Shown here: positions 1 through 64,000 of the stretch, piece by piece
Numbering within the stretch: position 1 is the first letter of the stretch
Layout of the letters: every line of letters begins with the position of its first letter
NCBI GenBank assembly: GCA_947628965.1
Contig: CANRBV010000001.1
Span: 41,225 to 105,224 of the forward strand
From: an uncultured Bacilli bacterium
GTDB lineage: Bacteria; Bacillota_I; Bacilli_A; RF39; UBA660
Direction of reading: 5' to 3'
Length of the DNA stretch: 64,000 nucleotides
The notes under the pieces: model-generated
Database searches by the model: none
Seen by the model: the letters and a program-made list of their open reading frames with translations, nothing else
Told to the model about the DNA's origin: nothing
Translations under genes and position numbers: made by a program

Positions 1-45
1 CTTTTTCGACTGTATCGGCTAAAGTAAGTATTTTTTCATTGGTAA

Positions 46-783
46 TCATTTTAAACCTCCATCTACGCGTATAATACTATCATTTACGTAACTCGCTTCA
101 TCACTCGCTAAAAATGCAACAACGTTTGCTATTTCTTCAGGTTCTCCGAAACGATTAAGTAAAATCTTTTCTTCCTCTTCTTTTATATAATCCACATCTA
201 AATCTTTATTCATCTCCGTATTTACCCAACCAGGAGCAATACTATTTACTCGAATAAAAGGAGCGTATTCCTTTGCTAAATTTTTTGTTAAAGAAATAAC
301 GCCTGCTTTAGAAGCATCATAGTCCAAACTATAAGGATACATAGTATCAATTCCATTTGTGGAAGAAATATTAATAATACAACCCTTTTTTTCTTTTACC
401 ATATATTTGGCAACCTCTCTTGAAACAAGAAAAGTTCCAATTAAGTTAACATCTAAAATACGTCTAAAATCAGCAACAGTTTTATCTTCTACTAAACTAT
501 CGATAGCAATTCCTGCATTATTCACCAAACAATTGATATGACCAAACTTTTCCATCGATGCATCCACCATCTTTTTTATTTCTTGTTCGTTTGAAATATC
601 AGCTTTGGCTAATAATACTTGAATCGAATAAGTTTTTTCTAGTTCTTCTTTTAATATACTTGCTCTATCAAAACTTTCTACATAATTAAGGATAATATTA
701 TAATTTAAGGAAGCCATTTTTTTGGCAATAGCGGCGCCAATTCCACGACTAGCTCCTGTAATCAAAACTACTTTTTTATCCAT
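46..783 (-). CDS. Short-chain dehydrogenase/reductase (3-oxoacyl-ACP reductase-like)
   Basis: N-terminal TGASRGIG Rossmann motif; NNAG and Y..xxxK catalytic region typical of classical SDRs. Confidence 0.85.
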   Translation of the reverse strand: MDKKVVLITGASRGIGAAIAKKMASLNYNIILNYVESFDRASILKEELEKTYSIQVLLAKADISNEQEIKKMVDASMEKFGHINCLVNNAGIAIDSLVEDKTVADFRRILDVNLIGTFLVSREVAKYMVKEKKGCIINISSTNGIDTMYPYSLDYDASKAGVISLTKNLAKEYAPFIRVNSIAPGWVNTEMNKDLDVDYIKEEEEKILLNRFGEPEEIANVVAFLASDEASYVNDSIIRVDGGLK

Positions 784-805
784 TTTGCCTCACCTAGAAT
801 TATCT

Positions 806-835
806 TACCATAAAAAAAGTAAGCTTGCCACTTAC
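806..835 (-). terminator. Putative rho-independent terminator after the 272-aa/87-aa gene pair
   Basis: Hairpin agtaag-cttgcca-cttact followed on the minus strand by a T-run. Confidence 0.3.
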
Positions 836-919
836 TTATTTATTTTGTAAGAACAATGTGGAATGTAAGATTATTATTTAATTTTTTTTCCTTCTCTATT
901 ATTTTAATTATCTATATGT

Positions 920-1183
920 TTACTTATTCGTATTGTGATAATAATTAAATTCTTGTAAATCCTTAGCAACATCATCTAAAGATTCATCCATTCCATTACT
1001 ATCTTCTAAAGCCTCATCAATTAAAAATAAAATTTCAGAGATAGTGGAACAATTGTGATAAGGAATATGATTTAAATCTAAAATATCTTTTTGATATTGT
1101 TTTATATATAACTGATCATTTATTTTCACTAAGTGATGATTATTAATTGTTTTTTCTATAAGTGAATCAATTTTTTTATTCAT
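920..1183 (-). CDS. Hypothetical protein (87 aa)
   Basis: ORF overlapping the upstream gene by 4 nt (translational coupling). Confidence 0.5.
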   Translation of the reverse strand: MNKKIDSLIEKTINNHHLVKINDQLYIKQYQKDILDLNHIPYHNCSTISEILFLIDEALEDSNGMDESLDDVAKDLQEFNYYHNTNK

Positions 1184-1998
1184 TTTTCATCCCCTATACT
1201 TTTATGTTTTAAAAATTCTATTTGAATTTCTTTTTTATCGATTTCGCTAGTGTATTTTTTTATAGTATAACTTATTTGATTATAACGATTATCTGGAATA
1301 GTATAAACAAAAATACATCTTACCTTTTTTAAAGTTTTACTTTTATATTTTTCACAAGAGTCTTGAAAATATTTAATTTGGTGTTTAATCTTGTTTAAAT
1401 CTGGTTCCTTAGAAATATATTTAATTTCAAAAAGAATATCTTCCTTTTTAGAGCTAGCAACGATATCAAAAGAAGTATCTATAGCTTTGACATTTTGATT
1501 AACTTGATAATATTTAGGCAACTTATTTTTTATACAAGTTGAACAATAATCTTCTATTAATAAAGAGTCAAAAATCTCTGCTTTGTTATCTTTGTCTATT
1601 TTATTTTCGTAATCTTTTGCTTGTTTTTTTACTATATCAGAAGTAGTCATTTTTTCTAAAGAAAATTTTTTCTCTTTTGTAGTTATAAACAATTGCTCAT
1701 CAATTTCCTTTTGTAAAACCCACCATTTATATGCTCCATAAATTATAAAGATGAAACCCAAAAAAAGAAAAATGAAAAAGAAATAAGGCATAAAATTGAA
1801 AAAGATTTGAACTAAATAATTTCTTTTTTCTAAAAAATAAAATGAATTTTCAGCTAAGTTTTGCATTTCTTCTTTCGTAAATAAAAATTGATTACTTATA
1901 TTTATTAAAGCGAAAAAACTTATGAATGGAACAGTAATTAAAACAATTCCTAATGAAATTAAAAATTTATAAAAACTATCATATTGTAATCTTTCCAT
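1180..1998 (-). CDS. Membrane-anchored protein with a possible PD-(D/E)xK nuclease-like C-terminal domain
   Basis: Two to three N-terminal hydrophobic helices; C-terminal 'D-IV...(18 aa)...E-I-K' arrangement reminiscent of PD-(D/E)xK/NERD nucleases. Inference only. Confidence 0.5.
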   Translation of the reverse strand: MERLQYDSFYKFLISLGIVLITVPFISFFALINISNQFLFTKEEMQNLAENSFYFLEKRNYLVQIFFNFMPYFFFIFLFLGFIFIIYGAYKWWVLQKEIDEQLFITTKEKKFSLEKMTTSDIVKKQAKDYENKIDKDNKAEIFDSLLIEDYCSTCIKNKLPKYYQVNQNVKAIDTSFDIVASSKKEDILFEIKYISKEPDLNKIKHQIKYFQDSCEKYKSKTLKKVRCIFVYTIPDNRYNQISYTIKKYTSEIDKKEIQIEFLKHKSIGDEK

Positions 1999-2054
1999 AC
2001 TACATTCCCTTATTTCCTAAAAAGAGTATACTACATCTATTATTTAAAAACAAT

Positions 2055-3488
2055 TTAATTTACATCATAAAAATTTTCCCAAGGATCTTTTCTTTTTAAT
2101 CTTTTTAAAGCCATCTCCATAGTAATTTCATCAGGATTTATTTTATCAAGTTCACTCCAACGAATGGGCATGGATACTCTAAGTTTTTTTCGTAATCGAA
2201 GTGAATATGGGGCTACACTCGTTGCACCTTTAGTATTTCTTATCCAATCAATAAAAATTTTTTCTTTTCGGTTTTCTTTTCTTATGTTGCTTGTATATTT
2301 TTCTGGCCATTTTGCTTCCATAAAATCAGCAATATTTTTGGCAAATTCTCGAAAATTTTTCCATGTTTTTAACTTTTTAGTTGGAATTACGACATGATAT
2401 CCTTTTCCTCCACTCGTTTTCAAAAAAGAAGTTAAATTTAATTCATCTAAAACACTTTTTAAATCTTTTACTCCTTCTCTTACTTTTTCTAAAGAAAGAT
2501 TTTCATCGGGATCTAAATCAAACACAAGACAATCTGGGGTATTTAAAGCATTTATTCGACTGCCCCAAACATGAAATTCAAAACTATTCATTTGTACTTC
2601 TGAAATAAGTCCAACAATATCTTTAAAATAATAATAATCTTCACGATTGCCTTTTTCGTTAGCTATACGTATCTTGCCAATTCCTCTATTTGAATTTTCC
2701 AAATGCTTTTTAAAAAATATTTCACCCTTTATTCCTTCTGGTGCTCGAATTACAGAAACAATTCTTTTTTCAATATAAGAAATCATTCTTTGCGAAACTT
2801 TTTTATAATAATTTACAATATCCATTTTTGTTACATTCGAATATATTTTTTTTGTAGGATTTGTTATAGTAATCCCCTCAACTATTCCATATTTTTTGGA
2901 ATTTTTCTTAAATTTTATTCCGTTTTCAATTTCTTTCATGGTTCTACCAGTTTTAATACTTGTATCATATTCTCCTATATTTTTATACATATATTCATTG
3001 TCCTTTTCTTTTATTAGTAGCCAATTGTCTTCTTTAAAATGCACAAGCATCCAACGCCCTTTTAAACGTTTTCCATGCAATACAAATTTTATGGAACCAT
3101 TTGTAAAATCATTTGTAAAATTTTCTAAAGGCTCCCAGTAGCCTTCATCCCAAATCATAACGGTTCCTCCTCCATATTCTTTTTTGGGAATTACTCCTTC
3201 AAAATGACGATAACTTAAAGGATGATCTTCTACATGAATTGCAAGGCGTTTTTCATTTGTATTATAAGATGGTCCCTTAGGAACAGCAAAGCTTATCAAA
3301 GTACCCTTCCATTCTAAACGTAAATCATAATGATCTTTACGAGCAAGGTGATGTTGTACGACAAAAACTAATTTTTTATGAGTTTTTGTTATTTTACCTA
3401 ATGGTTCATTTGTTTTTTTAAAATTCCTTTTTTCTTTATATTTTTTTAATTTATCCATAATAAAAAACCTCTTTAATAGTATTTTCAA
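2055..3488 (-). CDS. ligD: LigD-like NHEJ protein: 3'-phosphoesterase domain + polymerase/primase domain, no ligase domain
   Basis: N-terminal segment (VVQHHLARKDHYDLRLEW...) matches the LigD phosphoesterase domain; C-terminal about 300 aa match the LigD Pol (archaeo-eukaryotic primase-like) domain. Confidence 0.7.
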   Translation of the reverse strand: MKILLKRFFIMDKLKKYKEKRNFKKTNEPLGKITKTHKKLVFVVQHHLARKDHYDLRLEWKGTLISFAVPKGPSYNTNEKRLAIHVEDHPLSYRHFEGVIPKKEYGGGTVMIWDEGYWEPLENFTNDFTNGSIKFVLHGKRLKGRWMLVHFKEDNWLLIKEKDNEYMYKNIGEYDTSIKTGRTMKEIENGIKFKKNSKKYGIVEGITITNPTKKIYSNVTKMDIVNYYKKVSQRMISYIEKRIVSVIRAPEGIKGEIFFKKHLENSNRGIGKIRIANEKGNREDYYYFKDIVGLISEVQMNSFEFHVWGSRINALNTPDCLVFDLDPDENLSLEKVREGVKDLKSVLDELNLTSFLKTSGGKGYHVVIPTKKLKTWKNFREFAKNIADFMEAKWPEKYTSNIRKENRKEKIFIDWIRNTKGATSVAPYSLRLRKKLRVSMPIRWSELDKINPDEITMEMALKRLKRKDPWENFYDVN

Positions 3489-3509
3489 AGTCTATTTACT
3501 TTATAACCA

Positions 3510-4925
3510 CTAAAAAGGTTTTTTTAATTTATATATGCAATCTCTATCCACAATGACGGCGGGATATTTTTTAAAAAATGGTGGTATTTTTTCTAAAGTA
3601 GGGGTATCTGCATCTTCATAACGATCCAGCATTAAACAATTATCTCCCGTATTTCCTCCTAATAAATTATCGGTTGTATAATAACCTAAACGAGCTAGTT
3701 CTTCTTGTAAAAACGTTTCAATTTGTTTTTGGATTTCTAAAGAATATTCTCTTACAGAGTGGGTTAAATACTTTTGAACTTCAATACCTGCTAGAATTAT
3801 GCCATTTTCATCGCGAACAAAACATTCTTCCAAATTTTTTATAATAATATATAAATTTGGACAAAGGGGATCTTTTTCATAAGACCATTTTGTTCTACAT
3901 AATTTAAAGGCATAATCTCCTATTTGGTAACAAGTGCTACAGGATCCACTGCCAATGTATTTTGTATCACTTTTTTTACTTAAAGACAAGTATTTCGAAA
4001 CAAATTTTTGTAACGTTTTACCAAGACCGTAGGCAAACTCTCTTTCAAGAATGGAATGATTTTCTTTTGATGTAGCAAAGTAACGTAAAAATTGATAAAA
4101 TTGTTCTTTTAATTCTTGACTCAATTTTTCAGTATAATGTTCATAAATATAAAGTTGATATTTCGAAGAGGTTTTAAAATAGGTATCTATATCCCTTAAA
4201 AATTCTGGTTGAGAAGATTTACTTTTTAACAAACACTCTCCTAAATCATTTTCTTTATAATTTTCTAAAATAAATTTTTTTAATTTTAAAAATGTTTTGA
4301 AATCCTTTTTTTCATAAAAATGGTAAGCAAGCAAGGAAACCTCTTCTTGTGGCATTAAAAGATTACTTTGCATTTTTTGTTTTTGCGCACTGGTTAGATA
4401 TTTTAAAATGTCTTCATAAAAGAAAGAAACTTTTGCAAAATGGTTTTCCACAAGATAATTCATAAATTGCCCTCTTATTTTTAAATCTTCATGAACAGAT
4501 AATTGTTTTAAATAGTCTTGATTTTCTATAAAAGATGCAAAAAGAAAATCGAATAAAAGAATGGGTGCTGAATTAAAATATTTTATTATTTTTGGAAGGT
4601 TGTTGATAAGATATTCTTTACCCCAAGTAGTATGATAAAGCATATTTTTTATTTTTTCAGCATCAAAAAAGTTTGGGTTTTTGGCTTTTTTTAAAGTATC
4701 TAAAAATTCTTCTTGGTATTCTTCCATGTCATAAATAATTTGTAAGCAAAAAGAAGGATAAGATTTTTTTAATTTGGGTAAAAAACCTGAAACAATTTGT
4801 TTTCTTGTCGTAGTATTTTCTATATTACGAATGACTTGTGCAAGCAAATTAAGTTCTGTATCGGATAAATGATAAATAAAAGATACATTGCCTTTTTCTA
4901 ATTCTATAAGTGGATTTAATGACAT
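3510..4925 (-). CDS. Hypothetical protein (471 aa)
   Basis: Long ORF directly downstream of the LigD-like gene with 21-nt spacing; no recognised motif. Confidence 0.6.
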   Translation of the reverse strand: MSLNPLIELEKGNVSFIYHLSDTELNLLAQVIRNIENTTTRKQIVSGFLPKLKKSYPSFCLQIIYDMEEYQEEFLDTLKKAKNPNFFDAEKIKNMLYHTTWGKEYLINNLPKIIKYFNSAPILLFDFLFASFIENQDYLKQLSVHEDLKIRGQFMNYLVENHFAKVSFFYEDILKYLTSAQKQKMQSNLLMPQEEVSLLAYHFYEKKDFKTFLKLKKFILENYKENDLGECLLKSKSSQPEFLRDIDTYFKTSSKYQLYIYEHYTEKLSQELKEQFYQFLRYFATSKENHSILEREFAYGLGKTLQKFVSKYLSLSKKSDTKYIGSGSCSTCYQIGDYAFKLCRTKWSYEKDPLCPNLYIIIKNLEECFVRDENGIILAGIEVQKYLTHSVREYSLEIQKQIETFLQEELARLGYYTTDNLLGGNTGDNCLMLDRYEDADTPTLEKIPPFFKKYPAVIVDRDCIYKLKKPF

Positions 4926-5077
4926 AGTACCACACCCTTTTTAAGTAATTGTCTGCTATTATAACCAAAATAATTTTAAAAGTAAAGATGGAATTTACTA
5001 AAAATTGGCAGGTAATTTTAACATACATATGTTTGCTTTTTCTTAAAAACTGAGTATAATAAAAATGGTGATGCCAA

Positions 5078-6292
5078 ATGGAGTTAATTGAAAAATTAAA
5101 AATTCTAGCGGATAGCGCAAAATATGATGCCTCCTGTTCTTCTAGCGGAAGCCGAAACGAAAGTAAAAATGGCATAGGAGCAACGGCCTTTAGTGGAATC
5201 TGTCACTCTTTTGCAAGTGATGGAAGATGTATTTCTCTACTCAAAATTTTAATGACCAATAGTTGTATTTTTGATTGTAAATACTGTTTAAATCGTAGAA
5301 GCAATTCGATTAAGAGGGCCTTGTTTACTCCCGAGGAAATTTGTGAAATTACTTTAAATTTTTATCGACGCAATTATATAGAAGGTTTATTTTTAAGTTC
5401 AGGTATTCTAAAAAGTCCTGATTATACGATGGAACTTTTAATTAAAACGATTACTCTATTACGTAAAAAATATCATTTTGGTGGCTATATTCATTGCAAG
5501 GCTATACCTGGAGCAAGTGAAAAATTATTAAAGGAATTAGGTCGTTTGGTCGATCGCTTAAGTGCAAACATAGAGCTTCCTACAGAAAATGGTTTAAAGC
5601 TTTTGGCTCCTAATAAGGAAAGTAAAAAGATAGATAAAATTATGCAATATGTAAAAGAAAATCAAAGCAAACGATTTGTTCCAGCAGGACAAAGTACCCA
5701 AATGATTATTGGAGCAACGAAAGAAACAGATTTAGAAATCATGAATAAAAGTGCTGCAATGTATAAAAATTATCATTTAAAACGGGTCTTTTATTCAGCT
5801 TATATTGGAGTCAATCATGATTCTTTACTCCCTACGTTAGAAAATCCTCCCTTAAAACGGGAAAATCGTCTTTATCAAGCGGATTGGTTACTGCGCTATT
5901 ATCATTTTAAAGTAAATGATTTATTAAATGAAAATAATCCGAATTTCAACATTTTGGTTGACCCCAAGTGTGACTGGGCGCTTCGTCATTTAGATGAGTT
6001 TCCAAAAGAAATCAACGAGTGCTCCTATCAAGATTTATTAAAAATTCCTGGCATTGGCGTTACAAGTGCTAAACGTATTTTTTCTTCTCGTAAGGTATTT
6101 ACTCTTACTTTTGATGACTTAAAAAAAATGGGTGTTGTATTAAAAAGAAGCAAGTACTTTATAACTTGTAATCATAAATATTTATTAGACCCAAGTATGT
6201 ATCAAAAAAAGTTTATTGAATCCAATTTAATTTTAGAAGAAAAAACGCCTTTAAAAAAAGAGTATGAACAATTGAGGTTATTTAATGAATAA
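5078..6292 (+). CDS. Radical SAM protein, putative DNA modification/repair family
   Basis: CxxxCxxC radical-SAM cluster (CIFDCKYC); N-terminal Cys-rich block and overall layout typical of the radical-SAM DNA-repair family that pairs with DUF4130. Confidence 0.75.
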   Translation: MELIEKLKILADSAKYDASCSSSGSRNESKNGIGATAFSGICHSFASDGRCISLLKILMTNSCIFDCKYCLNRRSNSIKRALFTPEEICEITLNFYRRNYIEGLFLSSGILKSPDYTMELLIKTITLLRKKYHFGGYIHCKAIPGASEKLLKELGRLVDRLSANIELPTENGLKLLAPNKESKKIDKIMQYVKENQSKRFVPAGQSTQMIIGATKETDLEIMNKSAAMYKNYHLKRVFYSAYIGVNHDSLLPTLENPPLKRENRLYQADWLLRYYHFKVNDLLNENNPNFNILVDPKCDWALRHLDEFPKEINECSYQDLLKIPGIGVTSAKRIFSSRKVFTLTFDDLKKMGVVLKRSKYFITCNHKYLLDPSMYQKKFIESNLILEEKTPLKKEYEQLRLFNE

Positions 6293-7028
6293 CGTTTATA
6301 TTTATAATGATACATTTTTAAGTCTTTTAAATCTTATAGATTATTTAATTTTACATCATATAAAGCCTTATCAAATTAAAAATAGCCAATATCAAAGCAC
6401 TTTACTGGATAATGTTGTCCATCTTGCTATCGAAGAAAAAGATATTGCAGGTAAAATTGTTAGGGAAATGGGTTCTTATTCTTTACAACAAATGTATTAT
6501 GTTTTTCTATCGAATGTGGAAGCTAAAGAACTTATCTTATATTATTTTTACTTAAATGGGTTAAAATACTATAGGGACATTTTTAAATATCGCAATTTAA
6601 AATGCGTGGATAAAGTTTTAAAGATTGCAAAACTGGTTCAAAACGAGTGCCATAAATACAAAGGTTTTGTTCGATTTAAAGAGTTTAATAATCACGTTTT
6701 ATACGCTGAAATAGAACCTAGTAGTGATTGTTTAGAAATTCTTTCTATTCATTTTAAAAGGCGTTTAAAAAATGAGTATTGGATTATAAAAGATGTAAGA
6801 AGAAATCTATTAAGTCTGTATGATAAAAAGGAATTTCATATCGTAGATGGCACTACTTTTTCATTAGATAATATTTTGGAAAGCCGTGAAGAAGAAAAAA
6901 TAGAAAATTTATGGAAAGCTTTTTATCAAACGATTGGAATTAAGGAACGAAAGAACGATACTTGCCGTAGGAATTTTATGCCTAAAAAATATTGGAAATA
7001 TATGTTAGAGGTGAAAAGTGAATTATGA
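6285..7028 (+). CDS. DUF4130-type probable DNA metabolism protein (radical-SAM partner)
   Basis: 8-nt overlap with the upstream radical-SAM gene; size and conserved pairing. Confidence 0.6.
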   Translation: MNNVYIYNDTFLSLLNLIDYLILHHIKPYQIKNSQYQSTLLDNVVHLAIEEKDIAGKIVREMGSYSLQQMYYVFLSNVEAKELILYYFYLNGLKYYRDIFKYRNLKCVDKVLKIAKLVQNECHKYKGFVRFKEFNNHVLYAEIEPSSDCLEILSIHFKRRLKNEYWIIKDVRRNLLSLYDKKEFHIVDGTTFSLDNILESREEEKIENLWKAFYQTIGIKERKNDTCRRNFMPKKYWKYMLEVKSEL

Positions 7029-8539
7029 AAAAAGTAATAATGAAAGAAGAATTACAAGAAAAAATGCAAGAAAGTATTCATCTTTTATGTGGTATTGTAA
7101 AAGAGACTTTAGGGCCAAACGGAAAAAATGTTTTAATTGATCACTCCTTATTTTCTCCTTTTATTACAAATGATGGAGCAACAATTGCTAGAAATATTGA
7201 GTCGGAAGATGCTATTATCAATACGATATTAGAAATTGCCAAAGAGTCTTCTTTAAAAACCGATAGTAAAGTTGGGGATGGAACGACTACAACGCTAGTG
7301 TTACTAGAAAGTATTTTTGATCATGGGTTGGAACTTATAAAAAAGGGGATGCCTCCTATTCTTTTTAAAAAAAATTTAACTAAAAGTTTAGAAAAGGTTT
7401 TAAATTCTTTAGAAAAAGAAAAACATCTTCCTAAAAATAAGGAATATGAAAGCTTAAGTATTATTGCTGCCAACGAAGAGGAGCTTGGGAAATTTATAAA
7501 TCACGTTTATCAAAAAATTAAAACGAAAAATGGAATTGAAATTGTAGAAACGGACCAAAGCATCTTAAGTGTTCAATATGAAAATGGATATCAATTTCCC
7601 ATAGAACTTGGTAGTCCACTATTTTTAAAAGAGCAAGAGAAAATTTTTTTAGAAAATCCTGTATTTCTTTTTGTTGAAGAACAAAACTCTTCTTTAGAAG
7701 ATTATAGTATGTATTTAAATGCTGCTATGAAAAATAAATGGGATGTTGTTTTTATTGCTAAAAATTTTAATGATTCCTTTATCCAAGAATGTCTTTATTT
7801 AAATGATACGCAAACCATAAATTGCTTTTTGCTTAAAATTGGAGAGTATGGAATAAAAGAATCAATTATTTGGAAAGATATAAAATTTATAACGAGTCAA
7901 AAAAAGAATTGTAAGGGAATTACGTTAACAAAAGAAAAGGCCATTTTAAAATTTACAAATTCTTTAAAAACACAAGAATATTTAAAAACAATTGAGGAAG
8001 AACTAAAGAAAATAAAAGATGAATTTGATGAAGATTTTTTTAAAAAACGTATGGCCATGTTTTTAAATGGTTTGGCAACTATTGTTTTGGGTGCCCCAAC
8101 AAAAATTGAATGTCACGAGAAAAAAATGCGTCTTATCGACGCATTGTGTGCTTTAGAAAGTGCTAAAGACGGAGTTGTTACAGGTGGAGGTATTACGTTT
8201 TTAAAAATTGCAAATGAATTAGACATTAAAAATGAAACGGACCAAATTTTACAAGAAGCTTTGAAAATACCTTTTAAACAAATTCTTTTAAATTCGGGAC
8301 TTTCTTATGAAAAAATAAAAAAGACGATTGAAAAGGAAGAATATCATGCTGTTTTTAATGTTTCTAAAGATCGTTTTGAAAAAGTAAGCGACACACAAGT
8401 AATTGATTCTTATAACGTTTTAAAACAAACTTTAGAAAACGCTTGCTCCATTGCCATGATGTTACTTACAACCAGTAGTTTAGTAATCAATGAGCAAGAA
8501 AATAATTTAGGAAAAATAAACGATTATAATGAACTATAA
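7025..8539 (+). CDS. Divergent chaperonin (Cpn60/TCP-1 family), closer to group II/III than GroEL
   Basis: LGPNGKNVLID...ITNDGATIARNIE and GDGTTTTLVL ATP-binding motifs; VVTGGGITFL near the C-terminus; 504 aa; 4-nt overlap with the DUF4130 gene. Confidence 0.65.
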   Translation: MKKVIMKEELQEKMQESIHLLCGIVKETLGPNGKNVLIDHSLFSPFITNDGATIARNIESEDAIINTILEIAKESSLKTDSKVGDGTTTTLVLLESIFDHGLELIKKGMPPILFKKNLTKSLEKVLNSLEKEKHLPKNKEYESLSIIAANEEELGKFINHVYQKIKTKNGIEIVETDQSILSVQYENGYQFPIELGSPLFLKEQEKIFLENPVFLFVEEQNSSLEDYSMYLNAAMKNKWDVVFIAKNFNDSFIQECLYLNDTQTINCFLLKIGEYGIKESIIWKDIKFITSQKKNCKGITLTKEKAILKFTNSLKTQEYLKTIEEELKKIKDEFDEDFFKKRMAMFLNGLATIVLGAPTKIECHEKKMRLIDALCALESAKDGVVTGGGITFLKIANELDIKNETDQILQEALKIPFKQILLNSGLSYEKIKKTIEKEEYHAVFNVSKDRFEKVSDTQVIDSYNVLKQTLENACSIAMMLLTTSSLVINEQENNLGKINDYNEL

Positions 8540-8771
8540 ATAGACACAATTTTAATTAAAAATGTTTTATAGTTTTTTGCTTCTTTATACTTTTTTTATA
8601 TTCTTGTTTCTAAAAGATTCGTTTATTCCCAATACTTAATATTTACAATAATTCAGCTATCTTTAATTTAACAGACACTGTCTGGAATTTTGGATATTTA
8701 GCGTTTATCAAAATAATTTTTTAAAAAAACATATCTATTGGAATCATAGAGAAATATTTATCCAAAAAAAA

Positions 8772-8800
8772 GAATACCTGCGCGTATTCCTTTCTCTAGA
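8772..8800 (+). terminator. Putative terminator after the chaperonin-like operon
   Basis: gaatac-ctgcgc-gtattc hairpin followed by a T-rich tract. Confidence 0.3.
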
Positions 8801-8968
8801 TTGTTTTTTTAAATACCTGGTCGCATTTAAAAACAATTTATTAAAACATAACTTTTATTATGTCTTAATCATAAATGGGGCAAAATTCCAATAGGCATAA
8901 AACCTTTTTTATTTGCTCTCTTTTAATAACTTTATTTTATTAAAATTCCTTTTATTTGTCAATAAATT

Positions 8969-10663
<1,695 letters not shown>

Positions 10664-10780
10664 TTATATTAAAAATACTACTATATTTTTTTTAATATTT
10701 TCTCCTCTCACTACTTATTATATGCAAAAATATTTTTTTTTAATGATTAGCCCCAAAAAACTTAAAAAATAGAGAAGATA

Positions 10781-11371
10781 TTATCTTTTTAATAAATTAT
10801 AAAAACTATTTGGCTTTAAATTTAACATTTCTATTGCTTCTTTACTTTTTATTTTTTTATTTTTCCATAATTCTATAACATAATCATAATTACTTGGCTT
10901 TTCTATTTTTGGGCGACCAAATCTTATTCCTTTATTTTTTGCATTAGAAATTCCTTCCTTTTGCCTTTGCTTAATAAATGACCTTTCTTGCTCTGCGACA
11001 TAACTTAATATTTGCAATACTAAATCACTAATAAATGTGCCTAATAAATCTTTATTATTCCTTGTATCTAATAATGGCATATCTAAAACAACAATATCTG
11101 CTTTTATATTTTTTGTAATTTCTTTCCATTCTTCAATTATTGCATTATAATTTCTTCCTAATCTATCAATACTTTTAATTACTAATAAATCATTTTCCCT
11201 TAATATATTTTTTACTATGCTATATTGCTTTCTTTCAAAATCTTTTCCACTTTGCTTATCAATATAAATATCTCTCTCTTCTATGCCATATTCTTTAAAT
11301 GCTAAGATTTGCCTTTCTTCATTTTGCTCTTTGCTACTAACTCTACCATAGCCAAATACTTTATTTTTCAT
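10781..11371 (-). CDS. Small serine recombinase (resolvase/invertase) with C-terminal HTH
   Basis: GYGRVSSKEQNEERQ catalytic serine motif; about 190 aa. Confidence 0.85.
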   Translation of the reverse strand: MKNKVFGYGRVSSKEQNEERQILAFKEYGIEERDIYIDKQSGKDFERKQYSIVKNILRENDLLVIKSIDRLGRNYNAIIEEWKEITKNIKADIVVLDMPLLDTRNNKDLLGTFISDLVLQILSYVAEQERSFIKQRQKEGISNAKNKGIRFGRPKIEKPSNYDYVIELWKNKKIKSKEAIEMLNLKPNSFYNLLKR

Positions 11372-11378
11372 TTTATAC

Positions 11379-11639
11379 CTACTTTGCTAAAAAATTGCTT
11401 ATTTCTCTAAAGATTCTATCTATAATAACATCTTCAAATGTTCCTACTAATTCTACTATGATATTATTATCTTTTAATTCACCAATGAAGTTAGAACATG
11501 CTATTAAAAATGGAAATTCTTTTTTTCTTTCTTTTTCTTCTTCCAATGTATCCAAAATATTATCAACATAACCATCACAGACAAATGATAATATTTTTCT
11601 TAATTCATTTTCTCTCATTTTATGGCACCTCCTTACCAT
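11379..11639 (-). CDS. Hypothetical protein (86 aa)
   Basis: ORF 8 nt downstream of the resolvase gene's start, same strand. Confidence 0.45.
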   Translation of the reverse strand: MVRRCHKMRENELRKILSFVCDGYVDNILDTLEEEKERKKEFPFLIACSNFIGELKDNNIIVELVGTFEDVIIDRIFREISNFLAK

Positions 11640-11795
11640 AAAATATTATAGAAACATTCGTTCTATTTCTCAACCAATTTATTTAAAAATCTCAAAAAAA
11701 TTTATAAACATTTAAAAAATCAATTTTAAACTTTTATAAACATAAAAAAAGACTTAATCTTAATAAGAATTAAATCTTTATAAAATTACACTTTT

Positions 11796-12293
11796 TTAAA
11801 CACTATATAAATTCTTTATTTCTTCGCTTGGCAATACTAATGTAAAATCAATATCATAAATATTTATTAACTCATTTAATTTTTTAACAATTTCTTTTGC
11901 TATATCATTATGCTTATAACCATGTACCCCTGTCCCTATGCTAACACTAATAATACTTTTATAGCCATTATCTTTTGCTGATATAAATATTTTTTCATAA
12001 CTATTTAATAAATCTAATAGGGGAGAATTGCTTTCATAATATTTTGGAGAATATATATGCAAAATATCAATACCTAAATCAAAACCAGGACTATATCTAA
12101 TTTCATTAACTCTCATATTTTCTTTATAATTCTTTTTACAATAATCTTCTAACAATTCTTTATTTGCCTTTTTATATATTGCCCCACAAACACCACTACC
12201 ACATATCATATATTTATTATTACTATTAACTATTAAATCTTTATTTTCTAAATAATCAAATATATTGCCACTTATAACATTTAACTTACCCAT
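11796..12293 (-). CDS. Macro-domain protein (ADP-ribose binding / ADP-ribosyl hydrolase-like)
   Basis: ISGNIF...IVNSNN...GSGVCGAIYKKAG pattern corresponds to the macro-domain Gly-rich ADP-ribose pocket. Confidence 0.65.
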   Translation of the reverse strand: MGKLNVISGNIFDYLENKDLIVNSNNKYMICGSGVCGAIYKKANKELLEDYCKKNYKENMRVNEIRYSPGFDLGIDILHIYSPKYYESNSPLLDLLNSYEKIFISAKDNGYKSIISVSIGTGVHGYKHNDIAKEIVKKLNELINIYDIDFTLVLPSEEIKNLYSV

Positions 12294-12310
12294 TAGACCA
12301 CCTAAAATAT

Positions 12311-13216
12311 TTATTCAAATTTATTTAATATTTGCCCATTTCTATAATAATCTTTATCAGCATATCTAATGCATATTACATTATTATTGCTATCTAAATA
12401 AATAATAATATTATCAATATCATTACTTTTTATTCTATAACCTTTTGACCCATAACCCTCAAAACCATCTAAACTCTCGCTATCTGCTTTAATACTATCA
12501 AATTTATCAATACCTACTTTATTTAAAATATTATATATATTATCAGCTTGTTCTTCACTTATATTCATTTCGCTTTTTATTTTATTACTATAATCAATAT
12601 TTTTACCACTATTTAAAACAGCAATAACTAATATTATTATAACAAATATTATAATTCCTAAAAATACATAACCTAAAACATTTAGCCTTTTATATGCCTT
12701 TTCATTTATAATAATCTTACAATTAGGACATTTAATATCGCTAATACTTAATTCTTTGCCACACTTAGGACATTTTAAATCGCCTTTTGATAAATTAACA
12801 ACACTATTTAAACATTTAACAAACTTACTCCCAGAAAATGCACCATTTACATAAACACTAATAACTTTATCTTCGCCATTTTCTTTATAATTAACAATTA
12901 TATATTGCACATCTTCCTTTATTTGCTTTTTGCCCGTGCCACTTAAACCACCTAAAACTAAACCAACATTACCAAACAATAAACCACCAGCAACACCTCT
13001 GCCAATAGCACTTTTATTTTTTTCTACTATATGCTTATCACTAATAACCCCAGCATTAACAATATCTTTTAATGCTATTTCCTTAAATACTTGCCCTCTA
13101 ATATCGCAATATTTTAAATTATAATTAGTAATTTTTAATATGCAATTCGCATCTTCTCTAATTTCTAATCCCTCATAATGCTTTGCATTAACTTTTAATA
13201 TTTCTTTTTCTTTCAT
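12311..13216 (-). CDS. Hypothetical zinc-ribbon membrane protein
   Basis: Gly-rich segment; CPKCG...CPNCK zinc ribbon; single TM helix; C-terminal domain of about 90 aa. Confidence 0.55.
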   Translation of the reverse strand: MKEKEILKVNAKHYEGLEIREDANCILKITNYNLKYCDIRGQVFKEIALKDIVNAGVISDKHIVEKNKSAIGRGVAGGLLFGNVGLVLGGLSGTGKKQIKEDVQYIIVNYKENGEDKVISVYVNGAFSGSKFVKCLNSVVNLSKGDLKCPKCGKELSISDIKCPNCKIIINEKAYKRLNVLGYVFLGIIIFVIIILVIAVLNSGKNIDYSNKIKSEMNISEEQADNIYNILNKVGIDKFDSIKADSESLDGFEGYGSKGYRIKSNDIDNIIIYLDSNNNVICIRYADKDYYRNGQILNKFE

Positions 13217-13343
13217 TTTCTACACCTTTCTTTATAACTTTTCTATATCAATGCTTTACTTAGCAAATAGCCAATTTTTTGATAAATAATATATAACTAT
13301 ATTAAAATTATTAAATCTTTTAAAAACGAGCAATAAATAGAAA

Positions 13344-14135
13344 TTATAATTCACTCAATACTTTATTTATAAACTTTTCTTTATTTCTGCCAATACTAAT
13401 ATTATCTAAATAAAAATTCCCTGAACCTATTAACCAAAATATTTTATCTACTTTATAAGGACTTTCATTGACAGCATTAGCCATTTCTATAACTGCCTTA
13501 TATACAGAATAATCATTATTTTTACACAAATTAAAAGCAAAAAATATATCTTTAATATGAACATCTGCTTTTGGATATTCTTTAAAGCCTAATTCTTTTA
13601 AAAAATCACAAGCGAGAGGAAATCCTAAACCAATTATTTCTTTTTCTAATAACATAGGCAGAGCAGCAGAGGAAAGAGAATTATAACTAAACATTTTGAC
13701 AAACTTATCAAAATCTTTTTCACTTTTAAATTTTTCTACAAATTCACAAGCAGATATAACTGACTTAGCATATAATCTCCATAGATTATTTTTACTTTCT
13801 TTATTTTTAATTACAAAATTATTATCGAATTCTTTTAATAAACTATCAGCATTATAATTACTTAATATTTTTTTACTATCATAATGACATAGAATATTAT
13901 TGAATGCATCTTTTCTTTCTGCTTTTTCTAAGCCAATAACATTAGATGACATTTGCCTATTTTGCAATGATAATAATAATCTATATAAAATATCATTTTT
14001 GCTTTTAAAATTCTTTTTTACATTAAAATATATATTTATATCTTTTATTTCTCTAGGACATAATTCCATTAAAAACTTATAAGCACTATTATATATTTTC
14101 TTTAATTTAATATTCCTTGCTTCTATATCACTCAT
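13344..14135 (-). CDS. Hypothetical protein (about 263 aa; start taken at MSDIEARN with GAGGT RBS)
   Basis: ORF; internal ATG preceded by gaggt at 8-nt spacing. Confidence 0.5.
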   Translation of the reverse strand: MSDIEARNIKLKKIYNSAYKFLMELCPREIKDINIYFNVKKNFKSKNDILYRLLLSLQNRQMSSNVIGLEKAERKDAFNNILCHYDSKKILSNYNADSLLKEFDNNFVIKNKESKNNLWRLYAKSVISACEFVEKFKSEKDFDKFVKMFSYNSLSSAALPMLLEKEIIGLGFPLACDFLKELGFKEYPKADVHIKDIFFAFNLCKNNDYSVYKAVIEMANAVNESPYKVDKIFWLIGSGNFYLDNISIGRNKEKFINKVLSEL

Positions 14136-14257
14136 TTTAAGAACCTCGCTAAGAACATTATAACATAAAAATATATAATTTAACACATATTGATATAACT
14201 AATATTGCTATCACTGATTTCTAATAAATTTAAAATTATATATGAGAGGAGGACTAT

Positions 14258-14587
14258 ATGGAAAACAATTTAAAGAAAATAAGAAACAGCAAAAACTTAT
14301 TACAGACTAAAGTTGCTATGGATTTAAACATAACCCAAGAGACTATATCTTCTTATGAAACTGGTCGCGTTTTTCCAAGTTCTGATATGCTTATTAAAAT
14401 TGCTGATTATTATAATACATCTATTGATTATTTACTTTGCAGAACTAAATATGATATGCCTATTGATAATATTAAACCAAATAATATCTCAGATAATGAT
14501 TTTATTCTTTTAAATAAGATAAATAAATTATCTCCTATCAATAAATCAAAAGTTGAAAGTTACATTGATGGATTAAATGATAGATGA
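14258..14587 (+). CDS. XRE-family (Cro/CI-type) HTH transcriptional regulator
   Basis: LLQTKVAMDLNITQETISSYETG helix-turn-helix; GGAGG RBS upstream. Confidence 0.8.
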   Translation: MENNLKKIRNSKNLLQTKVAMDLNITQETISSYETGRVFPSSDMLIKIADYYNTSIDYLLCRTKYDMPIDNIKPNNISDNDFILLNKINKLSPINKSKVESYIDGLNDR

Positions 14588-14855
14588 TTATATATATATG
14601 AATTTAACTATTAAATCGCCTTAATTCCTTTAAAAATATAAAATTATAATTCTAATTCATATAAAGAATTCTTTATAATTTTATATTTTTTTTATATGAT
14701 TTTTATATTTCATTTTTTCTCTTTTTTATATAACTTTCTTAATTATTTTATATTATTTTTATATTATTCTTATAATACTTTTAATAATATAATAACTATA
14801 ACTATATAAAATAATTATATATTATATGATAGAACTTTTACGATTATTATTTTAT
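14588..14855. repeat. Very A/T-rich intergenic region with short direct repeats (ttttatattatt x2, tataat-type repeats); possible replication origin or regulatory region
   Basis: Direct repeats read in sequence between the convergent XRE and Rep genes. Confidence 0.3.
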
Positions 14856-15635
14856 CTAAATGCTTATATCTTCTTCAAATATTCTATTTCTTCTACTAAG
14901 ATTTTCCTGTACTTTATTATCTTCTAACTTTAATTCATAATTTTCTTTAATCTTGCTTATTCTTATTTTTCTCATAAACTCATTAGAATTTTTTTTATCT
15001 TGCTCTTTCGTTATTTCAAAATAGAAATTCTTTATTTCATAATATTTTTGCTCTAATGCTAATCTTCCTTTTTTACCATTTATGACAAATTGACTTATAT
15101 ATTTTACATAAGCATAATATAAATCTTTTAAACTATATCCCTTTGGAATTACATTTTCACTACAATAATTACAAAATAATACTTCTTCGCCCTGATTTAT
15201 AAAATATTCTGCTTTATTTATATTTGCATTTTTCTTATATATTTTTAGATTAGCATAATTTATTTTATCTCTTTTAATTTTATTCTTATACCAATTTTTA
15301 TCTATATAATTTTTTATTAAATCTCTAAACGCATAACTTGGAATCGATACCAATAAAATATGAATATGCCAATCTACATTTATAATATCTTCATTATCAA
15401 AACCTTTTAATACTTTTTTTGGGCGACCAACTTTTCCATTTTTTTCATAACAAACCCTCGTATTATTGCCTTTAACATTACTAATACAAATCATTGCCTC
15501 TGCTTCCCAATTTCTTTTTTTACAATTATATCTTATAAATTCAATTAAACTTTTAGCATGCTTTTTTGCTTCTTCCTTACTTTTAAATTTTATATTCAAA
15601 TCGAAAGTTGATAAACCTAATTTTTTCTTTGACAT
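14856..15635 (-). CDS. HUH-endonuclease superfamily rolling-circle replication initiator-like protein
   Basis: DWHIHILLV = HUH motif (H-hydrophobic-H-hydrophobic x3); downstream Tyr-containing segment; lies in the mobile element. Confidence 0.55.
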   Translation of the reverse strand: MSKKKLGLSTFDLNIKFKSKEEAKKHAKSLIEFIRYNCKKRNWEAEAMICISNVKGNNTRVCYEKNGKVGRPKKVLKGFDNEDIINVDWHIHILLVSIPSYAFRDLIKNYIDKNWYKNKIKRDKINYANLKIYKKNANINKAEYFINQGEEVLFCNYCSENVIPKGYSLKDLYYAYVKYISQFVINGKKGRLALEQKYYEIKNFYFEITKEQDKKNSNEFMRKIRISKIKENYELKLEDNKVQENLSRRNRIFEEDISI

Positions 15636-15640
15636 AATAA

Positions 15641-15931
15641 TTACCCCATATTCCTTATAGCATTTATCAATTTTTTTAACATGGGAGCATTTATTACGAT
15701 ATTTTTATTATATAAATACAAATTTAGATTATCATAGCATAGCAATACTAAATATATATCATTAACCTTAATAATAAATCTATGAGGCTCTATAAAATTA
15801 ACATTTGTTTTTTCAACTTTAAATATAAAACCATTTTTAAATTCTAATTTTACATTATTAAATACACATATATTATTTAACTTATTATAAATATTCTTAT
15901 TTAATGGCATAACTTCTTTACTAAATTTCAT
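15641..15931 (-). CDS. Hypothetical protein (96 aa)
   Basis: ORF immediately downstream of Rep. Confidence 0.4.
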   Translation of the reverse strand: MKFSKEVMPLNKNIYNKLNNICVFNNVKLEFKNGFIFKVEKTNVNFIEPHRFIIKVNDIYLVLLCYDNLNLYLYNKNIVINAPMLKKLINAIRNMG

Positions 15932-15956
15932 ACTATCAAACCTTTCTTTTTAATAA

Positions 15957-15990
15957 CAAAAAAACTAGGATTTCCTATTGAAATTCCTAG
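15957..15990 (-). terminator. Rho-independent terminator downstream of tRNA-His
   Basis: ctagga..tcctag hairpin followed by a 7-T run on the minus strand. Confidence 0.5.
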
Positions 15991-16034
15991 CCTTTGCTAT
16001 AATCAAAAACCTTAAAGGTTTGATTTCCCAAATA

Positions 16035-16111
16035 TGGGGCGAAATGTGGGGATCGAACCCACGCATACCGGAGCCACAATCCGGCGTGTTAACCACTTCA
16101 CCAATTCCGCC
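16035..16111 (-). tRNA. tRNA-His: tRNA-His (anticodon GUG) with encoded G-1 and 3' CCA
   Basis: Folded by hand: 8-bp acceptor stem including G-1:C73; anticodon loop TTGTGGC (GTG); T-arm GTGGG-TTCGATC-CCCAC; CCA encoded. Confidence 0.9.
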
Positions 16112-16136
16112 ATGACAGTAATAGAATAACAAATAA

Positions 16137-16397
16137 TTGAATAAATTTCAAGTCTATATTATAATGAAAAATAGAAAGTGGTGTGATACAATGCTAACTT
16201 TGGATATTATAACAACATTTGCAAGAGAACTTATGGAGTTTATTGATGATACAAAAATATTTATTGTTGATCTGTTTTCAAATATTCATCATTTTTTAAA
16301 TAAATTCATGGGAGATGAGGCTATAATTATGTTTGGTATTTTAATTGCTGCAATGATAGCCATATTTATATTCCGTTTAGTAATAAATAAGCGTTAA
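16137..16397 (+). CDS. Doubtful small membrane protein (track ORF starts at TTG; an ATG at 16191 would give 69 aa)
   Basis: C-terminal hydrophobic helix; weak RBS; only + strand ORF in this stretch. Confidence 0.3.
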   Translation: MNKFQVYIIMKNRKWCDTMLTLDIITTFARELMEFIDDTKIFIVDLFSNIHHFLNKFMGDEAIIMFGILIAAMIAIFIFRLVINKR

Positions 16398-16431
16398 AAA
16401 AAGAATAGTTTAAAAATGACTATTCTTTTTC
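16397..16431. terminator. Bidirectional hairpin terminator overlapping the stop codon of the minus-strand oxidoreductase gene
   Basis: 9-bp stem aagaatagt/actattctt with 9-nt loop, flanked by A-run/T-run. Confidence 0.5.
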
Positions 16432-17502
16432 AATGTATTCGTTTAAAGGTTTTACACGATATTTTAATTCTGGCATTTCGCTTGTTGGAACAAAACCACT
16501 GCGGGCATTGATAACATCGGGAATACGATTTACAATATCCGCACAAGTAAGTTCAACAGTAGCAGGTCTATTAATTATCATCGTGGTATTAGGTTCACCT
16601 TCGATTGTCCAGATATTAGCATCGTAATCATCTTCGCTATATACTTTACCGATGCATTCTGCTTCAATAGTTATTCCTTCTGTAGTTGTTGCAGTAACAA
16701 CAGCACTCATTCCTGTTGCGTCTCCTGCTTTTATAGTCATATCAAGAGTACTTGAATATATATCCTCCGTATGAGTTTGAGGTACACACTCTTGGCTAAT
16801 CTCTTTTAAATGTAAATCTAATTTATCAATTAACCATCCTGCAACATTCCACATATAGCTTGGAGAATATTCTCTACTATCAATTATTTTTTGTCTTTCT
16901 TCCTTACTCATACGATCATTTGTAGCAACGGTTTTATCGAATTCTTCTAAGGAAAGTCCAGTGCCATGCGCTTTAGCTAGGGCAAGTCCATAATCTTCAA
17001 CATTATAAGAACTACTTCCTTTAATTTTGGTAATCTTATGAGTTGAAGCAGCTAAATTACTAATTAGATTTCCCCAGAAAATATCTTGGTAACCACAACC
17101 CGTAATCGTTACTCCTCCTGCTTTGGCAAGACTATCCAATTCTTTATACAAAGTAGGATTGGAATTACTTGCATAAAAAGCTTCTTCACAAGTGGTTACA
17201 ACATTCACATGACATTTAGCACAAGTGCGCAAAACATCTCCTAAATCATTTAATAAGCTCATTGTTGTAACAATGGCAATATCAGGTTTTATTTCACTCA
17301 ATCTTGTTTCTAAAGAAGAAATATCTTCTACTAAAACATTTTTCTTACCACATTCCATAACTTCTCCGATGTCTCTACCGATTATATCTTTTGCTACATC
17401 AAAAGCAAGAACAATTTCTCCTCCTTTTTCATAAACATAGCGCATTGTATATTTGCTCATCTTTCCACAACCTATTTGAGCAACTTTTACTTTTCTTTCC
17501 AT
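16420..17502 (-). CDS. NAD(P)-dependent DapB-like oxidoreductase (2,4-diaminopentanoate dehydrogenase-like)
   Basis: N-terminal VAQIGCGKMSK dinucleotide-binding motif; about 360 aa, typical of the DapB-like ornithine-fermentation dehydrogenases. Confidence 0.55.
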   Translation of the reverse strand: MERKVKVAQIGCGKMSKYTMRYVYEKGGEIVLAFDVAKDIIGRDIGEVMECGKKNVLVEDISSLETRLSEIKPDIAIVTTMSLLNDLGDVLRTCAKCHVNVVTTCEEAFYASNSNPTLYKELDSLAKAGGVTITGCGYQDIFWGNLISNLAASTHKITKIKGSSSYNVEDYGLALAKAHGTGLSLEEFDKTVATNDRMSKEERQKIIDSREYSPSYMWNVAGWLIDKLDLHLKEISQECVPQTHTEDIYSSTLDMTIKAGDATGMSAVVTATTTEGITIEAECIGKVYSEDDYDANIWTIEGEPNTTMIINRPATVELTCADIVNRIPDVINARSGFVPTSEMPELKYRVKPLNEYIEKE

Positions 17503-17522
17503 TTTTATTCTTCCTTTCTTTA

Positions 17523-18467
17523 TTAATTTTTATCTTCCAAATTAACATTTTCTTCCTTAATCAAATCAGCAAATTCGACTTTAAAACGTTCGATTTCTTT
17601 TACTTTTGCATCCTCATATATATTCTTTGCATTACAAATAGCTTTATACACATGTTTTATTTTTACTTCACTTTCATTATCGAATAGAGCATAAGAAAAA
17701 GCATTTGCAAGAATAGTTAAACAAATATCAGGATATCTTGCTGCTACTTCATACACTCTTTTATATTCATCTGTCATTTCTACAATAAAAGTCATAATTT
17801 TTTCTTTAATAAAATCTGTATAATTAAGTTTTACACCAATTTGTTTTTCTAACTTAGGATACGTTCCCATTAAAATTTTTACAGTCGTCGGTTTATCCGT
17901 TTCCAAAACATCAACTTTTTGAAATCTTCTTAAGAAAGCACGATCACGTAAAATATATTGTTCATACTCTTCCGTTGTTGTTGCCCCCACCATTTTAATA
18001 GCTCCTCGGTCAAGTCCAGATTTTAACATATTTGCAAAATCAATTCCGCCATTTTCACTATTATTTTTATTTACTAAAACATGTGTTTCATCAATAAACA
18101 ATATAGTTTTTTCTTTTTGATCTAACTCTTTTACAAGTAAATCAATCCGATTTTCCACTTGACCTTCACTTACACTGGAACCAAGTAAACTTGTAATATT
18201 GATTTTAATAAGTTCCCACCCTTTTAAGGCGTCAGGGACTAAGTTTCTTTGAATTCGATAGGCAAGTCCTTCCACAATGGCTGTTTTACCTATACCAGGC
18301 TTTCCAACCAATAGAGCACTTTTTTCTGGAGTAAGCAATATTAAAATACACTCTTTGATTTCTTCATCACGAGCAATTGCTGGATCGGTGATAAACTCTT
18401 TTTTAGTAAAATTTTCACCATAACGTTCTAGCATACTTATCTTTTCTTGGTTCATAGTATCCTCCAA
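17523..18467 (-). CDS. Stand-alone Clp/Hsp100 D1-like AAA+ ATPase
   Basis: [21 protein letters not shown] Walker A identical in pattern to ClpA/ClpB D1; Walker B ILFIDETH. Confidence 0.7.
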
Positions 18468-18521
18468 TACTATTTTATCATAATCAAAAAAGAAGATACA
18501 AAAATTTGAACTTCTTTTTTC

Positions 18522-19889
18522 CTACTTGACACAATTTACGCTTTTAGCATATTCATTTCGATATTCTAATAGTTTTTCTTTTACTTTAGAATTAGCATAA
18601 ACTTTTATTTCTACATCATCCATACTGTTTGCAACAATGGTTTTCTTTTTTAAATTGGTAATCATATCTTCAAAAAATTTTTTATAGTCTAGATTATATG
18701 TAGCATAACGTAATCTTAAAATGTGATATTTCCCTGTTTCTTCTATAGTTGGTTTTATTTCTACTGTACTATATTTATCATTATAGGAATAAACAACTTT
18801 AATTTGATTATCTAGATTATCGTCCACTAAAATATTTTTAGCAGGTATAGCTGTACTCACAACAAAGTTGGGAAGAAAATCATAGTAAAATTCTTCTTCG
18901 GCATTCTTTTGTTCATAAATGACTTGCGTAGATGCAAATTCAATCGTACAAATTCCACAACCAATTCCGAGTATAAGGAAACAACTTAAGGAAACAATTA
19001 ACAAAACATTAATTCTATTTTTACGATTAAAGATAAAGTTAAAGACAAAAATAAAGATGAAAATACCTAATAGTAATAAAGAAATAAAGATTAGATAAAG
19101 TCCAAAATAAGTGACACCTTTGAAGAGTAAATAGGTAGATACGCCTACAATGCAAGACATTCCTACTAAAAAGAAAGCCCCACCAATTAAAATTAAGAAT
19201 AAAATTCCTTTTACAAAAAATATTCCAATACGAATTAATACATTAAAGAAATTTTCAAAGAAAGAAGAATCAGGTTCATTACTTCTTGGTTCTTTTTTTA
19301 TTTTTACAGAACTTTTTCTTTTTTCATTTACTATAATACTACAATCTTCCTTTAAAAAACAACTTTGGAAAAGTTTTACAAAAAACAATACCGCAAAAAG
19401 AAAATATGCCATTTCTAAAATAAAATTCCAAAGGTTATAAAATAAATGATAAATTGCATAATGAGAGTTGATTACTGTTAAAATATTGTTTCCAACATCT
19501 GCTATAAAAACAAATGGAATTTTACATAAACCTGTTAAAAGAATGATAAAGAAAAGTTCAATCATAAACTTCATAATATCTCGAAAACTTTTATGAGCAA
19601 AAATATTACACGTATATTCAAACATTTTTACGAATATATCAACAAAGTTATTAAAAAAATCTTCTTTTTGGTTTTCTTTTTTATTTGTTTTTATTTTATA
19701 AGCACTTAGTAAATCACTAGCCAGTTCCTCAATATTTCCCATTGATTTTACGGCTTCCACTTCCGTACAACCATCACTCATTTTTTCTTCTATGTAACCT
19801 TCATATTCGTTTAAGATATCTAAAATTTCACTTTCTTCTAAAATGGATAATTTTTTTCTTAACGTTTCTAAAAATTTTTCTTTATTCAT
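18522..19889 (-). CDS. DUF1700/HAAS-domain polytopic membrane protein (PadR-associated sensor)
   Basis: N-terminal LETLRKKLSILEESEILDILNEYEGYIEE signature; multiple TM helices; overlaps the PadR gene. Confidence 0.7.
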   Translation of the reverse strand: MNKEKFLETLRKKLSILEESEILDILNEYEGYIEEKMSDGCTEVEAVKSMGNIEELASDLLSAYKIKTNKKENQKEDFFNNFVDIFVKMFEYTCNIFAHKSFRDIMKFMIELFFIILLTGLCKIPFVFIADVGNNILTVINSHYAIYHLFYNLWNFILEMAYFLFAVLFFVKLFQSCFLKEDCSIIVNEKRKSSVKIKKEPRSNEPDSSFFENFFNVLIRIGIFFVKGILFLILIGGAFFLVGMSCIVGVSTYLLFKGVTYFGLYLIFISLLLLGIFIFIFVFNFIFNRKNRINVLLIVSLSCFLILGIGCGICTIEFASTQVIYEQKNAEEEFYYDFLPNFVVSTAIPAKNILVDDNLDNQIKVVYSYNDKYSTVEIKPTIEETGKYHILRLRYATYNLDYKKFFEDMITNLKKKTIVANSMDDVEIKVYANSKVKEKLLEYRNEYAKSVNCVK

Positions 19890-20214
19890 TTTTTTCCCTA
19901 CCTTCTATAAAAGAATTCACACTACTTGCAAAACGCGTCCATTCCTTTTTTTGTTCTTTGGTGTATTTCTTTCCTAATGCTGTTATATGGTAATACTTTC
20001 TTATTGGTCCTTCACTTGATTCTTCTAAATACGTTTCAAAATAGCCCTCATTGGTAAGTCGTTTTAGTATCGGGTAGATTGTTCCTTCATTAACATCGAC
20101 AATTTTACTTACCTCTTCTACTAGTTCATAGCCATATTTGTCTTTTTTTTCAACAATTAGTAAAACCAATAACTCCAATACCCCCTTTTTAAATTGTGTA
20201 TTTATCGTAACCAC
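19882..20214 (-). CDS. PadR-family transcriptional regulator
   Basis: GYELVEEV...GTIYPILKRLTNEGY winged-helix signature. Confidence 0.85.
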   Translation of the reverse strand: MVTINTQFKKGVLELLVLLIVEKKDKYGYELVEEVSKIVDVNEGTIYPILKRLTNEGYFETYLEESSEGPIRKYYHITALGKKYTKEQKKEWTRFASSVNSFIEGREKNE

Positions 20215-20280
20215 CTCATTATTTAATCTTACAATAGGTACTTGGTATTGTCAAGTACTAAATAAAAACTAATAATTGGT

Positions 20281-22560
20281 TTATCGTAAAGCCTCTACGG
20301 GATCTTTCTTACTTGCTAATTTGGCAGGAATCATTCCTCCAATTAAAGTAAGTCCTACGCTAGAAAGTATTAAAATAAGAGCGTGCAAAGGATTTAACAA
20401 AGCAATATTTTTTAATTTTGTTAAATGATAAAAAATGGAATTTATCGGTATTAAAAGTAATTTAGTTATTAAAATTCCTAAAATACCCGAAGAAAACCCA
20501 ATTAAAAAGGCTTCTGCGTTAAAAACTCTGGCTATATCTTTTTTTCTTGCTCCTAAACTTTTTAAAATGCCAATTTCATTGGTTCTTTCCAAAACCGAAA
20601 TGTACATGATAATACTGATCATAATGGAAGAAACAAATAAACTAATAGCACTAAATGCCACTAAAACAATCGTTATTGCATTCATAATATTTTGCAAGAC
20701 CGAAGATAGTGCTTTAGCTTCATCCTTATAAATAATTTGGTTTTCACTCTTCTTTCCATCGTTATAACGATCTAAATAATTCACTATTTTTTCTTTTGAT
20801 GTAAAATCTTTTGGATAGATTTGAATTGTATGTGGAATGGATTCATCCCCTAGAAAAGCTAAAGTTTGTTTTTTTAAAATTTGCCCTTCTTCATTTGCAA
20901 TATTGTAAGTTTCTCCTGTTAAAACGTTATACTCTTTGTTTTGTTGGTCTTTTACAATAGCAGAGTCTTTATTCTTAAGCATGATATAAAATGGTAAATC
21001 ATTCATATAGTAAAGTCCTGCCGTATCTACATAATCTTTATATTCTTCTTTTAAACGAATAATTCCTACCACTTTTAATGTAAGTGTATCTTTATTATCA
21101 TAAAGAGAATCTAAATTAGGATTGATTCTATAAAAGTCGCCATCTTTTTGATAATATTGATCATTAAATACTAGTTTTAAAGTACTTTCTAATATATGTT
21201 CAAAAGATATGGTTTCTTCAGACCCTAATCCTAAAGCATGGATTATATCTTCTTGAACCTGATTTTTGCTATCAACAACCAAAAGAAGTTCATCTTTTAC
21301 TTTGGCCATACGTCCTGCTAATATATCATATTTTTCACTTAAAAAACCTTCATTTTCTTCTTTTAAACTTTTAGGAAAACTTTCTAGAATGCTCGCATCA
21401 ATCGGTATTACTTTATCATCTATTTTATTAATTACATTTAATCTTGTATAATAAGAATAACTAATACCACTTATTATGGTCGGATTTATTTTTTCAAGGT
21501 ATGTTAAAAATTCTTTGTTTATATGATTTTGTTCCTTTATTACTTCTTTTGGTTTTTCTTTTTTTATTGCATAATCAATAGTTGGATACTCTTCAAACTC
21601 TTGAGTAGTTTCTTCTTGGCTCGATCTTGCCTCTATTTGATTTTGAATCACAATTGGCATTGCAGCCATTGTATTTTGTTCCAATACTTTTAGTTGACGA
21701 TTAAACCCATTTGATAGACTTAGGATTAAAGCAATTCCAATAATCCCAATACTGGAGGCAAAACTTATGGCAAAGGTTCGACCTTTTTTGGTTCGAATAT
21801 TATGAAAACTCAAATAAAGAGCTGATAAAAAATTCATTGAAGTTTTTTTAAATTTATCTTTTTTTGGTTCTTCTTCTAATTCTAATACTGGATTTGAATC
21901 ACTTATAATTTTTCCATCACACATCCTAATTACCCGCGTTGCATAATTCTGAGCTAGCTCTTTATTATGCGTAACCATAATCACTAACTTGTCCTTTGCA
22001 ATTTCCTTTATAAGGTTCATAATTTGAATTGAAGTTGTGGTATCTAAAGCCCCTGTCGGCTCATCAGCCAAAATAATGTCAGGATTACATACAAGTGCTC
22101 TTGCAATAGCTACTCTTTGCATTTGTCCTCCAGATAATTCTTTTGGTTTTTTGTGTATGTGTTCTTTTAAGCCAACTTTTTCTAACATTTCTTTTGCTAC
22201 ATGTCTTCTTTTTTTAAAAGAAATTCCTCTTAAAGCCAATCCCATTTCTACATTGTTTAAAATACTTATATGGTGAATTAAATGATAACTTTGAAAAATA
22301 AAACCAATGCAATGATTTCGATAAGAATCCCAATCACAAGTTTTAAATTTTTTAGTAGACTTATTATGAATAAGTAAATCTCCTGTATCGTAGTGATCTA
22401 ATCCGCCAATTATATTTAAAAGGGTTGTTTTGCCACTTCCACTTGGTCCTAATATTGCAACAAATTCATGACTTCGAAATTTTAATTGAACATTCTTTAA
22501 TGCAACTTGTTTAAAATTTCCTGTTTTATAACTCTTCGTAATATTTTTTAATTCTAACAT
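20281..22560 (-). CDS. Fused ABC transporter ATP-binding/permease protein (MacB/FtsX-like)
   Basis: Walker A GPSGSGKTT; LSGGQ signature; Walker B ILADEPT; C-terminal FtsX-type permease helices. Confidence 0.9.
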   Translation of the reverse strand: MLELKNITKSYKTGNFKQVALKNVQLKFRSHEFVAILGPSGSGKTTLLNIIGGLDHYDTGDLLIHNKSTKKFKTCDWDSYRNHCIGFIFQSYHLIHHISILNNVEMGLALRGISFKKRRHVAKEMLEKVGLKEHIHKKPKELSGGQMQRVAIARALVCNPDIILADEPTGALDTTTSIQIMNLIKEIAKDKLVIMVTHNKELAQNYATRVIRMCDGKIISDSNPVLELEEEPKKDKFKKTSMNFLSALYLSFHNIRTKKGRTFAISFASSIGIIGIALILSLSNGFNRQLKVLEQNTMAAMPIVIQNQIEARSSQEETTQEFEEYPTIDYAIKKEKPKEVIKEQNHINKEFLTYLEKINPTIISGISYSYYTRLNVINKIDDKVIPIDASILESFPKSLKEENEGFLSEKYDILAGRMAKVKDELLLVVDSKNQVQEDIIHALGLGSEETISFEHILESTLKLVFNDQYYQKDGDFYRINPNLDSLYDNKDTLTLKVVGIIRLKEEYKDYVDTAGLYYMNDLPFYIMLKNKDSAIVKDQQNKEYNVLTGETYNIANEEGQILKKQTLAFLGDESIPHTIQIYPKDFTSKEKIVNYLDRYNDGKKSENQIIYKDEAKALSSVLQNIMNAITIVLVAFSAISLFVSSIMISIIMYISVLERTNEIGILKSLGARKKDIARVFNAEAFLIGFSSGILGILITKLLLIPINSIFYHLTKLKNIALLNPLHALILILSSVGLTLIGGMIPAKLASKKDPVEALR

Positions 22561-22740
22561 ATTTTCTCCTTATCTAAAAATATTTTTACTACATTAAAAC
22601 ATCTTTTTCTCTTTCTTTAAAAGGCACAATAACAGAAAAAAAGAGAAAAAGCAAATACCCAATTTGTTCAAAATAGGCACAAAAAAAGCAAATTCTTTGT
22701 AGAATTAATCTAATTCCTTAGAGAATTTGCTTAAAATAAG

Positions 22741-23640
22741 TTAAATTTTATTTTTTTTCTTCTTTTTAATAAGAAAATATCCACCAAGCACAAGAAGCAA
22801 AGCAACAGCAAAACTAATTAAAATGTATTTTAAATTAAAAGTTTTTGTTTCTTCTTGTTCATTTTCTTCAAGGATTTCATTTTTTTCATCTGTTTTGTTT
22901 TCTACTTCATCTTCTTTACTTACATCTGTTTCGTTTGTATTTGCATCATTATTTATAGTATTGTTGTTTTCAGTAGTAGTATTAGAACTTGCATTATTAT
23001 TAGTAGTAGTAGTACTTGTATTCTTATTCGTAGTACTCGTATTTTTATTTTCTTCTTTTTCTTTATCTTGTTCTTTATTTTTATCGGTACTAGAAGACTC
23101 CTCTTTAGAAGAAGTATCTTCCTCTTGGTTTTCACTACTATTTATTTTATAAGTAAAGTTGTTTTTTTCAACTTCAGGAGTAATTTCATGAGACTTCCAA
23201 GCATTATCTAATGTTGTTAAAGACCCACATTGAATCGTATAGGAGATATCTTTTTTACTAGAAGTATCAAATAGAATATTTCCTAGTACTAAATCTTTAT
23301 CGATATTTAATAAATTGTGACTTGTTCCTACGCCACCTGTTACTACAACAATATTTAATTCTTTTGTTTTATCATCATAAGAAGTTTTTGTAGTAAAATT
23401 ACTACTTGTTAGTTTGCTATCTAAATTCATTTTTTGAAAGTTGATATTTCCATCTACTTTTAACGTAATATCAAGTCCTCCAATAAAACCATCTTCAAAA
23501 TGTAAAACGGATTTTATATTTCCATTACCCTCTTCGTGAAAAGTTAACTTTGTTGCAGCGTTTACAGAAGAAAGAGAAAGAAATAAACTGAGTACCAAAG
23601 TGGTAACAATTTTTATAAATGTTCTTTTCATTCTCTTCAC
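22741..23640 (-). CDS. Secreted membrane-anchored surface protein: N-terminal beta-rich (possibly cohesin-like) module, S/T/N/E-rich linker, C-terminal TM anchor
   Basis: Signal peptide; about 150-aa beta-strand-type segment; low-complexity linker; C-terminal hydrophobic helix + KKKKKNKI tail; 4-nt overlap with the giant upstream gene. Confidence 0.6.
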   Translation of the reverse strand: MKRMKRTFIKIVTTLVLSLFLSLSSVNAATKLTFHEEGNGNIKSVLHFEDGFIGGLDITLKVDGNINFQKMNLDSKLTSSNFTTKTSYDDKTKELNIVVVTGGVGTSHNLLNIDKDLVLGNILFDTSSKKDISYTIQCGSLTTLDNAWKSHEITPEVEKNNFTYKINSSENQEEDTSSKEESSSTDKNKEQDKEKEENKNTSTTNKNTSTTTTNNNASSNTTTENNNTINNDANTNETDVSKEDEVENKTDEKNEILEENEQEETKTFNLKYILISFAVALLLVLGGYFLIKKKKKNKI

Positions 23641-26600
23641 CTCTTATTACTAATTTCCATTTGTTTTAACTTACTATATTCTTTTAAATCCTTTAGAACA
23701 ATTGATGTACTTGTTAATCGTTGTCCTTCATGCGTAATAGCATCATTTACACGATATAGATAAGCTCGAATACTGGTGCTAGACTTTCTCATTTTTTCGT
23801 ATTCTTCTTTACTCATAACATATAGCCACGTTCCATTTGCAACATCATAAACCGTATGATCACTATTTAATTCAGCAAAGATTAATTGATATCCGCCATA
23901 GACTTTTGCCTCATCATTACTATCTGCAATTAATACTGTATTAAACGCAGGGTTACCACGATAAGAACCTTCTATAACAACAGATCCAGCTGTAATTTTA
24001 CCATCTGGGTCGTTTTCACAACCACTTTCTAAATAACAATAATCACTTGTTAATACACCAATATTTGTAATATCGACATTATCTCCTGGAGGAGCAATCA
24101 CATCAATTTCTGCACCAGATAAAACATTATTACCATCAGATTCAATCTTAATATAATTTATATCATTATAAGTCCATAATTGACTTTCACTATCAGTATT
24201 TTGTCCCATGAAGTAAATGATTTCTTCTGGTTTTTCGCTTGTTAAAGTAAACGTACCTTTTCTTGCAAGATGCCAATCATTATCATTTCCTGTAGAACTT
24301 ACATATACTTTATATTTAGTAATTGTATTTTCATCTAGTTTATCATTTTCTACTAAGGCATGATACTTAATACCACTTACAGACATTCTATTATTTAAAT
24401 TTAATAAAACATAAGCATTTCCATTATCCACTGTAATACTTGGTTTATCACTGGTTTGATTTAAAGTTTTTACTTTTTCTGTGCCTTTAAATCCTGTTTC
24501 AATTTTACCATCAATTAAGTTGTTTACTTTTAATGTAGCATAATCCATTTCTTCGTTTTCATTATCGACAATTTCATTTGCTTCTTTTACATTTGAAGTA
24601 ATACTAAAGGCATCCTTTTTAACACTACCATCATGACTTATTTTTACTTCTTCTAAAGTAACTTCATTCGTTTTATGTAAATAATAATCATAAGCAACCA
24701 CACTATATGTATAAGCTCTATTATTTTCCGCTCCAACGTTGTCAACAAATTCATTCGTACCCTTTTCAACAAAGCCAATAGAAACACCATTACGAAGAAT
24801 TTCATAACCTAAAATCTTATCGTTGTCTTTATTAACATTAAACTCTAAAGTAACACGTTTATTTTGACTATCAGCATCTCTAATAGAAGATTCTAAAATA
24901 TTGGCACCTTCATTAATTCCAACACTTTGACGCAAAGCAAAACGTCTTGCTTGATCATTTAAGTAGTAAATCGCTCTTTTTTCTTTTGCATAGTTTAATT
25001 CTTGTAATTCTTCTTTTAAAGAGCTAGATGCTTTTAATCCCCAAATTTCAAAAAAGTTCGTTAAGTCTTTCTTGACAGCCATACAAGCATAAAGAATAGT
25101 TAAATCGTCTCTAGAATAATTTTTGGTATTCTTATATGTACGAGCAATTTTATTTATTTTTGCGTAAATTGAATTTTGATCTTCAAATGTTTTTTCATTA
25201 TCATAAGCAAGATGTAATTGCCAGTACATTCCTAACTGAACAAAAACATTTTGAGCTCTTCCCGTTGTATGGGAAGTTACTTTTTCATAAATTTTATCAT
25301 AACCATTGTTTTCTAAACGGGAAGGATCACTATCATTGCTTGTTTGAGCAAGCAAAGAATAAATATTATTCGTTACTTCTGCAAAAACAGTATCTTTTAA
25401 ATTGATTTGATGTCCAACTTCATGACTAATACCCCATCCAAAATAACCTGTTTTGGTATTACTATTGCGACTGGCTTGAACAAGGCCTGCAATTGAACCA
25501 TATTCAATGCCTATATGGTAACCTCCAGCATACATAAAAGCTCCATCAAACATTTGCATATAACGAACATTAATTCTCGCTTTTGGCATTTTATCCGTTT
25601 TTTCTGTTTGGTCTGTATCACTAAATCCTTTTTGACGATAGAATAGTTCCATCATTTCATCGAAGGCTTCCATAGATTCATATAAACGATTTGTTTTTTC
25701 TTCAATGGTTTTTTTATTTGATTTTAAAGCATCTTCTACAGCTACACTGGAAACGGACAACAAACCGTATTTTGTTACAATTTCTGTAGAGCCTAAAACA
25801 CTTTTTTGTTTATCAAAGCTTTTTCCGATAGATGCATAAGCACTTTCTAAAGTACTATTGTAATTTTCTAATTCTTTAATATATTTTTTTATTGCTGCTT
25901 TTTTATCTGTCTCATTTTCCAATAAGGTTGTATCAACCATTGGAATTTTAGTTCCTCCACTTACACGCACTTTTATTGGATTAGTAGTACTAGGTGTACT
26001 TGTATAGCGAATATAAACGCTTCCACCACGTTCATCAGTAGAAGAACCAATTTGTGGAACTGTAATAATATTTAAACCCTTATGTAAACTTTCCGTTGTA
26101 TAAGCTTTATTCCATTCACTTGCTTCAGCATGGTATTGAGTAAATATCACTTGGGCATTAATTGCCCCATTACTTCCAACATAAACATTGATTGTCTCTC
26201 CAGGTCTAGCAACAATTCCTAAAGGTTGATAATCACTAATCGTCATTGCAAATTTAACATGACCATTATACGAATTGGAAATGTTTGGATTTAGAGTAAT
26301 AACATCATCAATATGTTCATCATTTAATATTTTCTCCGCATAATCCAAATCTGCAAGTACGCTATCTTTATAAGGAGAATACTCTCCATTATCTTGTTCA
26401 TTTGCTCTTTTTCTTAATTCATTAATTTGCTTTTGATCTACGCCCTCTGCTAGGACAAGACGAAGATCGTCTGTAAATAAGGCAGCAACATCGTCCACTA
26501 ATGAATCGTAATGATAAAATTTTACTTCATCAATTTTAATATCACGAACATTTCCAGCAACAGTTAATCCAAATGCTACCGCTTTAGCAGTAATTGGATT

Positions 26601-28808
26601 TTCTAATTTTAATACATAGTATTTACGTCCCTTTTCATCTTGTTTTGAAAGAAGGGTTCCTTTTACTTCTTTACGCTCTGTATTGTCATAAATCTCTTGG
26701 TTAGACTCCCAATAATGCAATTTAACATCATTGCTATTTGGTCCACCAGATTTTAAAGAAGCCGCATAATTATCTGGAACTGTTAAGACAAATTCATCCA
26801 TTTGATAGGCATTATCTAAAACAATCACTGGGGTTCCTAAGTTGTAAGCACCATTTGCTGAAATTTGCCAATCATTATGATACCAATAAGTGTCATAATG
26901 GTCATCAACAATCGCAAATTTATTATCATTCGTCATGGTTCCCGTATGATAGAATACGTTTTCAATATGATCAGTTTTCTTATTTTTTTGATCATAACCA
27001 CTATTAATTAATTTATATTTTGGTACAATTGCAGCACCTGCTTCTTTCGTAGTTGCTTTTACTAAAGTATAACTATCACTTTCTCCTAAGTCATTTACTC
27101 CAAGTACATAAGCTTCATATTCAGTATCAGCTTTTAACCCACGTACAGAATAACTATTTGTCGAAATAGATTCTACAACAGAATAAACAGCCGTTCCAAC
27201 TTCACGATAATATAATTTATAAGATTTGGTATCGTCCATTTTTTTCCAACTAAAGTCTATTCCTCCATAGGTAGGAGTTGCAACCACCATATCTACTTTT
27301 GGTGGTTTTCTTGTTGCTTGTGGAGTTCCTTCGTGAGCATCACTCCAACCACTACGCCATTCTTGATTTACAGATTGAACGTATATATAATATGTTTCAT
27401 AATTTTTTAAATCTTCAATTGTAAAGGTTGTAAAAGTAGTTTGGAAAATAACTCCACTTTCCATTTTAGGCCCTACAATCTTAATTTCATAACCTGTTAC
27501 ATTTGGTACATCGTGAAAAGTAATAGTTAGTTGTTCACTTTTTGTATCATCAACATGAATATTTTGAGGAACATAAAATCCATCTGGTTCTTTTGTTTTT
27601 GTTTTAACATTATTTAAAAATTCTACTTTTGCTATATCTGCTAAAGTATTTGAAGAAGTTTCGGTAATTATAATAGTTACTTTTTTAACAGCAACTTGTT
27701 TTCCTAAGTCTACTTTAATTGTCCCTTCACTTGCTTCGTCTGTAAATAAATGTACTTCATTTAAACCTTGTAAAGTATCATCTACTTCATATTCAAGAGT
27801 TTCATTATCCTCTGTTAAAACGAGTAATTTCATTTTTTTAGGAATATTTTCTTCTCCTATTCCAATTCTAATTTCACTCATTTCAACAGTTTCACTATTA
27901 GAATTTTTTCCTAAATCAAGTGCAAACTCAATTGGATTATCTATAGAAATAGCTTCTTCATTTGCAGATTTTAAAGTTACAATTCCTGTATCACTAAATA
28001 AATCACTTAAATTACTTTCCTCACTAATTGTTGTTCCATTTGCTACTTCTAAAGACACATTTTCATTATTCATGATAAGACTTGTATTTTCAATTTTAGC
28101 ACTTTCTTTTTTAGAATTTAAAATTGCTGTTATGTAATTTAAATCTGCAATATCAACAACTCCATCTAAATTTAGATCATTTTTCGTGTCATTATTTTTA
28201 ATAGATTCCATTAAAATCTCTTCATCTTTTTTATTTACTTGATTGTCTTGATTTACATCACCAATTTCAAACATTCCAGCTTCATTAGATAAACTTATTC
28301 TTTTAGAAAAATCATCTAAAGTAACATCTACGCTATAGGTTACAAAATGGTTCCCGCTAAGTTCTAAAGTATACTTTCCTGTATTTAGTGAATATAAATT
28401 CATACTATAGTAAACTATATTTTCACTAGTAACGTCTCCTGATAAAACAAAACCATTCGTATTTCGTTTTGTAATTAAAGAACGGATAGTTTGTGTACCT
28501 AATTTAATAGAAGTTTCTAAAATACCATCTTTAGCGTTTTTCATTTCATTTAATGAAATAGAGGCTTTGTTATTATTTTCATCAATAATGGATAAAGCAA
28601 TATTTGTTTCTTCTCTATTTCGAAAAGGAAGAGCTAAATGAAGTTCTACTTCTATATTCCCTTTTTCTTGTATATCTCCTAAAGCAATACTACGAGTTTC
28701 TTCCCTTGTTTCCATTGCCAAAACAATTAAAGGTGAAAAATTATAAAAAAGCATTGCCCATATTAATAAGATTGATACTAGTTTATTTAAAATTTTCATA
28801 CTAACCAC
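23637..28808 (-). CDS. Giant secreted multidomain protein (1723 aa) with dockerin-like Ca-binding repeats, FN3-like modules and an M60-like/enhancin-type HExxH zinc-peptidase domain
   Basis: Signal peptide; GDVNQDNQVN...DLNLDGVVDIADL dockerin repeats; GWGISHEVGHQ zinc-binding motif. Confidence 0.7.
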   Translation of the reverse strand: MVSMKILNKLVSILLIWAMLFYNFSPLIVLAMETREETRSIALGDIQEKGNIEVELHLALPFRNREETNIALSIIDENNNKASISLNEMKNAKDGILETSIKLGTQTIRSLITKRNTNGFVLSGDVTSENIVYYSMNLYSLNTGKYTLELSGNHFVTYSVDVTLDDFSKRISLSNEAGMFEIGDVNQDNQVNKKDEEILMESIKNNDTKNDLNLDGVVDIADLNYITAILNSKKESAKIENTSLIMNNENVSLEVANGTTISEESNLSDLFSDTGIVTLKSANEEAISIDNPIEFALDLGKNSNSETVEMSEIRIGIGEENIPKKMKLLVLTEDNETLEYEVDDTLQGLNEVHLFTDEASEGTIKVDLGKQVAVKKVTIIITETSSNTLADIAKVEFLNNVKTKTKEPDGFYVPQNIHVDDTKSEQLTITFHDVPNVTGYEIKIVGPKMESGVIFQTTFTTFTIEDLKNYETYYIYVQSVNQEWRSGWSDAHEGTPQATRKPPKVDMVVATPTYGGIDFSWKKMDDTKSYKLYYREVGTAVYSVVESISTNSYSVRGLKADTEYEAYVLGVNDLGESDSYTLVKATTKEAGAAIVPKYKLINSGYDQKNKKTDHIENVFYHTGTMTNDNKFAIVDDHYDTYWYHNDWQISANGAYNLGTPVIVLDNAYQMDEFVLTVPDNYAASLKSGGPNSNDVKLHYWESNQEIYDNTERKEVKGTLLSKQDEKGRKYYVLKLENPITAKAVAFGLTVAGNVRDIKIDEVKFYHYDSLVDDVAALFTDDLRLVLAEGVDQKQINELRKRANEQDNGEYSPYKDSVLADLDYAEKILNDEHIDDVITLNPNISNSYNGHVKFAMTISDYQPLGIVARPGETINVYVGSNGAINAQVIFTQYHAEASEWNKAYTTESLHKGLNIITVPQIGSSTDERGGSVYIRYTSTPSTTNPIKVRVSGGTKIPMVDTTLLENETDKKAAIKKYIKELENYNSTLESAYASIGKSFDKQKSVLGSTEIVTKYGLLSVSSVAVEDALKSNKKTIEEKTNRLYESMEAFDEMMELFYRQKGFSDTDQTEKTDKMPKARINVRYMQMFDGAFMYAGGYHIGIEYGSIAGLVQASRNSNTKTGYFGWGISHEVGHQINLKDTVFAEVTNNIYSLLAQTSNDSDPSRLENNGYDKIYEKVTSHTTGRAQNVFVQLGMYWQLHLAYDNEKTFEDQNSIYAKINKIARTYKNTKNYSRDDLTILYACMAVKKDLTNFFEIWGLKASSSLKEELQELNYAKEKRAIYYLNDQARRFALRQSVGINEGANILESSIRDADSQNKRVTLEFNVNKDNDKILGYEILRNGVSIGFVEKGTNEFVDNVGAENNRAYTYSVVAYDYYLHKTNEVTLEEVKISHDGSVKKDAFSITSNVKEANEIVDNENEEMDYATLKVNNLIDGKIETGFKGTEKVKTLNQTSDKPSITVDNGNAYVLLNLNNRMSVSGIKYHALVENDKLDENTITKYKVYVSSTGNDNDWHLARKGTFTLTSEKPEEIIYFMGQNTDSESQLWTYNDINYIKIESDGNNVLSGAEIDVIAPPGDNVDITNIGVLTSDYCYLESGCENDPDGKITAGSVVIEGSYRGNPAFNTVLIADSNDEAKVYGGYQLIFAELNSDHTVYDVANGTWLYVMSKEEYEKMRKSSTSIRAYLYRVNDAITHEGQRLTSTSIVLKDLKEYSKLKQMEISNKR

Positions 28809-28877
28809 CTGTTAATATTATATAGTATGACCTAAATTCTGACAATAGACTTTTAAACTTTATGAAAAATTTTTTTA

Positions 28878-31163
28878 TTATCGATTTTTTTCTTTATATG
28901 ATATATCTCGTTTAATGGAATATAATTTTATTAATTGTTCATAACTTATTTGTATTACTTTTCCACCTTTAGGATTTATCTTATTTCCGAAAACAATCCA
29001 AATAACATCCATAGGAATATCAGGCATACTTGCTATTCCATCAGTAAATATTATTTTATTTTCAACTCTTTTAGTAAATGCGCGAACAGCTACATTAAAG
29101 TCAGTTCCACCATTTCCTTCAAGTCCTTCAAATCCCATATTTTCAATATCTGCTTCAGTTCTTATTTCGTGAAAGCCATAAAATTTCGTATCAAAACAGC
29201 CAACTTTTATCTTTGAGTACGGTAAGATATTTAAACATTCTCTTAAAAAATTTTTTAGCAATCTTTCATTTACAGAACCGCTTGTATCCAATAAAATTTC
29301 TGTTTCTGCCTTTGGTTGTTCTTCTAAATTAGCATGTATAACGTCGTCTTCAATATAGGCATTTTTATAAGACCAATCAACATCGTATTGAATTGGTTCT
29401 TTTAATATATATCTCCAATCTATTATCGGTTTAGATTTTCCTATATCATTTATGATTCTCTGTTCGCTATTAGTAGATGTTCCAGCTTCCATTGCTTCTT
29501 GAGATACAGTTTCTATTGCTTGTTGAGATAAAACTTGCTTTAATTCTTCTAATTCTTTTCTCTTTTCTTCTAAATTTTTTTTAAAAGCGCTTTTCTCGCC
29601 CATTTTACTAATTTTGCCTATCTCTTGTTGTAATCTTTTTTCTTGTTGATTTTGTTCTTCCATTTGTTGCTCATCATCTTGAAATTCTTTTTTATCTTTT
29701 GATTCAGCTTCTTTTAGTTTTTTTACTGCATCTTTCCACATACTATGAGTATCATGACCTACATCATCATTTTGTTCTTCAGAAGGAATTGATTCTGATG
29801 AAGAAGTTCCTTGCCCTTGTGATTGATTTTCATTTTGATTTTGAGATTCATCTAAAGAACTTTGGGATTGATCTTGTGATCTTTGTTCAGATGTGCCCTG
29901 TTGATTTTGTGATGAACTTGTTTGTTCCTCACTTTTCTCTTCATTTTGTTCATTAGATTGAGATTCTTTTTTATTTTTTGATACAGCTTCTTTTAATTTT
30001 TTTACTGCATCTTTCCACATACTATGAGTATCATGACTTACATTATCATTTTGTTCTTCAGAAGGAATTGATTCTGATGAAGAAGTTCCTTGCCCTTGTG
30101 ATTGATTTTCATTTTGATTTTGAGATTCATCTAAAGAACTTTGGGATTGATCTTGTGATCTTTGTTCAGATGTGCCCTGTTGATTTTGTGATGAACTTGT
30201 TTGTTCCTCACTTTTCTCTTCATTTTGTTCATTAGATTGAGATTCTTTTTTATTTTTTGATACAGCTTCTTTTAATTTTTTTACTGCATCTTTCCACATA
30301 CTATGAGTATCATGACTTACATTATCATTTTGTTCTTCAGAAGGAATTGATTCTGATGAAGAAGTTCCTTGCCCTTGACCTTGTTGTCCTTGTTTAGAAG
30401 ATGATGAACTTTGTTGATTTTGTTGTGAATTGGATTGTTCTTGATTTTGTTCTTCATTTTGAGTTTCAGAATTTTGCCCTTGTGATTGATTTTCGTTTTG
30501 TTTTTGAGAACCTTTTGAAGAACTTTGCCCTTGACCTTGTTGCCCTTGTTTAGAAGATGATGAACTTTGTTGATTTTGTTGTGAATTGGATTGTTCTTGA
30601 TTTTGTTCTTCATTTTGAGTTTCAGAATTTTGCCCTTGTGATTGATTTTCGTTTTGTTTTTGAGAATCTTTTGAAGAATTTTGCCCTTGATCTTGTTGTC
30701 CTTGTTCAGAAGATGATGAACTTTGTTGATTTTGTTGATTACCTTGACCATTTTGTCTTTTACTTTGTTGCTTTTCTTTAAGTAATTTATCATAAAACTC
30801 TTCTGCATCGTAATTTATTGCTTCTGCAATATCTACTACACCATCAACAAGTTTCAACCCATCTCGTTTTAAAAATTGATTTATTACACCATCTGTTGCT
30901 ATATTCCAAACATAAGGATCTTTATTTTCACTTCTTCTTATATGATCAAACGCTATATGGCATACCTCATGAGCAAATATAAAAATTTGTTCATCTGTGT
31001 TAAGATTTTTTAAAAATTCTAGATTATAAAATATCGTTTGTCCATCAGTACATGCAGTTGATATTTTTTTATTCTCTCTATAGTTTACATTTGCAACTAC
31101 ACTCCCAAAGAAAGGGTATTTTACAAGCATTTTTCTTTTTACAGATTCAATATTAAAGTCCAT
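28878..31163 (-). CDS. HExxH metallopeptidase-like N-domain + long Q/S/N/E-rich repeat region + C-terminal vWA domain (COG3864/DUF2201-like, MoxR partner)
   Basis: FIFAHEVCHIAFDH (HExxH); C-terminal LLDTSGS MIDAS (DxSxS) motif; sits with a MoxR-like AAA ATPase. Confidence 0.7.
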   Translation of the reverse strand: MDFNIESVKRKMLVKYPFFGSVVANVNYRENKKISTACTDGQTIFYNLEFLKNLNTDEQIFIFAHEVCHIAFDHIRRSENKDPYVWNIATDGVINQFLKRDGLKLVDGVVDIAEAINYDAEEFYDKLLKEKQQSKRQNGQGNQQNQQSSSSSEQGQQDQGQNSSKDSQKQNENQSQGQNSETQNEEQNQEQSNSQQNQQSSSSSKQGQQGQGQSSSKGSQKQNENQSQGQNSETQNEEQNQEQSNSQQNQQSSSSSKQGQQGQGQGTSSSESIPSEEQNDNVSHDTHSMWKDAVKKLKEAVSKNKKESQSNEQNEEKSEEQTSSSQNQQGTSEQRSQDQSQSSLDESQNQNENQSQGQGTSSSESIPSEEQNDNVSHDTHSMWKDAVKKLKEAVSKNKKESQSNEQNEEKSEEQTSSSQNQQGTSEQRSQDQSQSSLDESQNQNENQSQGQGTSSSESIPSEEQNDDVGHDTHSMWKDAVKKLKEAESKDKKEFQDDEQQMEEQNQQEKRLQQEIGKISKMGEKSAFKKNLEEKRKELEELKQVLSQQAIETVSQEAMEAGTSTNSEQRIINDIGKSKPIIDWRYILKEPIQYDVDWSYKNAYIEDDVIHANLEEQPKAETEILLDTSGSVNERLLKNFLRECLNILPYSKIKVGCFDTKFYGFHEIRTEADIENMGFEGLEGNGGTDFNVAVRAFTKRVENKIIFTDGIASMPDIPMDVIWIVFGNKINPKGGKVIQISYEQLIKLYSIKRDISYKEKNR
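29690..30790. repeat. Intragenic near-identical tandem repeats: 3 x 279 nt (about 29690-30370) and about 2.7 x 156 nt (about 30370-30790)
   Basis: Read in the DNA (gatacagcttcttttaatttttttactgcatctttccacatactatgag... at 29701/29980/30259; ccttgaccttgttg[t/c]ccttgtttagaag at 30373/30529/30685). Identical antisense ORFs offset by 279 nt in the track. Confidence 0.9.
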
Positions 31164-31173
31164 AATTTATTCC

Positions 31174-31569
31174 TCAAATATGAGCAACTAATGAATAAAT
31201 TTCTTCATTAATTGTTTCTTTATTTATATTTGTAGCTGTTAAAATGATTCTTGTGTTTTCTGGTATTTTAAATGTGGACACTTGTCTATACTCTAATAAT
31301 TCTTTAAATTTTAATTGCTCTTCTTTAGAGATACTATCAATATCTTTTATAACTATTATTTTAGCTTCATTTGTATTAGTTAAATCATAATACCATTTAG
31401 GAGCTAGGAAATCTACTCCCTCATAATAACCATTCAATTCTTTTGTTTCACAATTTGCTGGTATTATTACAGATTTTGGAATACTGATATTAGATGCAAA
31501 ATCAATAAGAATAGGAGCAACATTAATTGAAAGATAACTGTTTAACATATTCATTTTATCATTATTCAT
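31174..31569 (-). CDS. Hypothetical 131-aa protein, middle gene of the ATPase/vWA operon
   Basis: 4-nt overlap with the upstream ATPase gene; 10-nt gap to the vWA gene. Confidence 0.55.
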   Translation of the reverse strand: MNNDKMNMLNSYLSINVAPILIDFASNISIPKSVIIPANCETKELNGYYEGVDFLAPKWYYDLTNTNEAKIIVIKDIDSISKEEQLKFKELLEYRQVSTFKIPENTRIILTATNINKETINEEIYSLVAHI

Positions 31570-33494
31570 TTTTTTCTACCTCCCGCAGCAAGTCTGGCTT
31601 CAGCAATTAATTCTAGTCTAGATTCATCACCATGTGACCATAACGAATCAAATATTGCCCCAAACTCCGCTCCTAGACTTATTACGAAACTTCTTACTTT
31701 TGCCATATTTTTTTCGTCAACTTGAGAAAGACCCATTGTCGTAGCATATCTGGAGGCAGTATTTAATGATTGTATGTCTAGTCCACTATAGGTTCCATTT
31801 ATTACATCATTTAACGTTATAACTGGTTGATTGCAGAACTCTAAAAATTCTCTAGTTATATCTTCTCCCACTAAAGCTCTTAACATTCCTGGGCTTCCAG
31901 TAGCGTAAAGCATTTTAGAAGCCATTTCCCATTTTCTAGGATCAGCATTTGGCTTTACACCATTATATTGACTTCTTAATACTGCACCTTTTCTATAAGC
32001 TATATAGGAATAAATTGCAGGATGAATATTATGTTCACTTGCCCATTTTAACCATCCATCCGTTGTTGTTCTGATATATACATGTGCAAATCTATTAAAT
32101 AATGGTTCGGCTAATTGATTTGCTGATAAGGAATCTTTCATCTCATTACCAGCAGCAACTATTCTTGCATTATCTGGTAGTTGCCATATTCCATTTACTT
32201 CTCTATCCAAAATAATGTTAAAAGCTATTCCTTGAATACTAGGCAAAGCATTTGTTATCTCATCAAAGAAAACGATATGTAATTTATCAGGTTCTGCCTC
32301 ACATTTAGCTTCTAATTTTTTTAACCATGTAGGTTTTATATCAATCATTTCACCTTTTTCAGAATTATAAGCACTTTTTCCATTTAAACTTTCAGGTGTT
32401 GCATTTCTTAAATATATAATGACACAATCAGGGTCAATTTGTTTTACTCTTGCGCTTTTTCCTTCACTTGAAGCACCATGTAAAAATACAGGCACTCTAC
32501 TTGCAATTGCACCTTTAATAATTTCTTCTTCACTGACTTGTCCAAAATTAAATCCATAGGGATTGTTTTTTTCACTTCTTTCTGAATATTGATAAGAAGT
32601 ATTTTTTACTTTTTCAATTTCTTTTTGGTGCTGATTAGAAGTTTTGCCAGAATTTGCTTGTATCACTTTAGTTTTACTTGATACTATATCTCTTACAAAA
32701 TAAGTATTTAAAAAATCATACATATCTGTGCTGGTCCAATCAGAATCAGAATAAAAATAACCATCTTTATTAAATCTTATTCCCGATGCAATTATATTTT
32801 TGCTTAACATAACCTTTTTAAAATTATCAACATACCATTTAAGTGGAGATACCTCTATCCAAACAATATCTCCATTTTTATATTGTTCTCCATTTGAAAG
32901 TAAAGAAACACGTGGATTTCTATTATACACTCTTACATATTTTCTTCCATTATATTCAAATTCCTCATTTTTCATTGGGTAAAATCTTGTCAGTTTATCA
33001 TCGCATTTGATGGAATCCGTTGTATATGTTTTTCCAGTTTTTTTTAATATTGTACCAGATTGATATGCTTGTTCCAAATCATATTCCATAGATGAACTAA
33101 CGACATATTGTGGATATTCTCCATACTCTATTTCTACAAACCTATGTGGTAGTATTCTCGTTATTCCATTTGAAGAGTTAGATTGGTGAACGTCTAATAT
33201 AGTTGGGCGAACTCCATTTGTCCTAGTTCCAGCAGAAAATTTACTGATAGAACCATTTATATCAACAGCAAGTGGATTTCCTTGTCCATCAGAGCTCATT
33301 AAATTGTAATTACCTGTGTGCCCTTTTAAAGAATTATCATAATTTACATAAACATCTTCAGAAACGAAACCTCCTAATAATATAGCAAAATCTGTTATTG
33401 CACACTTTGCACCCATATTTTTTTTAATCATTCCATTAAAATCATAAATTTGTTCTGCATTAAGTAATGTAATTTCACCACTACCAAAATTCAT
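31566..33494 (-). CDS. MoxR-like AAA ATPase with an uncharacterised ~320-aa N-terminal domain
   Basis: Walker A GASSEGKS; Walker B IVFFDEITNA; AAGNE sensor region; no recognisable motif in the N-terminal half. Confidence 0.65.
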   Translation of the reverse strand: MNFGSGEITLLNAEQIYDFNGMIKKNMGAKCAITDFAILLGGFVSEDVYVNYDNSLKGHTGNYNLMSSDGQGNPLAVDINGSISKFSAGTRTNGVRPTILDVHQSNSSNGITRILPHRFVEIEYGEYPQYVVSSSMEYDLEQAYQSGTILKKTGKTYTTDSIKCDDKLTRFYPMKNEEFEYNGRKYVRVYNRNPRVSLLSNGEQYKNGDIVWIEVSPLKWYVDNFKKVMLSKNIIASGIRFNKDGYFYSDSDWTSTDMYDFLNTYFVRDIVSSKTKVIQANSGKTSNQHQKEIEKVKNTSYQYSERSEKNNPYGFNFGQVSEEEIIKGAIASRVPVFLHGASSEGKSARVKQIDPDCVIIYLRNATPESLNGKSAYNSEKGEMIDIKPTWLKKLEAKCEAEPDKLHIVFFDEITNALPSIQGIAFNIILDREVNGIWQLPDNARIVAAGNEMKDSLSANQLAEPLFNRFAHVYIRTTTDGWLKWASEHNIHPAIYSYIAYRKGAVLRSQYNGVKPNADPRKWEMASKMLYATGSPGMLRALVGEDITREFLEFCNQPVITLNDVINGTYSGLDIQSLNTASRYATTMGLSQVDEKNMAKVRSFVISLGAEFGAIFDSLWSHGDESRLELIAEARLAAGGRKK

Positions 33495-33804
33495 ATTTCA
33501 CCTCGTTCGCATATCATTTACATATATTTTACCATAAAATATTTAATAATAATATGTCAAAAAGTATAGTTTACAAAAATAAAGTAAAATATAGGAAATA
33601 AAATTAAAATTGACTTGATTTATGATTTTTTTGTTCTTCTTTATTTTTGAATAAAACTAAAATCTCGTTAATAACTATATTTTTATTGTGTAAATTTCAA
33701 ATTCTGTATCATTCTATTTATGATGTTACTAAAAAATACACAAAAAAATGTTATATCGGTATTTATTGATATAACATTTTAAGTGTTTAGTTTAAAGCAT
33801 TCTA

Positions 33805-36177
33805 TTATTTATCTCTTAATTTTGCTTTAAATGTTTCTTCTACTTTTTTTATTATTGCATTAAAAACTTCCATTACTTCTTCTTCTTGTAAAGTTCTTGT
33901 TTCATCTTTAAAGGTTAATTTATAAGCAATAGATTTTTTACCCTTTTCTATTTCAGGATATAAATCAAATACTTCACAAGTTGATAATATTCTTTTTCCC
34001 GTGTGAACAATTTCTTTTTTAATGCTTTCACTATCAATTTCGTTCGCTACAATAAAAGCTACATCTTTTACAATTTCTGGATATTTATTTGCTTCTTTAT
34101 ATTTTATAGGTTTAATACTTGCTTGATCTAAAATATTCATAGAAAGTTCACAAACAAAAAGTTCTTCTTTTAAAATATTTGGGTGTATTTTACCAATAAT
34201 ACCTACTCTTTTCTTATCTAGATAAATACTTGCACTAACTCCTGGATGTAAGGAATCTATTTCTTCACTTACAAAAGAAAAACGATTTTTAAAACCTAAG
34301 TAGGTAAGTAAGTTTTCAACTATTCCTTTTAATAAATAAAAGTCTGCTTTAATATTTATTCTTTGCCATTCATTTGTTAGATAGTTTCCTTTCATTAAAA
34401 TTGCTATTTTTGTTGTTTCATTAAAATCTTTATCATAAGTTTTAGCAATTTCATAAATATTGACATCCTTAACGTTTCTCTTTTTATTATATTCGTAGGT
34501 ATTTAATAAAGAGGGTAAAATGCTTGTACGAATAATACTTTTATCAACACTCATTGCATTTGGTAAAGTAATTGGTTCTTTTTGATCATAACAAAATAAT
34601 TTAGCCATTTCAGGACTAATTAAGGTATATGTTTTTACTTCGTTTAAACCAAGTGTTCTTAAACGTTTAGAAATTTCTTTTCGTATTTTAACATCTCCAA
34701 CATATTCTCCCATTCTAGTACTGGCAGTAGGCAAAGTAGAAATTAAGTTATGATAACCATAAAGTCTTCCAATTTCTTCAGCAATGTCGTTTACATTTGC
34801 ATCAATATCTAATCTCCTACTTGGAATTGTTACCATAAATACATCTTTTTCTAAAGTATAAGGAAAACCTAAACGATCCAATTCTTTTTCCATATCTTTT
34901 GTTTCAATAACTATACCAAGCATTTTATTTACATCTTCGGCTTTAAAATTAACTATTTTTGGTGTTTTATCGATTACATCATGTTTTACAGTATCCTTTA
35001 GTATAGTTGCATTAGCGTATTTTTCAAGTAAATGACAAGCTCGGTTAATAGCCATATTTGTATACTCATAACTTAAACCTTTTCCATAGCGAATAGATGC
35101 TTCGCTTTTTAAATTCAAATGACTTGCTGTATTTCGAATAGAAACAGCATCAAAAATTGCACTTTCTATTAAGATTGTTTTCGTATTTTCATCAACTTCA
35201 GTATTTTCTCCCCCCATAACTCCAGCGATACAAACTGGTTTATCGCCATCGGTAATTACAATATCGCTTGATTTTAAAGTTCTCTTTTTACCATCCAAAG
35301 TAACAATTTGTTCGTTTTCCTTAGCATCACGTACTAAAATATGATCTTTTAATTTCTCCTTATCAAAAAAATGAAGAGGTTGTCCAAATTCAAGCATAAC
35401 ATAGTTAGAAATATCAACAACATTATTAATTGGGCGCATTCCAGCAGCAGTAAGTCTTTTTTTAATAAATTCTGGACTTTCTTTAATTTCAACATTTGTT
35501 ACCATTTTGGCAAGATAATAAGGGCATTTTTTAGTTTCGACTTCTAATTTAAAATGATTTTTTATAGAATCACTATTTTCTTTATATTCTAGATTTGGTA
35601 ATGTTACTTTTTTATTTAGAATAGAAGCAATTTCATATGCGAAACCAATATGATAAAAACAATCATTATTACGATGTTTATGAATATCTAGTTCATACAA
35701 AGTATCATCATAACCTAAATATTTTAGTGCATCTACACCAACTGATGCTTTATTATCAACTTCATAAATTCCTTTTTGATAATTTTCTTCTGTTTTTTCT
35801 TCTAGTCCTAATTCAAATAAAGCGCAAAGCATACCATTGGATTCTACCCCACGAATTGTACTCTTTTTTATTTCAAAATCTCCAGGAAGTATTGCTCCTG
35901 GCAAAGCAACAATCACTTTTAAACCTGCTTTTACATTTGGGGCTCCACATACAATTTGGTAAGTCTCTTTTTCATTTACTTTTACTTGGCAAATATGCAA
36001 ATGGTCGCTATCTGGATGCGGTAGACATTCTAAAACTTCTCCAATTACTAAATGATCAATATGGTTCGTTATTACTTTTTCTACATTAATTCCAGCTTTC
36101 GTAATTTTTACTGCTAATTCTTTTAAATCCTCATCTTTAATATCTACATAATCACTTACCCACTCTAAACTAATCAT
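33805..36177 (-). CDS. pheT: Phenylalanine--tRNA ligase beta subunit
   Basis: MISLEWVSDYVD N-terminus; tRNA-binding, B3/4, B5 and FDX-ACB layout; follows pheS. Confidence 0.9.
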   Translation of the reverse strand: MISLEWVSDYVDIKDEDLKELAVKITKAGINVEKVITNHIDHLVIGEVLECLPHPDSDHLHICQVKVNEKETYQIVCGAPNVKAGLKVIVALPGAILPGDFEIKKSTIRGVESNGMLCALFELGLEEKTEENYQKGIYEVDNKASVGVDALKYLGYDDTLYELDIHKHRNNDCFYHIGFAYEIASILNKKVTLPNLEYKENSDSIKNHFKLEVETKKCPYYLAKMVTNVEIKESPEFIKKRLTAAGMRPINNVVDISNYVMLEFGQPLHFFDKEKLKDHILVRDAKENEQIVTLDGKKRTLKSSDIVITDGDKPVCIAGVMGGENTEVDENTKTILIESAIFDAVSIRNTASHLNLKSEASIRYGKGLSYEYTNMAINRACHLLEKYANATILKDTVKHDVIDKTPKIVNFKAEDVNKMLGIVIETKDMEKELDRLGFPYTLEKDVFMVTIPSRRLDIDANVNDIAEEIGRLYGYHNLISTLPTASTRMGEYVGDVKIRKEISKRLRTLGLNEVKTYTLISPEMAKLFCYDQKEPITLPNAMSVDKSIIRTSILPSLLNTYEYNKKRNVKDVNIYEIAKTYDKDFNETTKIAILMKGNYLTNEWQRINIKADFYLLKGIVENLLTYLGFKNRFSFVSEEIDSLHPGVSASIYLDKKRVGIIGKIHPNILKEELFVCELSMNILDQASIKPIKYKEANKYPEIVKDVAFIVANEIDSESIKKEIVHTGKRILSTCEVFDLYPEIEKGKKSIAYKLTFKDETRTLQEEEVMEVFNAIIKKVEETFKAKLRDK

Positions 36178-37222
36178 TATTTTTCTCCCTTCTATCAAAA
36201 TCTCTTATTTCTCTTAAATCAGTTTGATAAAATGTGCGAATATCACTAATGCCATATTTAAGCATTGCAAGTCGTTCTGCTCCAAAACCAAATGCAAAAC
36301 CACTCCATATATTTGGATCATAGCCACAATTTTTCAAAACATTAGGATGTACAATTCCAGCACCACTTACTGTAATCCATCCTGTATTTTTACATAAAGA
36401 ACAACCTTTTCCTTTGCAAGCAAAGCAAGAAATATCTGTTTCTACAGAAGGCTCGGTAAATTGGTAATAACTTGGTCTAAAGCGAACTTCACAACTTGAA
36501 CCAAATAATTTTTTAAAAATAGCATCCATTGTACCTTTTAAATCTGAAAGACTAACATTTTTATCGACAAGCAAACCTTCAATTTGCATAAATTGATGCG
36601 AATGGGTTGCATCATCATCATCTCTACGATACGTTTTTCCAGGGCAAATCATACGAATTGGCTTATCTCCACCCGCTTTAAGCATGGTTCTTGCTTGCAC
36701 TGGAGAAGTTTGACTACGCAACAAAATTTCTTCTTCTTTTATATAAAATGTATCTTGAGCATCTCTTGCAGGATGACCCTTTGGTATATTTAACAATTCA
36801 AAATTAAAACGATCTTCCTCTATTTCTGGTCCATCCACTACATCATAGCCCATAGACATACAAATATTTTCTATTTCTTCAATAATGTGTTCTAAGATAT
36901 TAGGTGCACCTAAAGGTATCTTTACTCCTGGTAAAGTAATATCAATTTTTTCCTTTTCCAACTTTTCTTTAATTTCTAAATCCTCATAATACCTTATTTT
37001 TTCTTCAATTTGAGAAGTAATTTCATTTTTTAAATCATTTAATATTTTTCCAAATTCTCTTTTCTCTTCATTATTTAATTCTTTTAAATGCATTGTTAAT
37101 TCATTAATAGGGCCTTTTTTTCCTAAATATAAAATTTTTAACTCATTCACTTCTTTTAAATTTGTTGCTTTTTCAATATTTGTTAAAGCTTGTTCTTTTA
37201 ATTTTTTTACTTTTTCATTCAT
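36170..37222 (-). CDS. pheS: Phenylalanine--tRNA ligase alpha subunit
   Basis: Class II aaRS motifs (HPARD, FRPSYYQFTEPS, GFAFGFGAERLAML); start set at MNEKVKK with GGAGG RBS. The longer track ORF runs through the leader terminator. Confidence 0.9.
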   Translation of the reverse strand: MNEKVKKLKEQALTNIEKATNLKEVNELKILYLGKKGPINELTMHLKELNNEEKREFGKILNDLKNEITSQIEEKIRYYEDLEIKEKLEKEKIDITLPGVKIPLGAPNILEHIIEEIENICMSMGYDVVDGPEIEEDRFNFELLNIPKGHPARDAQDTFYIKEEEILLRSQTSPVQARTMLKAGGDKPIRMICPGKTYRRDDDDATHSHQFMQIEGLLVDKNVSLSDLKGTMDAIFKKLFGSSCEVRFRPSYYQFTEPSVETDISCFACKGKGCSLCKNTGWITVSGAGIVHPNVLKNCGYDPNIWSGFAFGFGAERLAMLKYGISDIRTFYQTDLREIRDFDRREKNND

Positions 37223-37239
37223 TTTTTCTTCCTCCTTAA

Positions 37240-37480
37240 AATTAAAAAAGCCCCTTACAAATGTAAGGGACGAAATATAATCCGCGGTACCACCCAAATT
37301 CTAGAAATTTTCTAGCACTTATTTTAGATTTAACGCATCTGTACGATAAAATTAAAGCAAGTGAATTTCGCATTTATTCTTTATCTTTAGATAGTTTCAG
37401 CGTACCCTATCTAATCTCTGTTTGAAGATAGAATAAATCTACTTAAAATTGCTCTCAAACATTTTATTGAGTTTATTATA
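37240..37480 (-). promoter_or_regulatory. T-box riboswitch leader of pheST with intrinsic terminator (37244-37269)
   Basis: T-box conserved sequence AAUUUGGGUGGUACCGCGG on the minus strand (37282-37300); followed by cccuuaca-uuu-uguaaggg hairpin + U-run; ends immediately 5' of pheS. Confidence 0.8.
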
Positions 37481-37510
37481 GCACATAAATTTCATTTAAG
37501 TACAATCTTT

Positions 37511-38638
37511 TTATGCTATTTCTATATTATTTAAATTAATATTATTAAAATTATCAATTTGAAAAGAGGCATTCTTTACAATTTGGTTATATCCACTTTT
37601 CATAATTTCATCGGTTAGACCAAATACTTGAGCAAAGGATAAATATCTATCCCATAGAATTACTTCTTCAGGATTTTTATCTACAAAATTACCAAAATCC
37701 GAAAGAAAATTTTTAAATGAAATTAATTTTTGTAATTCTTCTACTCCTTTATTGGTTCTTAATAAGTGATTATTTAAAGCTTCATAATAAGAACTATTTT
37801 TTACATTTTTTCCTATTTTAATAACACTTTTAATTATATACAATACATAAAAAGGTATGAATAATAAGACATAGGCTAGTATAAACGCTAGTAAGGCGTT
37901 TAAAAAACCAGATCCAAACCCAAATAGTGTTGCTATAGCAATACTGGTAATTAAATGAGCTTTTCTCATTTTTTTTAGTTCCGCCATATTATCAAAATTA
38001 CTTTTCTTTTTTTCTTCATCTTGATGATAATAAAGATTTAGCTTTTTCCCATCTTCTAAGCAATACTTAAACCATTCTTTATAATTAATATTTTTTAAAT
38101 TGTTTGTTTGTACTAAATTCAAAATATACTTTTCGTTATCGAGTAAGTGTTCATCCGCTGGTTTTAATATTTTAATAAAGTATTTATCCATTTCTTTGTT
38201 TAATGAAAGATACTTTTTGGCACATAAATCAAGTACAACAGCTATAATATCTTTTTCATTTTCAATTTTAGAATCAAACAAAAGTGAGGTTACACCAATA
38301 CCATAATTATTTGGTAATTCTCTATAATAAATATAGGGATTTGTTTTTTTAATTGCTTTATTTTCTTTATAAATAAACCTTTTGCCTTTTATTTTTCCTA
38401 ATGTGCTTCCTATAATTGTTGAAATGTAGAAAAATAAAATAAAGCTTAACAGAAATAAAACTAGAGCTTTGGTTGATGTTGTTTGAAAAAAACCAGTTTG
38501 AGTTAAAGGCGCTTTATACACTTTTATTATTCCATAGCTAAGACCCGCAATAAATATAATATTTAATAGTAATAAGATTAGCCAAACCACTAGGGGATAT
38601 TTTTGTTTAGTTTTGTATTGTGTTTCATCACTTTTCAT
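37511..38638 (-). CDS. Polytopic membrane protein, function unknown
   Basis: Several hydrophobic helices at both ends with a soluble central region. Confidence 0.6.
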   Translation of the reverse strand: MKSDETQYKTKQKYPLVVWLILLLLNIIFIAGLSYGIIKVYKAPLTQTGFFQTTSTKALVLFLLSFILFFYISTIIGSTLGKIKGKRFIYKENKAIKKTNPYIYYRELPNNYGIGVTSLLFDSKIENEKDIIAVVLDLCAKKYLSLNKEMDKYFIKILKPADEHLLDNEKYILNLVQTNNLKNINYKEWFKYCLEDGKKLNLYYHQDEEKKKSNFDNMAELKKMRKAHLITSIAIATLFGFGSGFLNALLAFILAYVLLFIPFYVLYIIKSVIKIGKNVKNSSYYEALNNHLLRTNKGVEELQKLISFKNFLSDFGNFVDKNPEEVILWDRYLSFAQVFGLTDEIMKSGYNQIVKNASFQIDNFNNINLNNIEIA

Positions 38639-38779
38639 ATTTCTTTCCTTTCAACTAGAAACGTAAATTCCTTACTTTTTCTAATTTTATTATAGCATTG
38701 ATTATAGAAATTAGGAAAAAAATTTATTTTTTCAAGGCATTATCAATATTTTAGATATATATTAGTAATATTATTTCAA

Positions 38780-39805
38780 TTATTTTAATTTTATAATTGA
38801 ATTTAAGTAATAACGGTCATCTACTTTTTTAAATTGGTATTGATAACGATTTAATTTTTTAGCATTAGCACTTAAATCATTTTCATTTACATTTGTAACA
38901 GTAGGTTCAAATAAATTATCAAATGTATAAAAAGCGCTTTCACTAGCATTATAAAGTGTTGCATATGTTATCATATATAAAACATTGCCATCTTCATATA
39001 TATCATCTATTTCTTCAATTATTTTATTGGTTGCTGTACTACACTTATTATTATCTGCTGTAAATTTATCTTTTTCTTGATTATATTTAAAGTTTAAACA
39101 CTTATAAGTAAAATTCACAGGATTATAATAAGTCGTAGAGCCAAATAAATTTTCAAAAGCTTCTTTTAAAACACTTCCTTCAACCGTAATACTTACGGAA
39201 TTTGTCTTAATATTTTTAGAACTTACTTGATGATAAGCTAAATTTAATAGCACACTTGATTTCATTTCGCTAATCTCTCTATCCGTACTATATAAATAAT
39301 ATGCACTTACTTGATCGGCATTTAATGAAAGTTTGGCGTTATCTAGTAAATAGCCATAATTTTCGATATACCATTTTTTATCTTTAATCACTTCATCTTC
39401 TTTAGATGGTGTATCTAAAGTTTCTTTTTCTCCTGTTGTATTTACTCCACAAGTTCCATTTTTTTCACATTCTGATTTCATAAAATCAAAGTAGCGGGCA
39501 TCAAATAAACAATAGCCAAAATAAACAATGACCGCAATTAAACCTAAAATAAGTACATTTCTTTTAAAAATAGAAGCATTCTTATTTCTTAAAATGCGTT
39601 TTTCTTCCTCATCAATTCGATCTTGAAACTCATTATTCACATCTTCCAGTAATTCCTCTTTTAATTCTTCTTTATATTCTTTTGTAGAGTTTATAATACT
39701 TGCTTTAACTTCCTTTTCAACTTCTTCTAAGACTTTGTCTTTCATATTATCAAGAATTTCTCTTTTTAAGTCCTCTTCTTTTCTAGAGTTTTCTTCTTTA
39801 GACAT
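38780..39805 (-). CDS. Hypothetical membrane-anchored protein with acidic coiled-coil N-terminus
   Basis: Charged N-terminal about 70 aa, one TM helix, extracellular Cys-containing domain. Confidence 0.55.
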   Translation of the reverse strand: MSKEENSRKEEDLKREILDNMKDKVLEEVEKEVKASIINSTKEYKEELKEELLEDVNNEFQDRIDEEEKRILRNKNASIFKRNVLILGLIAVIVYFGYCLFDARYFDFMKSECEKNGTCGVNTTGEKETLDTPSKEDEVIKDKKWYIENYGYLLDNAKLSLNADQVSAYYLYSTDREISEMKSSVLLNLAYHQVSSKNIKTNSVSITVEGSVLKEAFENLFGSTTYYNPVNFTYKCLNFKYNQEKDKFTADNNKCSTATNKIIEEIDDIYEDGNVLYMITYATLYNASESAFYTFDNLFEPTVTNVNENDLSANAKKLNRYQYQFKKVDDRYYLNSIIKLK

Positions 39806-39875
39806 ACAAGTCCCCCTCTTTCATGCCTGCTATTATAACATAAAATCAAAAAAAAAGCACTTTTTTTGTACTTTT

Positions 39876-40262
39876 TTATAAATGGTGGCTTTGATTTCTT
39901 TCTTCACTACGTTTTAAAATTCCATAATATATTTTATCATAAGCTTCTACATTCGCTTTATAAGCCATAATAGCGCTATTGTAATCATTAAAATCTACAG
40001 CATATCCAATATTATTACGAACATATTGGGGTGCCATACCAATCAAAGATGTAACACCAACATCTTCTGCTTTTCGATATAAATCTAGAATTTCATCTAC
40101 TACCATATTTTCATCCACATTATCAGTGCATTTTGCCATTTTAGATGCAGCAGTAATCATAGCAGCAAGAACTTGAGGCTCATCTAAGTTACTCTTATTT
40201 ATAACAAATTGTTTTTCTAAATTATTTTTTAATAAAGCATCTCTTAAATCTAAATCATTCAT
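39876..40262 (-). CDS. Hypothetical protein (128 aa)
   Basis: ORF with plausible spacing. Confidence 0.5.
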   Translation of the reverse strand: MNDLDLRDALLKNNLEKQFVINKSNLDEPQVLAAMITAASKMAKCTDNVDENMVVDEILDLYRKAEDVGVTSLIGMAPQYVRNNIGYAVDFNDYNSAIMAYKANVEAYDKIYYGILKRSEERNQSHHL

Positions 40263-40362
40263 TTGATTTCCTCCTAACTATAAGAATAACATAAAAAGCA
40301 AAAAAATTATATTTTTCTAATAAATTTTTGTCAATAAAAAGTAAAAAAGCACAATGTGCTTT

Positions 40363-40902
40363 TTAGTAATTTTCAGCTTTTAATTCCATAAAACTTTGTG
40401 GATGTTTACAAACTGGGCAAACAACTGGAGCTTTTTCACCAACAGTAATATGGCCACAATTTCTACAAATCCAAACTTTTTCTTCACCTTTTTGGAATAC
40501 TAAATTATCTTCAATATTTCCAACAAGTTTCATATATCTTTCTTCGTGATGACGTTCTATTTCACCAACCATTTCAAAAAGAGTAGCAATTTCATTAAAT
40601 CCTTCTTCACGAGCTGTTGCCGCAAATTCTTTGTACATTTCAGTCCATTCGTAATTTTCACCATTCGCTGCATCTTTTAAATTTGTTAAAGTATCAGGAA
40701 TATCACCATCGTTTAATGCTTTAAACCATAATTTGGCATGTTCTTTTTCATTATTAGCTGTCTCTTCAAAAATAGCAGCAATTTGTTCATAACCATCTTT
40801 TTTGGCTTTAGAAGCATAATAGGTATATTTATTTCTTGCTTGACTTTCTCCAGCAAAAGCCGCCATTAAATTGCTTTCTGTTTTACTTCCTTTTAATTCC
40901 AT
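40363..40902 (-). CDS. rbr: Rubrerythrin
   Basis: Ferritin-like di-iron E..H motifs ([17 protein letters not shown]); C-terminal rubredoxin-like CRNCG...CPVCK. Confidence 0.9.
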
Positions 40903-41009
40903 ATTTATTATCTCACTTTCTTTAAATATTATAGCGATTTCTAGTTTTAAAGTAAAGTATTTATTAAAAAAAGCAACTTTTAAATTTATAAAAGTATGCT
41001 TTTTAAAAA

Positions 41010-42758
41010 CTATTTATCTGAAGTTTCTAGATCTTCCTTAGGAATTTCTTCTATAATTGGTTCATCATATTCCCCAATTACAAACGGATTATCTTCTATC
41101 ACTTCTGCATCTGAATTGTTTTCATAATTTTCTATAGTCTCTTCAGTAGGAAGCTCATTTATAACTTCTTCTGGTTCAAGTGGTTCTTCTACGATAGGAG
41201 AATCAACATAACTTGTTGCCTCATCCATTAAAGAATTGGTAATATCCATTGTTCCTAGTTGAACTTCAATTTCATCGTAAATTTCATTTGGTGTTTGATT
41301 ATATTTTTGACGATGTTTAATATTTTTAACTGCTGTATCTAAATCCTTTAATTTTTGCTTATCATTTTCAATCGCCAAAACATCTTTAGCTTTGCTTGCA
41401 TTTTCGAGTAAATATTCCATTCTACGAATTTCTTGTTTATGATTATCTATTTCTAATTCATAATTTTTAATGTACTCATTTTCAAGAACATAAGCCTTAT
41501 TTACTAGTTCTTTTTGATTTTCTTTATATTGGTCAATTATTTTAACAATATCTTCTAACTCTTTTTGTTTTCTTTCGTAAGCAGCAATTAAAATGGCTCT
41601 TCTTTTAGGCGTTTTATCTTCATTTTCTGTTTCTATAATTTCTTTATATTCAGAAAGTTCTTTTTTTAATTGTTCATAAACTTCCATAGTATGTGCTAAA
41701 TGAAAAGTTAAATCTTTAAATTTTTTAGTATCAATTAAATTAATCTCTTCTCTTGCATCCTTTATTTTTTCTTCTAAATCTTTTATTAATTCATTTAAAT
41801 AAGAAATTCTTTCCTCAATAATTTCAGTATCTCCACTAGAATAATTTTTGGTATCAATTAAAGATGCAAATTCATCTCTAGCAGTAGTTGCAGATTCTTC
41901 TTCTTCTTGAAGCATAGCTGTAAGTTCATTGCTACTTGGAATATCCATATAAGGTTTAGATTTTACAATAGTTACTAATTCTTGCAATTTGGTAAGGGCA
42001 TTACTTTTTTCATCATGAATAATAAATTCTTTAGCATCGTTTGCTAGAATAGCTGGATCTGTAATAATTTCTAATCGTCTTTTTTCTAGATTTGAAATAT
42101 GTTTTTGCAACTCTTGCATTTTTTTATCATCTTGTTCTTTTAATTCTTCATCAATATAAGAGTTTTGGGTTTCTAAATTTCTTTTTGTTTCTTCCAAACG
42201 ATCTTTATCGCTTTCTAAATTACAATTTAGTTTTTCCATGGCAATATTTAATTCATTTAATTTATCTAAAGTTTTATTTTCTTGAATAACAAAATCACTT
42301 AAGTTACTTTCAAGTTCTTTTATTTTTTCTCTTTCTTCTTTTAAAACATTTTCATAGTATTCTTTAGTTGATGCATCACGAATAGTCAAAAGTCGTTTAT
42401 TTAGTTCATCTATATATTCTTTACTTTTTCTAATATCATTTTGAAAGTCAATGATTCTATTGTGTAAATTCGTTTCCTCTTCCACCACAATATCTATTTC
42501 TTTTTGGAGTTTTTTAATAGCTTTTTCTTGTTTTTTAATTTTTGCTTCAAGACTAACCTTAATATTTTCATCTACTTGCTTTTCACTAATTTTAAAATAT
42601 TTATCTTCTCTTGATTCACGCAAAGATACAAGTTCATCTTTTAACTCGTCAATTTCATTTTCTACTTCTTTTAATTCTGCTCTCAAAGTATCGACACTAG
42701 CAGTAGATTCTGCCATTTCTACTAAAAGATCAATCTTTTTTAATAATCCTGTTTGCAT
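41010..42758 (-). CDS. Long coiled-coil protein with acidic C-terminal tail
   Basis: Heptad-like E/K/L-rich sequence throughout; DE-rich C-terminus. Confidence 0.6.
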
Positions 42759-42864
42759 ACTAAAGCACTCCCTTTATTCTTTTACTATTAACATAGTACC
42801 ATAAACAAAATCAATTTGCAAGAATTTAAAACATCATTAATAAAAAGAACAAAAGAATAAAATT

Positions 42865-43584
42865 TTATTCTTTGCTATCAACATTATGATATATATTTGT
42901 TACATCTTCTATTTCATCTAAAATATGCATTAATTTTTCAAAATCTGCCATTTCTTCTTGATTTAGTGTAACTTTATCTTTAGGATAGTAACCCGTTTCA
43001 TCCACAAGGTAATCAATATTGGCATTCATTTGTTCAAGGCTGTCTTTTAATTTATGTTGTATATTAGGATTTACTGTAATTGTAATAATTCCTTCTTCCG
43101 ATTCAAAATCAATAATGTCTATCCCTTGTTCCAAAAGTGTATTAAATATTTCTTCCTCTTTATCACTTTTAAATCGAACTAAAGTTAAATAATCATAGTT
43201 ATAGGAAACAGAGTTAGTAACACCTAAACTTTTATGAACCTTATTAAAAGCTGCTCTAACATCTGCAACTGTACGATTAACATTATCCGTCATTGTTTTT
43301 ATTATTAAAGTTGATGCCCCAGGACCAAATCCTTCATAAAAAATCGTTTGATAGTCTTCTGCACTTGCACCTTTTGCTTTTTCTATAGCACGATTTATAA
43401 CATCACTTGGTATTTGCTCTTTTTTAGCTTTTTCTATCAATCTTCTTAAATTTAAATTCCCATCAGGGTCTGTTCCCCCATTTTTGGCTGTTTGATAAAT
43501 TTCTTTAGCAAAGCTTGAATAAATTTTAGCCTTTTGTGCTCCAGTTTTAGCTTTGCTTGCTGCTATACTAGGAAATCTTCCCAT
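42865..43584 (-). CDS. yebC: YebC/PmpR-family DNA-binding regulatory protein
   Basis: MGRFPSIAASKAKTGAQKAKIYS...LIREI-like N-terminus typical of YebC; GAGGGA RBS before the internal ATG. Confidence 0.85.
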   Translation of the reverse strand: MGRFPSIAASKAKTGAQKAKIYSSFAKEIYQTAKNGGTDPDGNLNLRRLIEKAKKEQIPSDVINRAIEKAKGASAEDYQTIFYEGFGPGASTLIIKTMTDNVNRTVADVRAAFNKVHKSLGVTNSVSYNYDYLTLVRFKSDKEEEIFNTLLEQGIDIIDFESEEGIITITVNPNIQHKLKDSLEQMNANIDYLVDETGYYPKDKVTLNQEEMADFEKLMHILDEIEDVTNIYHNVDSKE

Positions 43585-43614
43585 TTTTTCATCCCTCACT
43601 TTTTCTTTATCATA

Positions 43615-44664
43615 TCATAAAAATTTTAATTGTGTTAAAAATTTATAAACAAAATGATTTATTTCTTTTTCTTTTTGAAGTTTTTTTAGCATAATATATG
43701 GATGATATATTTTATAATAATTTATATTTTTATTTTTCATCCAATATTCCATAGCCATTAAAACTACTTCTTTATTTGTCTTAGCATGAAAAAAACCTTT
43801 CAATCTTTTTAATTCATGTTTATTTATTTTGCGAGTCAATAAATTATAAAAACATTTTGGTATTCTTTTAAAGCAATAATACTTTCCATCATATTTTTTA
43901 ATTACTCGCAATGTATCATAATAACCCATTTTAATATTTTCAATTAGGGTTTTTGTATCAAAAATTAAAACTCCCCCTAAACTTCTTTTAGGAGTTATTT
44001 TAATAATTTCAACTTCTTTTAATGGTTTTCTACTGAAGTTAATAATTGGATTTAATTCAACAACATATATTTTTTTGCAGCCTTTTTCAATTAACATATT
44101 GAGAGGTGTGTTGTCATAAAATCCACCATCTATATAATAATGATCATCTACCTTTTTTTCTAAATGAAAAATTGGTAAATAACAACTTGCTAAAATGTAA
44201 TCTTTGATTTTTTCTTTTATCATATCTTTTTTAAAAATATACAAAGGTTTAAAATCTTTTAAGCGTACGGTACAAATACCAAAATCCATTTTATTTTTTA
44301 ATAGGGTATCTTCATCTAAATATGTATCCAATATTTTTTCTAAACCGTCGATAGCAATTCCTTTAGATTTTAATATATGAATAAAATTTTTAAAGCCTAA
44401 TTTAATATAATCAAAATCAAATTCTTTCTCTATTTTTTTACGAATATATTCTTTATCAAAATTAAGTAATTCCCCAATGGAAACATGGCACCAAAAATCC
44501 AAAAGTTCTTTTTCCTTTCCGCTTGCGATCAACGCTCCATTAAAAGCTCCAATTGATGTGCCTACCACTGCATTAAATTTTATGTGAGCCTTTTTAAAAG
44601 CATAATATGCTCCAATTTGATATGCTCCTCTGGCTCCTCCTCCTTGCAATGCAAGTCCAATCAT
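43615..44664 (-). CDS. Patatin-like phospholipase
   Basis: GGGARG oxyanion motif and GTSIG nucleophile elbow. Confidence 0.85.
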
Positions 44665-44677
44665 ACTTTCACTTCCT

Positions 44678-45445
44678 TTATAATAATGTCAAAAAAATAG
44701 CTAAAACAAAACCTAAAGTTAACCCCCATTTCATTTCTTTTTTACCTATATTTTTTTTAACTTCAGGTAATAATTCGCACAGACTAATGTAGATAAGCAT
44801 TCCTAATGTAACGCAAAGTAATATTCCTTCAATATATTGATTTAATTCTTTTCCAAATAAAAACAAAGAAAATGCTCCAATAAAACTTGAGAGAATTAAT
44901 AGTCCATAAACAAGAACTTTAGTAAACTTATTTTCTTTTTTAAAAGAAAAACTAATAAAAATTTCAATTCCTAAAGGTAAATTGTGACAACCTACTGATA
45001 AAGCCATTAAAAGTCCTGTCTTTAAATCATTTAATCCTGTAATATAAATCGATATTCCTTCTAAAAGATTATGAATTATCAAAGAAATTGCCGTAATAAA
45101 TCCAATATGATAGAAATGATTTTTATGTTCTAATACATTATCATTTTTTTCATGATGCTCATGGGTATGTTCGGGAACAAAAAAATCTAAAATCTTTAAT
45201 AATAGAAAGCCTAAAAGCGTAAATAATAGAATTACAATACTATAGCGTATATCTTCCATAGGATTTAAAATATCTATAATTTCTGGAAATAAGTCCATTA
45301 GTATAAGAAAAAAAATAATAATTAAAGTAAAACTAGTAGTAAAGTGGATAAGTTTTTCTTTATTTTTAAAAAATCTTGGTATAACCATTCCTATTAGAAA
45401 AAAAAGACCAACAACCATTGTTAATACGAGTGCTGTATATTTCAT
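44678..45445 (-). CDS. ZIP-family (ZupT-like) metal transporter
   Basis: His-rich loop HTHEHHEKN; conserved HNLPEG-like HNLPLG motif; about 8 TM helices. Confidence 0.8.
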
Positions 45446-45525
45446 ATTCTCACCCTTTGTGTATCATTATAACACCTTTAAAAAAAAAGAAATAGTATTT
45501 TTATACTATTGTACATTTTGATAAA

Positions 45526-45936
45526 GATATTCGAAATGATATAAAGTTTTGATTTGGATATTCGAATTAAATAAAACCCATATATATCCTTATGTTACAA
45601 TAATTTTTGTCTAGAAAATTATGAATGGAGGTATATATATGGGGCGTAATTATTAATCGTTTAAATAATTATCCTAGACCAAAAAAGAATTTTAAAACAC
45701 CTTTACAACTTTTAGAAGAAGAACTTGGAGATTACATTTTAGATTTATTAGATTTACATCATATACCTATTGATAAACTTAATATGAAAGATATGATAAT
45801 AAAAAATCAAGAGCGAACTATGTGAGTTTATCTTGACTCTTGATTTTTTATTTCATATTTTTATCATTATTTTTCCAATAAAGTTTATCTTTATTGGTTA
45901 CTAGTTATTTAAACTCGAATATTCATTTCGAATATC
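45526..45936. mobile_element. Internally deleted IS30-family-like remnant (miniature element) bounded by inverted repeats
   Basis: GATATTCGAAATGAT (45526-45540) and its reverse complement ttcatttcgaatatc (45922-45936, 14/15). Inner partial copies gatattcgaatt / ctcgaatattc. Encloses a transposase C-terminal fragment. Confidence 0.55.
45625..45825 (+). pseudogene. C-terminal fragment of an IS30-family-like transposase
   Basis: INRLNNYPRPKKNFKTPLQLLEE resembles the conserved LNNRPRK.LG.KTP..V C-terminus of IS30-type transposases; only 66 aa, no DDE region. Confidence 0.5.
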
Positions 45937-45962
45937 CTCTCCAAAATTCACCTATTTTTATA

Positions 45963-46652
45963 CTATCCTTCTACACTTTCTTTTTGTAAAGCAGATACAG
46001 GTACGGCTTCTAAATATAAACGACCACTAAAACTTCCTTCTGTTAATTCAAGTTGGTTCTTATCTGGATCATTTAATAAATATAAGCGAAATACTAACGT
46101 TACAGTCTGTTGTTTTTCTAAAGGTATTGGAGTACTATTTAAAGTAATATCGTTTATTTTAATGACAGCTCTTGTCTCATCTGTCACTTCTGTTGTAGTT
46201 TCTGTAGCTGTACCACTTTTTTGGGTAACATTTTCAAAAGTTCCTTTAGCAATTTCAGTTAATTTTTCTTCTGTATCAAGACTCTCTTTTTTTAACAATT
46301 CCCAATGAAAATAATTTGATTTTAAATTTTTTGATATTTCAGCATCTTTCAAATAAACTGTAAATTTTCCATCTACATTGGATGTTTCCTTACTTGTTAC
46401 AGTAAAAGTCAAACTATTTGCTCTCTCAGCCACTTCATTTTCATTAATTAATATCATTTTTTCATTTTGTATAGCATTAACTGTATCTAATGAGCTATCC
46501 ACTTCAAAAATTCCTGATGTAGCAGTTGTTATACTTGGTTCTTTAAAAGTCGATTGAAAATAAGCATATGTAGAACTAAATGCTAAAACAATTAAAGATA
46601 TTACTAAAAGCATTACTTTAGCAAATTGTCTTTTGTTTTGCTTTTCTATCAT
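45963..46652 (-). CDS. Secreted protein with SipW-cognate (TasA/camelysin-type) signal peptide
   Basis: N-terminal KRQFAKVMLLVISLIVLAFSSTYAYFQS matches the ...TYAYF signal-peptide class. Confidence 0.55.
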   Translation of the reverse strand: MIEKQNKRQFAKVMLLVISLIVLAFSSTYAYFQSTFKEPSITTATSGIFEVDSSLDTVNAIQNEKMILINENEVAERANSLTFTVTSKETSNVDGKFTVYLKDAEISKNLKSNYFHWELLKKESLDTEEKLTEIAKGTFENVTQKSGTATETTTEVTDETRAVIKINDITLNSTPIPLEKQQTVTLVFRLYLLNDPDKNQLELTEGSFSGRLYLEAVPVSALQKESVEG

Positions 46653-46799
46653 TTATTATCACCTATCTTTTTTTATTATACTAAATTAAAAAAATTTATA
46701 CAATCTTTTTATAACTCTTTCTTCTAATATTTTGCCATAATATTTACTATTTGACATTTAAAATGTTAATTTTAGAATTCTAATTGCTATTTCCATTTA

Positions 46800-47363
46800 T
46801 TAAGATAGCTGTTTAAAAATATATATATTTTGCAACGAATCATCTTTTTTATCACAAGTAATTAACGTTAAATTAGTTTGATTTTTTTCTCTTCGGATAG
46901 AAATTTGACCATCTTTTTTTTCACTATAAATATAAAGAAGTTGATAGGTATATTGAATATCATTAAAGTAAACATACGCAATATCGCCTTTTTCTAATTT
47001 ATAAAGGTTTTTAAAATACGCTATTTTGCTTGTTCCACTGTGACTAGCTAATATAAGATTTCCGCATTTAACATCTGGCATGGTTGAAGTTTCAATAACT
47101 TGAATATTTTGATTTACATTATTTTTAGGATTTCCATAAGCATAAAAACCTTTTTTTAGTTTGATTTTAGGGATTTCTATTACTGCAATATAATTATTTT
47201 TAGTTAGAACTGTTTTGTCTGTAGAAAGAAAATTGTTTATTCTTTTTTCTTCTTTTTGGTCTTCAAAATAATACGTAAAAGAAATAGCCAAAAATAGAAA
47301 AAGAAATAAAAGACACAAAACCTTGATAAAAAGCTTTTTTCTTTTCACCATTTTTTTCTCCAA
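46800..47363 (-). CDS. Sortase-family transpeptidase
   Basis: N-terminal TM anchor; LILASH (His) and TLITCD (TLxTC catalytic Cys) motifs. Confidence 0.8.
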   Translation of the reverse strand: MEKKMVKRKKLFIKVLCLLFLFLFLAISFTYYFEDQKEEKRINNFLSTDKTVLTKNNYIAVIEIPKIKLKKGFYAYGNPKNNVNQNIQVIETSTMPDVKCGNLILASHSGTSKIAYFKNLYKLEKGDIAYVYFNDIQYTYQLLYIYSEKKDGQISIRREKNQTNLTLITCDKKDDSLQNIYIFKQLS

Positions 47364-49393
47364 ACTAAATTAAATAAGAAAAGAAATAAAAAATAAGATT
47401 TTATATTTAAATTCTTTTTCGTTTCAGGAACTTCAACAATTTTTTCATTTTCCATAGAAATTGTCACTATTTCATGATCATTTTGAATAGAAAAATATAA
47501 TCTATCTGAAAATAATTTATATCCTTCTAATGCTTTTTTTTCTATTATATAATAATTTCCATAAGGAAGATTTTCTAAGATAATTTTACCTTCTTCATTT
47601 GTTTTTCCCTGATAGATACATTCGTCGTTTTCATTATAAATTTCAAAAAGAACGTCAGGCAAAAATTTTCCTGTTTCAATATCTGTTTTTATAAATTCTA
47701 ACGTTCCTCTATAAGGTTCATTTAAAAGTTCCATTTCCACTATAGAATCCGTATTTTCATCTACAATAAAATTTATATCTTCTATAAAGCGATAGCCAAC
47801 TATTCCACTTTGTTGTTTTATAATGTATTCTCCATAAGGTAAAGTGGTAGTGGCAAAACCATTTTCTAAAGTTTCTAATTGATCAACTACTTTTAAGCTC
47901 TTCTTATCTAAAATGATAAATTTTGCTCCTTTTTCTGCTTTAACTGTATTAAAATACAAAAAATTCTTTTTAATTAATAATTTTGTTTTAATAATATGAT
48001 CAAAAACTTTTATTTCCAATGTATCTTCCGCATTATCCTTTGTGATAGAAAAAGAATATTTCTTTGGATCCAATTGGTATCCTTTAGGAGCCACAATTTC
48101 TTGTAAATAATAATCTCCTAATAATAAATTTTTTTTCGATATTGCACTACAATTATCTTGAATTTCTAGTTTTTCTAAAAGAGTTCCCTCTTTAGTATAA
48201 AGACCATATTTTGCTCCCTTTAAAGAGGCATAAGAATTTACTGGAGTACAGGCGTTTGTTTCAGCATCATATTTTATTAATTTTATTTGTCCTAAATACA
48301 TTTTATCATATACAATCATTTCTTTGGTTGGAGCATCCATACTTAATTCAAAAGAATAAGTATTGGTATCTAATTCATAGTTTAAACCTGGTTGATATTC
48401 TTGCACATAATATTTTCCTAACTCTAAATCTTCAATAGTAGCCGTACAATCCTCTTCTATAATTAAATCTTTTATAAACGTTTTGTCTTCCTTATAAAGT
48501 TTATAAATACTTCCCTTTAGTGAACCGTTTTCCTTGGCTTGACAACTTTTATTATCTTGATCGTATTTTTTTAAAACGAGACGTCCACTTATAACTTCAA
48601 AATTTACACTTGTTTTTAAAGATTCAATATTTCCTGGAGTCATTAAATTTTGACCATTATCTGAATGATAAACAACAAAATTCCCATCATAATTATCAGT
48701 ACTTTTTTCTAATGTTACTTTTCCATTTTGTTTGGAAGTAGGTGTAACAATTAAATGCCCATTAGTAGTTTGATAAGTGCAAGCATTACATTCTATTACT
48801 TCAAAACCATTCAGTTTTCCAAAATCATAAGATTGTTGATAGGCAATTTTAGGATTTGTGGAAGTAAAGCTTGGCATTTCTAAATATTCATTAACCAAAT
48901 CTTCTAAATCATCCATTTTTTCTTTTATTTCACTTGGAATTTTAATTTTTTCTTTAGGTTTGTTATAGGCTTTAGTAAAATCAAAATCACTCCCTAGTGC
49001 TTTCCATATCATTGCTTGAGTGGCTACAATCCATTCATCCCCCGTATGCTTTTTATATCCATATCCAAAATAGGCATATAAAGATATTAAATTTAATTCT
49101 TCTTCACTTAAAGAGACTTTTTTAGCCATTTCTTTTAAAGAAAGATCTTTATACCCTTTATAATTTTCTGTTGAAAAAGAAACCCCAGGTTCAATGCAAT
49201 AGGATACTTCATCATCTCCTTTTCTAGTAAAGCGTTCAAAATTACCATAATGGCCATTACTATCGACATAGCTATAACTTCCAATAAAAGTTCTTTTAAA
49301 ACTGTCCGTTGTTGTCTTTGCAAAAACTTGAGTTTGAAAACTTAAGAAAACAAAGAAAACGAGATACAACATTTTTTTTAATTTAAAAAACAT
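47345..49393 (-). CDS. Cell-wall-anchored adhesin: N-terminal thioester-type domain followed by CnaB/SpaA-like isopeptide domains and a C-terminal sorting signal
   Basis: Signal peptide; YCIEPG Cys motif and VATQAMIWKAL (TQxxIW) motif; repeated GS(I/L)YKLYKED-type prealbumin-like modules; C-terminal VPETKK + hydrophobic stretch + RKKW. Confidence 0.65.
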   Translation of the reverse strand: MFFKLKKMLYLVFFVFLSFQTQVFAKTTTDSFKRTFIGSYSYVDSNGHYGNFERFTRKGDDEVSYCIEPGVSFSTENYKGYKDLSLKEMAKKVSLSEEELNLISLYAYFGYGYKKHTGDEWIVATQAMIWKALGSDFDFTKAYNKPKEKIKIPSEIKEKMDDLEDLVNEYLEMPSFTSTNPKIAYQQSYDFGKLNGFEVIECNACTYQTTNGHLIVTPTSKQNGKVTLEKSTDNYDGNFVVYHSDNGQNLMTPGNIESLKTSVNFEVISGRLVLKKYDQDNKSCQAKENGSLKGSIYKLYKEDKTFIKDLIIEEDCTATIEDLELGKYYVQEYQPGLNYELDTNTYSFELSMDAPTKEMIVYDKMYLGQIKLIKYDAETNACTPVNSYASLKGAKYGLYTKEGTLLEKLEIQDNCSAISKKNLLLGDYYLQEIVAPKGYQLDPKKYSFSITKDNAEDTLEIKVFDHIIKTKLLIKKNFLYFNTVKAEKGAKFIILDKKSLKVVDQLETLENGFATTTLPYGEYIIKQQSGIVGYRFIEDINFIVDENTDSIVEMELLNEPYRGTLEFIKTDIETGKFLPDVLFEIYNENDECIYQGKTNEEGKIILENLPYGNYYIIEKKALEGYKLFSDRLYFSIQNDHEIVTISMENEKIVEVPETKKNLNIKSYFLFLFLFNLVWRKKW

Positions 49394-49617
49394 ATTTCAT
49401 TTCTCCTTTCACCCATATATATACACTCTAAATTTGTAATTTCCTTTTTTTTCTTAAACATTTTTGACTTTTTCTTTAATTTTTATAAAAATAATGTCAG
49501 TTTTTACACTATTTTGGATGAAAAATATTTGAAAAAGTGGAAAGGAAAAAGGCTTAATATTAATATGTGAAAGGTAAACTTTAGATTAGCTAAAAAGACA
49601 TAAAAAAATTTTAAAGA

Positions 49618-50274
49618 TTAATTTCCTTTTAAAATTGGATATTTATTATATAAAAAGGTATCGTTAAATTTTTGATCATAGTATTCACCTAATTTTGTAA
49701 TAGGTGGTTTCCCTTCCTGTCTTTTGATCATTCGAAAAAAAACGCTATAAGATAAAGACATATCAAAAAGAAAAAAGAGAAAAAGAAATATAGTTATTAT
49801 TTTTCCAATAGTTATTGGGATTTTTTCTATTAAATTGGAAAGAATCGGATAAAGAATTTTTAGCTCAAGTGTTCCTAAAAGACCCCAAATAAGCATTATA
49901 GGAATAGTCGTTTTTCCGCCTATATTTAAAAAAAGATTGGAGTAATCCCAAAACTTAATATGACAAATATTTTCTGCCAAGACTCCTGCAATAAATTCAA
50001 AAATTCCTCCTATAAAACAGGCATAAAAAAACGTTCTAAAAATACTTCTCTGATTATTTTTTGGCCCCAATAAAATTAAAAACAAAACCATTCCAAATCC
50101 ATATAATGTGCTGAATGGTCCAATAAGTAAATCATGTCTACTAGTTAAGCAATCATGTTTAATAAACCATTGGATTTCTTCAAAATAACTTCCAAAAAGG
50201 CTTCCAAAAACAAAAAAAAGAAAGATTTTATAAAAACAAAGTCCTTTAGCAAATCTATTTTCTTTCATAAACAA
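49618..50274 (-). CDS. Polytopic membrane protein, unknown function
   Basis: Five or six hydrophobic helices. Confidence 0.6.
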   Translation of the reverse strand: MFMKENRFAKGLCFYKIFLFFVFGSLFGSYFEEIQWFIKHDCLTSRHDLLIGPFSTLYGFGMVLFLILLGPKNNQRSIFRTFFYACFIGGIFEFIAGVLAENICHIKFWDYSNLFLNIGGKTTIPIMLIWGLLGTLELKILYPILSNLIEKIPITIGKIITIFLFLFFLFDMSLSYSVFFRMIKRQEGKPPITKLGEYYDQKFNDTFLYNKYPILKGN

Positions 50275-50436
50275 TCACACTCACTATTAGTGTGACACAA
50301 ATCCTTTATTTTACACGCTTTTTAAGAATTTAAATTTTGATTAAATGATAAAATCCTAATCGAGTATAATTCTCAACTAGGATTTTGTTAAATTCATTTT
50401 TATAAAGCCTCAAGTTAAATCAATATTTACCACATT

Positions 50437-50661
50437 CTACTTTTCTGCTTCAAATTCCAATTCTGCTAATTGTTTTTTAACTTTTTCTTTTAATTGGGGG
50501 GTTAATTCACAATTTAATGTTATTTCTACTTTTCCTGTTTTATGATTTGCCTTTACATTTTTTATTTCTTCTATAGGCATTAGAGCATTAAAAATACGTT
50601 TTTCGCAACCACCACAATGCATTCCAATTACTTGAAATTCCCAACTTTTCAATTTGTTCAC
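50437..50661 (-). CDS. Heavy-metal-associated (CopZ-like) metallochaperone
   Basis: MHCGGCEKRI = MxCxxC metal-binding motif; 74 aa. Confidence 0.8.
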   Translation of the reverse strand: MNKLKSWEFQVIGMHCGGCEKRIFNALMPIEEIKNVKANHKTGKVEITLNCELTPQLKEKVKKQLAELEFEAEK

Positions 50662-50698
50662 CTCATTTTTATTATGACATTTTCTATTTAAAAATTTT

Positions 50699-51991
50699 TT
50701 AAGATAAAGTAACCGTTATCTCTTTTTCCGTATAAGAACGTCCCTTTATATAGCTTACGGTTAATTTTACTTTATCGCCTTTTTTAAGTTCGTATAAAAC
50801 ATTTTGAATATCACTTAAGCTTTTTACATCATTACCATTTATTTTAGTAATAATATTACCTATTTCCAAATCAGATTTATCTGCAGAACTTCCAGATACA
50901 ATCTTAGAAATATAAAATCCTCTTGGCATATTATAAGCTTCACTATAATCTTCTGTAACGATGTATCCTTCTATTCCAAGTGTTACACTTGTATCCTCTT
51001 CTCCATTCATAAGAGAAGTTATTAAATCACTTATATCGGAGATTGGTATGGCAAAACCCATTCCTTCAATGCTTGCAGAAGTACTGGTTGCAGAAGAAGA
51101 ATATTTAGCAGAATTAATTCCTATTACTTCTCCTCTACTATTTAGAAGGGCTCCTCCACTATTTCCACCATTGATCGCCGCATCGATTTGAATCATTTTA
51201 TTTGTATAATTATCAATCGATACTTCACGATTTAAGGCACTCACAACTCCAGTAGTAACGGATTGCCCATAACCTAGAGCATTCCCAATCGCAATAATTC
51301 CATTTCCAACTTTTAATTCATCAGAATTTCCTATTGTAGCAATTTTAATTGTTGCTAAAGTCTCTGCATCAATTTTACTTAACGGAATTGAAATAATGGC
51401 AATATCTTTTCTTTCAGAAGTTCCAACAATTTTGGCATCATAACTCTTTTCATTAATAAATTGTACAGACAATTCGCTTGCTCCATCTACAACATGGTTG
51501 TTGGTTAGTATCATAAGATCATTACTTGATTTACTAATAATAATTCCTGAACCTGCTCCTTCTGAATATTGGTCTTTTCCAAAAAAACTTGGCCCAAAAA
51601 ATCCAGAAGAAATAAGAGTTTTACTTGTAATAGCCACAATAGATGGCATAACATTTTGAACGACATTTGAAACATCCGTTACATAAACTCCTTCTATCGC
51701 ACTATCACTTGTATCCGTATATTTTAATTCAATTTTTTCATTGTTGTTTTCCTCTACATAGGAATTTAATTTTGGAATAACTCCATAAACAATAAAGAAT
51801 AAAACTCCAAAAAAGATAAGTACAATAGCAATAACGACAATTAAAGAGATAATCTTTTTATGTTCTCTTCGTTCTAAAAGAACTTTCGAAGAATCTCCAG
51901 ACTCTTTACTTTCCACTTTTATCACTTCTGGAATTTCTATATTCTCTGTAACATTTTTTGTTTCTTCCTCATTTTTATTTTCTTTAGACAT
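50699..51991 (-). CDS. htrA: HtrA/DegP-family serine protease with PDZ domain, membrane-anchored
   Basis: TM anchor; TNNHVV (His), GNSGGAL (Ser) catalytic motifs; C-terminal PDZ. Confidence 0.9.
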   Translation of the reverse strand: MSKENKNEEETKNVTENIEIPEVIKVESKESGDSSKVLLERREHKKIISLIVVIAIVLIFFGVLFFIVYGVIPKLNSYVEENNNEKIELKYTDTSDSAIEGVYVTDVSNVVQNVMPSIVAITSKTLISSGFFGPSFFGKDQYSEGAGSGIIISKSSNDLMILTNNHVVDGASELSVQFINEKSYDAKIVGTSERKDIAIISIPLSKIDAETLATIKIATIGNSDELKVGNGIIAIGNALGYGQSVTTGVVSALNREVSIDNYTNKMIQIDAAINGGNSGGALLNSRGEVIGINSAKYSSSATSTSASIEGMGFAIPISDISDLITSLMNGEEDTSVTLGIEGYIVTEDYSEAYNMPRGFYISKIVSGSSADKSDLEIGNIITKINGNDVKSLSDIQNVLYELKKGDKVKLTVSYIKGRSYTEKEITVTLS

Positions 51992-52100
51992 ATTATCACC
52001 TCAAAAATTTTTTATATTATTCCTTTCATAAAATCATTTTAAAAAGAAAAGATTAAAAGAACATTAAAAAGCAAAAATTATTTTAAAAAAATGTCAATTT

Positions 52101-52604
52101 TTAATATCCATGGTCCACATGAACCCATGTCCCATCTTTTTTTACGATGATCCAATTAAAATTTGTATACGTATCTCCTCTATTTAAAGAACCATCTCCA
52201 CCTAAAAAGCCAACATCAAAATTAGAAGTAAACACAATAACGTCTTCTACCCCATTTCGGGTGGCAAAATCGGTGTAATCTTGATTTTTTTCATCTCCAA
52301 CATAAGAAATTTCTTTTAAGACACAACCATTAAAATTCGTTTTAAAATAATTTAAAGCAATTTTTAAAGCATCTTCTAATTCTTCTTTAGAATATTGGGT
52401 AGAAGCAACTTCTTTTACAACGACTTTGGATACATCTCCCCGACGCATTTGAAATCCTTGATAAACAAAAACGAGAGCAAGTCCTAAAAGAAGAAGGCCA
52501 ATAAATAGAAAAATAAACTTCTTTTTCAAGACGACCACCACTTCCTTTATGATTATTATTTTAGCACAAAGACTATGTGCAAGCAAGATATGACTCATTT
52601 CCAT
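52101..52604 (-). CDS. Hypothetical membrane-anchored protein
   Basis: ORF; N-terminal hydrophobic helix; true start likely internal. Confidence 0.45.
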   Translation of the reverse strand: MEMSHILLAHSLCAKIIIIKEVVVVLKKKFIFLFIGLLLLGLALVFVYQGFQMRRGDVSKVVVKEVASTQYSKEELEDALKIALNYFKTNFNGCVLKEISYVGDEKNQDYTDFATRNGVEDVIVFTSNFDVGFLGGDGSLNRGDTYTNFNWIIVKKDGTWVHVDHGY

Positions 52605-52666
52605 AAAAAGACAAAAAACGCCAATAAAAACAACTATCTAAAATATGAAGAGTTGTTTTTTATACT

Positions 52667-53065
52667 TTATTGTGGGGCCAAAAATGAAAAGAAAGGAATG
52701 TTTCGTAAGACTCCATAAATAAGAAAAAGGATAATTAAACCATACCATAAAAATGGTTCAAATTTACTTAATTTTGATTTTTGCTTTTTTTGCTTTGCAA
52801 TAAAAAGATCTATATAATATAGAGCAAAAAAAGGCAAACTAATAAATAAAAGAGGATTGGCATGAAACGCTTTTACAAAACGGCCATGCAATAGATGTAA
52901 AAGCATTCTAGTAACTCCACACCCTGGACAATATAGATGCGTAAAATAATGAATTGGACATGGTATAAAAATAGAAAAATGTTCTCCTATTAATAAATAA
53001 CTAATAAGTAATATTAATAAAAGAACATATTTTTCTATTTTCCATTTTTTAATTTTGAGCAGCAT
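52667..53065 (-). CDS. DUF2752-family membrane protein
   Basis: CPGCGVTR motif characteristic of DUF2752. Confidence 0.65.
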   Translation of the reverse strand: MLLKIKKWKIEKYVLLLILLISYLLIGEHFSIFIPCPIHYFTHLYCPGCGVTRMLLHLLHGRFVKAFHANPLLFISLPFFALYYIDLFIAKQKKQKSKLSKFEPFLWYGLIILFLIYGVLRNIPFFSFLAPQ

Positions 53066-53411
53066 TATTTACATCTGCAATATTATTTAACTCATTTTGA
53101 ATTAAACAATAATTTACTATACCTAAGCCAAATATTTGTAAGATTAAAAACAAAATGGAATTATCTTCGGCTGGTAAATTATTTTTACTTTTCGCTTGCA
53201 TTAAAGCTTTGCCCATCAAATAAGCCCAGTAAAAGCCATAAATACCGCATGTAATTAAAGTAAGTAAAAAAGCCATTCCTCCTGATAATCTTGTATCTTC
53301 ACTAACAACTCTTGTATCATCGGTTATCGAAATAAACCAAAAAATTCCATAAATTCCACAAGTGAAAATACTTAACAAAATGCAAGTAACAATATTTCTT
53401 TTTTGAATCAT
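53049..53411 (-). CDS. DUF4234-family membrane protein
   Basis: Repeated CGIYG(I/F)(F/Y)W hairpin-helix motif; overlaps the DUF2752 gene. Confidence 0.6.
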   Translation of the reverse strand: MIQKRNIVTCILLSIFTCGIYGIFWFISITDDTRVVSEDTRLSGGMAFLLTLITCGIYGFYWAYLMGKALMQAKSKNNLPAEDNSILFLILQIFGLGIVNYCLIQNELNNIADVNNAAQN

Positions 53412-53489
53412 TTTTTATACTCCTCTCTTTTCTTTACTATAACAAATTTAAAACAAGAATTCTACATTTTTAGGCAAAATGTACATTAT

Positions 53490-53813
53490 TTAAGGATTTT
53501 CTACATTTATTTCCATTTTATATTTCTTTAAATCGACTTTATAATCACAAACAAGAATTCCGTCTTTTTCTAATTTAACTTTTTGAGCCTCTATCCCACC
53601 AAAAGCAAAATGTTTCGATAAATTCCCTTTACTATCTACCACTTTATAACAAGGATATTTCACCTCATCTGGATTATGATTGAGAATATTTCCGACAACT
53701 CTTGCCAAATGTTTATTTCCTAAATATTCCCCAATTTGTCCATAAGTAACCACTTTACCTTTAGGAATTGTTTCTAAAAAGGCATATACTTTTTCTTTCA
53801 TAATTTTCTCCAT
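53490..53813 (-). CDS. MGMT-family protein (alkyltransferase DNA-binding domain only)
   Basis: VVTYGQIGEYLG...ARVVGNIL...YPCYKVV resembles the C-terminal HTH/PCHR region of O6-alkylguanine transferases; 107 aa. Confidence 0.7.
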   Translation of the reverse strand: MEKIMKEKVYAFLETIPKGKVVTYGQIGEYLGNKHLARVVGNILNHNPDEVKYPCYKVVDSKGNLSKHFAFGGIEAQKVKLEKDGILVCDYKVDLKKYKMEINVENP

Positions 53814-53897
53814 GATTTAGTTCCGTTATAACCCCCCCTTCTATTAAAAATAATATATCGCGCTAACAATTGTTTCGTAACAATAATTTTAAATTTT

Positions 53898-54530
53898 TTA
53901 AAATTCCTTTTTACTAAATATTTTTGCAGAAATCCTATAAGAACCATAAACCATTACAACACTTATAATGATTAACACAATAAACCAATAATTCTCTAGG
54001 AAAGACAAAGTTTTGCCAATCACAGATAAATCAACATATCTTGAAAGAAAACCACCAAGAATTACTACCCCAAAGACAATAAGAAATATACCAATTCTTG
54101 CTTTTTCAACCCCAAATTTATAAATAATCGGATACATAAAAGTTAAAACAAGTAAAGTTCCAAATATAGTTCCAAGCATTGTGACTAAGATTTGCTCATA
54201 GTTAATCGTTTTTGTTCTTGCATAAGAAATCAGAAAAGCCATAAGAAGAGTTATAAAAGCAACAGAAAGAATCATGAAAATTGTCGCGATATATTTTGCT
54301 TTCACACTATTTTTTCTTCCATTCGGTAAAGTTATCGAATAAGCATCCCAATTATTATAATGATCATAACTGAATGTTGAAATCATAATCATGACACTCA
54401 TAAAGGGCAAGATAAAAGAAATATCCATTTCTTCTAAAAGACCCATCACCACATAGACAACTAGCAATATTCCCATTAATTTAAAATTACTTTTAATCAT
54501 GGCTAAATCTTTTTTAATAAATCCTATCAT
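53898..54530 (-). CDS. ABC-2-type exporter permease
   Basis: Six hydrophobic helices; 4-nt overlap with the ATPase gene. Confidence 0.65.
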   Translation of the reverse strand: MIGFIKKDLAMIKSNFKLMGILLVVYVVMGLLEEMDISFILPFMSVMIMISTFSYDHYNNWDAYSITLPNGRKNSVKAKYIATIFMILSVAFITLLMAFLISYARTKTINYEQILVTMLGTIFGTLLVLTFMYPIIYKFGVEKARIGIFLIVFGVVILGGFLSRYVDLSVIGKTLSFLENYWFIVLIIISVVMVYGSYRISAKIFSKKEF

Positions 54531-55387
54531 TCTTCTTCCCCCTTAATCATGATTACCATTAAATCATCTAACGTAATCTTATCAACAACTGCAATATCGT
54601 ATTTTGCTTTAAAAGCGCCCTTATCTTCCACAAGAACTTCATATGCATACTTTAACTTTCGATACTTAAGATAATCTTTTTTATCGATAGTTTGAAATTC
54701 TTTCTCCGTACATTTAACAATTCCATATTTTTCTAATAACTCATTGGTCGTTTTCACTAAAAGAATCTCTCCATCGTTAATAAAAGTAATATAATCCGCA
54801 ATGTGTTCTAAATCTGCTGTAATATGACTAGAAAGTAGGATAGAACAATTTTCTTTTTCTAAAACACTTTGAAAAATTTCTAATACCTCTGCTCGAGCAA
54901 CTGGGTCTAATCCTGAGGTGGGTTCGTCAAGAAGCAGAAGTTTTGGATGATGCGCTAAAGCTGTAATAATTTCTAATTTCTTACGCATTCCTTTTGAAAA
55001 AGTTTTAATAGGTTTATTGGGTAACAAAGAAAATTCTATTAAATAATTATAAAAGAGTTTGCTATCCCAATTTTTATAAATTCCTTGCATCGCACTATTA
55101 ATATCGTTAGGAGTCAGAATCTCAGGAAAAAACATATCGTCTAAAACAACACCAATATCTTCTTTTATTTTTTTATCATATGTGCGATTATCAAGGCCAA
55201 AAATTTTAATCTCTCCACTATAAGACTTGATAATATCAAGTATCGCTTTTATCGTGGTTGTCTTTCCTGCTCCATTTTCTCCAATAAAACCCATAATCAT
55301 ACCTTCTGGCAAACTAAAACTAATATTCTTTAAAGCAAAATTATCATATTTCATACTTAAGTTTTTAACTTCCAAAACATTTTCCAT
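54527..55387 (-). CDS. ABC transporter ATP-binding protein
   Basis: Walker A GENGAGKTT; signature FSKGMRKKL; Walker B LLLDEPTSGLD. Confidence 0.9.
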   Translation of the reverse strand: MENVLEVKNLSMKYDNFALKNISFSLPEGMIMGFIGENGAGKTTTIKAILDIIKSYSGEIKIFGLDNRTYDKKIKEDIGVVLDDMFFPEILTPNDINSAMQGIYKNWDSKLFYNYLIEFSLLPNKPIKTFSKGMRKKLEIITALAHHPKLLLLDEPTSGLDPVARAEVLEIFQSVLEKENCSILLSSHITADLEHIADYITFINDGEILLVKTTNELLEKYGIVKCTEKEFQTIDKKDYLKYRKLKYAYEVLVEDKGAFKAKYDIAVVDKITLDDLMVIMIKGEEE

Positions 55388-55767
55388 TATTCTTTATCCT
55401 CCTCATACAATAGGTCCAACATTTCCTTTAAGGTTTTCTTTTTGATACTATTCATTTTAGCAATACCGATGGCTTTATCCATTAGTTCTTCGATTCTATT
55501 TAATTGTTCTTCTAGCGCAACCTCTTTATTAATTTTCGCAACATAAAATCCTTTTGATGGAACATTTTTTACATAACCTTCTTTTACCAATTCTTCATAA
55601 GCATTTTTAGTAGTTATTACACTACATCTTAAATCCTTAGCTAACGTTCTTATCGAAGGTAATAACGCATTTTCTTTCAGTTCATTCGAAACTATTTTTA
55701 CTTTTATTTGTTCTTTAATCTGTTCATAAATAGGAACCCCACTTGAATTACTAATGATAATTTCCAT
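55387..55767 (-). CDS. GntR-family transcriptional regulator (start at MEIII with AGAGG RBS)
   Basis: IPIYEQIKEQI...LPSIRTLAKDL...TTKNAYEEL winged-HTH signature. Confidence 0.8.
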   Translation of the reverse strand: MEIIISNSSGVPIYEQIKEQIKVKIVSNELKENALLPSIRTLAKDLRCSVITTKNAYEELVKEGYVKNVPSKGFYVAKINKEVALEEQLNRIEELMDKAIGIAKMNSIKKKTLKEMLDLLYEEDKE

Positions 55768-55872
55768 AATTCGCCTCTTTTGTATATATGCATTATATAC
55801 AGAATATACACAGATGTCAAGACATAGAAAAAAGACTACCATGCTTCTGGTAATCTTCTATCAAAGTATACT

Positions 55873-57024
55873 TTAAGATATAAAAATTTCTGTAAAAGTT
55901 TGCTCTACAAAATCATTATCATTCATTTTAACTTCGACATACTGATTAAAATTATCTTGATTGATGCCATCAAGAACGATTTTCTTAAAATGAGGATAGC
56001 ACTCCTCGATTTGGCCTCGATTCACTGTATAGGTATTGCCACTAAAGTTAAACGTAAGTTTTTGAACATTTTCGATTAAGACAAACAAAGACACAGCGTT
56101 GTATAAAAGAGATTTTTCCAAATATTGATTTTCATTTATATACCAATCAGTGATATGATAGTCAATCGTTAGTACTAAATTTACCGAATCAATTTCTAAA
56201 ACATAACCATATTCTGATAGAGGTAAATGGTCAACTAAAAGACTTGTATTACTATTATTTCCTATATATGGATTTTGAAATGGCAAGATACTTTCTATTC
56301 CAGATTTATCTCGATTAAATGGAGTTATGGGGACAGTATCTTCCGTATACTCTTTTTTAACATCAATAATATAATACTCATTTTTAGTATTCCGATTAAT
56401 TCGATAGACATTACATAAAGGGGTTTTATAAAGAATCATATCTTCGGTTGTTTGAATAAGATAAGAAAATCTAGGTGCTACTTTGTTTAAAATGACATTT
56501 GAAAAATCAAGAAGAAGTAAAAATAGAAATCCTATCATAAAATAAGATATGCCTAAAAAACACTTTCTTAAAATGGTTCTATCTCTTTTTATATTGACAA
56601 AGCCAAACGTAGATAGAAGTAAACCCATTATAGAATGAATAGAACCCCAACTACTATCCGTCGGATAAATGGTAAAGGCCATAAAAACCAAACCTAAACC
56701 AAAAAACAGAATCATTTCATAAATAACTTTATTTTTTTCTAATACTTTTTTATTAGAATAATCGATAGTATCCAAAATATTTTCTTCTAACTTTTTTTGA
56801 TAGTTTTCCTGCTTAATTTTTTCTCCACTTAATAAATCGTTCACAGTAATTTTTAAAATTTCGCACAACTCCATCATAATAGAAGCATCTGGAAGTCCTT
56901 TACCACATTCCCATTTGCTAACCGCTTTAGACGTAATTCCTAATTTCTCTGCCAGTTGCTCTTGCGTTAAATTTTGCTCTTTTCGAACACTTGCAATAAA
57001 CTTACCAATCTTTTCTTGGTCCAT
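55873..57024 (-). CDS. XRE-family HTH regulator fused to a transmembrane and C-terminal sensor-like region
   Basis: QEQLAEKLGITSKAVSKWE HTH; central TM helices; AAGGAG RBS before MDQEK. Confidence 0.75.
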   Translation of the reverse strand: MDQEKIGKFIASVRKEQNLTQEQLAEKLGITSKAVSKWECGKGLPDASIMMELCEILKITVNDLLSGEKIKQENYQKKLEENILDTIDYSNKKVLEKNKVIYEMILFFGLGLVFMAFTIYPTDSSWGSIHSIMGLLLSTFGFVNIKRDRTILRKCFLGISYFMIGFLFLLLLDFSNVILNKVAPRFSYLIQTTEDMILYKTPLCNVYRINRNTKNEYYIIDVKKEYTEDTVPITPFNRDKSGIESILPFQNPYIGNNSNTSLLVDHLPLSEYGYVLEIDSVNLVLTIDYHITDWYINENQYLEKSLLYNAVSLFVLIENVQKLTFNFSGNTYTVNRGQIEECYPHFKKIVLDGINQDNFNQYVEVKMNDNDFVEQTFTEIFIS

Positions 57025-57092
57025 ATTTCTTGCTCCTTTCAAAAACAACTATAGAATAGGAATGCAATTTTTAACACCTACTAGTAGTAGAG

Positions 57093-57968
57093 TTACTCTT
57101 TTTCCATCCTATTATAAAGTGTTACGGCTTGTCTGCCTAAAGAATCGTAACTGGCTTCAAGTATTTTTTTATCTACTTTAGTCACTTCTTCTTCTTTTAA
57201 AGGATCCGCAATATAATAAAAATCTTTGTCATATCCAACTAAAACAACAGCATGAGTTTTATTTGAATAGGTATAGATTTTGGTTTTATCATAACTATAC
57301 CATTGCGCGAAATCCGTTTCCTCACTGTAATCATTCGTAATCCATATGACAACTGGATAATCATAGAATAATTCCTTTATAGGTTTTTGATTTAGATTTT
57401 GGACATAAAGATAATTCATTTTTTTATCAAAAAGAATGCGATTTAAAGTATTTTCAATAACGGGCTCATAACAACCCCAGCCATTTTCTTTACTAGCTGG
57501 GTCTCCAGCATAGAAAAGTGAAGGATCTGGCCCAAAACGAGAACCATCCTTACTATAAATTTCCTTGGTTGGTAAATAATCTTCGATAAATTCTTTTAAA
57601 GTAATTTTAACACCAAAATAATTTAAAAGCATTGTAGCACTAGCAGCTTCACAACCGTTGGGGTAATCAGGAAGTTGATTTATTTTTGGCACATTTGTAA
57701 GAACATGAGTATCCTCAGTATCCCTATCTATTTCATATAGGTTAATGGCTATTCCAGGAAGGTCTGCTGCATATTCAACAACTTTTCTTTCATTATCTTT
57801 TGTATTTTTCGTAATAATAATTTGATTTAAAAGATAATCATCCAATAAAGAATAAACAATAGAATTTTTAACGCGTCTATTTACTCGAATTAAATAGACA
57901 TTGCCTAATAAAGATGCACATAAAAGAATAGCAAAGACACCTATTAATAAAGATTTACCTTTTTTCAT
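57093..57968 (-). CDS. Peptidase C39-like (BtrH/C39_2-type) secreted cysteine peptidase-like protein
   Basis: Signal/anchor; YPNGCEAASATMLLNYFG catalytic-Cys motif. Confidence 0.6.
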   Translation of the reverse strand: MKKGKSLLIGVFAILLCASLLGNVYLIRVNRRVKNSIVYSLLDDYLLNQIIITKNTKDNERKVVEYAADLPGIAINLYEIDRDTEDTHVLTNVPKINQLPDYPNGCEAASATMLLNYFGVKITLKEFIEDYLPTKEIYSKDGSRFGPDPSLFYAGDPASKENGWGCYEPVIENTLNRILFDKKMNYLYVQNLNQKPIKELFYDYPVVIWITNDYSEETDFAQWYSYDKTKIYTYSNKTHAVVLVGYDKDFYYIADPLKEEEVTKVDKKILEASYDSLGRQAVTLYNRMEKE

Positions 57969-58063
57969 AAATACACTTCATTTCTTTTCTGTTTCTAAAA
58001 ATAAGTATAACATAAAAAGCAAACTCCATACAGTGTTTGCTTCTAAATGACAATAGACTTTAT

Positions 58064-58603
58064 TTATTTTCTTTTAAATAGAAATTTAAAAGTTTGTCTA
58101 ACAAAAGGTTGAATAAAAAATAATTGAGAGAAATATGCAAATGGAAAATTAAAACAAATTAGTTTTAACCAATTGGCTAGTAAAGTCCATAGATTAAATC
58201 CCATATAATAAGGATAGTATAACCATGCAGCTATAAAACTCATGACTGGAACCATAATTCCAACCGTCGCACATATTACCGCAGTTTCAAAATGAACGGG
58301 ATTTGTTTTTTTCATATCAAAATTTTTGCAAGCCATTTTAAAAGAAAAAGGTTGCCCAATCAGCATTTCGGCTAGATATGCAAAACAAAATTCAACTAAA
58401 ACAACCACCCATATTGGTAAATAACGACCGAACATATAAACACCACCAAGAGTATTTATAGATTTTATGACACTATTTGCCCCCGTTAAAGTCATAAGTG
58501 TTGCACCATTTATTACATATAAACTATAAAAAACATATGCATGCACAGTAATAATCACAGTAATGAAAGCAAATAAGGCTCTTTCTTTTTTATTTGTAGG
58601 CAT
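58064..58603 (-). CDS. Polytopic membrane protein, unknown
   Basis: Four or five hydrophobic helices. Confidence 0.55.
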   Translation of the reverse strand: MPTNKKERALFAFITVIITVHAYVFYSLYVINGATLMTLTGANSVIKSINTLGGVYMFGRYLPIWVVVLVEFCFAYLAEMLIGQPFSFKMACKNFDMKKTNPVHFETAVICATVGIMVPVMSFIAAWLYYPYYMGFNLWTLLANWLKLICFNFPFAYFSQLFFIQPFVRQTFKFLFKRK

Positions 58604-58794
58604 TAAACTTCACCTCCTTTTTTGCAATAAAAAACACATATAGAACTATTCACATCTTTCTAAATACATCTCTGTAATCAGATTTATGTGCTTAGCACTA
58701 CATGTGTCAAATGTATTACTTCTTAAGTTTAACACATTTTTTTAATTTTTAAAATTATAAAATAACTTGAATTTAGATATTCAACTAGCCTATA

Positions 58795-59742
58795 TTATTG
58801 TATTCTCTTTAACTTATCTAAATTAAATTTACGAATTAATCTTACACCTTCTTCTGAATTACCCATTGATTGTATTTGTTTAAATGCTTGTTCATATTTA
58901 GGAATTTGATTTTCTTGAAAATACAATTGCTCATCATACATATTTAATATAAAATCAAACCATTTATTTAACATATAATTATTATCATCTTGTAAATTAA
59001 AATGAATACGATCGATTATATCCACATAGCGGTATTTATTAAGAGCTATATTTTGAGAAATATTAATAGGTGATACTTTTAAATTTGTTCCATATATTTT
59101 ATTGATTCTACTTGTAAAAGCAATATTTTGAATAATTCTGGCTGTTCTACCATTGCCATCTTCAAAAGGATGAATTCGTACGAATAATAAATGGGCTAAA
59201 GCACTTTTTAAAAAAGGATTATTATAAAGATCCGTTATACTACTATATTTATAAAATTGAATATAATCTGTCATAAATGCTTTAACATCGTTAGCTTCTG
59301 GAGCATACCAATAAACTTGATAGCCATCTTCAAAACTAGCCCCAACATTTACTGATGTTTTTCGATAATCATAGGATACGTTAAGATTTCCCTTTTCACA
59401 AACAAAACGATGAATATCTTTAATTCTTTCATGACTTATAGATAATTTATCAAAAAATAAAGTATTATCAACAGCGTAAGTCTCATGTGAATTTTTATTT
59501 TCTAAAAGGGAGGATTGTTTTAATTCTTTACTAGCTAAATCTAATAAATATAAGACAATAGAATAATTATCTGCATTGCAATAGTTAAATAATGTGTTAA
59601 GATATTTTTCAAAATTTAATCCAGTTTCTTCCATATGATATAAAACATTATCATTCAGTTTTATTTTAGAAACAAATTCAAGTACATTAAAATATTGAAC
59701 TCTTTCTTCGTTAATCCAATCTTTATTCGCCATTTCTTTCAT
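58795..59742 (-). CDS. Fic/Doc-family protein
   Basis: Canonical HPFEDGNGRTARI (HPFx[DE]GNGR) Fic motif. Confidence 0.85.
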   Translation of the reverse strand: MKEMANKDWINEERVQYFNVLEFVSKIKLNDNVLYHMEETGLNFEKYLNTLFNYCNADNYSIVLYLLDLASKELKQSSLLENKNSHETYAVDNTLFFDKLSISHERIKDIHRFVCEKGNLNVSYDYRKTSVNVGASFEDGYQVYWYAPEANDVKAFMTDYIQFYKYSSITDLYNNPFLKSALAHLLFVRIHPFEDGNGRTARIIQNIAFTSRINKIYGTNLKVSPINISQNIALNKYRYVDIIDRIHFNLQDDNNYMLNKWFDFILNMYDEQLYFQENQIPKYEQAFKQIQSMGNSEEGVRLIRKFNLDKLKRIQ

Positions 59743-59818
59743 AAAATCCCCTTCTTTTAGCGTTTATCCTAACATTTTTTGACATTTTAGTCAACCAAAT
59801 TATTTGTTCTCTTTAACT

Positions 59819-60289
59819 TTATAAAAACGACTCAACAATATACAATCTATTTTCTTTCCAATTCCAAATAACAACAATTTCACTAGAATCATAATGGCTA
59901 TTATACCAAAACTTGCAGTCAGAATAATTGGGATAGTTTTCTTTGGAAACTTTAATTTTGCTTAACCAATTATTGACACTTTCACGATAAGAAGAATAAT
60001 ATATCGTTTCTTTTTCTTCAGTAGTCCAATCAAATAATTTCTTTATTTCATTTTCATTTTCCTCTTTATAGGAAAAAATATGATATCGAATTCCATCTCC
60101 ATGAAAACTTTGACCTTCACGAGCATTAAATATTTCTTTAACCAAAGTTTTTGGCAACTTGATATCCCAATTTACTTTCAAAACATTTGAATAATTCGAT
60201 AGGTTATTATATGCAATTAACCCTAACAAACTAAATACAATAATTATAGCAATTACCATTAAAACTAATACTATCTTCTTTTTCTTCAT
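59819..60289 (-). CDS. Hypothetical membrane-anchored protein
   Basis: N-terminal KKKK + TM helix. Confidence 0.5.
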   Translation of the reverse strand: MKKKKIVLVLMVIAIIIVFSLLGLIAYNNLSNYSNVLKVNWDIKLPKTLVKEIFNAREGQSFHGDGIRYHIFSYKEENENEIKKLFDWTTEEKETIYYSSYRESVNNWLSKIKVSKENYPNYSDCKFWYNSHYDSSEIVVIWNWKENRLYIVESFL

Positions 60290-60341
60290 ATTAAATTTTT
60301 CTCCTTTTTCTATGAAAAAGCAAACTTTATACCTCTAAGTC

Positions 60342-60560
60342 TTACTTTTTATTTTTCTTTCTTTCAGCAATACTACACTGAGCAAAAATTATGCAAAATA
60401 CACTTGGTATAACGGCATAACCAGCATTAACTTCTCCCTTATTTAGAAATACATACCCTGCTCCAATTAAGGTCAGTATAAAAAATACAAACGTTGCTAT
60501 ATTAAATATTTTTTCTTTTTTCATTAGAACCTCCATTTTAAAACGAATCTTGAATATCAA
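60342..60560 (-). CDS. Small two-helix membrane protein (low confidence)
   Basis: 72-aa ORF with two hydrophobic segments. Confidence 0.35.
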   Translation of the reverse strand: MIFKIRFKMEVLMKKEKIFNIATFVFFILTLIGAGYVFLNKGEVNAGYAVIPSVFCIIFAQCSIAERKKNKK

Positions 60561-61164
60561 GCCCTAGCAAACTGGCAAGTAAAGCCGCTTGGTAAGTCGT
60601 TACAATTAGCCCTTTCATATCTTCTATTTTAACAACTATTCCTGAAATATCACAGGTTCTAAAATCTACTTTGTCTAACTTTGTTTCACAAAAATCTGAT
60701 TTCACAAGCTTACAATTTGTAAATGCCACCTTATTTATTTTTTTCATGCGAATAAAATTGCTTTCACTTAGATCACAATCCAAAAACTCTACTTTATTTA
60801 AAATACTTTCGGAAAAATTACTATACTTAAGTGTGCATTCTTTAAAGGAAACTTCTTCCAAATGAGAATCGTTCATATTTGCTCCAATAAATTTTGAATG
60901 GATATAAGTATTTCCTTTGTTTATAAATTTGGAATGACTAGAATTAGAAAAATCGCAAGTAATAAAGGTGCATTGTTCAAAATACAGATTGGAAAAATCG
61001 CAGTTAGAAAAATCAATATTTTTAAAAGTGCATTTTAAATAATCTCCATCGGTTTCTTTAAAAACACTATTTTCAAAAGTTTCATTTTTATATTTCATAG
61101 ATATTCCTTCTTCCCTAAGTATTGTCTCGATATCGTACGTATTTTTCGATTGCGTTATATACAT
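60538..61164 (-). CDS. Pentapeptide-repeat protein (Qnr/McbG-like); true start possibly at MKYKNE (61098)
   Basis: Tandem A(D/N)LxF-type pentapeptides: CTFKNIDFSNCDFSNLYFEQCTFITCDFSNS ... Confidence 0.7.
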   Translation of the reverse strand: MYITQSKNTYDIETILREEGISMKYKNETFENSVFKETDGDYLKCTFKNIDFSNCDFSNLYFEQCTFITCDFSNSSHSKFINKGNTYIHSKFIGANMNDSHLEEVSFKECTLKYSNFSESILNKVEFLDCDLSESNFIRMKKINKVAFTNCKLVKSDFCETKLDKVDFRTCDISGIVVKIEDMKGLIVTTYQAALLASLLGLDIQDSF

Positions 61165-61561
61165 CGTTGCTTACTCGATAAATGCCATTATAAGGTTGTT
61201 CAATAAAGTATTTATTATTTTTGCTATATACAAATAATGTAAAGTTTTCATTATCTAGAACATTAAAATCTACTTTGATTTCATTTAAAACATTTATAGG
61301 AGAATCTTGGAAACTTTCTTTTTTAGTTATTCTTTTTGTTCCTTTTAAAGTATCTACGATTTTTTGCATTTCTTCTATATCACTTACTACGGCAGTTTCT
61401 TTTCCTTCCTGAGTTAATGAAATACTTTCTAACTTTTCTAATTGTGGCAAATGAAGCGAATATGTTCTTCGATTTTTAAAGGAATAGATTATACCTCCTA
61501 TAATTCCAATCATCACAAGTATAAAGATTAGTATAAAAAATACATTTTTATTTTTTTTCAT
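61115..61561 (-). CDS. Hypothetical membrane-anchored protein
   Basis: N-terminal TM helix; ORF. Confidence 0.5.
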   Translation of the reverse strand: MKKNKNVFFILIFILVMIGIIGGIIYSFKNRRTYSLHLPQLEKLESISLTQEGKETAVVSDIEEMQKIVDTLKGTKRITKKESFQDSPINVLNEIKVDFNVLDNENFTLFVYSKNNKYFIEQPYNGIYRVSNDVYNAIEKYVRYRDNT

Positions 61562-62007
61562 TTCCTACCTCCGTTTTTTTTCTTCTTTTTTAAAAAAGTC
61601 GCTTTAAAAAAGGGAATAGTTGCTAACAAAAATATGCCAATAACGATAAAAAGAGAATAGATTTTGTTTAGAATAGCAAAGTAGATTGAATAGAGTAAAA
61701 ATCCAAAAACATAAACAAAAAAACTAATACGAAATATATATTTAAAAACACGTGCTACCCTATTCTTATTAAATAGCAAAAAAATATTTTCCCAAAATAT
61801 GGCAAAGGAACAGACCCAAAAAGGACTAATGACAATCTTACCAAAAAATTCATTTTTGAAAAACGCCCAAGTAAGAAACAAACATGCTACAAACGATACT
61901 AGGATTTGTCTAATCGTATAAATATGTCTCATTTTTTCCTCCTTTAGTTCTTTATTATTATAGCAAAAAAGCAAACTTGTTGATAGTTTGCTCTCTAAAC
62001 TAAACAT
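61558..62007 (-). CDS. Polytopic membrane protein, unknown
   Basis: Three or four hydrophobic helices; overlaps neighbours. Confidence 0.5.
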   Translation of the reverse strand: MFSLESKLSTSLLFCYNNKELKEEKMRHIYTIRQILVSFVACLFLTWAFFKNEFFGKIVISPFWVCSFAIFWENIFLLFNKNRVARVFKYIFRISFFVYVFGFLLYSIYFAILNKIYSLFIVIGIFLLATIPFFKATFLKKKKKNGGRK

Positions 62008-63191
62008 TATTTTTTTATTAAAATATCAGGATAATCACTTGCTACTTTTTCGGCGGAAATATATTTCTTTTCTAAAGCACTTTGTAAAGACATTATTTGA
62101 TTGTTAATTAGAAAAAGAATCCTTATGTCGCTTACATTAGCACTTTTTATATAATAACGATTTTGGTTTTCTTGATAAAGGAATTGTAAATTATCTGTTT
62201 CTTCTTCTCGAAAATCTATAAGAGTATAAAAGGTAAAATCTGTTTCTTCTTCAATCAATTTTTTGAAATCAAAACCATTAGTAACGTGAAAATAGCAACC
62301 TGTTTCATTGGTACCAATTCGATTACCATCATTCCAAACATAAAGTGTATCTAATAAATGATTTTCGCTATCATAAAGAAGAAAAGTAAAACGATAATTA
62401 TCTGCAAGACAAACATCTCCATATCGTTTACCGCTTGCTATCGCTTCTTGAATTTCTTGAATTTTAGAAGTATCTGTTATCGCTCCTATTTCCGTACCAT
62501 CCGTTTGAATAATTATTTTTTTCGTTTCCTTTAATTTTTCAGGGATAGAAGAAGGGATTTCAGTTTCTTTAAGAGAAGGATTTTTCTTAGTACACATTTT
62601 TAATATATTTGAAAAAGAAACATCAAGATTGGAGTTATGAACATAAAGTATAGGTCCAGATGGAATCATATACGTTTGATACGTACCATATTGATTATAA
62701 AAATACGCATCAATTTCTTTGGTAATGTTATTTTCATAAATTCCATCTTTTGGATAAACAAGCATATATCGATTTGCAGCATGTAAACTAGCATAGGCTC
62801 CTTTATAATAAAGAATTTGATCTGTACCATTTTTCTTAATTTCACTTAAGGGGATTTCAATTAAGTCATCCTTTTCGGTAACTAAATAGCCTCCTAATGC
62901 ACTTTCTAAACATTTAAAATATTCTTCATCATACTCTTTTTCTGATTCTAATTCTTTTAGAGGACAAGTATATTTAGCACTTTTAAACAAGGTCTTTTCT
63001 TCATGATTTGCACAATAAAAATGATTTACAAAAAAACCTTTATCAATATAATCTGTTCCTCCTCCATCTAAGTTTAAACGTACTTTGAATAACGGACTAT
63101 GATTTAGTAACTTTGCTTGCAAAGTATCTAGAACAATAATACTAACGATAACTCCTAAAACAATAAAAATAATTTTGAATTCTTTTTTCAT
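62007..63191 (-). CDS. Hypothetical membrane-anchored/extracytoplasmic protein
   Basis: N-terminal TM helix; 394-aa ORF. Confidence 0.55.
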   Translation of the reverse strand: MKKEFKIIFIVLGVIVSIIVLDTLQAKLLNHSPLFKVRLNLDGGGTDYIDKGFFVNHFYCANHEEKTLFKSAKYTCPLKELESEKEYDEEYFKCLESALGGYLVTEKDDLIEIPLSEIKKNGTDQILYYKGAYASLHAANRYMLVYPKDGIYENNITKEIDAYFYNQYGTYQTYMIPSGPILYVHNSNLDVSFSNILKMCTKKNPSLKETEIPSSIPEKLKETKKIIIQTDGTEIGAITDTSKIQEIQEAIASGKRYGDVCLADNYRFTFLLYDSENHLLDTLYVWNDGNRIGTNETGCYFHVTNGFDFKKLIEEETDFTFYTLIDFREEETDNLQFLYQENQNRYYIKSANVSDIRILFLINNQIMSLQSALEKKYISAEKVASDYPDILIKK

Positions 63192-63308
63192 AAATTCTCC
63201 TCTTAAAACTATATTTTCTTACTAACTGTAAAAATTATATCTTTGTTTATAGTGTCAGTTTTTGAGTTATTTAATATATCCCTTTGTTAAATCACACTTC
63301 ACCATATA

Positions 63309-63839
63309 TTATCTTTTTATACCTTCATTGGTTTTTAAAGTAATATCATTAGTCCATTCTTTCGTTGCAACATATATAGGATCTAAATTAGGATTATACC
63401 TATTTTCTTCTTTATAACCAATTTCACTCGAAAAATCTTCGTCTATAATTAACATTAAAGTTGTATCGATAATTTTGCCATTAGAACTAATCCATGTATG
63501 ACTGCCATCAATACAATTAGGAGTATTTCTTAAAATTGGCAATATTCCACCACATATAAAGCAATGATTCAGTGAATAACTCAATTGTTTAGAAGCCACT
63601 GTACAATATCCTAAATTAGCACCATCCATAAATACATCTTCAAAGCTATTAATTCTTCTAATATTTTGATTTCTTATTTTATCCCATAATTCTGCACTAA
63701 ATTTAGTAATTTTTCCTTCACGAATTCCTTTTTTTATTATATTTGCAAATTCTTCATTCGTTTTTAGTACATTTTTTAATGTATCGTAACATTTATAATT
63801 GGTTTTATCTTCATCAATAATATAGTTTAGAATATCCAT
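63309..63839 (-). CDS. Hypothetical protein (176 aa)
   Basis: ORF. Confidence 0.5.
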   Translation of the reverse strand: MDILNYIIDEDKTNYKCYDTLKNVLKTNEEFANIIKKGIREGKITKFSAELWDKIRNQNIRRINSFEDVFMDGANLGYCTVASKQLSYSLNHCFICGGILPILRNTPNCIDGSHTWISSNGKIIDTTLMLIIDEDFSSEIGYKEENRYNPNLDPIYVATKEWTNDITLKTNEGIKR

Positions 63840-64000
63840 AAATTTTCCTTTCTAATTACATTTAATAATTTCAAATTTTTATTAACTTTTTTCACTCTAA
63901 TATACTTTAATACAAACTGAATAGTTTCGACAGGTATTATGACAGTTTATAACTTGCTTCGTATGATGTTTGTCAGTTTAACTCTCGTTCTACCTTTTTC

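What the first reader, a model, noticed from the sequence alone, without database searches (positions are those of the whole stretch)
28878..33494. Three-gene MoxR-like AAA ATPase / small protein / HExxH-peptidase-vWA locus with unusual extra modules: candidate uncharacterised NTP-dependent conflict (defence) system
**Components**
- ATPase (642 aa), co-directional and overlapping the next gene by 4 nt. Its MoxR-type AAA core (GASSEGKS / IVFFDEITNA) occupies only the C-terminal half. The N-terminal ~320 aa have no motif I recognise.
- 131-aa protein of unknown function.
- 761-aa protein. It has an N-terminal HExxH metallopeptidase-like domain (FAHEVCHIAFDH) and a C-terminal vWA domain (DTSGS MIDAS). 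The two domains are separated by about 370 aa of Q/S/N/E-rich disordered sequence built from near-identical tandem repeats.

**Why it matters**
- MoxR + vWA (+ peptidase) gene sets were predicted computationally (Aravind-group vWA-MoxR systems) to be regulated, diversifying biological-conflict systems. To my knowledge none has been dissected experimentally.
- The N-terminally extended ATPase, the small middle gene and the repeat-expanded linker look like lineage-specific elaborations.

**Context**
- The locus sits directly upstream of pheST, not inside an obvious MGE.
Basis: partly seen in the sequence, partly recalled or inferred. Interest (0 to 1): 0.82.

Follow-up and report, generated by a model that had tools for sequence, protein, structure and literature searches.

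The report
Hypermutation-target sensor ATPase with peptidase partner
This three-gene cassette pairs an ATP-driven motor carrying a ligand-binding head, which related gut bacteria rewrite with a targeted hypermutation element, with a tethered zinc peptidase; it looks like a programmable intracellular sensor-protease, although this genome's copy has no hypermutation machinery.

Summary
The three genes are real and sit at the stated coordinates, but directly downstream of pheST, not upstream.

- **ATPase N-terminus.** The "unrecognised" ~280 aa are a widespread module with weak DUF6273 / C-type-lectin-like signals.
- **DGR link.** In many related loci, including all four full-length carriers in the same genus, an Avd-like gene, a template repeat and a DGR reverse transcriptase lie immediately upstream. 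The repeat matches ATPase codons ~70-105. In ten loci, 108 of 114 mismatches fall on template adenines. The module is therefore a DGR variable domain placed at the 5' end of the target.
- **This genome.** No RT, Avd or template repeat was found (91% complete). The copy falls in an RT-less clade and has a fixed specificity.
- **131-aa protein.** It is a P-loop-less paralogue of the ATPase's own AAA core. It is predicted to dock on the ATPase's nucleotide face (ipSAE 0.81, best control 0.00).
- **Third protein.** It joins a minigluzincin-like HExxH peptidase to a MIDAS vWA domain (DUF2201_N + DUF2201). The polar linker varies in length between relatives and is longest here. Its tandem-repeat copy number is not verified.
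- **Distribution.** The cassette is patchy (5 of 24 congeners), changes position, and is sometimes ICE-borne.

It is not a member of the published VMAP, iSTAND, FtsH or beta-propeller ternary classes. I call it a new variant of DGR-linked MoxR-vWA conflict systems. Its function is inferred, not shown.

The parts
33531..33560 (-). Promoter-like site (TTGACA-18-TATGGT) about 37 nt upstream of the ATPase ATG. A GAGGTG ribosome-binding site lies before the start codon. An AT-rich hairpin plus T-run follows the pheT stop.
   Evidence: Consensus scan only and reading of the sequence. The number of promoter-like sites in the region does not exceed shuffled controls, so this is a suggestion, not a demonstration.
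31566..33494 (-). Gene 1: 642-aa cytoplasmic fusion of a variable N-terminal ligand-binding module with a MoxR/NorQ-like AAA+ ATPase.
   Evidence: ORF and translation. phrog_1297 1e-43. AF2 model and Foldseek hits to NorQ, MoxR and MCM. No TM segment or signal peptide.
32655..33494 (-). Codons 1-280: the N-terminal module, with weak DUF6273 / C-type-lectin-like signals. It is the specificity domain, and it is the DGR target in relatives.
   Evidence: - Confident single-domain AF2 model: pLDDT 87, pTM 0.88.
- 1495 representative homologues, standing alone or fused to other C-termini.
- DUF6273 is the only Pfam family hit among members: 5 of 32, best E 0.001. P0123 hits it at 8e-6.
- Atlas nearest clusters carry DUF6273, scores 0.88-0.89.
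- Much more variable than the AAA half (vs 93, 106).
33195..33299 (-). Codons ~66-100 (MSSDGQGNPLAVDINGSISKFSAGTRTNGVRP): the equivalent of the DGR variable region (VR) of relatives. Here it is fixed and has no template repeat.
   Evidence: - VR positions in relatives are gene nt ~199-316.
- The window sequence no longer aligns to any TR.
- No TR-like copy exists in the genome.
- This is the highest-entropy stretch of the protein family.
31566..32561 (-). Codons 312-642: AAA+ alpha/beta core plus lid. Walker A is at 32454-32477, Walker B at 32259-32276. Sensor-1 N450 and the Arg of the NRF motif (R468) are both invariant.
   Evidence: Invariant columns in A1 and A4. Foldseek hits to NorQ/NorQD, MoxR 2r44, MCM and dynein.
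31174..31569 (-). Gene 2: 131-aa degenerate AAA+ core paralogue. It has no P-loop, no Walker B DE pair, no Arg at the finger-equivalent position and no lid domain. It is predicted to be a pseudo-protomer that docks on the ATPase nucleotide face.
   Evidence: - hhalign of the family profile against the ATPase AAA region: probability 93%, E 2.8e-7; P0002 residues 7-116 match P0001 residues 324-453.
- BLASTP E 0.005. phrog_168 clamp loader 2e-4.
- Length is fixed at 130-133 aa in 55 loci.
- DUF2201_N lies within 3 kb in 6/6 and 9/9 carriers of the upper likeness bands.
- Complex prediction: ipSAE 0.81, best control 0.00.
28878..31163 (-). Gene 3: 761-aa zincin peptidase, disordered linker and vWA (MIDAS) protein.
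   Evidence: DUF2201_N 2e-34, DUF2201 6e-10. phrog_1314 5e-60.
30759..31163 (-). Codons 1-135: minigluzincin-like metallopeptidase domain. HEVCH is at 30957-30971.
   Evidence: HExxH is kept in 63 of 67 relatives. E66, H69 and H74 are invariant and H65 is nearly invariant. The profile hits MJ1213 at E 3e-5 and M48/BepA only weakly.
29367..30758 (-). Codons 136-599: Q/S/N/E-rich disordered linker. It holds tandem repeats at 29679-30377 (279 nt x 2.5) and 30369-30737 (156 nt x 2.4).
   Evidence: TRF. Composition 80% polar or charged. HExxH-to-MIDAS spacing is 561 aa here against 196-416 aa in 62 relatives. Copy number is unverified.
28878..29366 (-). Codons 600-761: vWA-like domain. The MIDAS motif DTSGS is at 29274-29288.
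   Evidence: DUF2201. DxSxS is present in 67 of 67 relatives. This is the most conserved part of the protein: 83% mean column identity.

Best explanation
The locus is a self-contained, cytoplasmic, three-protein sensor-motor-protease module. It belongs to a family that gut Bacillota carry as an accessory cassette, sometimes on integrative elements.

**Gene 1.** A ~280-aa variable ligand-binding module with weak C-type-lectin-like (DUF6273) signals is fused to a MoxR/NorQ-type AAA+ ATPase. In relatives an adjacent diversity-generating retroelement (Avd-like protein, template repeat, reverse transcriptase) rewrites codons ~70-105 of this module by adenine mutagenesis. The module is therefore the specificity determinant. 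RT-less lineages instead carry tandem paralogues with divergent heads.

**This window.** It belongs to an RT-less clade. It has one copy with a fixed head and intact ATPase motifs.

**Gene 2.** This is an inactive copy of the AAA core. It is predicted to sit on the ATP-binding face of the ATPase where a neighbouring protomer would place its arginine finger.

**Gene 3.** A minimal zinc peptidase is tethered through a long disordered linker to a MIDAS vWA domain, the usual docking partner of MoxR rings.

**Inferred mechanism (not shown).**
1. The variable heads capture a cytoplasmic, probably foreign (phage or mobile-element) protein.
2. Ligand binding changes ring assembly or ATP turnover, which the pseudo-protomer gates.
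3. The vWA-coupled peptidase is activated, or handed the captured substrate, and cleaves it or a host target.

The outcome would be immunity-like conflict with invading elements.

**Confidence.** The figure of 0.5 is for this conflict mechanism. The architecture and the DGR relationship of the family stand at about 0.9.
For: **Architecture**
- Domain assignments.
- All three proteins lack TM segments and signal peptides.

**DGR link (shown in relatives)**
- RVT_1 and an Avd-like gene lie directly upstream of the orthologous ATPase in L021-L024.
- The RT has the LGNQSSQ (GxxxSQ-type) motif.
- A template repeat between the Avd-like gene and the RT matches the variable region in the ATPase. In 10 loci, 108 of 114 mismatches fall at template adenines, and none is an adenine found only in the VR.
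- Between near-identical strains, more than half of all nucleotide differences fall in the 100-nt VR.
- All four full-length carriers in the same genus have the cassette.
- An RT lies within 5 kb of the module in 12 of 63 carrier genera, against fewer than 3 at random places. By likeness band this is 3/33 (<20%) and 9/27 (20-39%); the 40-59% and 60+% bands had under 5 carriers tried.

**Specificity role of the head**
- Entropy is about 1.0 in the head against 0.05-0.4 in the AAA half.
- Identity to the nearest relatives is 38-52% in the head against 80-87% in the AAA half.
- Within-locus paralogues are 38-90% identical in the head against 80-98% in the AAA half.

**Accessory status**
-.

**Pseudo-protomer**
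- Sequence evidence.
- Predicted complex: ipSAE 0.81 against a best control of 0.00. This mark was reached by 58 of 80 solved complexes and 2 of 110 mismatched pairs. The runs agree in at least 92% of contacts and the partner pLDDT is at least 87.
- The interface includes P-loop residues 342-343 and 347, Walker B residues 411-412, and the lid.
- The interface resembles ordinary AAA protomer-protomer contacts, so part of the score may reflect that likeness.

**Catalytic motifs conserved**
-.

**Precedent**
- DGR-diversified CLec domains have been proposed as antigen sensors coupled to MoxR/vWA/peptidase systems (PMC10907252, PMC7159879).
Against: - No experiment exists. No PADLOC model matches.
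- This genome shows no RT, Avd-like gene or template repeat. The diversifying part of the story does not apply to the window itself, and the copy could be drifting.
- The core MoxR + peptidase-vWA pair is common in lytic N4-like and jumbo phages: 698 phage records. There a virion-assembly role was proposed (PMC7824862). The pair is therefore not intrinsically a defence module.
- Some loci sit on ICEs, which is equally compatible with a function that serves the element.
- The substrate, the trigger and the direction of signalling are all inferred.
Confidence: 0.5

Rival explanations
1. The cassette serves a mobile element rather than the host. An ICE-carried adaptable binder-protease recognises and removes recipient-cell proteins (defence factors, exclusion factors or competitors' proteins). 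The DGR lets the element track variable targets. The chromosomal, RT-less copies are stranded remnants.
For: - The DGR-bearing orthologue L024/L032 lies among T4SS genes (TrbL, PrgI, VirB4-like, CHAP) and serine recombinases.
- Recombinases lie next to L053, L055, L065 and L074.
- The core pair is abundant in lytic phages, which use it for their own purposes.
Against: - Many loci, including the window and L109, sit between housekeeping genes with no mobility genes nearby.
- Only 1 locus turned up among 2.9 million viral contigs with the family's motifs.
- Catalytic motifs stay intact in RT-less chromosomal copies, and tandem paralogue expansion looks like host-side sensor diversification.
Confidence: 0.2
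2. The cassette is an assembly chaperone with proteolytic maturation. As proposed for jumbo-phage MoxR + metallopeptidase-vWA pairs, the ring remodels a structural or enzymatic client and the peptidase trims it. The variable head merely selects the client.
For: - The Pfam and PHROG families are the same as in the phage pairs.
- An assembly role was published as a proposal (PMC7824862).
- MoxR-vWA pairs such as NorQ/NorD are maturation factors, and NorQ is a structural match.
Against: - A housekeeping or assembly client would not call for DGR hypermutation, a template-encoded stop, or tandem divergent heads.
- No conserved candidate client gene travels with the cassette. The neighbours differ in every locus examined.
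Confidence: 0.1
3. In this genome the cassette is a decaying relic. After loss of the DGR it has no current function, and the expanded linker repeats reflect relaxed constraint.
For: - No RT, Avd-like gene or template repeat was found.
- The VR-equivalent no longer resembles any template repeat.
- The linker is the longest in the family.
- RT fragments in other loci show that DGR decay does happen.
Against: - All three ORFs are intact in a 27% GC genome, where stop codons arise easily.
- Walker A, Walker B, sensor-1 and the Arg finger, HExxH and MIDAS are all present.
- A whole RT-less clade keeps the triad intact.
- The identical ATPase occurs in other samples.
Confidence: 0.1
4. The cassette is an ordinary housekeeping MoxR chaperone pair of this lineage.
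For: It lies between pheST and other chromosomal genes. The same position downstream of pheT is seen in L057 and, with a weak pheT match, L027.
Against: - It is present in only 5 of 24 same-genus genomes, four of them with the cassette at 29-51% identity.
- The closest pheT orthologue (87% identity) has different genes downstream.
- The family is DGR-linked and sometimes ICE-linked.
Confidence: 0.03

Closest known systems
DGR-diversified CLec 'antigen sensors' coupled to MoxR/vWA ternary conflict systems (Kaur et al. 2020, PMC7159879; Dore et al. 2024, PMC10907252)
   Same: - A DGR (Avd, TR, RT) writes variation into a ligand-binding domain that is genomically coupled to a MoxR-type ATPase, a vWA protein and a peptidase.
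- The target is predicted to be cytoplasmic.
- The proposed logic is sensor, then ATPase, then peptidase effector.
   Different: [quoted passage not shown] In those systems it is a C-terminal CLec domain on the vWA protein or on a separate target.
- The vWA partner is the DUF2201_N/DUF2201 zincin-vWA type.
- There is no VMAP, iSTAND, FtsH, beta-propeller, EAD or Trypco component. The third component is a P-loop-less AAA paralogue.
- The hosts are small-genome gut Bacillota (Bacilli_A, Clostridia), not multicellular Proteobacteria or Cyanobacteria.
- The window copy has no DGR.
MoxR AAA+ with metallopeptidase-vWA pair of jumbo and N4-like phages (Iyer et al. 2021, PMC7824862; phrog_1297 + phrog_1314)
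   Same: - The same two families: an AAA_5/MoxR-like ATPase next to DUF2201_N + DUF2201.
- The same gene order.
   Different: - The phage ATPases (~370 aa) lack the N-terminal variable module and are under 30% identical.
- The middle gene of phage nACB1 is unrelated to the 131-aa protein.
- The phage linkers are short.
- No DGR is present.
- The proposed phage role is virion assembly.
Canonical MoxR-vWA maturation couples (NorQ/NorD, CbbQ/CbbO, RavA/ViaA)
   Same: A helix-2-insert-clade AAA+ ring with a MIDAS vWA partner. NorQ and MoxR are the best compact structural matches.
   Different: - Those are dedicated to one enzyme client and are conserved next to it.
- They have no peptidase, no variable head and no pseudo-protomer.
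- No sequence-level match to any solved chain was found.
DUF6273-type DGR targets of gut phages (tentaclins and Mtd-like proteins; PMC10743442; bioRxiv 10.1101/2024.10.15.618418)
   Same: - A DUF6273-like variable domain with the conserved ...G-V-R-P end of the VR.
- In tentaclins the VR also lies near the 5' end of the target gene.
- The hosts are gut Bacillota.
   Different: - Those are extracellular receptor-binding proteins of virions, fused to Ig or FN3 domains.
- This one is cytoplasmic and fused to an ATPase.
- The window protein's own match to DUF6273 is below threshold.
MJ1213 (solved minimal zincin; I recall it as 'selecase', a minigluzincin of the M48 clan)
   Same: The HExxH catalytic core. 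The peptidase-domain profile hits it at E 3e-5.
   Different: MJ1213 is a 110-aa stand-alone enzyme. Here the domain is the N-terminus of a vWA protein.

Membership tests
MoxR-like AAA+ ATPase (helix-2-insert clade, AAA_5) | Walker A GxxxxGK[ST], Walker B hhhhDE, sensor-1 Asn and an arginine finger before strand 5 | tested here: met
   GASSEGKS at 340-347, IVFFDE at 407-412, N450 and R468 (NRF) are all invariant in 16 homologues.
MoxR-like AAA+ ATPase (helix-2-insert clade, AAA_5) | Significant match to the family profile or fold | tested here: met
   - Pfam AAA_5 scores only 17.5 bits, below the cut-off of 22.
- phrog_1297 ATPase scores 1e-43.
- Foldseek matches NorQ and MoxR 2r44 with probability 1.0.
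- It is a divergent member.
MoxR-like AAA+ ATPase (helix-2-insert clade, AAA_5) | Adjacent vWA/MIDAS partner gene | tested here: met
   DUF2201 with DTSGS lies two genes downstream. It is conserved in 67 of 67 related loci.
DUF2201_N + DUF2201 (zincin-vWA) protein | N-terminal HExxH domain and C-terminal VWA-like domain, both above the Pfam cut-offs | tested here: met
   119.7 bits (cut-off 23.2) and 39.7 bits (cut-off 26.4).
Diversity-generating retroelement target (for the protein family) | Adjacent DGR-type RT and accessory protein | tested here: met
   - RVT_1 at 8e-19 with the LGNQSSQ motif.
- A 193-aa upstream protein with a weak bAvd-like hit (E 0.01).
- Both are present in L021-L024, in 13+ of the 75 species loci, and in G002, G004, G007 and G008.
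Diversity-generating retroelement target (for the protein family) | TR/VR pair whose mismatches fall at template adenines | tested here: met
   108 of 114 mismatches in 10 loci. 9-17 of 11-20 per locus in the congeners. Strain-to-strain differences concentrate in the VR.
Diversity-generating retroelement target (for the window's own gene) | Cognate RT and template repeat in the same genome | tested here: not met
   - No RVT_1 in G000, which is 91% complete.
- No tblastn match to the RT or the Avd-like protein, and no TR-like copy of the VR region.
- The upstream neighbour is pheT, with a 311-bp spacer.
C-type lectin fold / DUF6273 variable domain | Match to the DUF6273 profile or to a CLec structure | tested here: inconclusive
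   - The window protein has no hit at E 0.1.
- 5 of 32 family members hit DUF6273, best E 0.001. P0123 hits at 8e-6, and its match covers the part that aligns to window residues ~7-100.
- Atlas scores are 0.88-0.89.
- Foldseek found nothing.
Kaur et al. MoxR-vWA ternary conflict systems (VMAP, iSTAND, FtsH, beta-propeller) | Third component is a VMAP, an inactive STAND NTPase, FtsH, or a beta-propeller fused to the vWA protein | tested here: not met
   - The third component is a 131-aa P-loop-less AAA-core paralogue.
- Pfam finds no such domains in any of the three proteins.
- The bpMoxR profile does not hit the window ATPase.
- The class definitions were read from the paper.
Known anti-phage defence systems (PADLOC-DB 2.0) | Match of any component to a defence-system model | tested here: not met
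   The only hit is a spurious 16-bit ThsB-like match to residues 159-211 of the ATPase. The other two proteins have no hit.

The most novel reading that the evidence does not exclude
The family is a compact, adaptive-immunity-like module of genome-reduced gut bacteria and their ICEs.

- A DGR writes new binding specificities directly into the N-terminal head of an AAA+ motor.
- A P-loop-less pseudo-protomer gates ring assembly or ATP hydrolysis.
- Ligand capture licenses a vWA-tethered zincin to cleave the invader or a host target.
- In some lineages the template repeat carries an in-frame stop codon, so retrohoming also switches the sensor ON or OFF.
- RT-less lineages such as this window keep germline-encoded heads and diversify them by tandem duplication instead.
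Probability: 0.35. Interest if true: 0.85.

Novelty: new variant of a known kind. Interest (0 to 1): 0.68.

Why it matters
DGR-diversified intracellular sensors have so far been tied mainly to multicellular Proteobacteria and Cyanobacteria, and no such system has been tested.

This family offers three things:
- **A minimal form.** The whole system is three genes plus the DGR.
- **A new host range.** It occurs in abundant gut Bacillota with 1-1.5 Mb genomes, and at least one cultured species-representative genome (Zhenpiania hominis BX12) carries the version without the middle gene.
- **A direct sensor-motor link.** The variable head is fused to the motor itself, which makes the path from sensing to action experimentally tractable.

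It also assigns roles to two unknown pieces. One is a widespread ~280-aa module with 1495 representative clusters. The other is a 131-aa pseudo-AAA protein. Finally, it links the enigmatic MoxR + peptidase-vWA pair of N4-like and jumbo phages to a programmable recognition function.

The window locus itself is the less striking member. It has no DGR, but it is a natural fixed-specificity control.

Tried and rejected
- **Circular permutation of DUF6273.** I considered that the module might be a circular permutation of DUF6273. This came from motif order read by eye and was not tested, so I make no claim.
- **Sequence searches against PDB.** The whole ATPase, the AAA profile and the vWA profile found nothing useful.
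- **Phage nACB1 middle gene.** Its 137-aa product was tested as a possible homologue of the 131-aa protein. BLASTP gave E 5 and hhalign probability 0.1%. Rejected.
- **PADLOC and NCBIfam.** Neither gave a meaningful hit. The DUF1392 hit for the small protein (E 0.056) and the lpg0008 hit for the vWA protein (E 0.002, 17 bits against a cut-off of 330) are noise.
- **DGR components in the own genome.** Only chance-level matches appeared.
- **Sequencing runs.** No RNA holder was listed, so nothing can be said about expression. Logan contigs do not bridge the repeats, so copy number could neither be confirmed nor refuted. No minor variants were seen in the VR-equivalent, but contigs drop rare variants.
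- **Viral contigs.** Only one related locus was found. The scan depends on peptide patterns and is not proof of absence from phages.
- **Literature.** Searches for DUF2201, PF13203 and PF09967 found no functional study. The DGR surveys I read do not describe this architecture. Wu et al. mention only CPR targets with a Midasin-like AAA motif and three N-terminal VRs among 372 DGRs.
- **ORF 30317..30808.** This 163-aa minus-strand ORF lies in another frame inside the repeats. I treat it as a by-product of low-complexity sequence.

Full report
**1. Observation**

The window has 27% G+C. On its minus strand lie three tightly packed ORFs:
- 33494..31566, 642 aa (P0001).
- 31569..31174, 131 aa (P0002), overlapping the first by 4 nt.
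- 31163..28878, 761 aa (P0003).

pheS and pheT lie immediately upstream on the same strand, with pheT ending at 33805. A 1723-aa M60-like/enhancin peptidase with FN3 domains follows downstream.

All quoted motifs are present. P0003 matches DUF2201_N (2e-34) and DUF2201 (6e-10). Its linker holds in-frame tandem repeats of 279 nt x 2.5 and 156 nt x 2.4 at 97-98% identity.

One caveat applies to the linker. Three independent contigs that carry the identical ATPase all end about 550 nt into the vWA gene. No Logan contig bridges 29748-30068 or 30306-30636. The repeat copy number, and so the 761-aa length, is unverified.

The source is a rabbit-gut metagenome. The genome is a 1.23-Mb bin, 91% complete.

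**2. The ATPase half**

Pfam sees AAA_5 only below its cut-off. Other evidence is stronger:
- phrog_1297 (ATPase) scores 1e-43.
- The AF2 model of residues 312-642 matches NorQ, MoxR (2r44), MCM and dynein AAA modules.
- Walker A, Walker B, sensor-1 N450 and the NRF arginine are invariant among homologues.

It is a divergent but apparently competent MoxR/NorQ-type ATPase.

**3. The N-terminal ~280 aa**

This is the key finding.

*A common, portable module.* A search of 1.8 billion representative proteins found 1495 homologues. Of the top 150, 72 stand alone, 58 carry other C-terminal extensions and 15 carry this AAA domain.

*Fold.* With 32 sequences the module folds confidently (pLDDT 87, pTM 0.88). 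The only family signal is DUF6273:
- 5 of 32 members hit it.
- P0123 hits it at 8e-6, and the match covers the region that aligns to window residues ~7-100.
- The nearest Atlas clusters carry DUF6273.

*The DGR link.* This does not depend on the fold.
- In orthologous loci (60-64% identical ATPases) a 338-339-aa reverse transcriptase (RVT_1) lies 90 nt upstream of the ATPase. A 193-aa protein with a weak bAvd-like match precedes it.
- The RT carries the LGNQSSQ motif typical of DGR RTs (the motif assignment is from my own knowledge).
- Between the Avd-like gene and the RT lies an 80-100-nt repeat of ATPase nt ~199-316. In ten species-level loci, 108 of 114 mismatches are at template adenines, and none is an adenine found only in the VR.
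- Among strains whose ATPase genes differ at 23-29 of 1929 nt, 12-16 of the differences lie in the 100-nt VR, mostly at template-adenine positions.

The module is therefore a DGR variable domain with the VR near the 5' end of the target gene. That placement is rare: 3 of 372 in Wu et al..

**4. Distribution and evolution**

- The ATPase family matches 292 stretches among the 185,579 species-representative genomes. These are mostly uncultured gut Bacilli ("Tenericutes"/RF39-like) and Clostridia, and include Zhenpiania hominis.
- Of the 75 loci kept, 13-14 have a full RT plus the Avd-like gene, 7-8 have RT fragments, and the rest have none.
- On an AAA-domain tree (FastTree, midpoint-rooted, suggestive only), RT-bearing loci occupy deep and scattered positions. 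The window sits in a clade in which no member shows an RT. This fits repeated DGR loss.
- In the window's own genus only 5 of 24 other genomes carry a relative. Four of them (G002, G004, G007, G008) have the full DGR cassette. The fifth (G018) has an ATPase without the head.
- The window genome has no RT, no Avd-like gene and no TR copy. Its VR-equivalent no longer aligns to any TR.
- The cassette moves. Here it lies between pheT and an M60 peptidase. In the closest relative it lies between rpsR and rpmE. In L024/L032 it lies among T4SS genes and serine recombinases.
- In congeners that lack the cassette, other genes follow pheT.
- The census gives 63 carrier genera of 36,145. An RT lies within 5 kb in 12 of them, against fewer than 3 at random places. 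By likeness band this is 3/33 (<20%) and 9/27 (20-39%); the two upper bands had under 5 carriers tried.

**5. The head is the specificity determinant**

- Column entropy is about 1.0 over residues 1-280 against 0.05-0.4 over the AAA half, and peaks at residues 61-100.
- The nearest relatives are 38-52% identical in the head but 80-87% identical in the AAA half.
- RT-less loci often carry 2-5 tandem ATPase paralogues whose heads are 38-90% identical while their AAA halves are 80-98% identical. L028 is an example, at 45% against 97%.

**6. The 131-aa protein**

- Its family is extremely uniform in length, at 130-133 aa.
- It is tightly linked to DUF2201_N: 6/6 and 9/9 carriers in the upper likeness bands, 12/90 in the lowest, and fewer than 3 at random places.
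- Profile-profile comparison aligns residues 7-116 to ATPase residues 324-453, with probability 93% and E 2.8e-7. That span is the AAA alpha/beta core. The P-loop is deleted, the Walker B DE pair is replaced, and there is no lid.
- A controlled complex prediction supports binding to the AAA half. The ipSAE is 0.81 and the best control is 0.00. This mark was reached by 58 of 80 solved complexes and 2 of 110 mismatched pairs. The runs agree in at least 92% of contacts and the partner pLDDT is at least 87.
- The interface covers P-loop residues 342-343 and 347, Walker B residues 411-412, and the lid. On the small protein it covers the stretch equivalent to the arginine-finger region, which has no arginine.
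- This is the geometry of an AAA protomer-protomer contact. The score may partly reflect that likeness, and it is not a measurement.

I read the protein as a pseudo-protomer that caps or gates the ATPase. The small gene is absent from the ~50%-identity Clostridia subgroup.

**7. The peptidase-vWA protein**

- HExxH is kept in 63 of 67 relatives and DxSxS in 67 of 67.
- The peptidase profile hits the solved minimal zincin MJ1213 at E 3e-5.
- The vWA domain is the most conserved part, at 83% column identity.
- The polar linker is a family trait of variable length. HExxH-to-MIDAS spacing is 196-416 aa in relatives and 561 aa here.

None of the three proteins has a TM segment or signal peptide.

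**8. Comparison with known systems**

- The published MoxR-vWA ternary conflict systems are defined by a VMAP, iSTAND, FtsH or beta-propeller component. None is present, so membership is not met.
- Dore et al. proposed DGR-diversified CLec targets as sensors of MoxR/vWA/peptidase systems in multicellular bacteria. This family works on the same theme but differs in three ways: the fusion partner of the variable domain, the vWA type, and the hosts.
- The MoxR + metallopeptidase-vWA pair itself is common in N4-like and jumbo phages: 698 phage records, all under 30% identity. There an assembly role was proposed.
- PADLOC does not know the cassette.

**9. Verdict**

The interpretation as a conflict-type, NTP-dependent system is strengthened for the family by the DGR link. 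It remains inferred, and the window copy is a DGR-less, fixed-specificity member.

In confidence, the architecture and the DGR relationship stand at about 0.9. The sensor, ATPase and peptidase conflict mechanism stands at about 0.5.

Noticed in passing
L014 6063-6145, L015, L016 5852-5934 and L017 (same-genus genomes G007, G008, G002, G004): The DGR template repeat carries an in-frame TAA (TAG in G004) at the codon matching VR codon ~76. The VR reads TGG and TCG there in two genomes, but TGA and TAG in the other two, so those ATPase genes are interrupted exactly there. This suggests DGR-written ON/OFF switching of the target.
   Followed up: partly
L028, L061, L063, L066, L075 and L096 (RT-less related loci): There are two to five tandem ATPase paralogues per locus. 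Their N-terminal heads are far more divergent (38-90% identity) than their AAA halves (80-98%). L061 repeats the whole ATPase-ATPase-small-vWA unit.
   Followed up: partly
L034, L041, L058, L059, L060, L074 and L091: Short reverse-transcriptase fragments (about 90-290 aa of 339) lie directly upstream of the ATPase. The DGR seems to be decaying in place while the triad stays intact.
   Followed up: no
window 29748-30068 and 30306-30636; L111-L113: Independent assemblies break inside the vWA linker repeats. Three contigs with the identical ATPase end about 550 nt into the vWA gene. The repeat copy number in the window may be an assembly estimate.
   Followed up: partly
window 23637-28808 (- strand): A 1723-aa protein with M60-like/enhancin peptidase, M60-like_N and FN3 domains lies immediately downstream of the cassette. 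It is likely a secreted mucin- or glycoprotein-degrading enzyme of this gut bacterium.
   Followed up: no
window 33805-36198 and relatives L104-L107: The region downstream of pheT is a variable slot in this genus. Each of four congeners has different genes there.
   Followed up: partly
window 32229-32572: Minor-depth variant contigs in the source sample differ at 8 and 19 positions over the start of the AAA domain. They probably come from a second strain or a related organism that shares the conserved AAA half. No variants were seen in the VR-equivalent.
   Followed up: no
G000:C25:2505-3026 (L013): The genome encodes one canonical DUF6273 protein elsewhere (30 bits, 428-aa frame), unlinked to the cassette.
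   Followed up: no
L018 (G018:C67): A congener carries an ATPase of only 391 aa that lacks the N-terminal head but keeps the small gene and the vWA gene. Two short ORFs upstream may be remnants of the head.
   Followed up: no
P0123 (818 aa) and other representatives: The same N-terminal module is fused in other proteins to DUF4116 repeats, or to a 23-member family of unknown ~300-aa C-terminal domains without Pfam matches. This suggests the head has been shuffled onto several different output domains.
   Followed up: partly

Follow-up and report, generated by a model that had tools for sequence, protein, structure and literature searches.

The three-gene cassette at 28878-33494 on the minus strand of the window (the whole 64,000-nt stretch that was analysed, from a rabbit-gut bacterium) is best read, with moderate confidence, as a mobile, cytoplasmic recognition-and-proteolysis module, most likely acting in genetic conflict. 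The main point, overlooked by the first-pass annotation, is the variable domain of diversity-generating retroelement (DGR) type at the N-terminus of its ATPase. Judged by sequence, this domain is the variable region (VR) of a DGR in related loci, and the window copy appears to be a DGR-less relative whose recognition domain is fixed.

The positions of the main features are collected in Table 1. The three ORFs, their motifs, the tandem repeats and the 4-nt overlap of the ATPase and 131-aa ORFs (31566-31569) had all been reported correctly, positions included. The cassette had also been placed directly upstream of pheST, which is wrong: pheS and pheT (33805-37297) share the cassette's strand and are transcribed ahead of it, so that the cassette lies downstream of them. 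Between pheT and the ATPase gene, 310 nt apart, lies a promoter-like site of a kind that is no commoner here than in shuffled sequence. A sequence scan of the cassette proteins found no TM segment or signal-peptide-like stretch.

Table 1. Features of the cassette and its upstream gap, in window coordinates
Feature	Position	Strand	Basis
ATPase gene, 642 aa (DUF6273/C-type-lectin-like domain, beta-rich subdomain, helical linker, MoxR-like AAA+ core)	31566..33494	-	ORF listing
ATPase aa 1-110, putative divergent DUF6273-like (C-type-lectin-like) recognition domain	33165..33494	-	homologue Pfam matches, model, structural match
ATPase aa 69-99, equivalent of the relatives' DGR VR	33198..33290	-	positions mapped from TR adenines of L021
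ATPase aa 111-245, beta-rich second subdomain of N-terminal module	32760..33164	-	model; fold matches all weak, Z <=3.5
ATPase aa 321-642, MoxR-like AAA+ core and lid	31569..32534; Walker A 32454-32477, Walker B 32259-32276	-	motif scan
131-aa protein gene	31174..31569	-	ORF listing
761-aa zincin-linker-vWA protein gene (DUF2201_N + DUF2201)	28878..31163	-	ORF listing, Pfam
761-aa protein, aa 1-130, metallopeptidase core; HEVCH (HExxH) aa 65-69	30774..31163; motif 30957-30971	-	Pfam, motif scan
Two tandem-repeat arrays encoding Q/S/N/E-rich linker	29679..30737	-	repeat finding
761-aa protein, aa ~560-745, vWA-like domain; MIDAS DTSGS aa 626-630	28929..29486; motif 29274-29288	-	Pfam, motif scan
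Promoter-like site, TTGACA, 18 nt, TATGGT	33531..33560	-	consensus match

The ATPase N-terminus is probably a divergent DUF6273/C-type-lectin-like domain. PF19789 is matched by 8 of 36 aligned N-domain homologues (best E = 4.6e-6), and the window's own N-domain reaches no Pfam match, PF19789 included. The earlier statement that the N-terminal ~320 aa carry no recognisable motif holds for this copy in Pfam and gives way at aa 1-110, which now look DUF6273-like. The domain is modelled at pLDDT 91-98 across aa 31-100. The fold comparison proposed earlier gave only weak matches (Z <=3.7), the best being 9qa6_A (Z 3.7, rmsd 2.5, 88 aligned), the N-terminal, DUF6273-bearing domain of the T. ramosa IgA peptidase (PMC12402451). 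The N-domain has at least 318 homologues, and 5 loci hold the N-domain ATPase in additional tandem copies.

This domain changes fast, and the ATPase core, the 131-aa protein and the peptidase and vWA parts are under purifying selection. Identity to the nearest loci is 38-52% for the N-domain versus 85-89% for the ATPase core. Relative to the orthologue in locus L019, dN/dS is 0.75 for the N-domain, with dS similar to that of the other parts, versus 0.15 for the core, 0.21 for the 131-aa protein, 0.25 for the peptidase and 0.32 for the vWA domain. Among 49 close homologues, hypervariation is limited to alignment columns 71-90 (entropy peak 1.1-1.7 bits).

In 11 related loci, of which four belong to the same genus, an RT (RVT_1, E = 8.9e-14; LGNLSSQ and YMDD motifs) and a template repeat (TR) lie directly upstream of the ATPase gene, accompanied by a weak bAvd-like ORF (E = 3e-4). 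The TR of 80-103 nt matches ATPase codons ~67-100, and 7-17 of the 9-20 TR/VR mismatches, that is, most or all, fall at template adenines. Because of the upstream RT and TR and the position of these mismatches, the relatives' N-terminal domain carries the signature of a DGR VR; the C-lectin-like DUF6273 is already known to be targeted by DGRs, its VR being N-terminal (PMC10743442). The source assembly of the window (G000, 91% complete) yielded neither an RT nor a TR or second VR copy. Thus the DGR has apparently gone, leaving the specificity fixed, and the evidence for diversification does not apply directly to the window copy, which keeps GTTCGCCCA as a remnant of the conserved VR end.

The C-terminal half of the ATPase is a MoxR-like core, of the CGN type judging by the best matches of its model. 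It contains GASSEGKS (aa 340-347) and IVFFDE (aa 407-412) and matches phrog_1297 over aa 324-611 (E = 1e-43). Its model (pLDDT 87) is nearest in fold to NorQ/NorQD and CbbQ2 (Foldseek: 9qh4_A NorQ, E = 1.6e-9, TM 0.55/0.68; 6l1q_A CbbQ2, E = 3e-8). Of the Pfam families expected by the first-pass annotation, DUF2201_N and the vWA-like DUF2201 were found in the third protein, and AAA_5 scored 17.5 bits in the ATPase, under the cut-off of 22.

By profile comparison, the 131-aa protein is an AAA+ alpha/beta-core paralogue that is catalytically dead. It aligns with the ATPase core over 123 columns (hhalign probability 93.9%, E = 1.5e-7); in that alignment it has no GK[ST], DE is replaced by DI, and there is no lid. 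Clustered at 50% identity, the family comprises 326 representatives, and almost all are separate proteins 120-140 aa long; no fused form of the dead module was found, a negative of little weight. Both this gene and the ATPase N-terminal extension, previously taken for lineage-specific elaborations, are thus conserved across the family. A complex of the 131-aa protein with the ATPase core was predicted with a score of 0.83 (best of 3 controls, 0.01), passing a mark that 58 of 80 solved complexes but also 2 of 110 mismatched pairs attain, which are rough counts, our own alignments being used here. The runs share >=94% of contacts, with partner pLDDT >=87, and the interface spans Walker A, Walker B and lid residues of the core. 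The small protein is therefore predicted to sit on the nucleotide face of the ATPase; as the partner itself is AAA+-like, it may have passed through its resemblance to solved interfaces between AAA+ protomers.

The 761-aa protein matches DUF2201_N (E = 2e-34), DUF2201 (E = 6e-10) and phrog_1314 (E = 5.5e-60), and the N-terminal HExxH, the C-terminal vWA with DTSGS and the repeat-built Q/S/N/E-rich linker described earlier are all confirmed. The linker (aa 131-505; 23% Q, 21% S, 12% E, 10% N) is encoded by arrays of 279 nt x 2.5 copies (98% identity, 29679-30377) and 156 nt x 2.4 copies (97% identity, 30369-30737), copy numbers being as assembled, since the Logan contigs for the source rabbit-gut runs are interrupted within the arrays. 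The 279-nt unit triplicates a family-invariant H-S-M-W motif (aa 287, 380 and 473). Residues E66, H69, H74, H473, W476, D626, S628, S630, T707 and D708 are invariant in 9 homologues. The linker had been called a lineage-specific elaboration; its length varies family-wide (homologues of 417-641 aa), and only the size of the expansion is specific to the window copy, at 761 aa the longest seen.

Of 31 species genomes in the genus, 7 carry the cassette. The same gene order recurs in ~40 loci whose flanks are unrelated, among them ICEs with serine recombinases, integrase/IS21 surroundings, and intervals separating ribosomal-protein genes. The three genes always occur as a set, which shifts between genomic sites. 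A ubiquitous housekeeping triad, which the first-pass annotation had set against its own proposal of a conflict system, is thus not what we observe. The proposal itself survives in part. The patchy, mobile distribution and the ICE-borne, DGR-carrying relatives fit a conflict role; PADLOC models, suggested for comparison, matched none of the three proteins, no known defence genes were found beside the examined cassettes, and the set is not an Aravind-group ternary system.

DGR-bearing cassettes lie in ICEs L021, L042 and L057, between conjugation and recombination modules, and another is on a prophage-like IMG/VR contig beside an endolysin-like gene. The ATPase core occurs in 682 phage records and DUF2201 in 504, mostly from virulent N4-like and jumbo phages; DUF2201 is ~10 times commoner per record in phages (504/50,697) than in plasmids (66/72,556). 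In virulent N4-like phages the two genes are 1-2 kb apart, beside rIIA-like early genes, and both are also found in jumbo phages and cyanophages. The abundance of this pair in virulent phages leaves a role serving the mobile element as open as host defence, and together with the ICE cargo it fits the former at least as well. With the module, an ICE or phage would then recognise host proteins and degrade or remodel them during entry or takeover, for example defence/restriction or surface-assembly factors; the DGR would retarget it in new hosts, and the window copy would be a stranded remnant, kept or not yet lost. We consider this rather unlikely for the present locus. No element genes were found in the flanks of the window copy or of its nearest relatives L019, L024 and L058, and these copies keep every catalytic motif under purifying selection; ICEs and prophages also bear host-protective cargo, so location is not decisive; and the dead-AAA subunit was not detected in one phage locus by a weak single-sequence test. 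Host defence is the likelier beneficiary in this genome, because the set is chromosomal, long-resident and intact, with no element genes beside it.

It is improbable that the window copy is a DGR cassette in decay that no longer has any function, as the missing RT and TR, the partly eroded GC-rich VR end (GC 0.43 versus 0.5-0.62 in relatives) and the linker swollen through recent tandem duplications might suggest: the three ORFs are intact with complete catalytic motifs, the linker repeats remain in frame, dN/dS is 0.15-0.32 outside the N-domain, and most sampled cassettes have no adjacent RT, so that the DGR-less state is common and stable. A housekeeping chaperone that matures or metallates one dedicated enzyme, like NorQD, CbbQO, CobST or RavA-ViaA, is highly improbable, since the NorQ- and CbbQ-like core fold, the MIDAS motif and the usual mode of MoxR/vWA pairs (PMC13036017; PMC9976466) are outweighed by presence in so few species, varying flanks with no conserved client gene, ICE-borne and DGR-linked copies, and a HExxH peptidase and hypervariable lectin-like domain missing from known MoxR chaperone pairs.

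As a conflict module, the cassette might work as follows. The lectin-like domain would bind an intracellular ligand, be it a foreign protein or something else; a role as invader sensors has been proposed for MoxR/vWA systems whose lectin domains are diversified by DGRs (PMC7159879; PMC10907252). The dead subunit, on the nucleotide face, would set assembly or activity of the ATPase, and the vWA domain would dock onto the ATPase ring, by analogy with NorD on NorQ. More speculatively, an ATP-driven pull on the linker, with the invariant H-S-M-W element as a latch, could switch the zincin on, and the activated zincin may cut the bound invader protein or host proteins.

Several known systems share parts of this design. 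The phage phrog_1297 and phrog_1314 pair (N4-like Schitoviridae, jumbo and cyanophages) encodes a homologous AAA+ core and zincin-vWA protein, near each other and in the same order; the phage ATPases are ~300-350 aa, without the lectin-like N-domain and, in the single phage locus mentioned above, without a detected 131-aa relative. BchI/BchD and CobS/CobT combine an active AAA+ ring with an AAA+-like module that is inactive, and have a vWA/MIDAS domain joined via an acidic/polar low-complexity linker, as here. In BchD the dead module, linker and vWA form one polypeptide, whereas here the dead module is a separate protein; the cassette has no chelatase H/N subunit.

NorQ/NorD and CbbQ/CbbO, CGN MoxR proteins with MIDAS vWA partners, give the best core fold matches; the NorQD mechanism has been described, the linker adjoining the vWA of NorD being the part remodelled (PMC13036017). 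Here, the core sequence is too dissimilar to pass Pfam AAA_5, there is no gene for a metalloenzyme client in the vicinity, the vWA partner includes a peptidase, and the ATPase has a recognition domain. Among the DUF6273 proteins that DGRs target in gut phages, tentaclins (PMC10743442) bind receptors on behalf of the virion and contain Ig-like domains, whereas the cassette joins the domain to a cytoplasmic AAA+ ATPase. The CLec-AAA DGR targets of CPR bacteria and DPANN archaea (Paul et al. 2017, via PMC10907252), as described there, likewise join a DGR-diversified lectin fold to an AAA-type ATPase in small genomes; the passages on DGR targets in PMC10907252 and PMC5758913, the latter covering Midasin-like ones, describe no zincin-vWA partner or dead AAA+ subunit.

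The vWA-MoxR ternary systems (Kaur et al. 2020, PMC7159879) also encode a MoxR-like AAA+ ATPase together with a vWA protein and one further protein, include a peptidase, are mobile and patchy, and are proposed to sense invaders; in DGR-diversified forms (Dore et al. 2024, PMC10907252) a C-type-lectin-fold domain is likewise diversified in many members. What defines them is a component of VMAP, iSTAND, FtsH or beta-propeller type, together with effectors that follow the vWA C-terminally (PMC7159879). None of these is present here, so membership in the four described systems was rejected. In the cassette, the MoxR core's own dead paralogue makes up the third protein; the DUF6273-type lectin-like domain is N-terminal on the ATPase, theirs being C-terminal on the vWA protein; the vWA follows a DUF2201_N zincin and carries no C-terminal effector; and the hosts are small-genome gut Bacilli rather than multicellular bacteria, the window copy moreover having no DGR. 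Thus the cassette stands outside the four described vWA-MoxR ternary systems, yet follows the same logic.

The cassette comprises genes for an ATPase, a small protein and a DUF2201 protein in which a zincin and a vWA domain are joined by a long linker (see table). The first-pass annotation had reported three co-directional ORFs with a 4-nt overlap, and it had quoted their principal motifs; both points were borne out, all three ORFs lying on the minus strand. It had also placed the cassette upstream of pheST, which is wrong: pheS and pheT share the strand of the cassette and have the higher coordinates, and thus the cassette is downstream of pheT. Its statement that the cassette is not inside an obvious MGE stands. 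The cassette is bordered by pheT and an M60-like peptidase gene, with the serine-recombinase island 13 kb off, by tRNA-His; on these grounds a prophage or ICE around the window cassette was rejected. An alternative genetic code was dropped because every ORF is open under table 11. The GC content of the window is 27%, and the source genome (1.23 Mb in 57 contigs, 91% complete) was found in rabbit-gut metagenomes. No hydrophobic stretch suitable for a membrane helix or signal peptide was seen in any of the three cassette proteins. A terminator scan of positions 28500-34000 found none, and an Rfam scan of the whole window at gathering thresholds returned tRNA only, with no T-box or other leader before pheS (37298-37510).

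Positions in the window of the cassette genes and of other features named in the text
Feature	Position	Strand	Description
ATPase gene	31566-33494	-	ORF, 642 aa
Small-protein gene	31174-31569	-	131 aa; 4-nt overlap with the ATPase gene
DUF2201 protein gene	28878-31163	-	ORF, 761 aa
ORF in another frame	30317-30808	-	163 aa; within the repeat region of the DUF2201 gene
M60-like protein	23637-28808		1723 aa; directly after the cassette
Low-GC island	8969-16110		20-24% GC; GC skew to -0.5
Large serine recombinase	8969-10663		In the island
Small resolvase	10781-11371		In the island
Macro-domain protein	11796-12293		In the island
tRNA-His	16035-16110		Adjoined by the island
AAA ATPase beside HAAS-domain protein	17523-19889		314 aa (classical AAA) and 455 aa
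Two neighbouring paralogous membrane-protein genes	37511-39805		375 and 341 aa; DUF2207_C similarity
Thioester/SpaA protein	47345-49393		682 aa; thioester domain and four SpaA prealbumin-like domains

Several neighbouring features of the window can be described in their own right. The M60-like (enhancin-type) peptidase, which carries M60-like_N and fibronectin-III domains, is probably a secreted mucin-type glycoprotein peptidase; it is not found at that position in the closely related locus L024. The low-GC island, which in addition to the tabulated genes holds a zinc-ribbon protein and two ORFs without family, is probably an integrated element separate from the cassette. The classical AAA ATPase has weak PADLOC matches to TRIP13 (E = 9e-9) and IetA (E = 5e-7). 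The thioester/SpaA protein is a Gram-positive-type pilin or adhesin. The 163-aa ORF is most likely no gene but a consequence of the low-complexity repeats.

The ATPase core carries the three marks of a MoxR-type AAA+ ATPase, namely Walker A (GASSEGKS, aa 340-347), Walker B (IVFFDE, aa 407-412) and, after the next strand, the sensor-1 Asn in AAGN. The first-pass annotation had expected a Pfam match to AAA_5/MoxR. The AAA_5 part of this expectation failed, the match (E = 0.0044) reaching 17.5 bits where 22 are required and leaving the first half of the profile uncovered; the cut-off is passed by the distant homologue P0013 (26.6 bits). The MoxR part is upheld by fold. In a Foldseek search with the AlphaFold model of the core (pLDDT 87), the top 19 rows were NorQ hexamers, NorQ-NorD complexes and CbbQ2 (E 1.6e-9 to 1.6e-7, TM 0.44-0.55 by query), followed by dynein, MCM, McrB and NtrX. 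Since the model is closer to NorQ/CbbQ2 than to the latter proteins, the core is MoxR-like and of the NorQ/CbbQ kind by predicted fold. A vWA partner is also at hand: a DUF2201 vWA-like protein is encoded two genes downstream in all complete loci examined. The core matches phrog_1297 (E = 1e-43). Against solved structures, the core profile gave weak matches only, to NSF, NtrC-type and TRIP13 chains, and single-sequence searches with the ATPase and the DUF2201 protein gave nothing useful. Three related loci (L011, L026, L043) encode core-only ATPases of 359-391 aa that lack the N-terminal module, like the phage form; the small-protein and DUF2201 genes are present there.

The small protein is, by sequence comparison, a dead AAA+ core and a paralogue of the neighbouring MoxR-type core. 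When 28 homologues were combined into a profile, hhalign matched it to the alpha/beta core of the adjacent ATPase over 123 columns (probability 93.9%, E = 1.5e-7). The order of strands and helices is retained, the P-loop GK[ST] and the lid domain are absent, and Walker B reads DI instead of DE. Encoding a dead AAA+ subunit in a small gene of its own is an unusual way of building or regulating an AAA+ assembly. The family has 326 representatives (50%-identity clusters, E <= 0.001) among 1.84 billion proteins, nearly all of them stand-alone and 120-140 aa long; no fused form was found among longer proteins, which is weak evidence, and the profile has no match among solved structures. The products encoded between the ATPase and DUF2201 genes of Erwinia phage MIF8, gp5 and gp6, show no similarity to this profile, a test that is weak because it used single sequences. 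One protein of 2397 aa, P0329, has 19 separate stretches that match profile positions 15-79 (E = 1e-18) and appears to be a repeat protein built from the small-protein half-domain.

Complex prediction for the small protein and the ATPase core gave a score of 0.83, the best of three controls scoring 0.01. The mark used is reached by 58 of 80 solved complexes and by 2 of 110 mismatched pairs, counts that are rough because our own alignments were used. At least 94% of contacts agree between runs, with a partner pLDDT of at least 87. The predicted interface involves Walker A, Walker B and lid residues of the ATPase, which is the position of the neighbouring protomer in an AAA+ ring. Because the small protein is itself AAA+-like, the passing score may reflect likeness to solved AAA+ interfaces; the modelled binding mode is plausible.

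The third protein contains both domains that the first-pass annotation had predicted, DUF2201_N (PF13203, E = 2.3e-34) and a DUF2201 vWA-like domain (PF09967, 39.7 bits against a cut-off of 26.4, E = 6e-10). Its N-terminus has the HExxH motif and third ligand of zincin metallopeptidases within HEVCHIAFDH (HEVCH from aa 65), E66, H69 and H74 being invariant in nine homologues, and is thus a predicted peptidase. The vWA domain forms the C-terminal end, the zincin being the only other domain. Together with the profile match, a DxSxS...T...D pattern defines a putative MIDAS (DTSGS, aa 626-630), in which D626, S628, S630, T707 and D708 are invariant in the same nine homologues. A same-genus homologue (L010, 9476-10639) has Tyr in place of the first His of HExxH (AYEVSH), with the motif otherwise unchanged, and may have lost peptidase activity. 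Papers found to mention DUF2201 do so without a function, and none was found that describes it in a gene set of this kind.

Length differences within the DUF2201 family are confined to the linker; homologues are 417-641 aa long, and the window protein is the longest. Its linker had been described as Q/S/N/E-rich and made of tandem repeats, in agreement with the composition of aa 131-505 (23% Q, 21% S, 12% E, 10% N) and with Tandem Repeats Finder. Two arrays were detected, one with a 279-nt unit in 2.5 copies (98% identity) and one with a 156-nt unit in 2.4 copies (97% identity); these copy numbers are those of the assembly, the Logan contigs of the source runs breaking inside the arrays. The nine homologues all have an H-S-[ML]-W element at the linker's C-terminal end. 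The 279-nt repeat contains this element, and so the window protein has three copies of it (aa 287, 380 and 473).

The N-terminal ~320 aa of the ATPase had been said to hold no recognizable motif. This is true of the window copy, which does not match PF19789 (DUF6273) or any other Pfam family; it is not true of its relatives, as PF19789, the only recurring family, is matched by 8 of 36 aligned homologues (best E = 4.6e-6). At least 318 proteins share the module, mostly ~630-aa ATPases from gut 'Bacilli/Firmicutes' MAGs, and a few of them bear a precomputed DUF6273 label. The Atlas lead for a DUF6273/C-type-lectin-like target domain scored 0.87-0.88. The model of the module (pLDDT 83) has no strong fold match: Foldseek against PDB and BFVD gave nothing at E <= 0.001, and a wide VIA fold search gave no row with Z >= 5. 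For aa 1-114, the IgA peptidase of Thomasclavelia ramosa comes first with its N-terminal domain (9qa6_A; Z 3.7, rmsd 2.5, 88 aligned), followed by 8oks_B (Z 3.4, rmsd 3.6, 70 aligned) and the Lcl C-terminal domain 8q4e_A (Z 2.8, rmsd 3.1, 68 aligned), none of the three rising clearly above unrelated rows. The 9qa6_A domain is DUF6273 according to its depositors (PMC12402451), and in gut-phage 'tentaclins' DUF6273 has been described as a C-type-lectin-like target of DGRs, its variable region being 5'-proximal, which is rare (PMC10743442). The homologues and these weak rows suggest a divergent DUF6273-like domain in the window ATPase.

In other proteins the module is placed C-terminal to the core, is duplicated, or is joined to other C-termini without an ATPase. 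The last group includes P0121 (L022, 10001-11788), P0063, P0077, P0109 and P0006; the partner in P0006 is a set of DUF4116 repeats. Another partner belongs to no known family and has Abi_2, radical SAM and HTH-CYTH genes as neighbours.

Many related loci have, directly upstream of the ATPase gene, a 337-360-aa ORF for a reverse transcriptase (RT; RVT_1, E = 8.9e-14) with the motifs LGNLSSQ and YMDD. Upstream of the RT gene there is an 80-103-nt repeat of ATPase codons ~67-100, the template repeat (TR) of a candidate diversity-generating retroelement (DGR). In 11 loci, at least 75% of the mismatches between TR and variable region (VR) fall at adenines of the upstream copy (10/10 in L035, 12/12 in L037 and 10/10 in L040), and TR and VR both end at the same GC-rich GCCGTTCGCCCAG. 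In locus L021, 15 codons of the template contain a total of 22 adenines, and their counterparts in the window ATPase lie within aa 69-99. Variation among 49 close homologues of 630 aa is concentrated at alignment columns 71-90, where column entropy is 1.1-1.7 bits; no other ten-column block exceeds 0.64. An RT, a TR/VR pair, adenine-biased mismatches, a shared VR end and confined hypervariation are the defining marks of a DGR, and by these sequence marks the cassettes of the 11 loci carry one; the template is preceded by a 193-aa ORF with weak similarity to bAvd (E = 3e-4). Four DGR loci (L010, L012, L013, L014) come from the genus of the window genome.

The window locus itself is, as far as its assembly goes, a DGR-less member of this family. 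Neither the cassette-linked RT nor PF00078 (RVT_1) finds a match in the 91%-complete, 57-contig source assembly, while control genomes match; an RT match is present in 17 of 30 other species of the genus. Window 33100-33400, which includes the VR-equivalent DNA, has no second copy in the assembly, and no TR was found in the window. Only a remnant, GTTCGCCCA, is left of the conserved VR end, with a GC of 0.43 against 0.5-0.62 in relatives. As an adjacent RT is missing from most sampled cassettes too, the DGR-less state is common.

The nearest orthologue is that of L019, and a single pairwise comparison with it (NG86) gave, at similar dS, dN/dS values of 0.15 (core), 0.21 (small protein), 0.25 (peptidase), 0.32 (vWA domain) and 0.75 (N-domain). 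Identity to the four nearest loci is 38-52% in the N-domain and 85-89% in the core, and five loci have a second ATPase copy with its own N-domain. Thus, the putative recognition module is the fast-evolving part even without the retroelement. In the source sample, the N-domain region (32340-33600) is covered by single Logan contigs with no differences.

The cassette is not a housekeeping triad of fixed position. The order ATPase, small protein, DUF2201 is kept in ~40 loci with unrelated flanks, within a convenience sample of ~45 loci that is not a census. The small protein is present in 7/31 species of the genus, and the DUF2201 protein in 7/24 (the window's own left out). In three loci (L021, L042, L057) the DGR-bearing cassette is flanked by the transfer module on one side and the recombination module on the other, within ICEs that encode PrgI, VirB4-like, CHAP and PemK proteins and a pair of large serine recombinases. 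Other contexts are a tyrosine integrase with IstB-like genes (L059), an IMG/VR contig with an endolysin-like gene (L055), and bare insertions between the housekeeping genes rpsR and rpmE (L019, L058). In L024 the cassette is also near pheST, with different intervening genes and a 463-aa DUF2201 protein. Among 50,697 phage records, the ATPase core is found in 682 and DUF2201 in 504, including virulent N4-like, jumbo and cyano-phages; the distance between the two genes is 1-2 kb, and in Erwinia phage MIF8, as one example, they adjoin an rIIA-like gene. Only 66 of 72,556 plasmids carry DUF2201.

Two beneficiaries may be considered. The cassette may serve the element that carries it, in counter-defence or takeover, a role consistent with the frequency of the core ATPase/DUF2201 pair in phages and with the carriage of the DGR-bearing form by ICEs. 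It may instead serve the host in defence, as is suggested by the window copy, which is intact in the chromosome with no element genes adjoining.

In NorQD, the hexamer is the docking site of a vWA domain, and a linker of the vWA protein is remodelled at the expense of ATP (PMC13036017); the lectin fold of DGR targets presents a ligand-binding surface that varies (PMC5758913). From these two precedents we infer three steps for the triad, and every functional statement on it made here is of this kind: (i) the N-domain would bind a specific intracellular ligand, (ii) a response would follow in the ATPase, whose nucleotide face would be occupied by the dead subunit, and (iii) force on the zincin-vWA linker would free or activate the peptidase. 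The invariant H-S-M-W element at the linker end could conceivably be a latch.

Joining these parts, we offer a speculative reading that we consider rather unlikely. The family would be a retroelement-programmable, ATP-driven proteolysis machine, in which a DGR rewrites a lectin-like domain on a MoxR motor and so aims a zincin, kept latent by its linker and vWA domain, at new intracellular proteins. ICEs and phages would have spread it among small-genome gut Bacilli, and the window version would be hard-wired, its specificity frozen when the retroelement was lost.

To our knowledge, MoxR/vWA conflict systems and cytoplasmic DGR targets are so far sequence predictions only. Most examples are from large-genome, multicellular, hard-to-handle bacteria. 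The present family is compact (three genes, or six elements with the DGR), soluble and carried on ICEs of gut Firmicutes, and two of its parts are homologous to a gene pair of hundreds of cultured virulent phages, including relatives of coliphage N4. Hence, three questions become directly testable: the ligand of a DGR-diversified intracellular lectin domain, the control of a protease by a MoxR motor and its vWA partner, and the role of the widespread phage ATPase/DUF2201 pair.

No model of PADLOC-DB 2.0 matches any of the three proteins as a known defence system, apart from a stray ThsB TIR-like match in the N-terminal module (E = 0.0013, 53 residues); the neighbours of the window cassette and of one related cassette gave generic GTPase and AAA matches only. 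Kaur et al. defined four MoxR-vWA ternary systems by a third component, VMAP, iSTAND, FtsH or beta-propeller (PMC7159879), and Dore et al. proposed lectin domains as antigen sensors and mentioned CLec-AAA targets in CPR and DPANN organisms (PMC10907252). No STAND, FtsH or propeller match was found in the three proteins with Pfam, NCBIfam and PADLOC, and the VMAP-C type is set aside by the size of the small protein and its AAA+ assignment, not by profile comparison. Membership in the Aravind-group vWA-MoxR systems, which the first-pass annotation had implied, does not hold, as the third gene encodes a dead, 131-aa version of the core and no effector follows the vWA domain. The differences are (i) the third component, here a dead MoxR-core paralogue, (ii) the vWA domain, which ends the protein here, whereas variable effector domains lie C-terminal to it in the ternary systems of Kaur et al., (iii) the vWA protein, here a phage-type DUF2201 zincin fusion, (iv) the lectin-like domain, which, unlike in the systems of Kaur et al. 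and Dore et al., is putatively DUF6273-type and at the ATPase N-terminus, and (v) the hosts, here small-genome gut Bacilli, unlike those of the Kaur et al. systems. Judged by domain content, the family has a logic in common with the vWA-MoxR conflict systems and differs from them in its defining parts.
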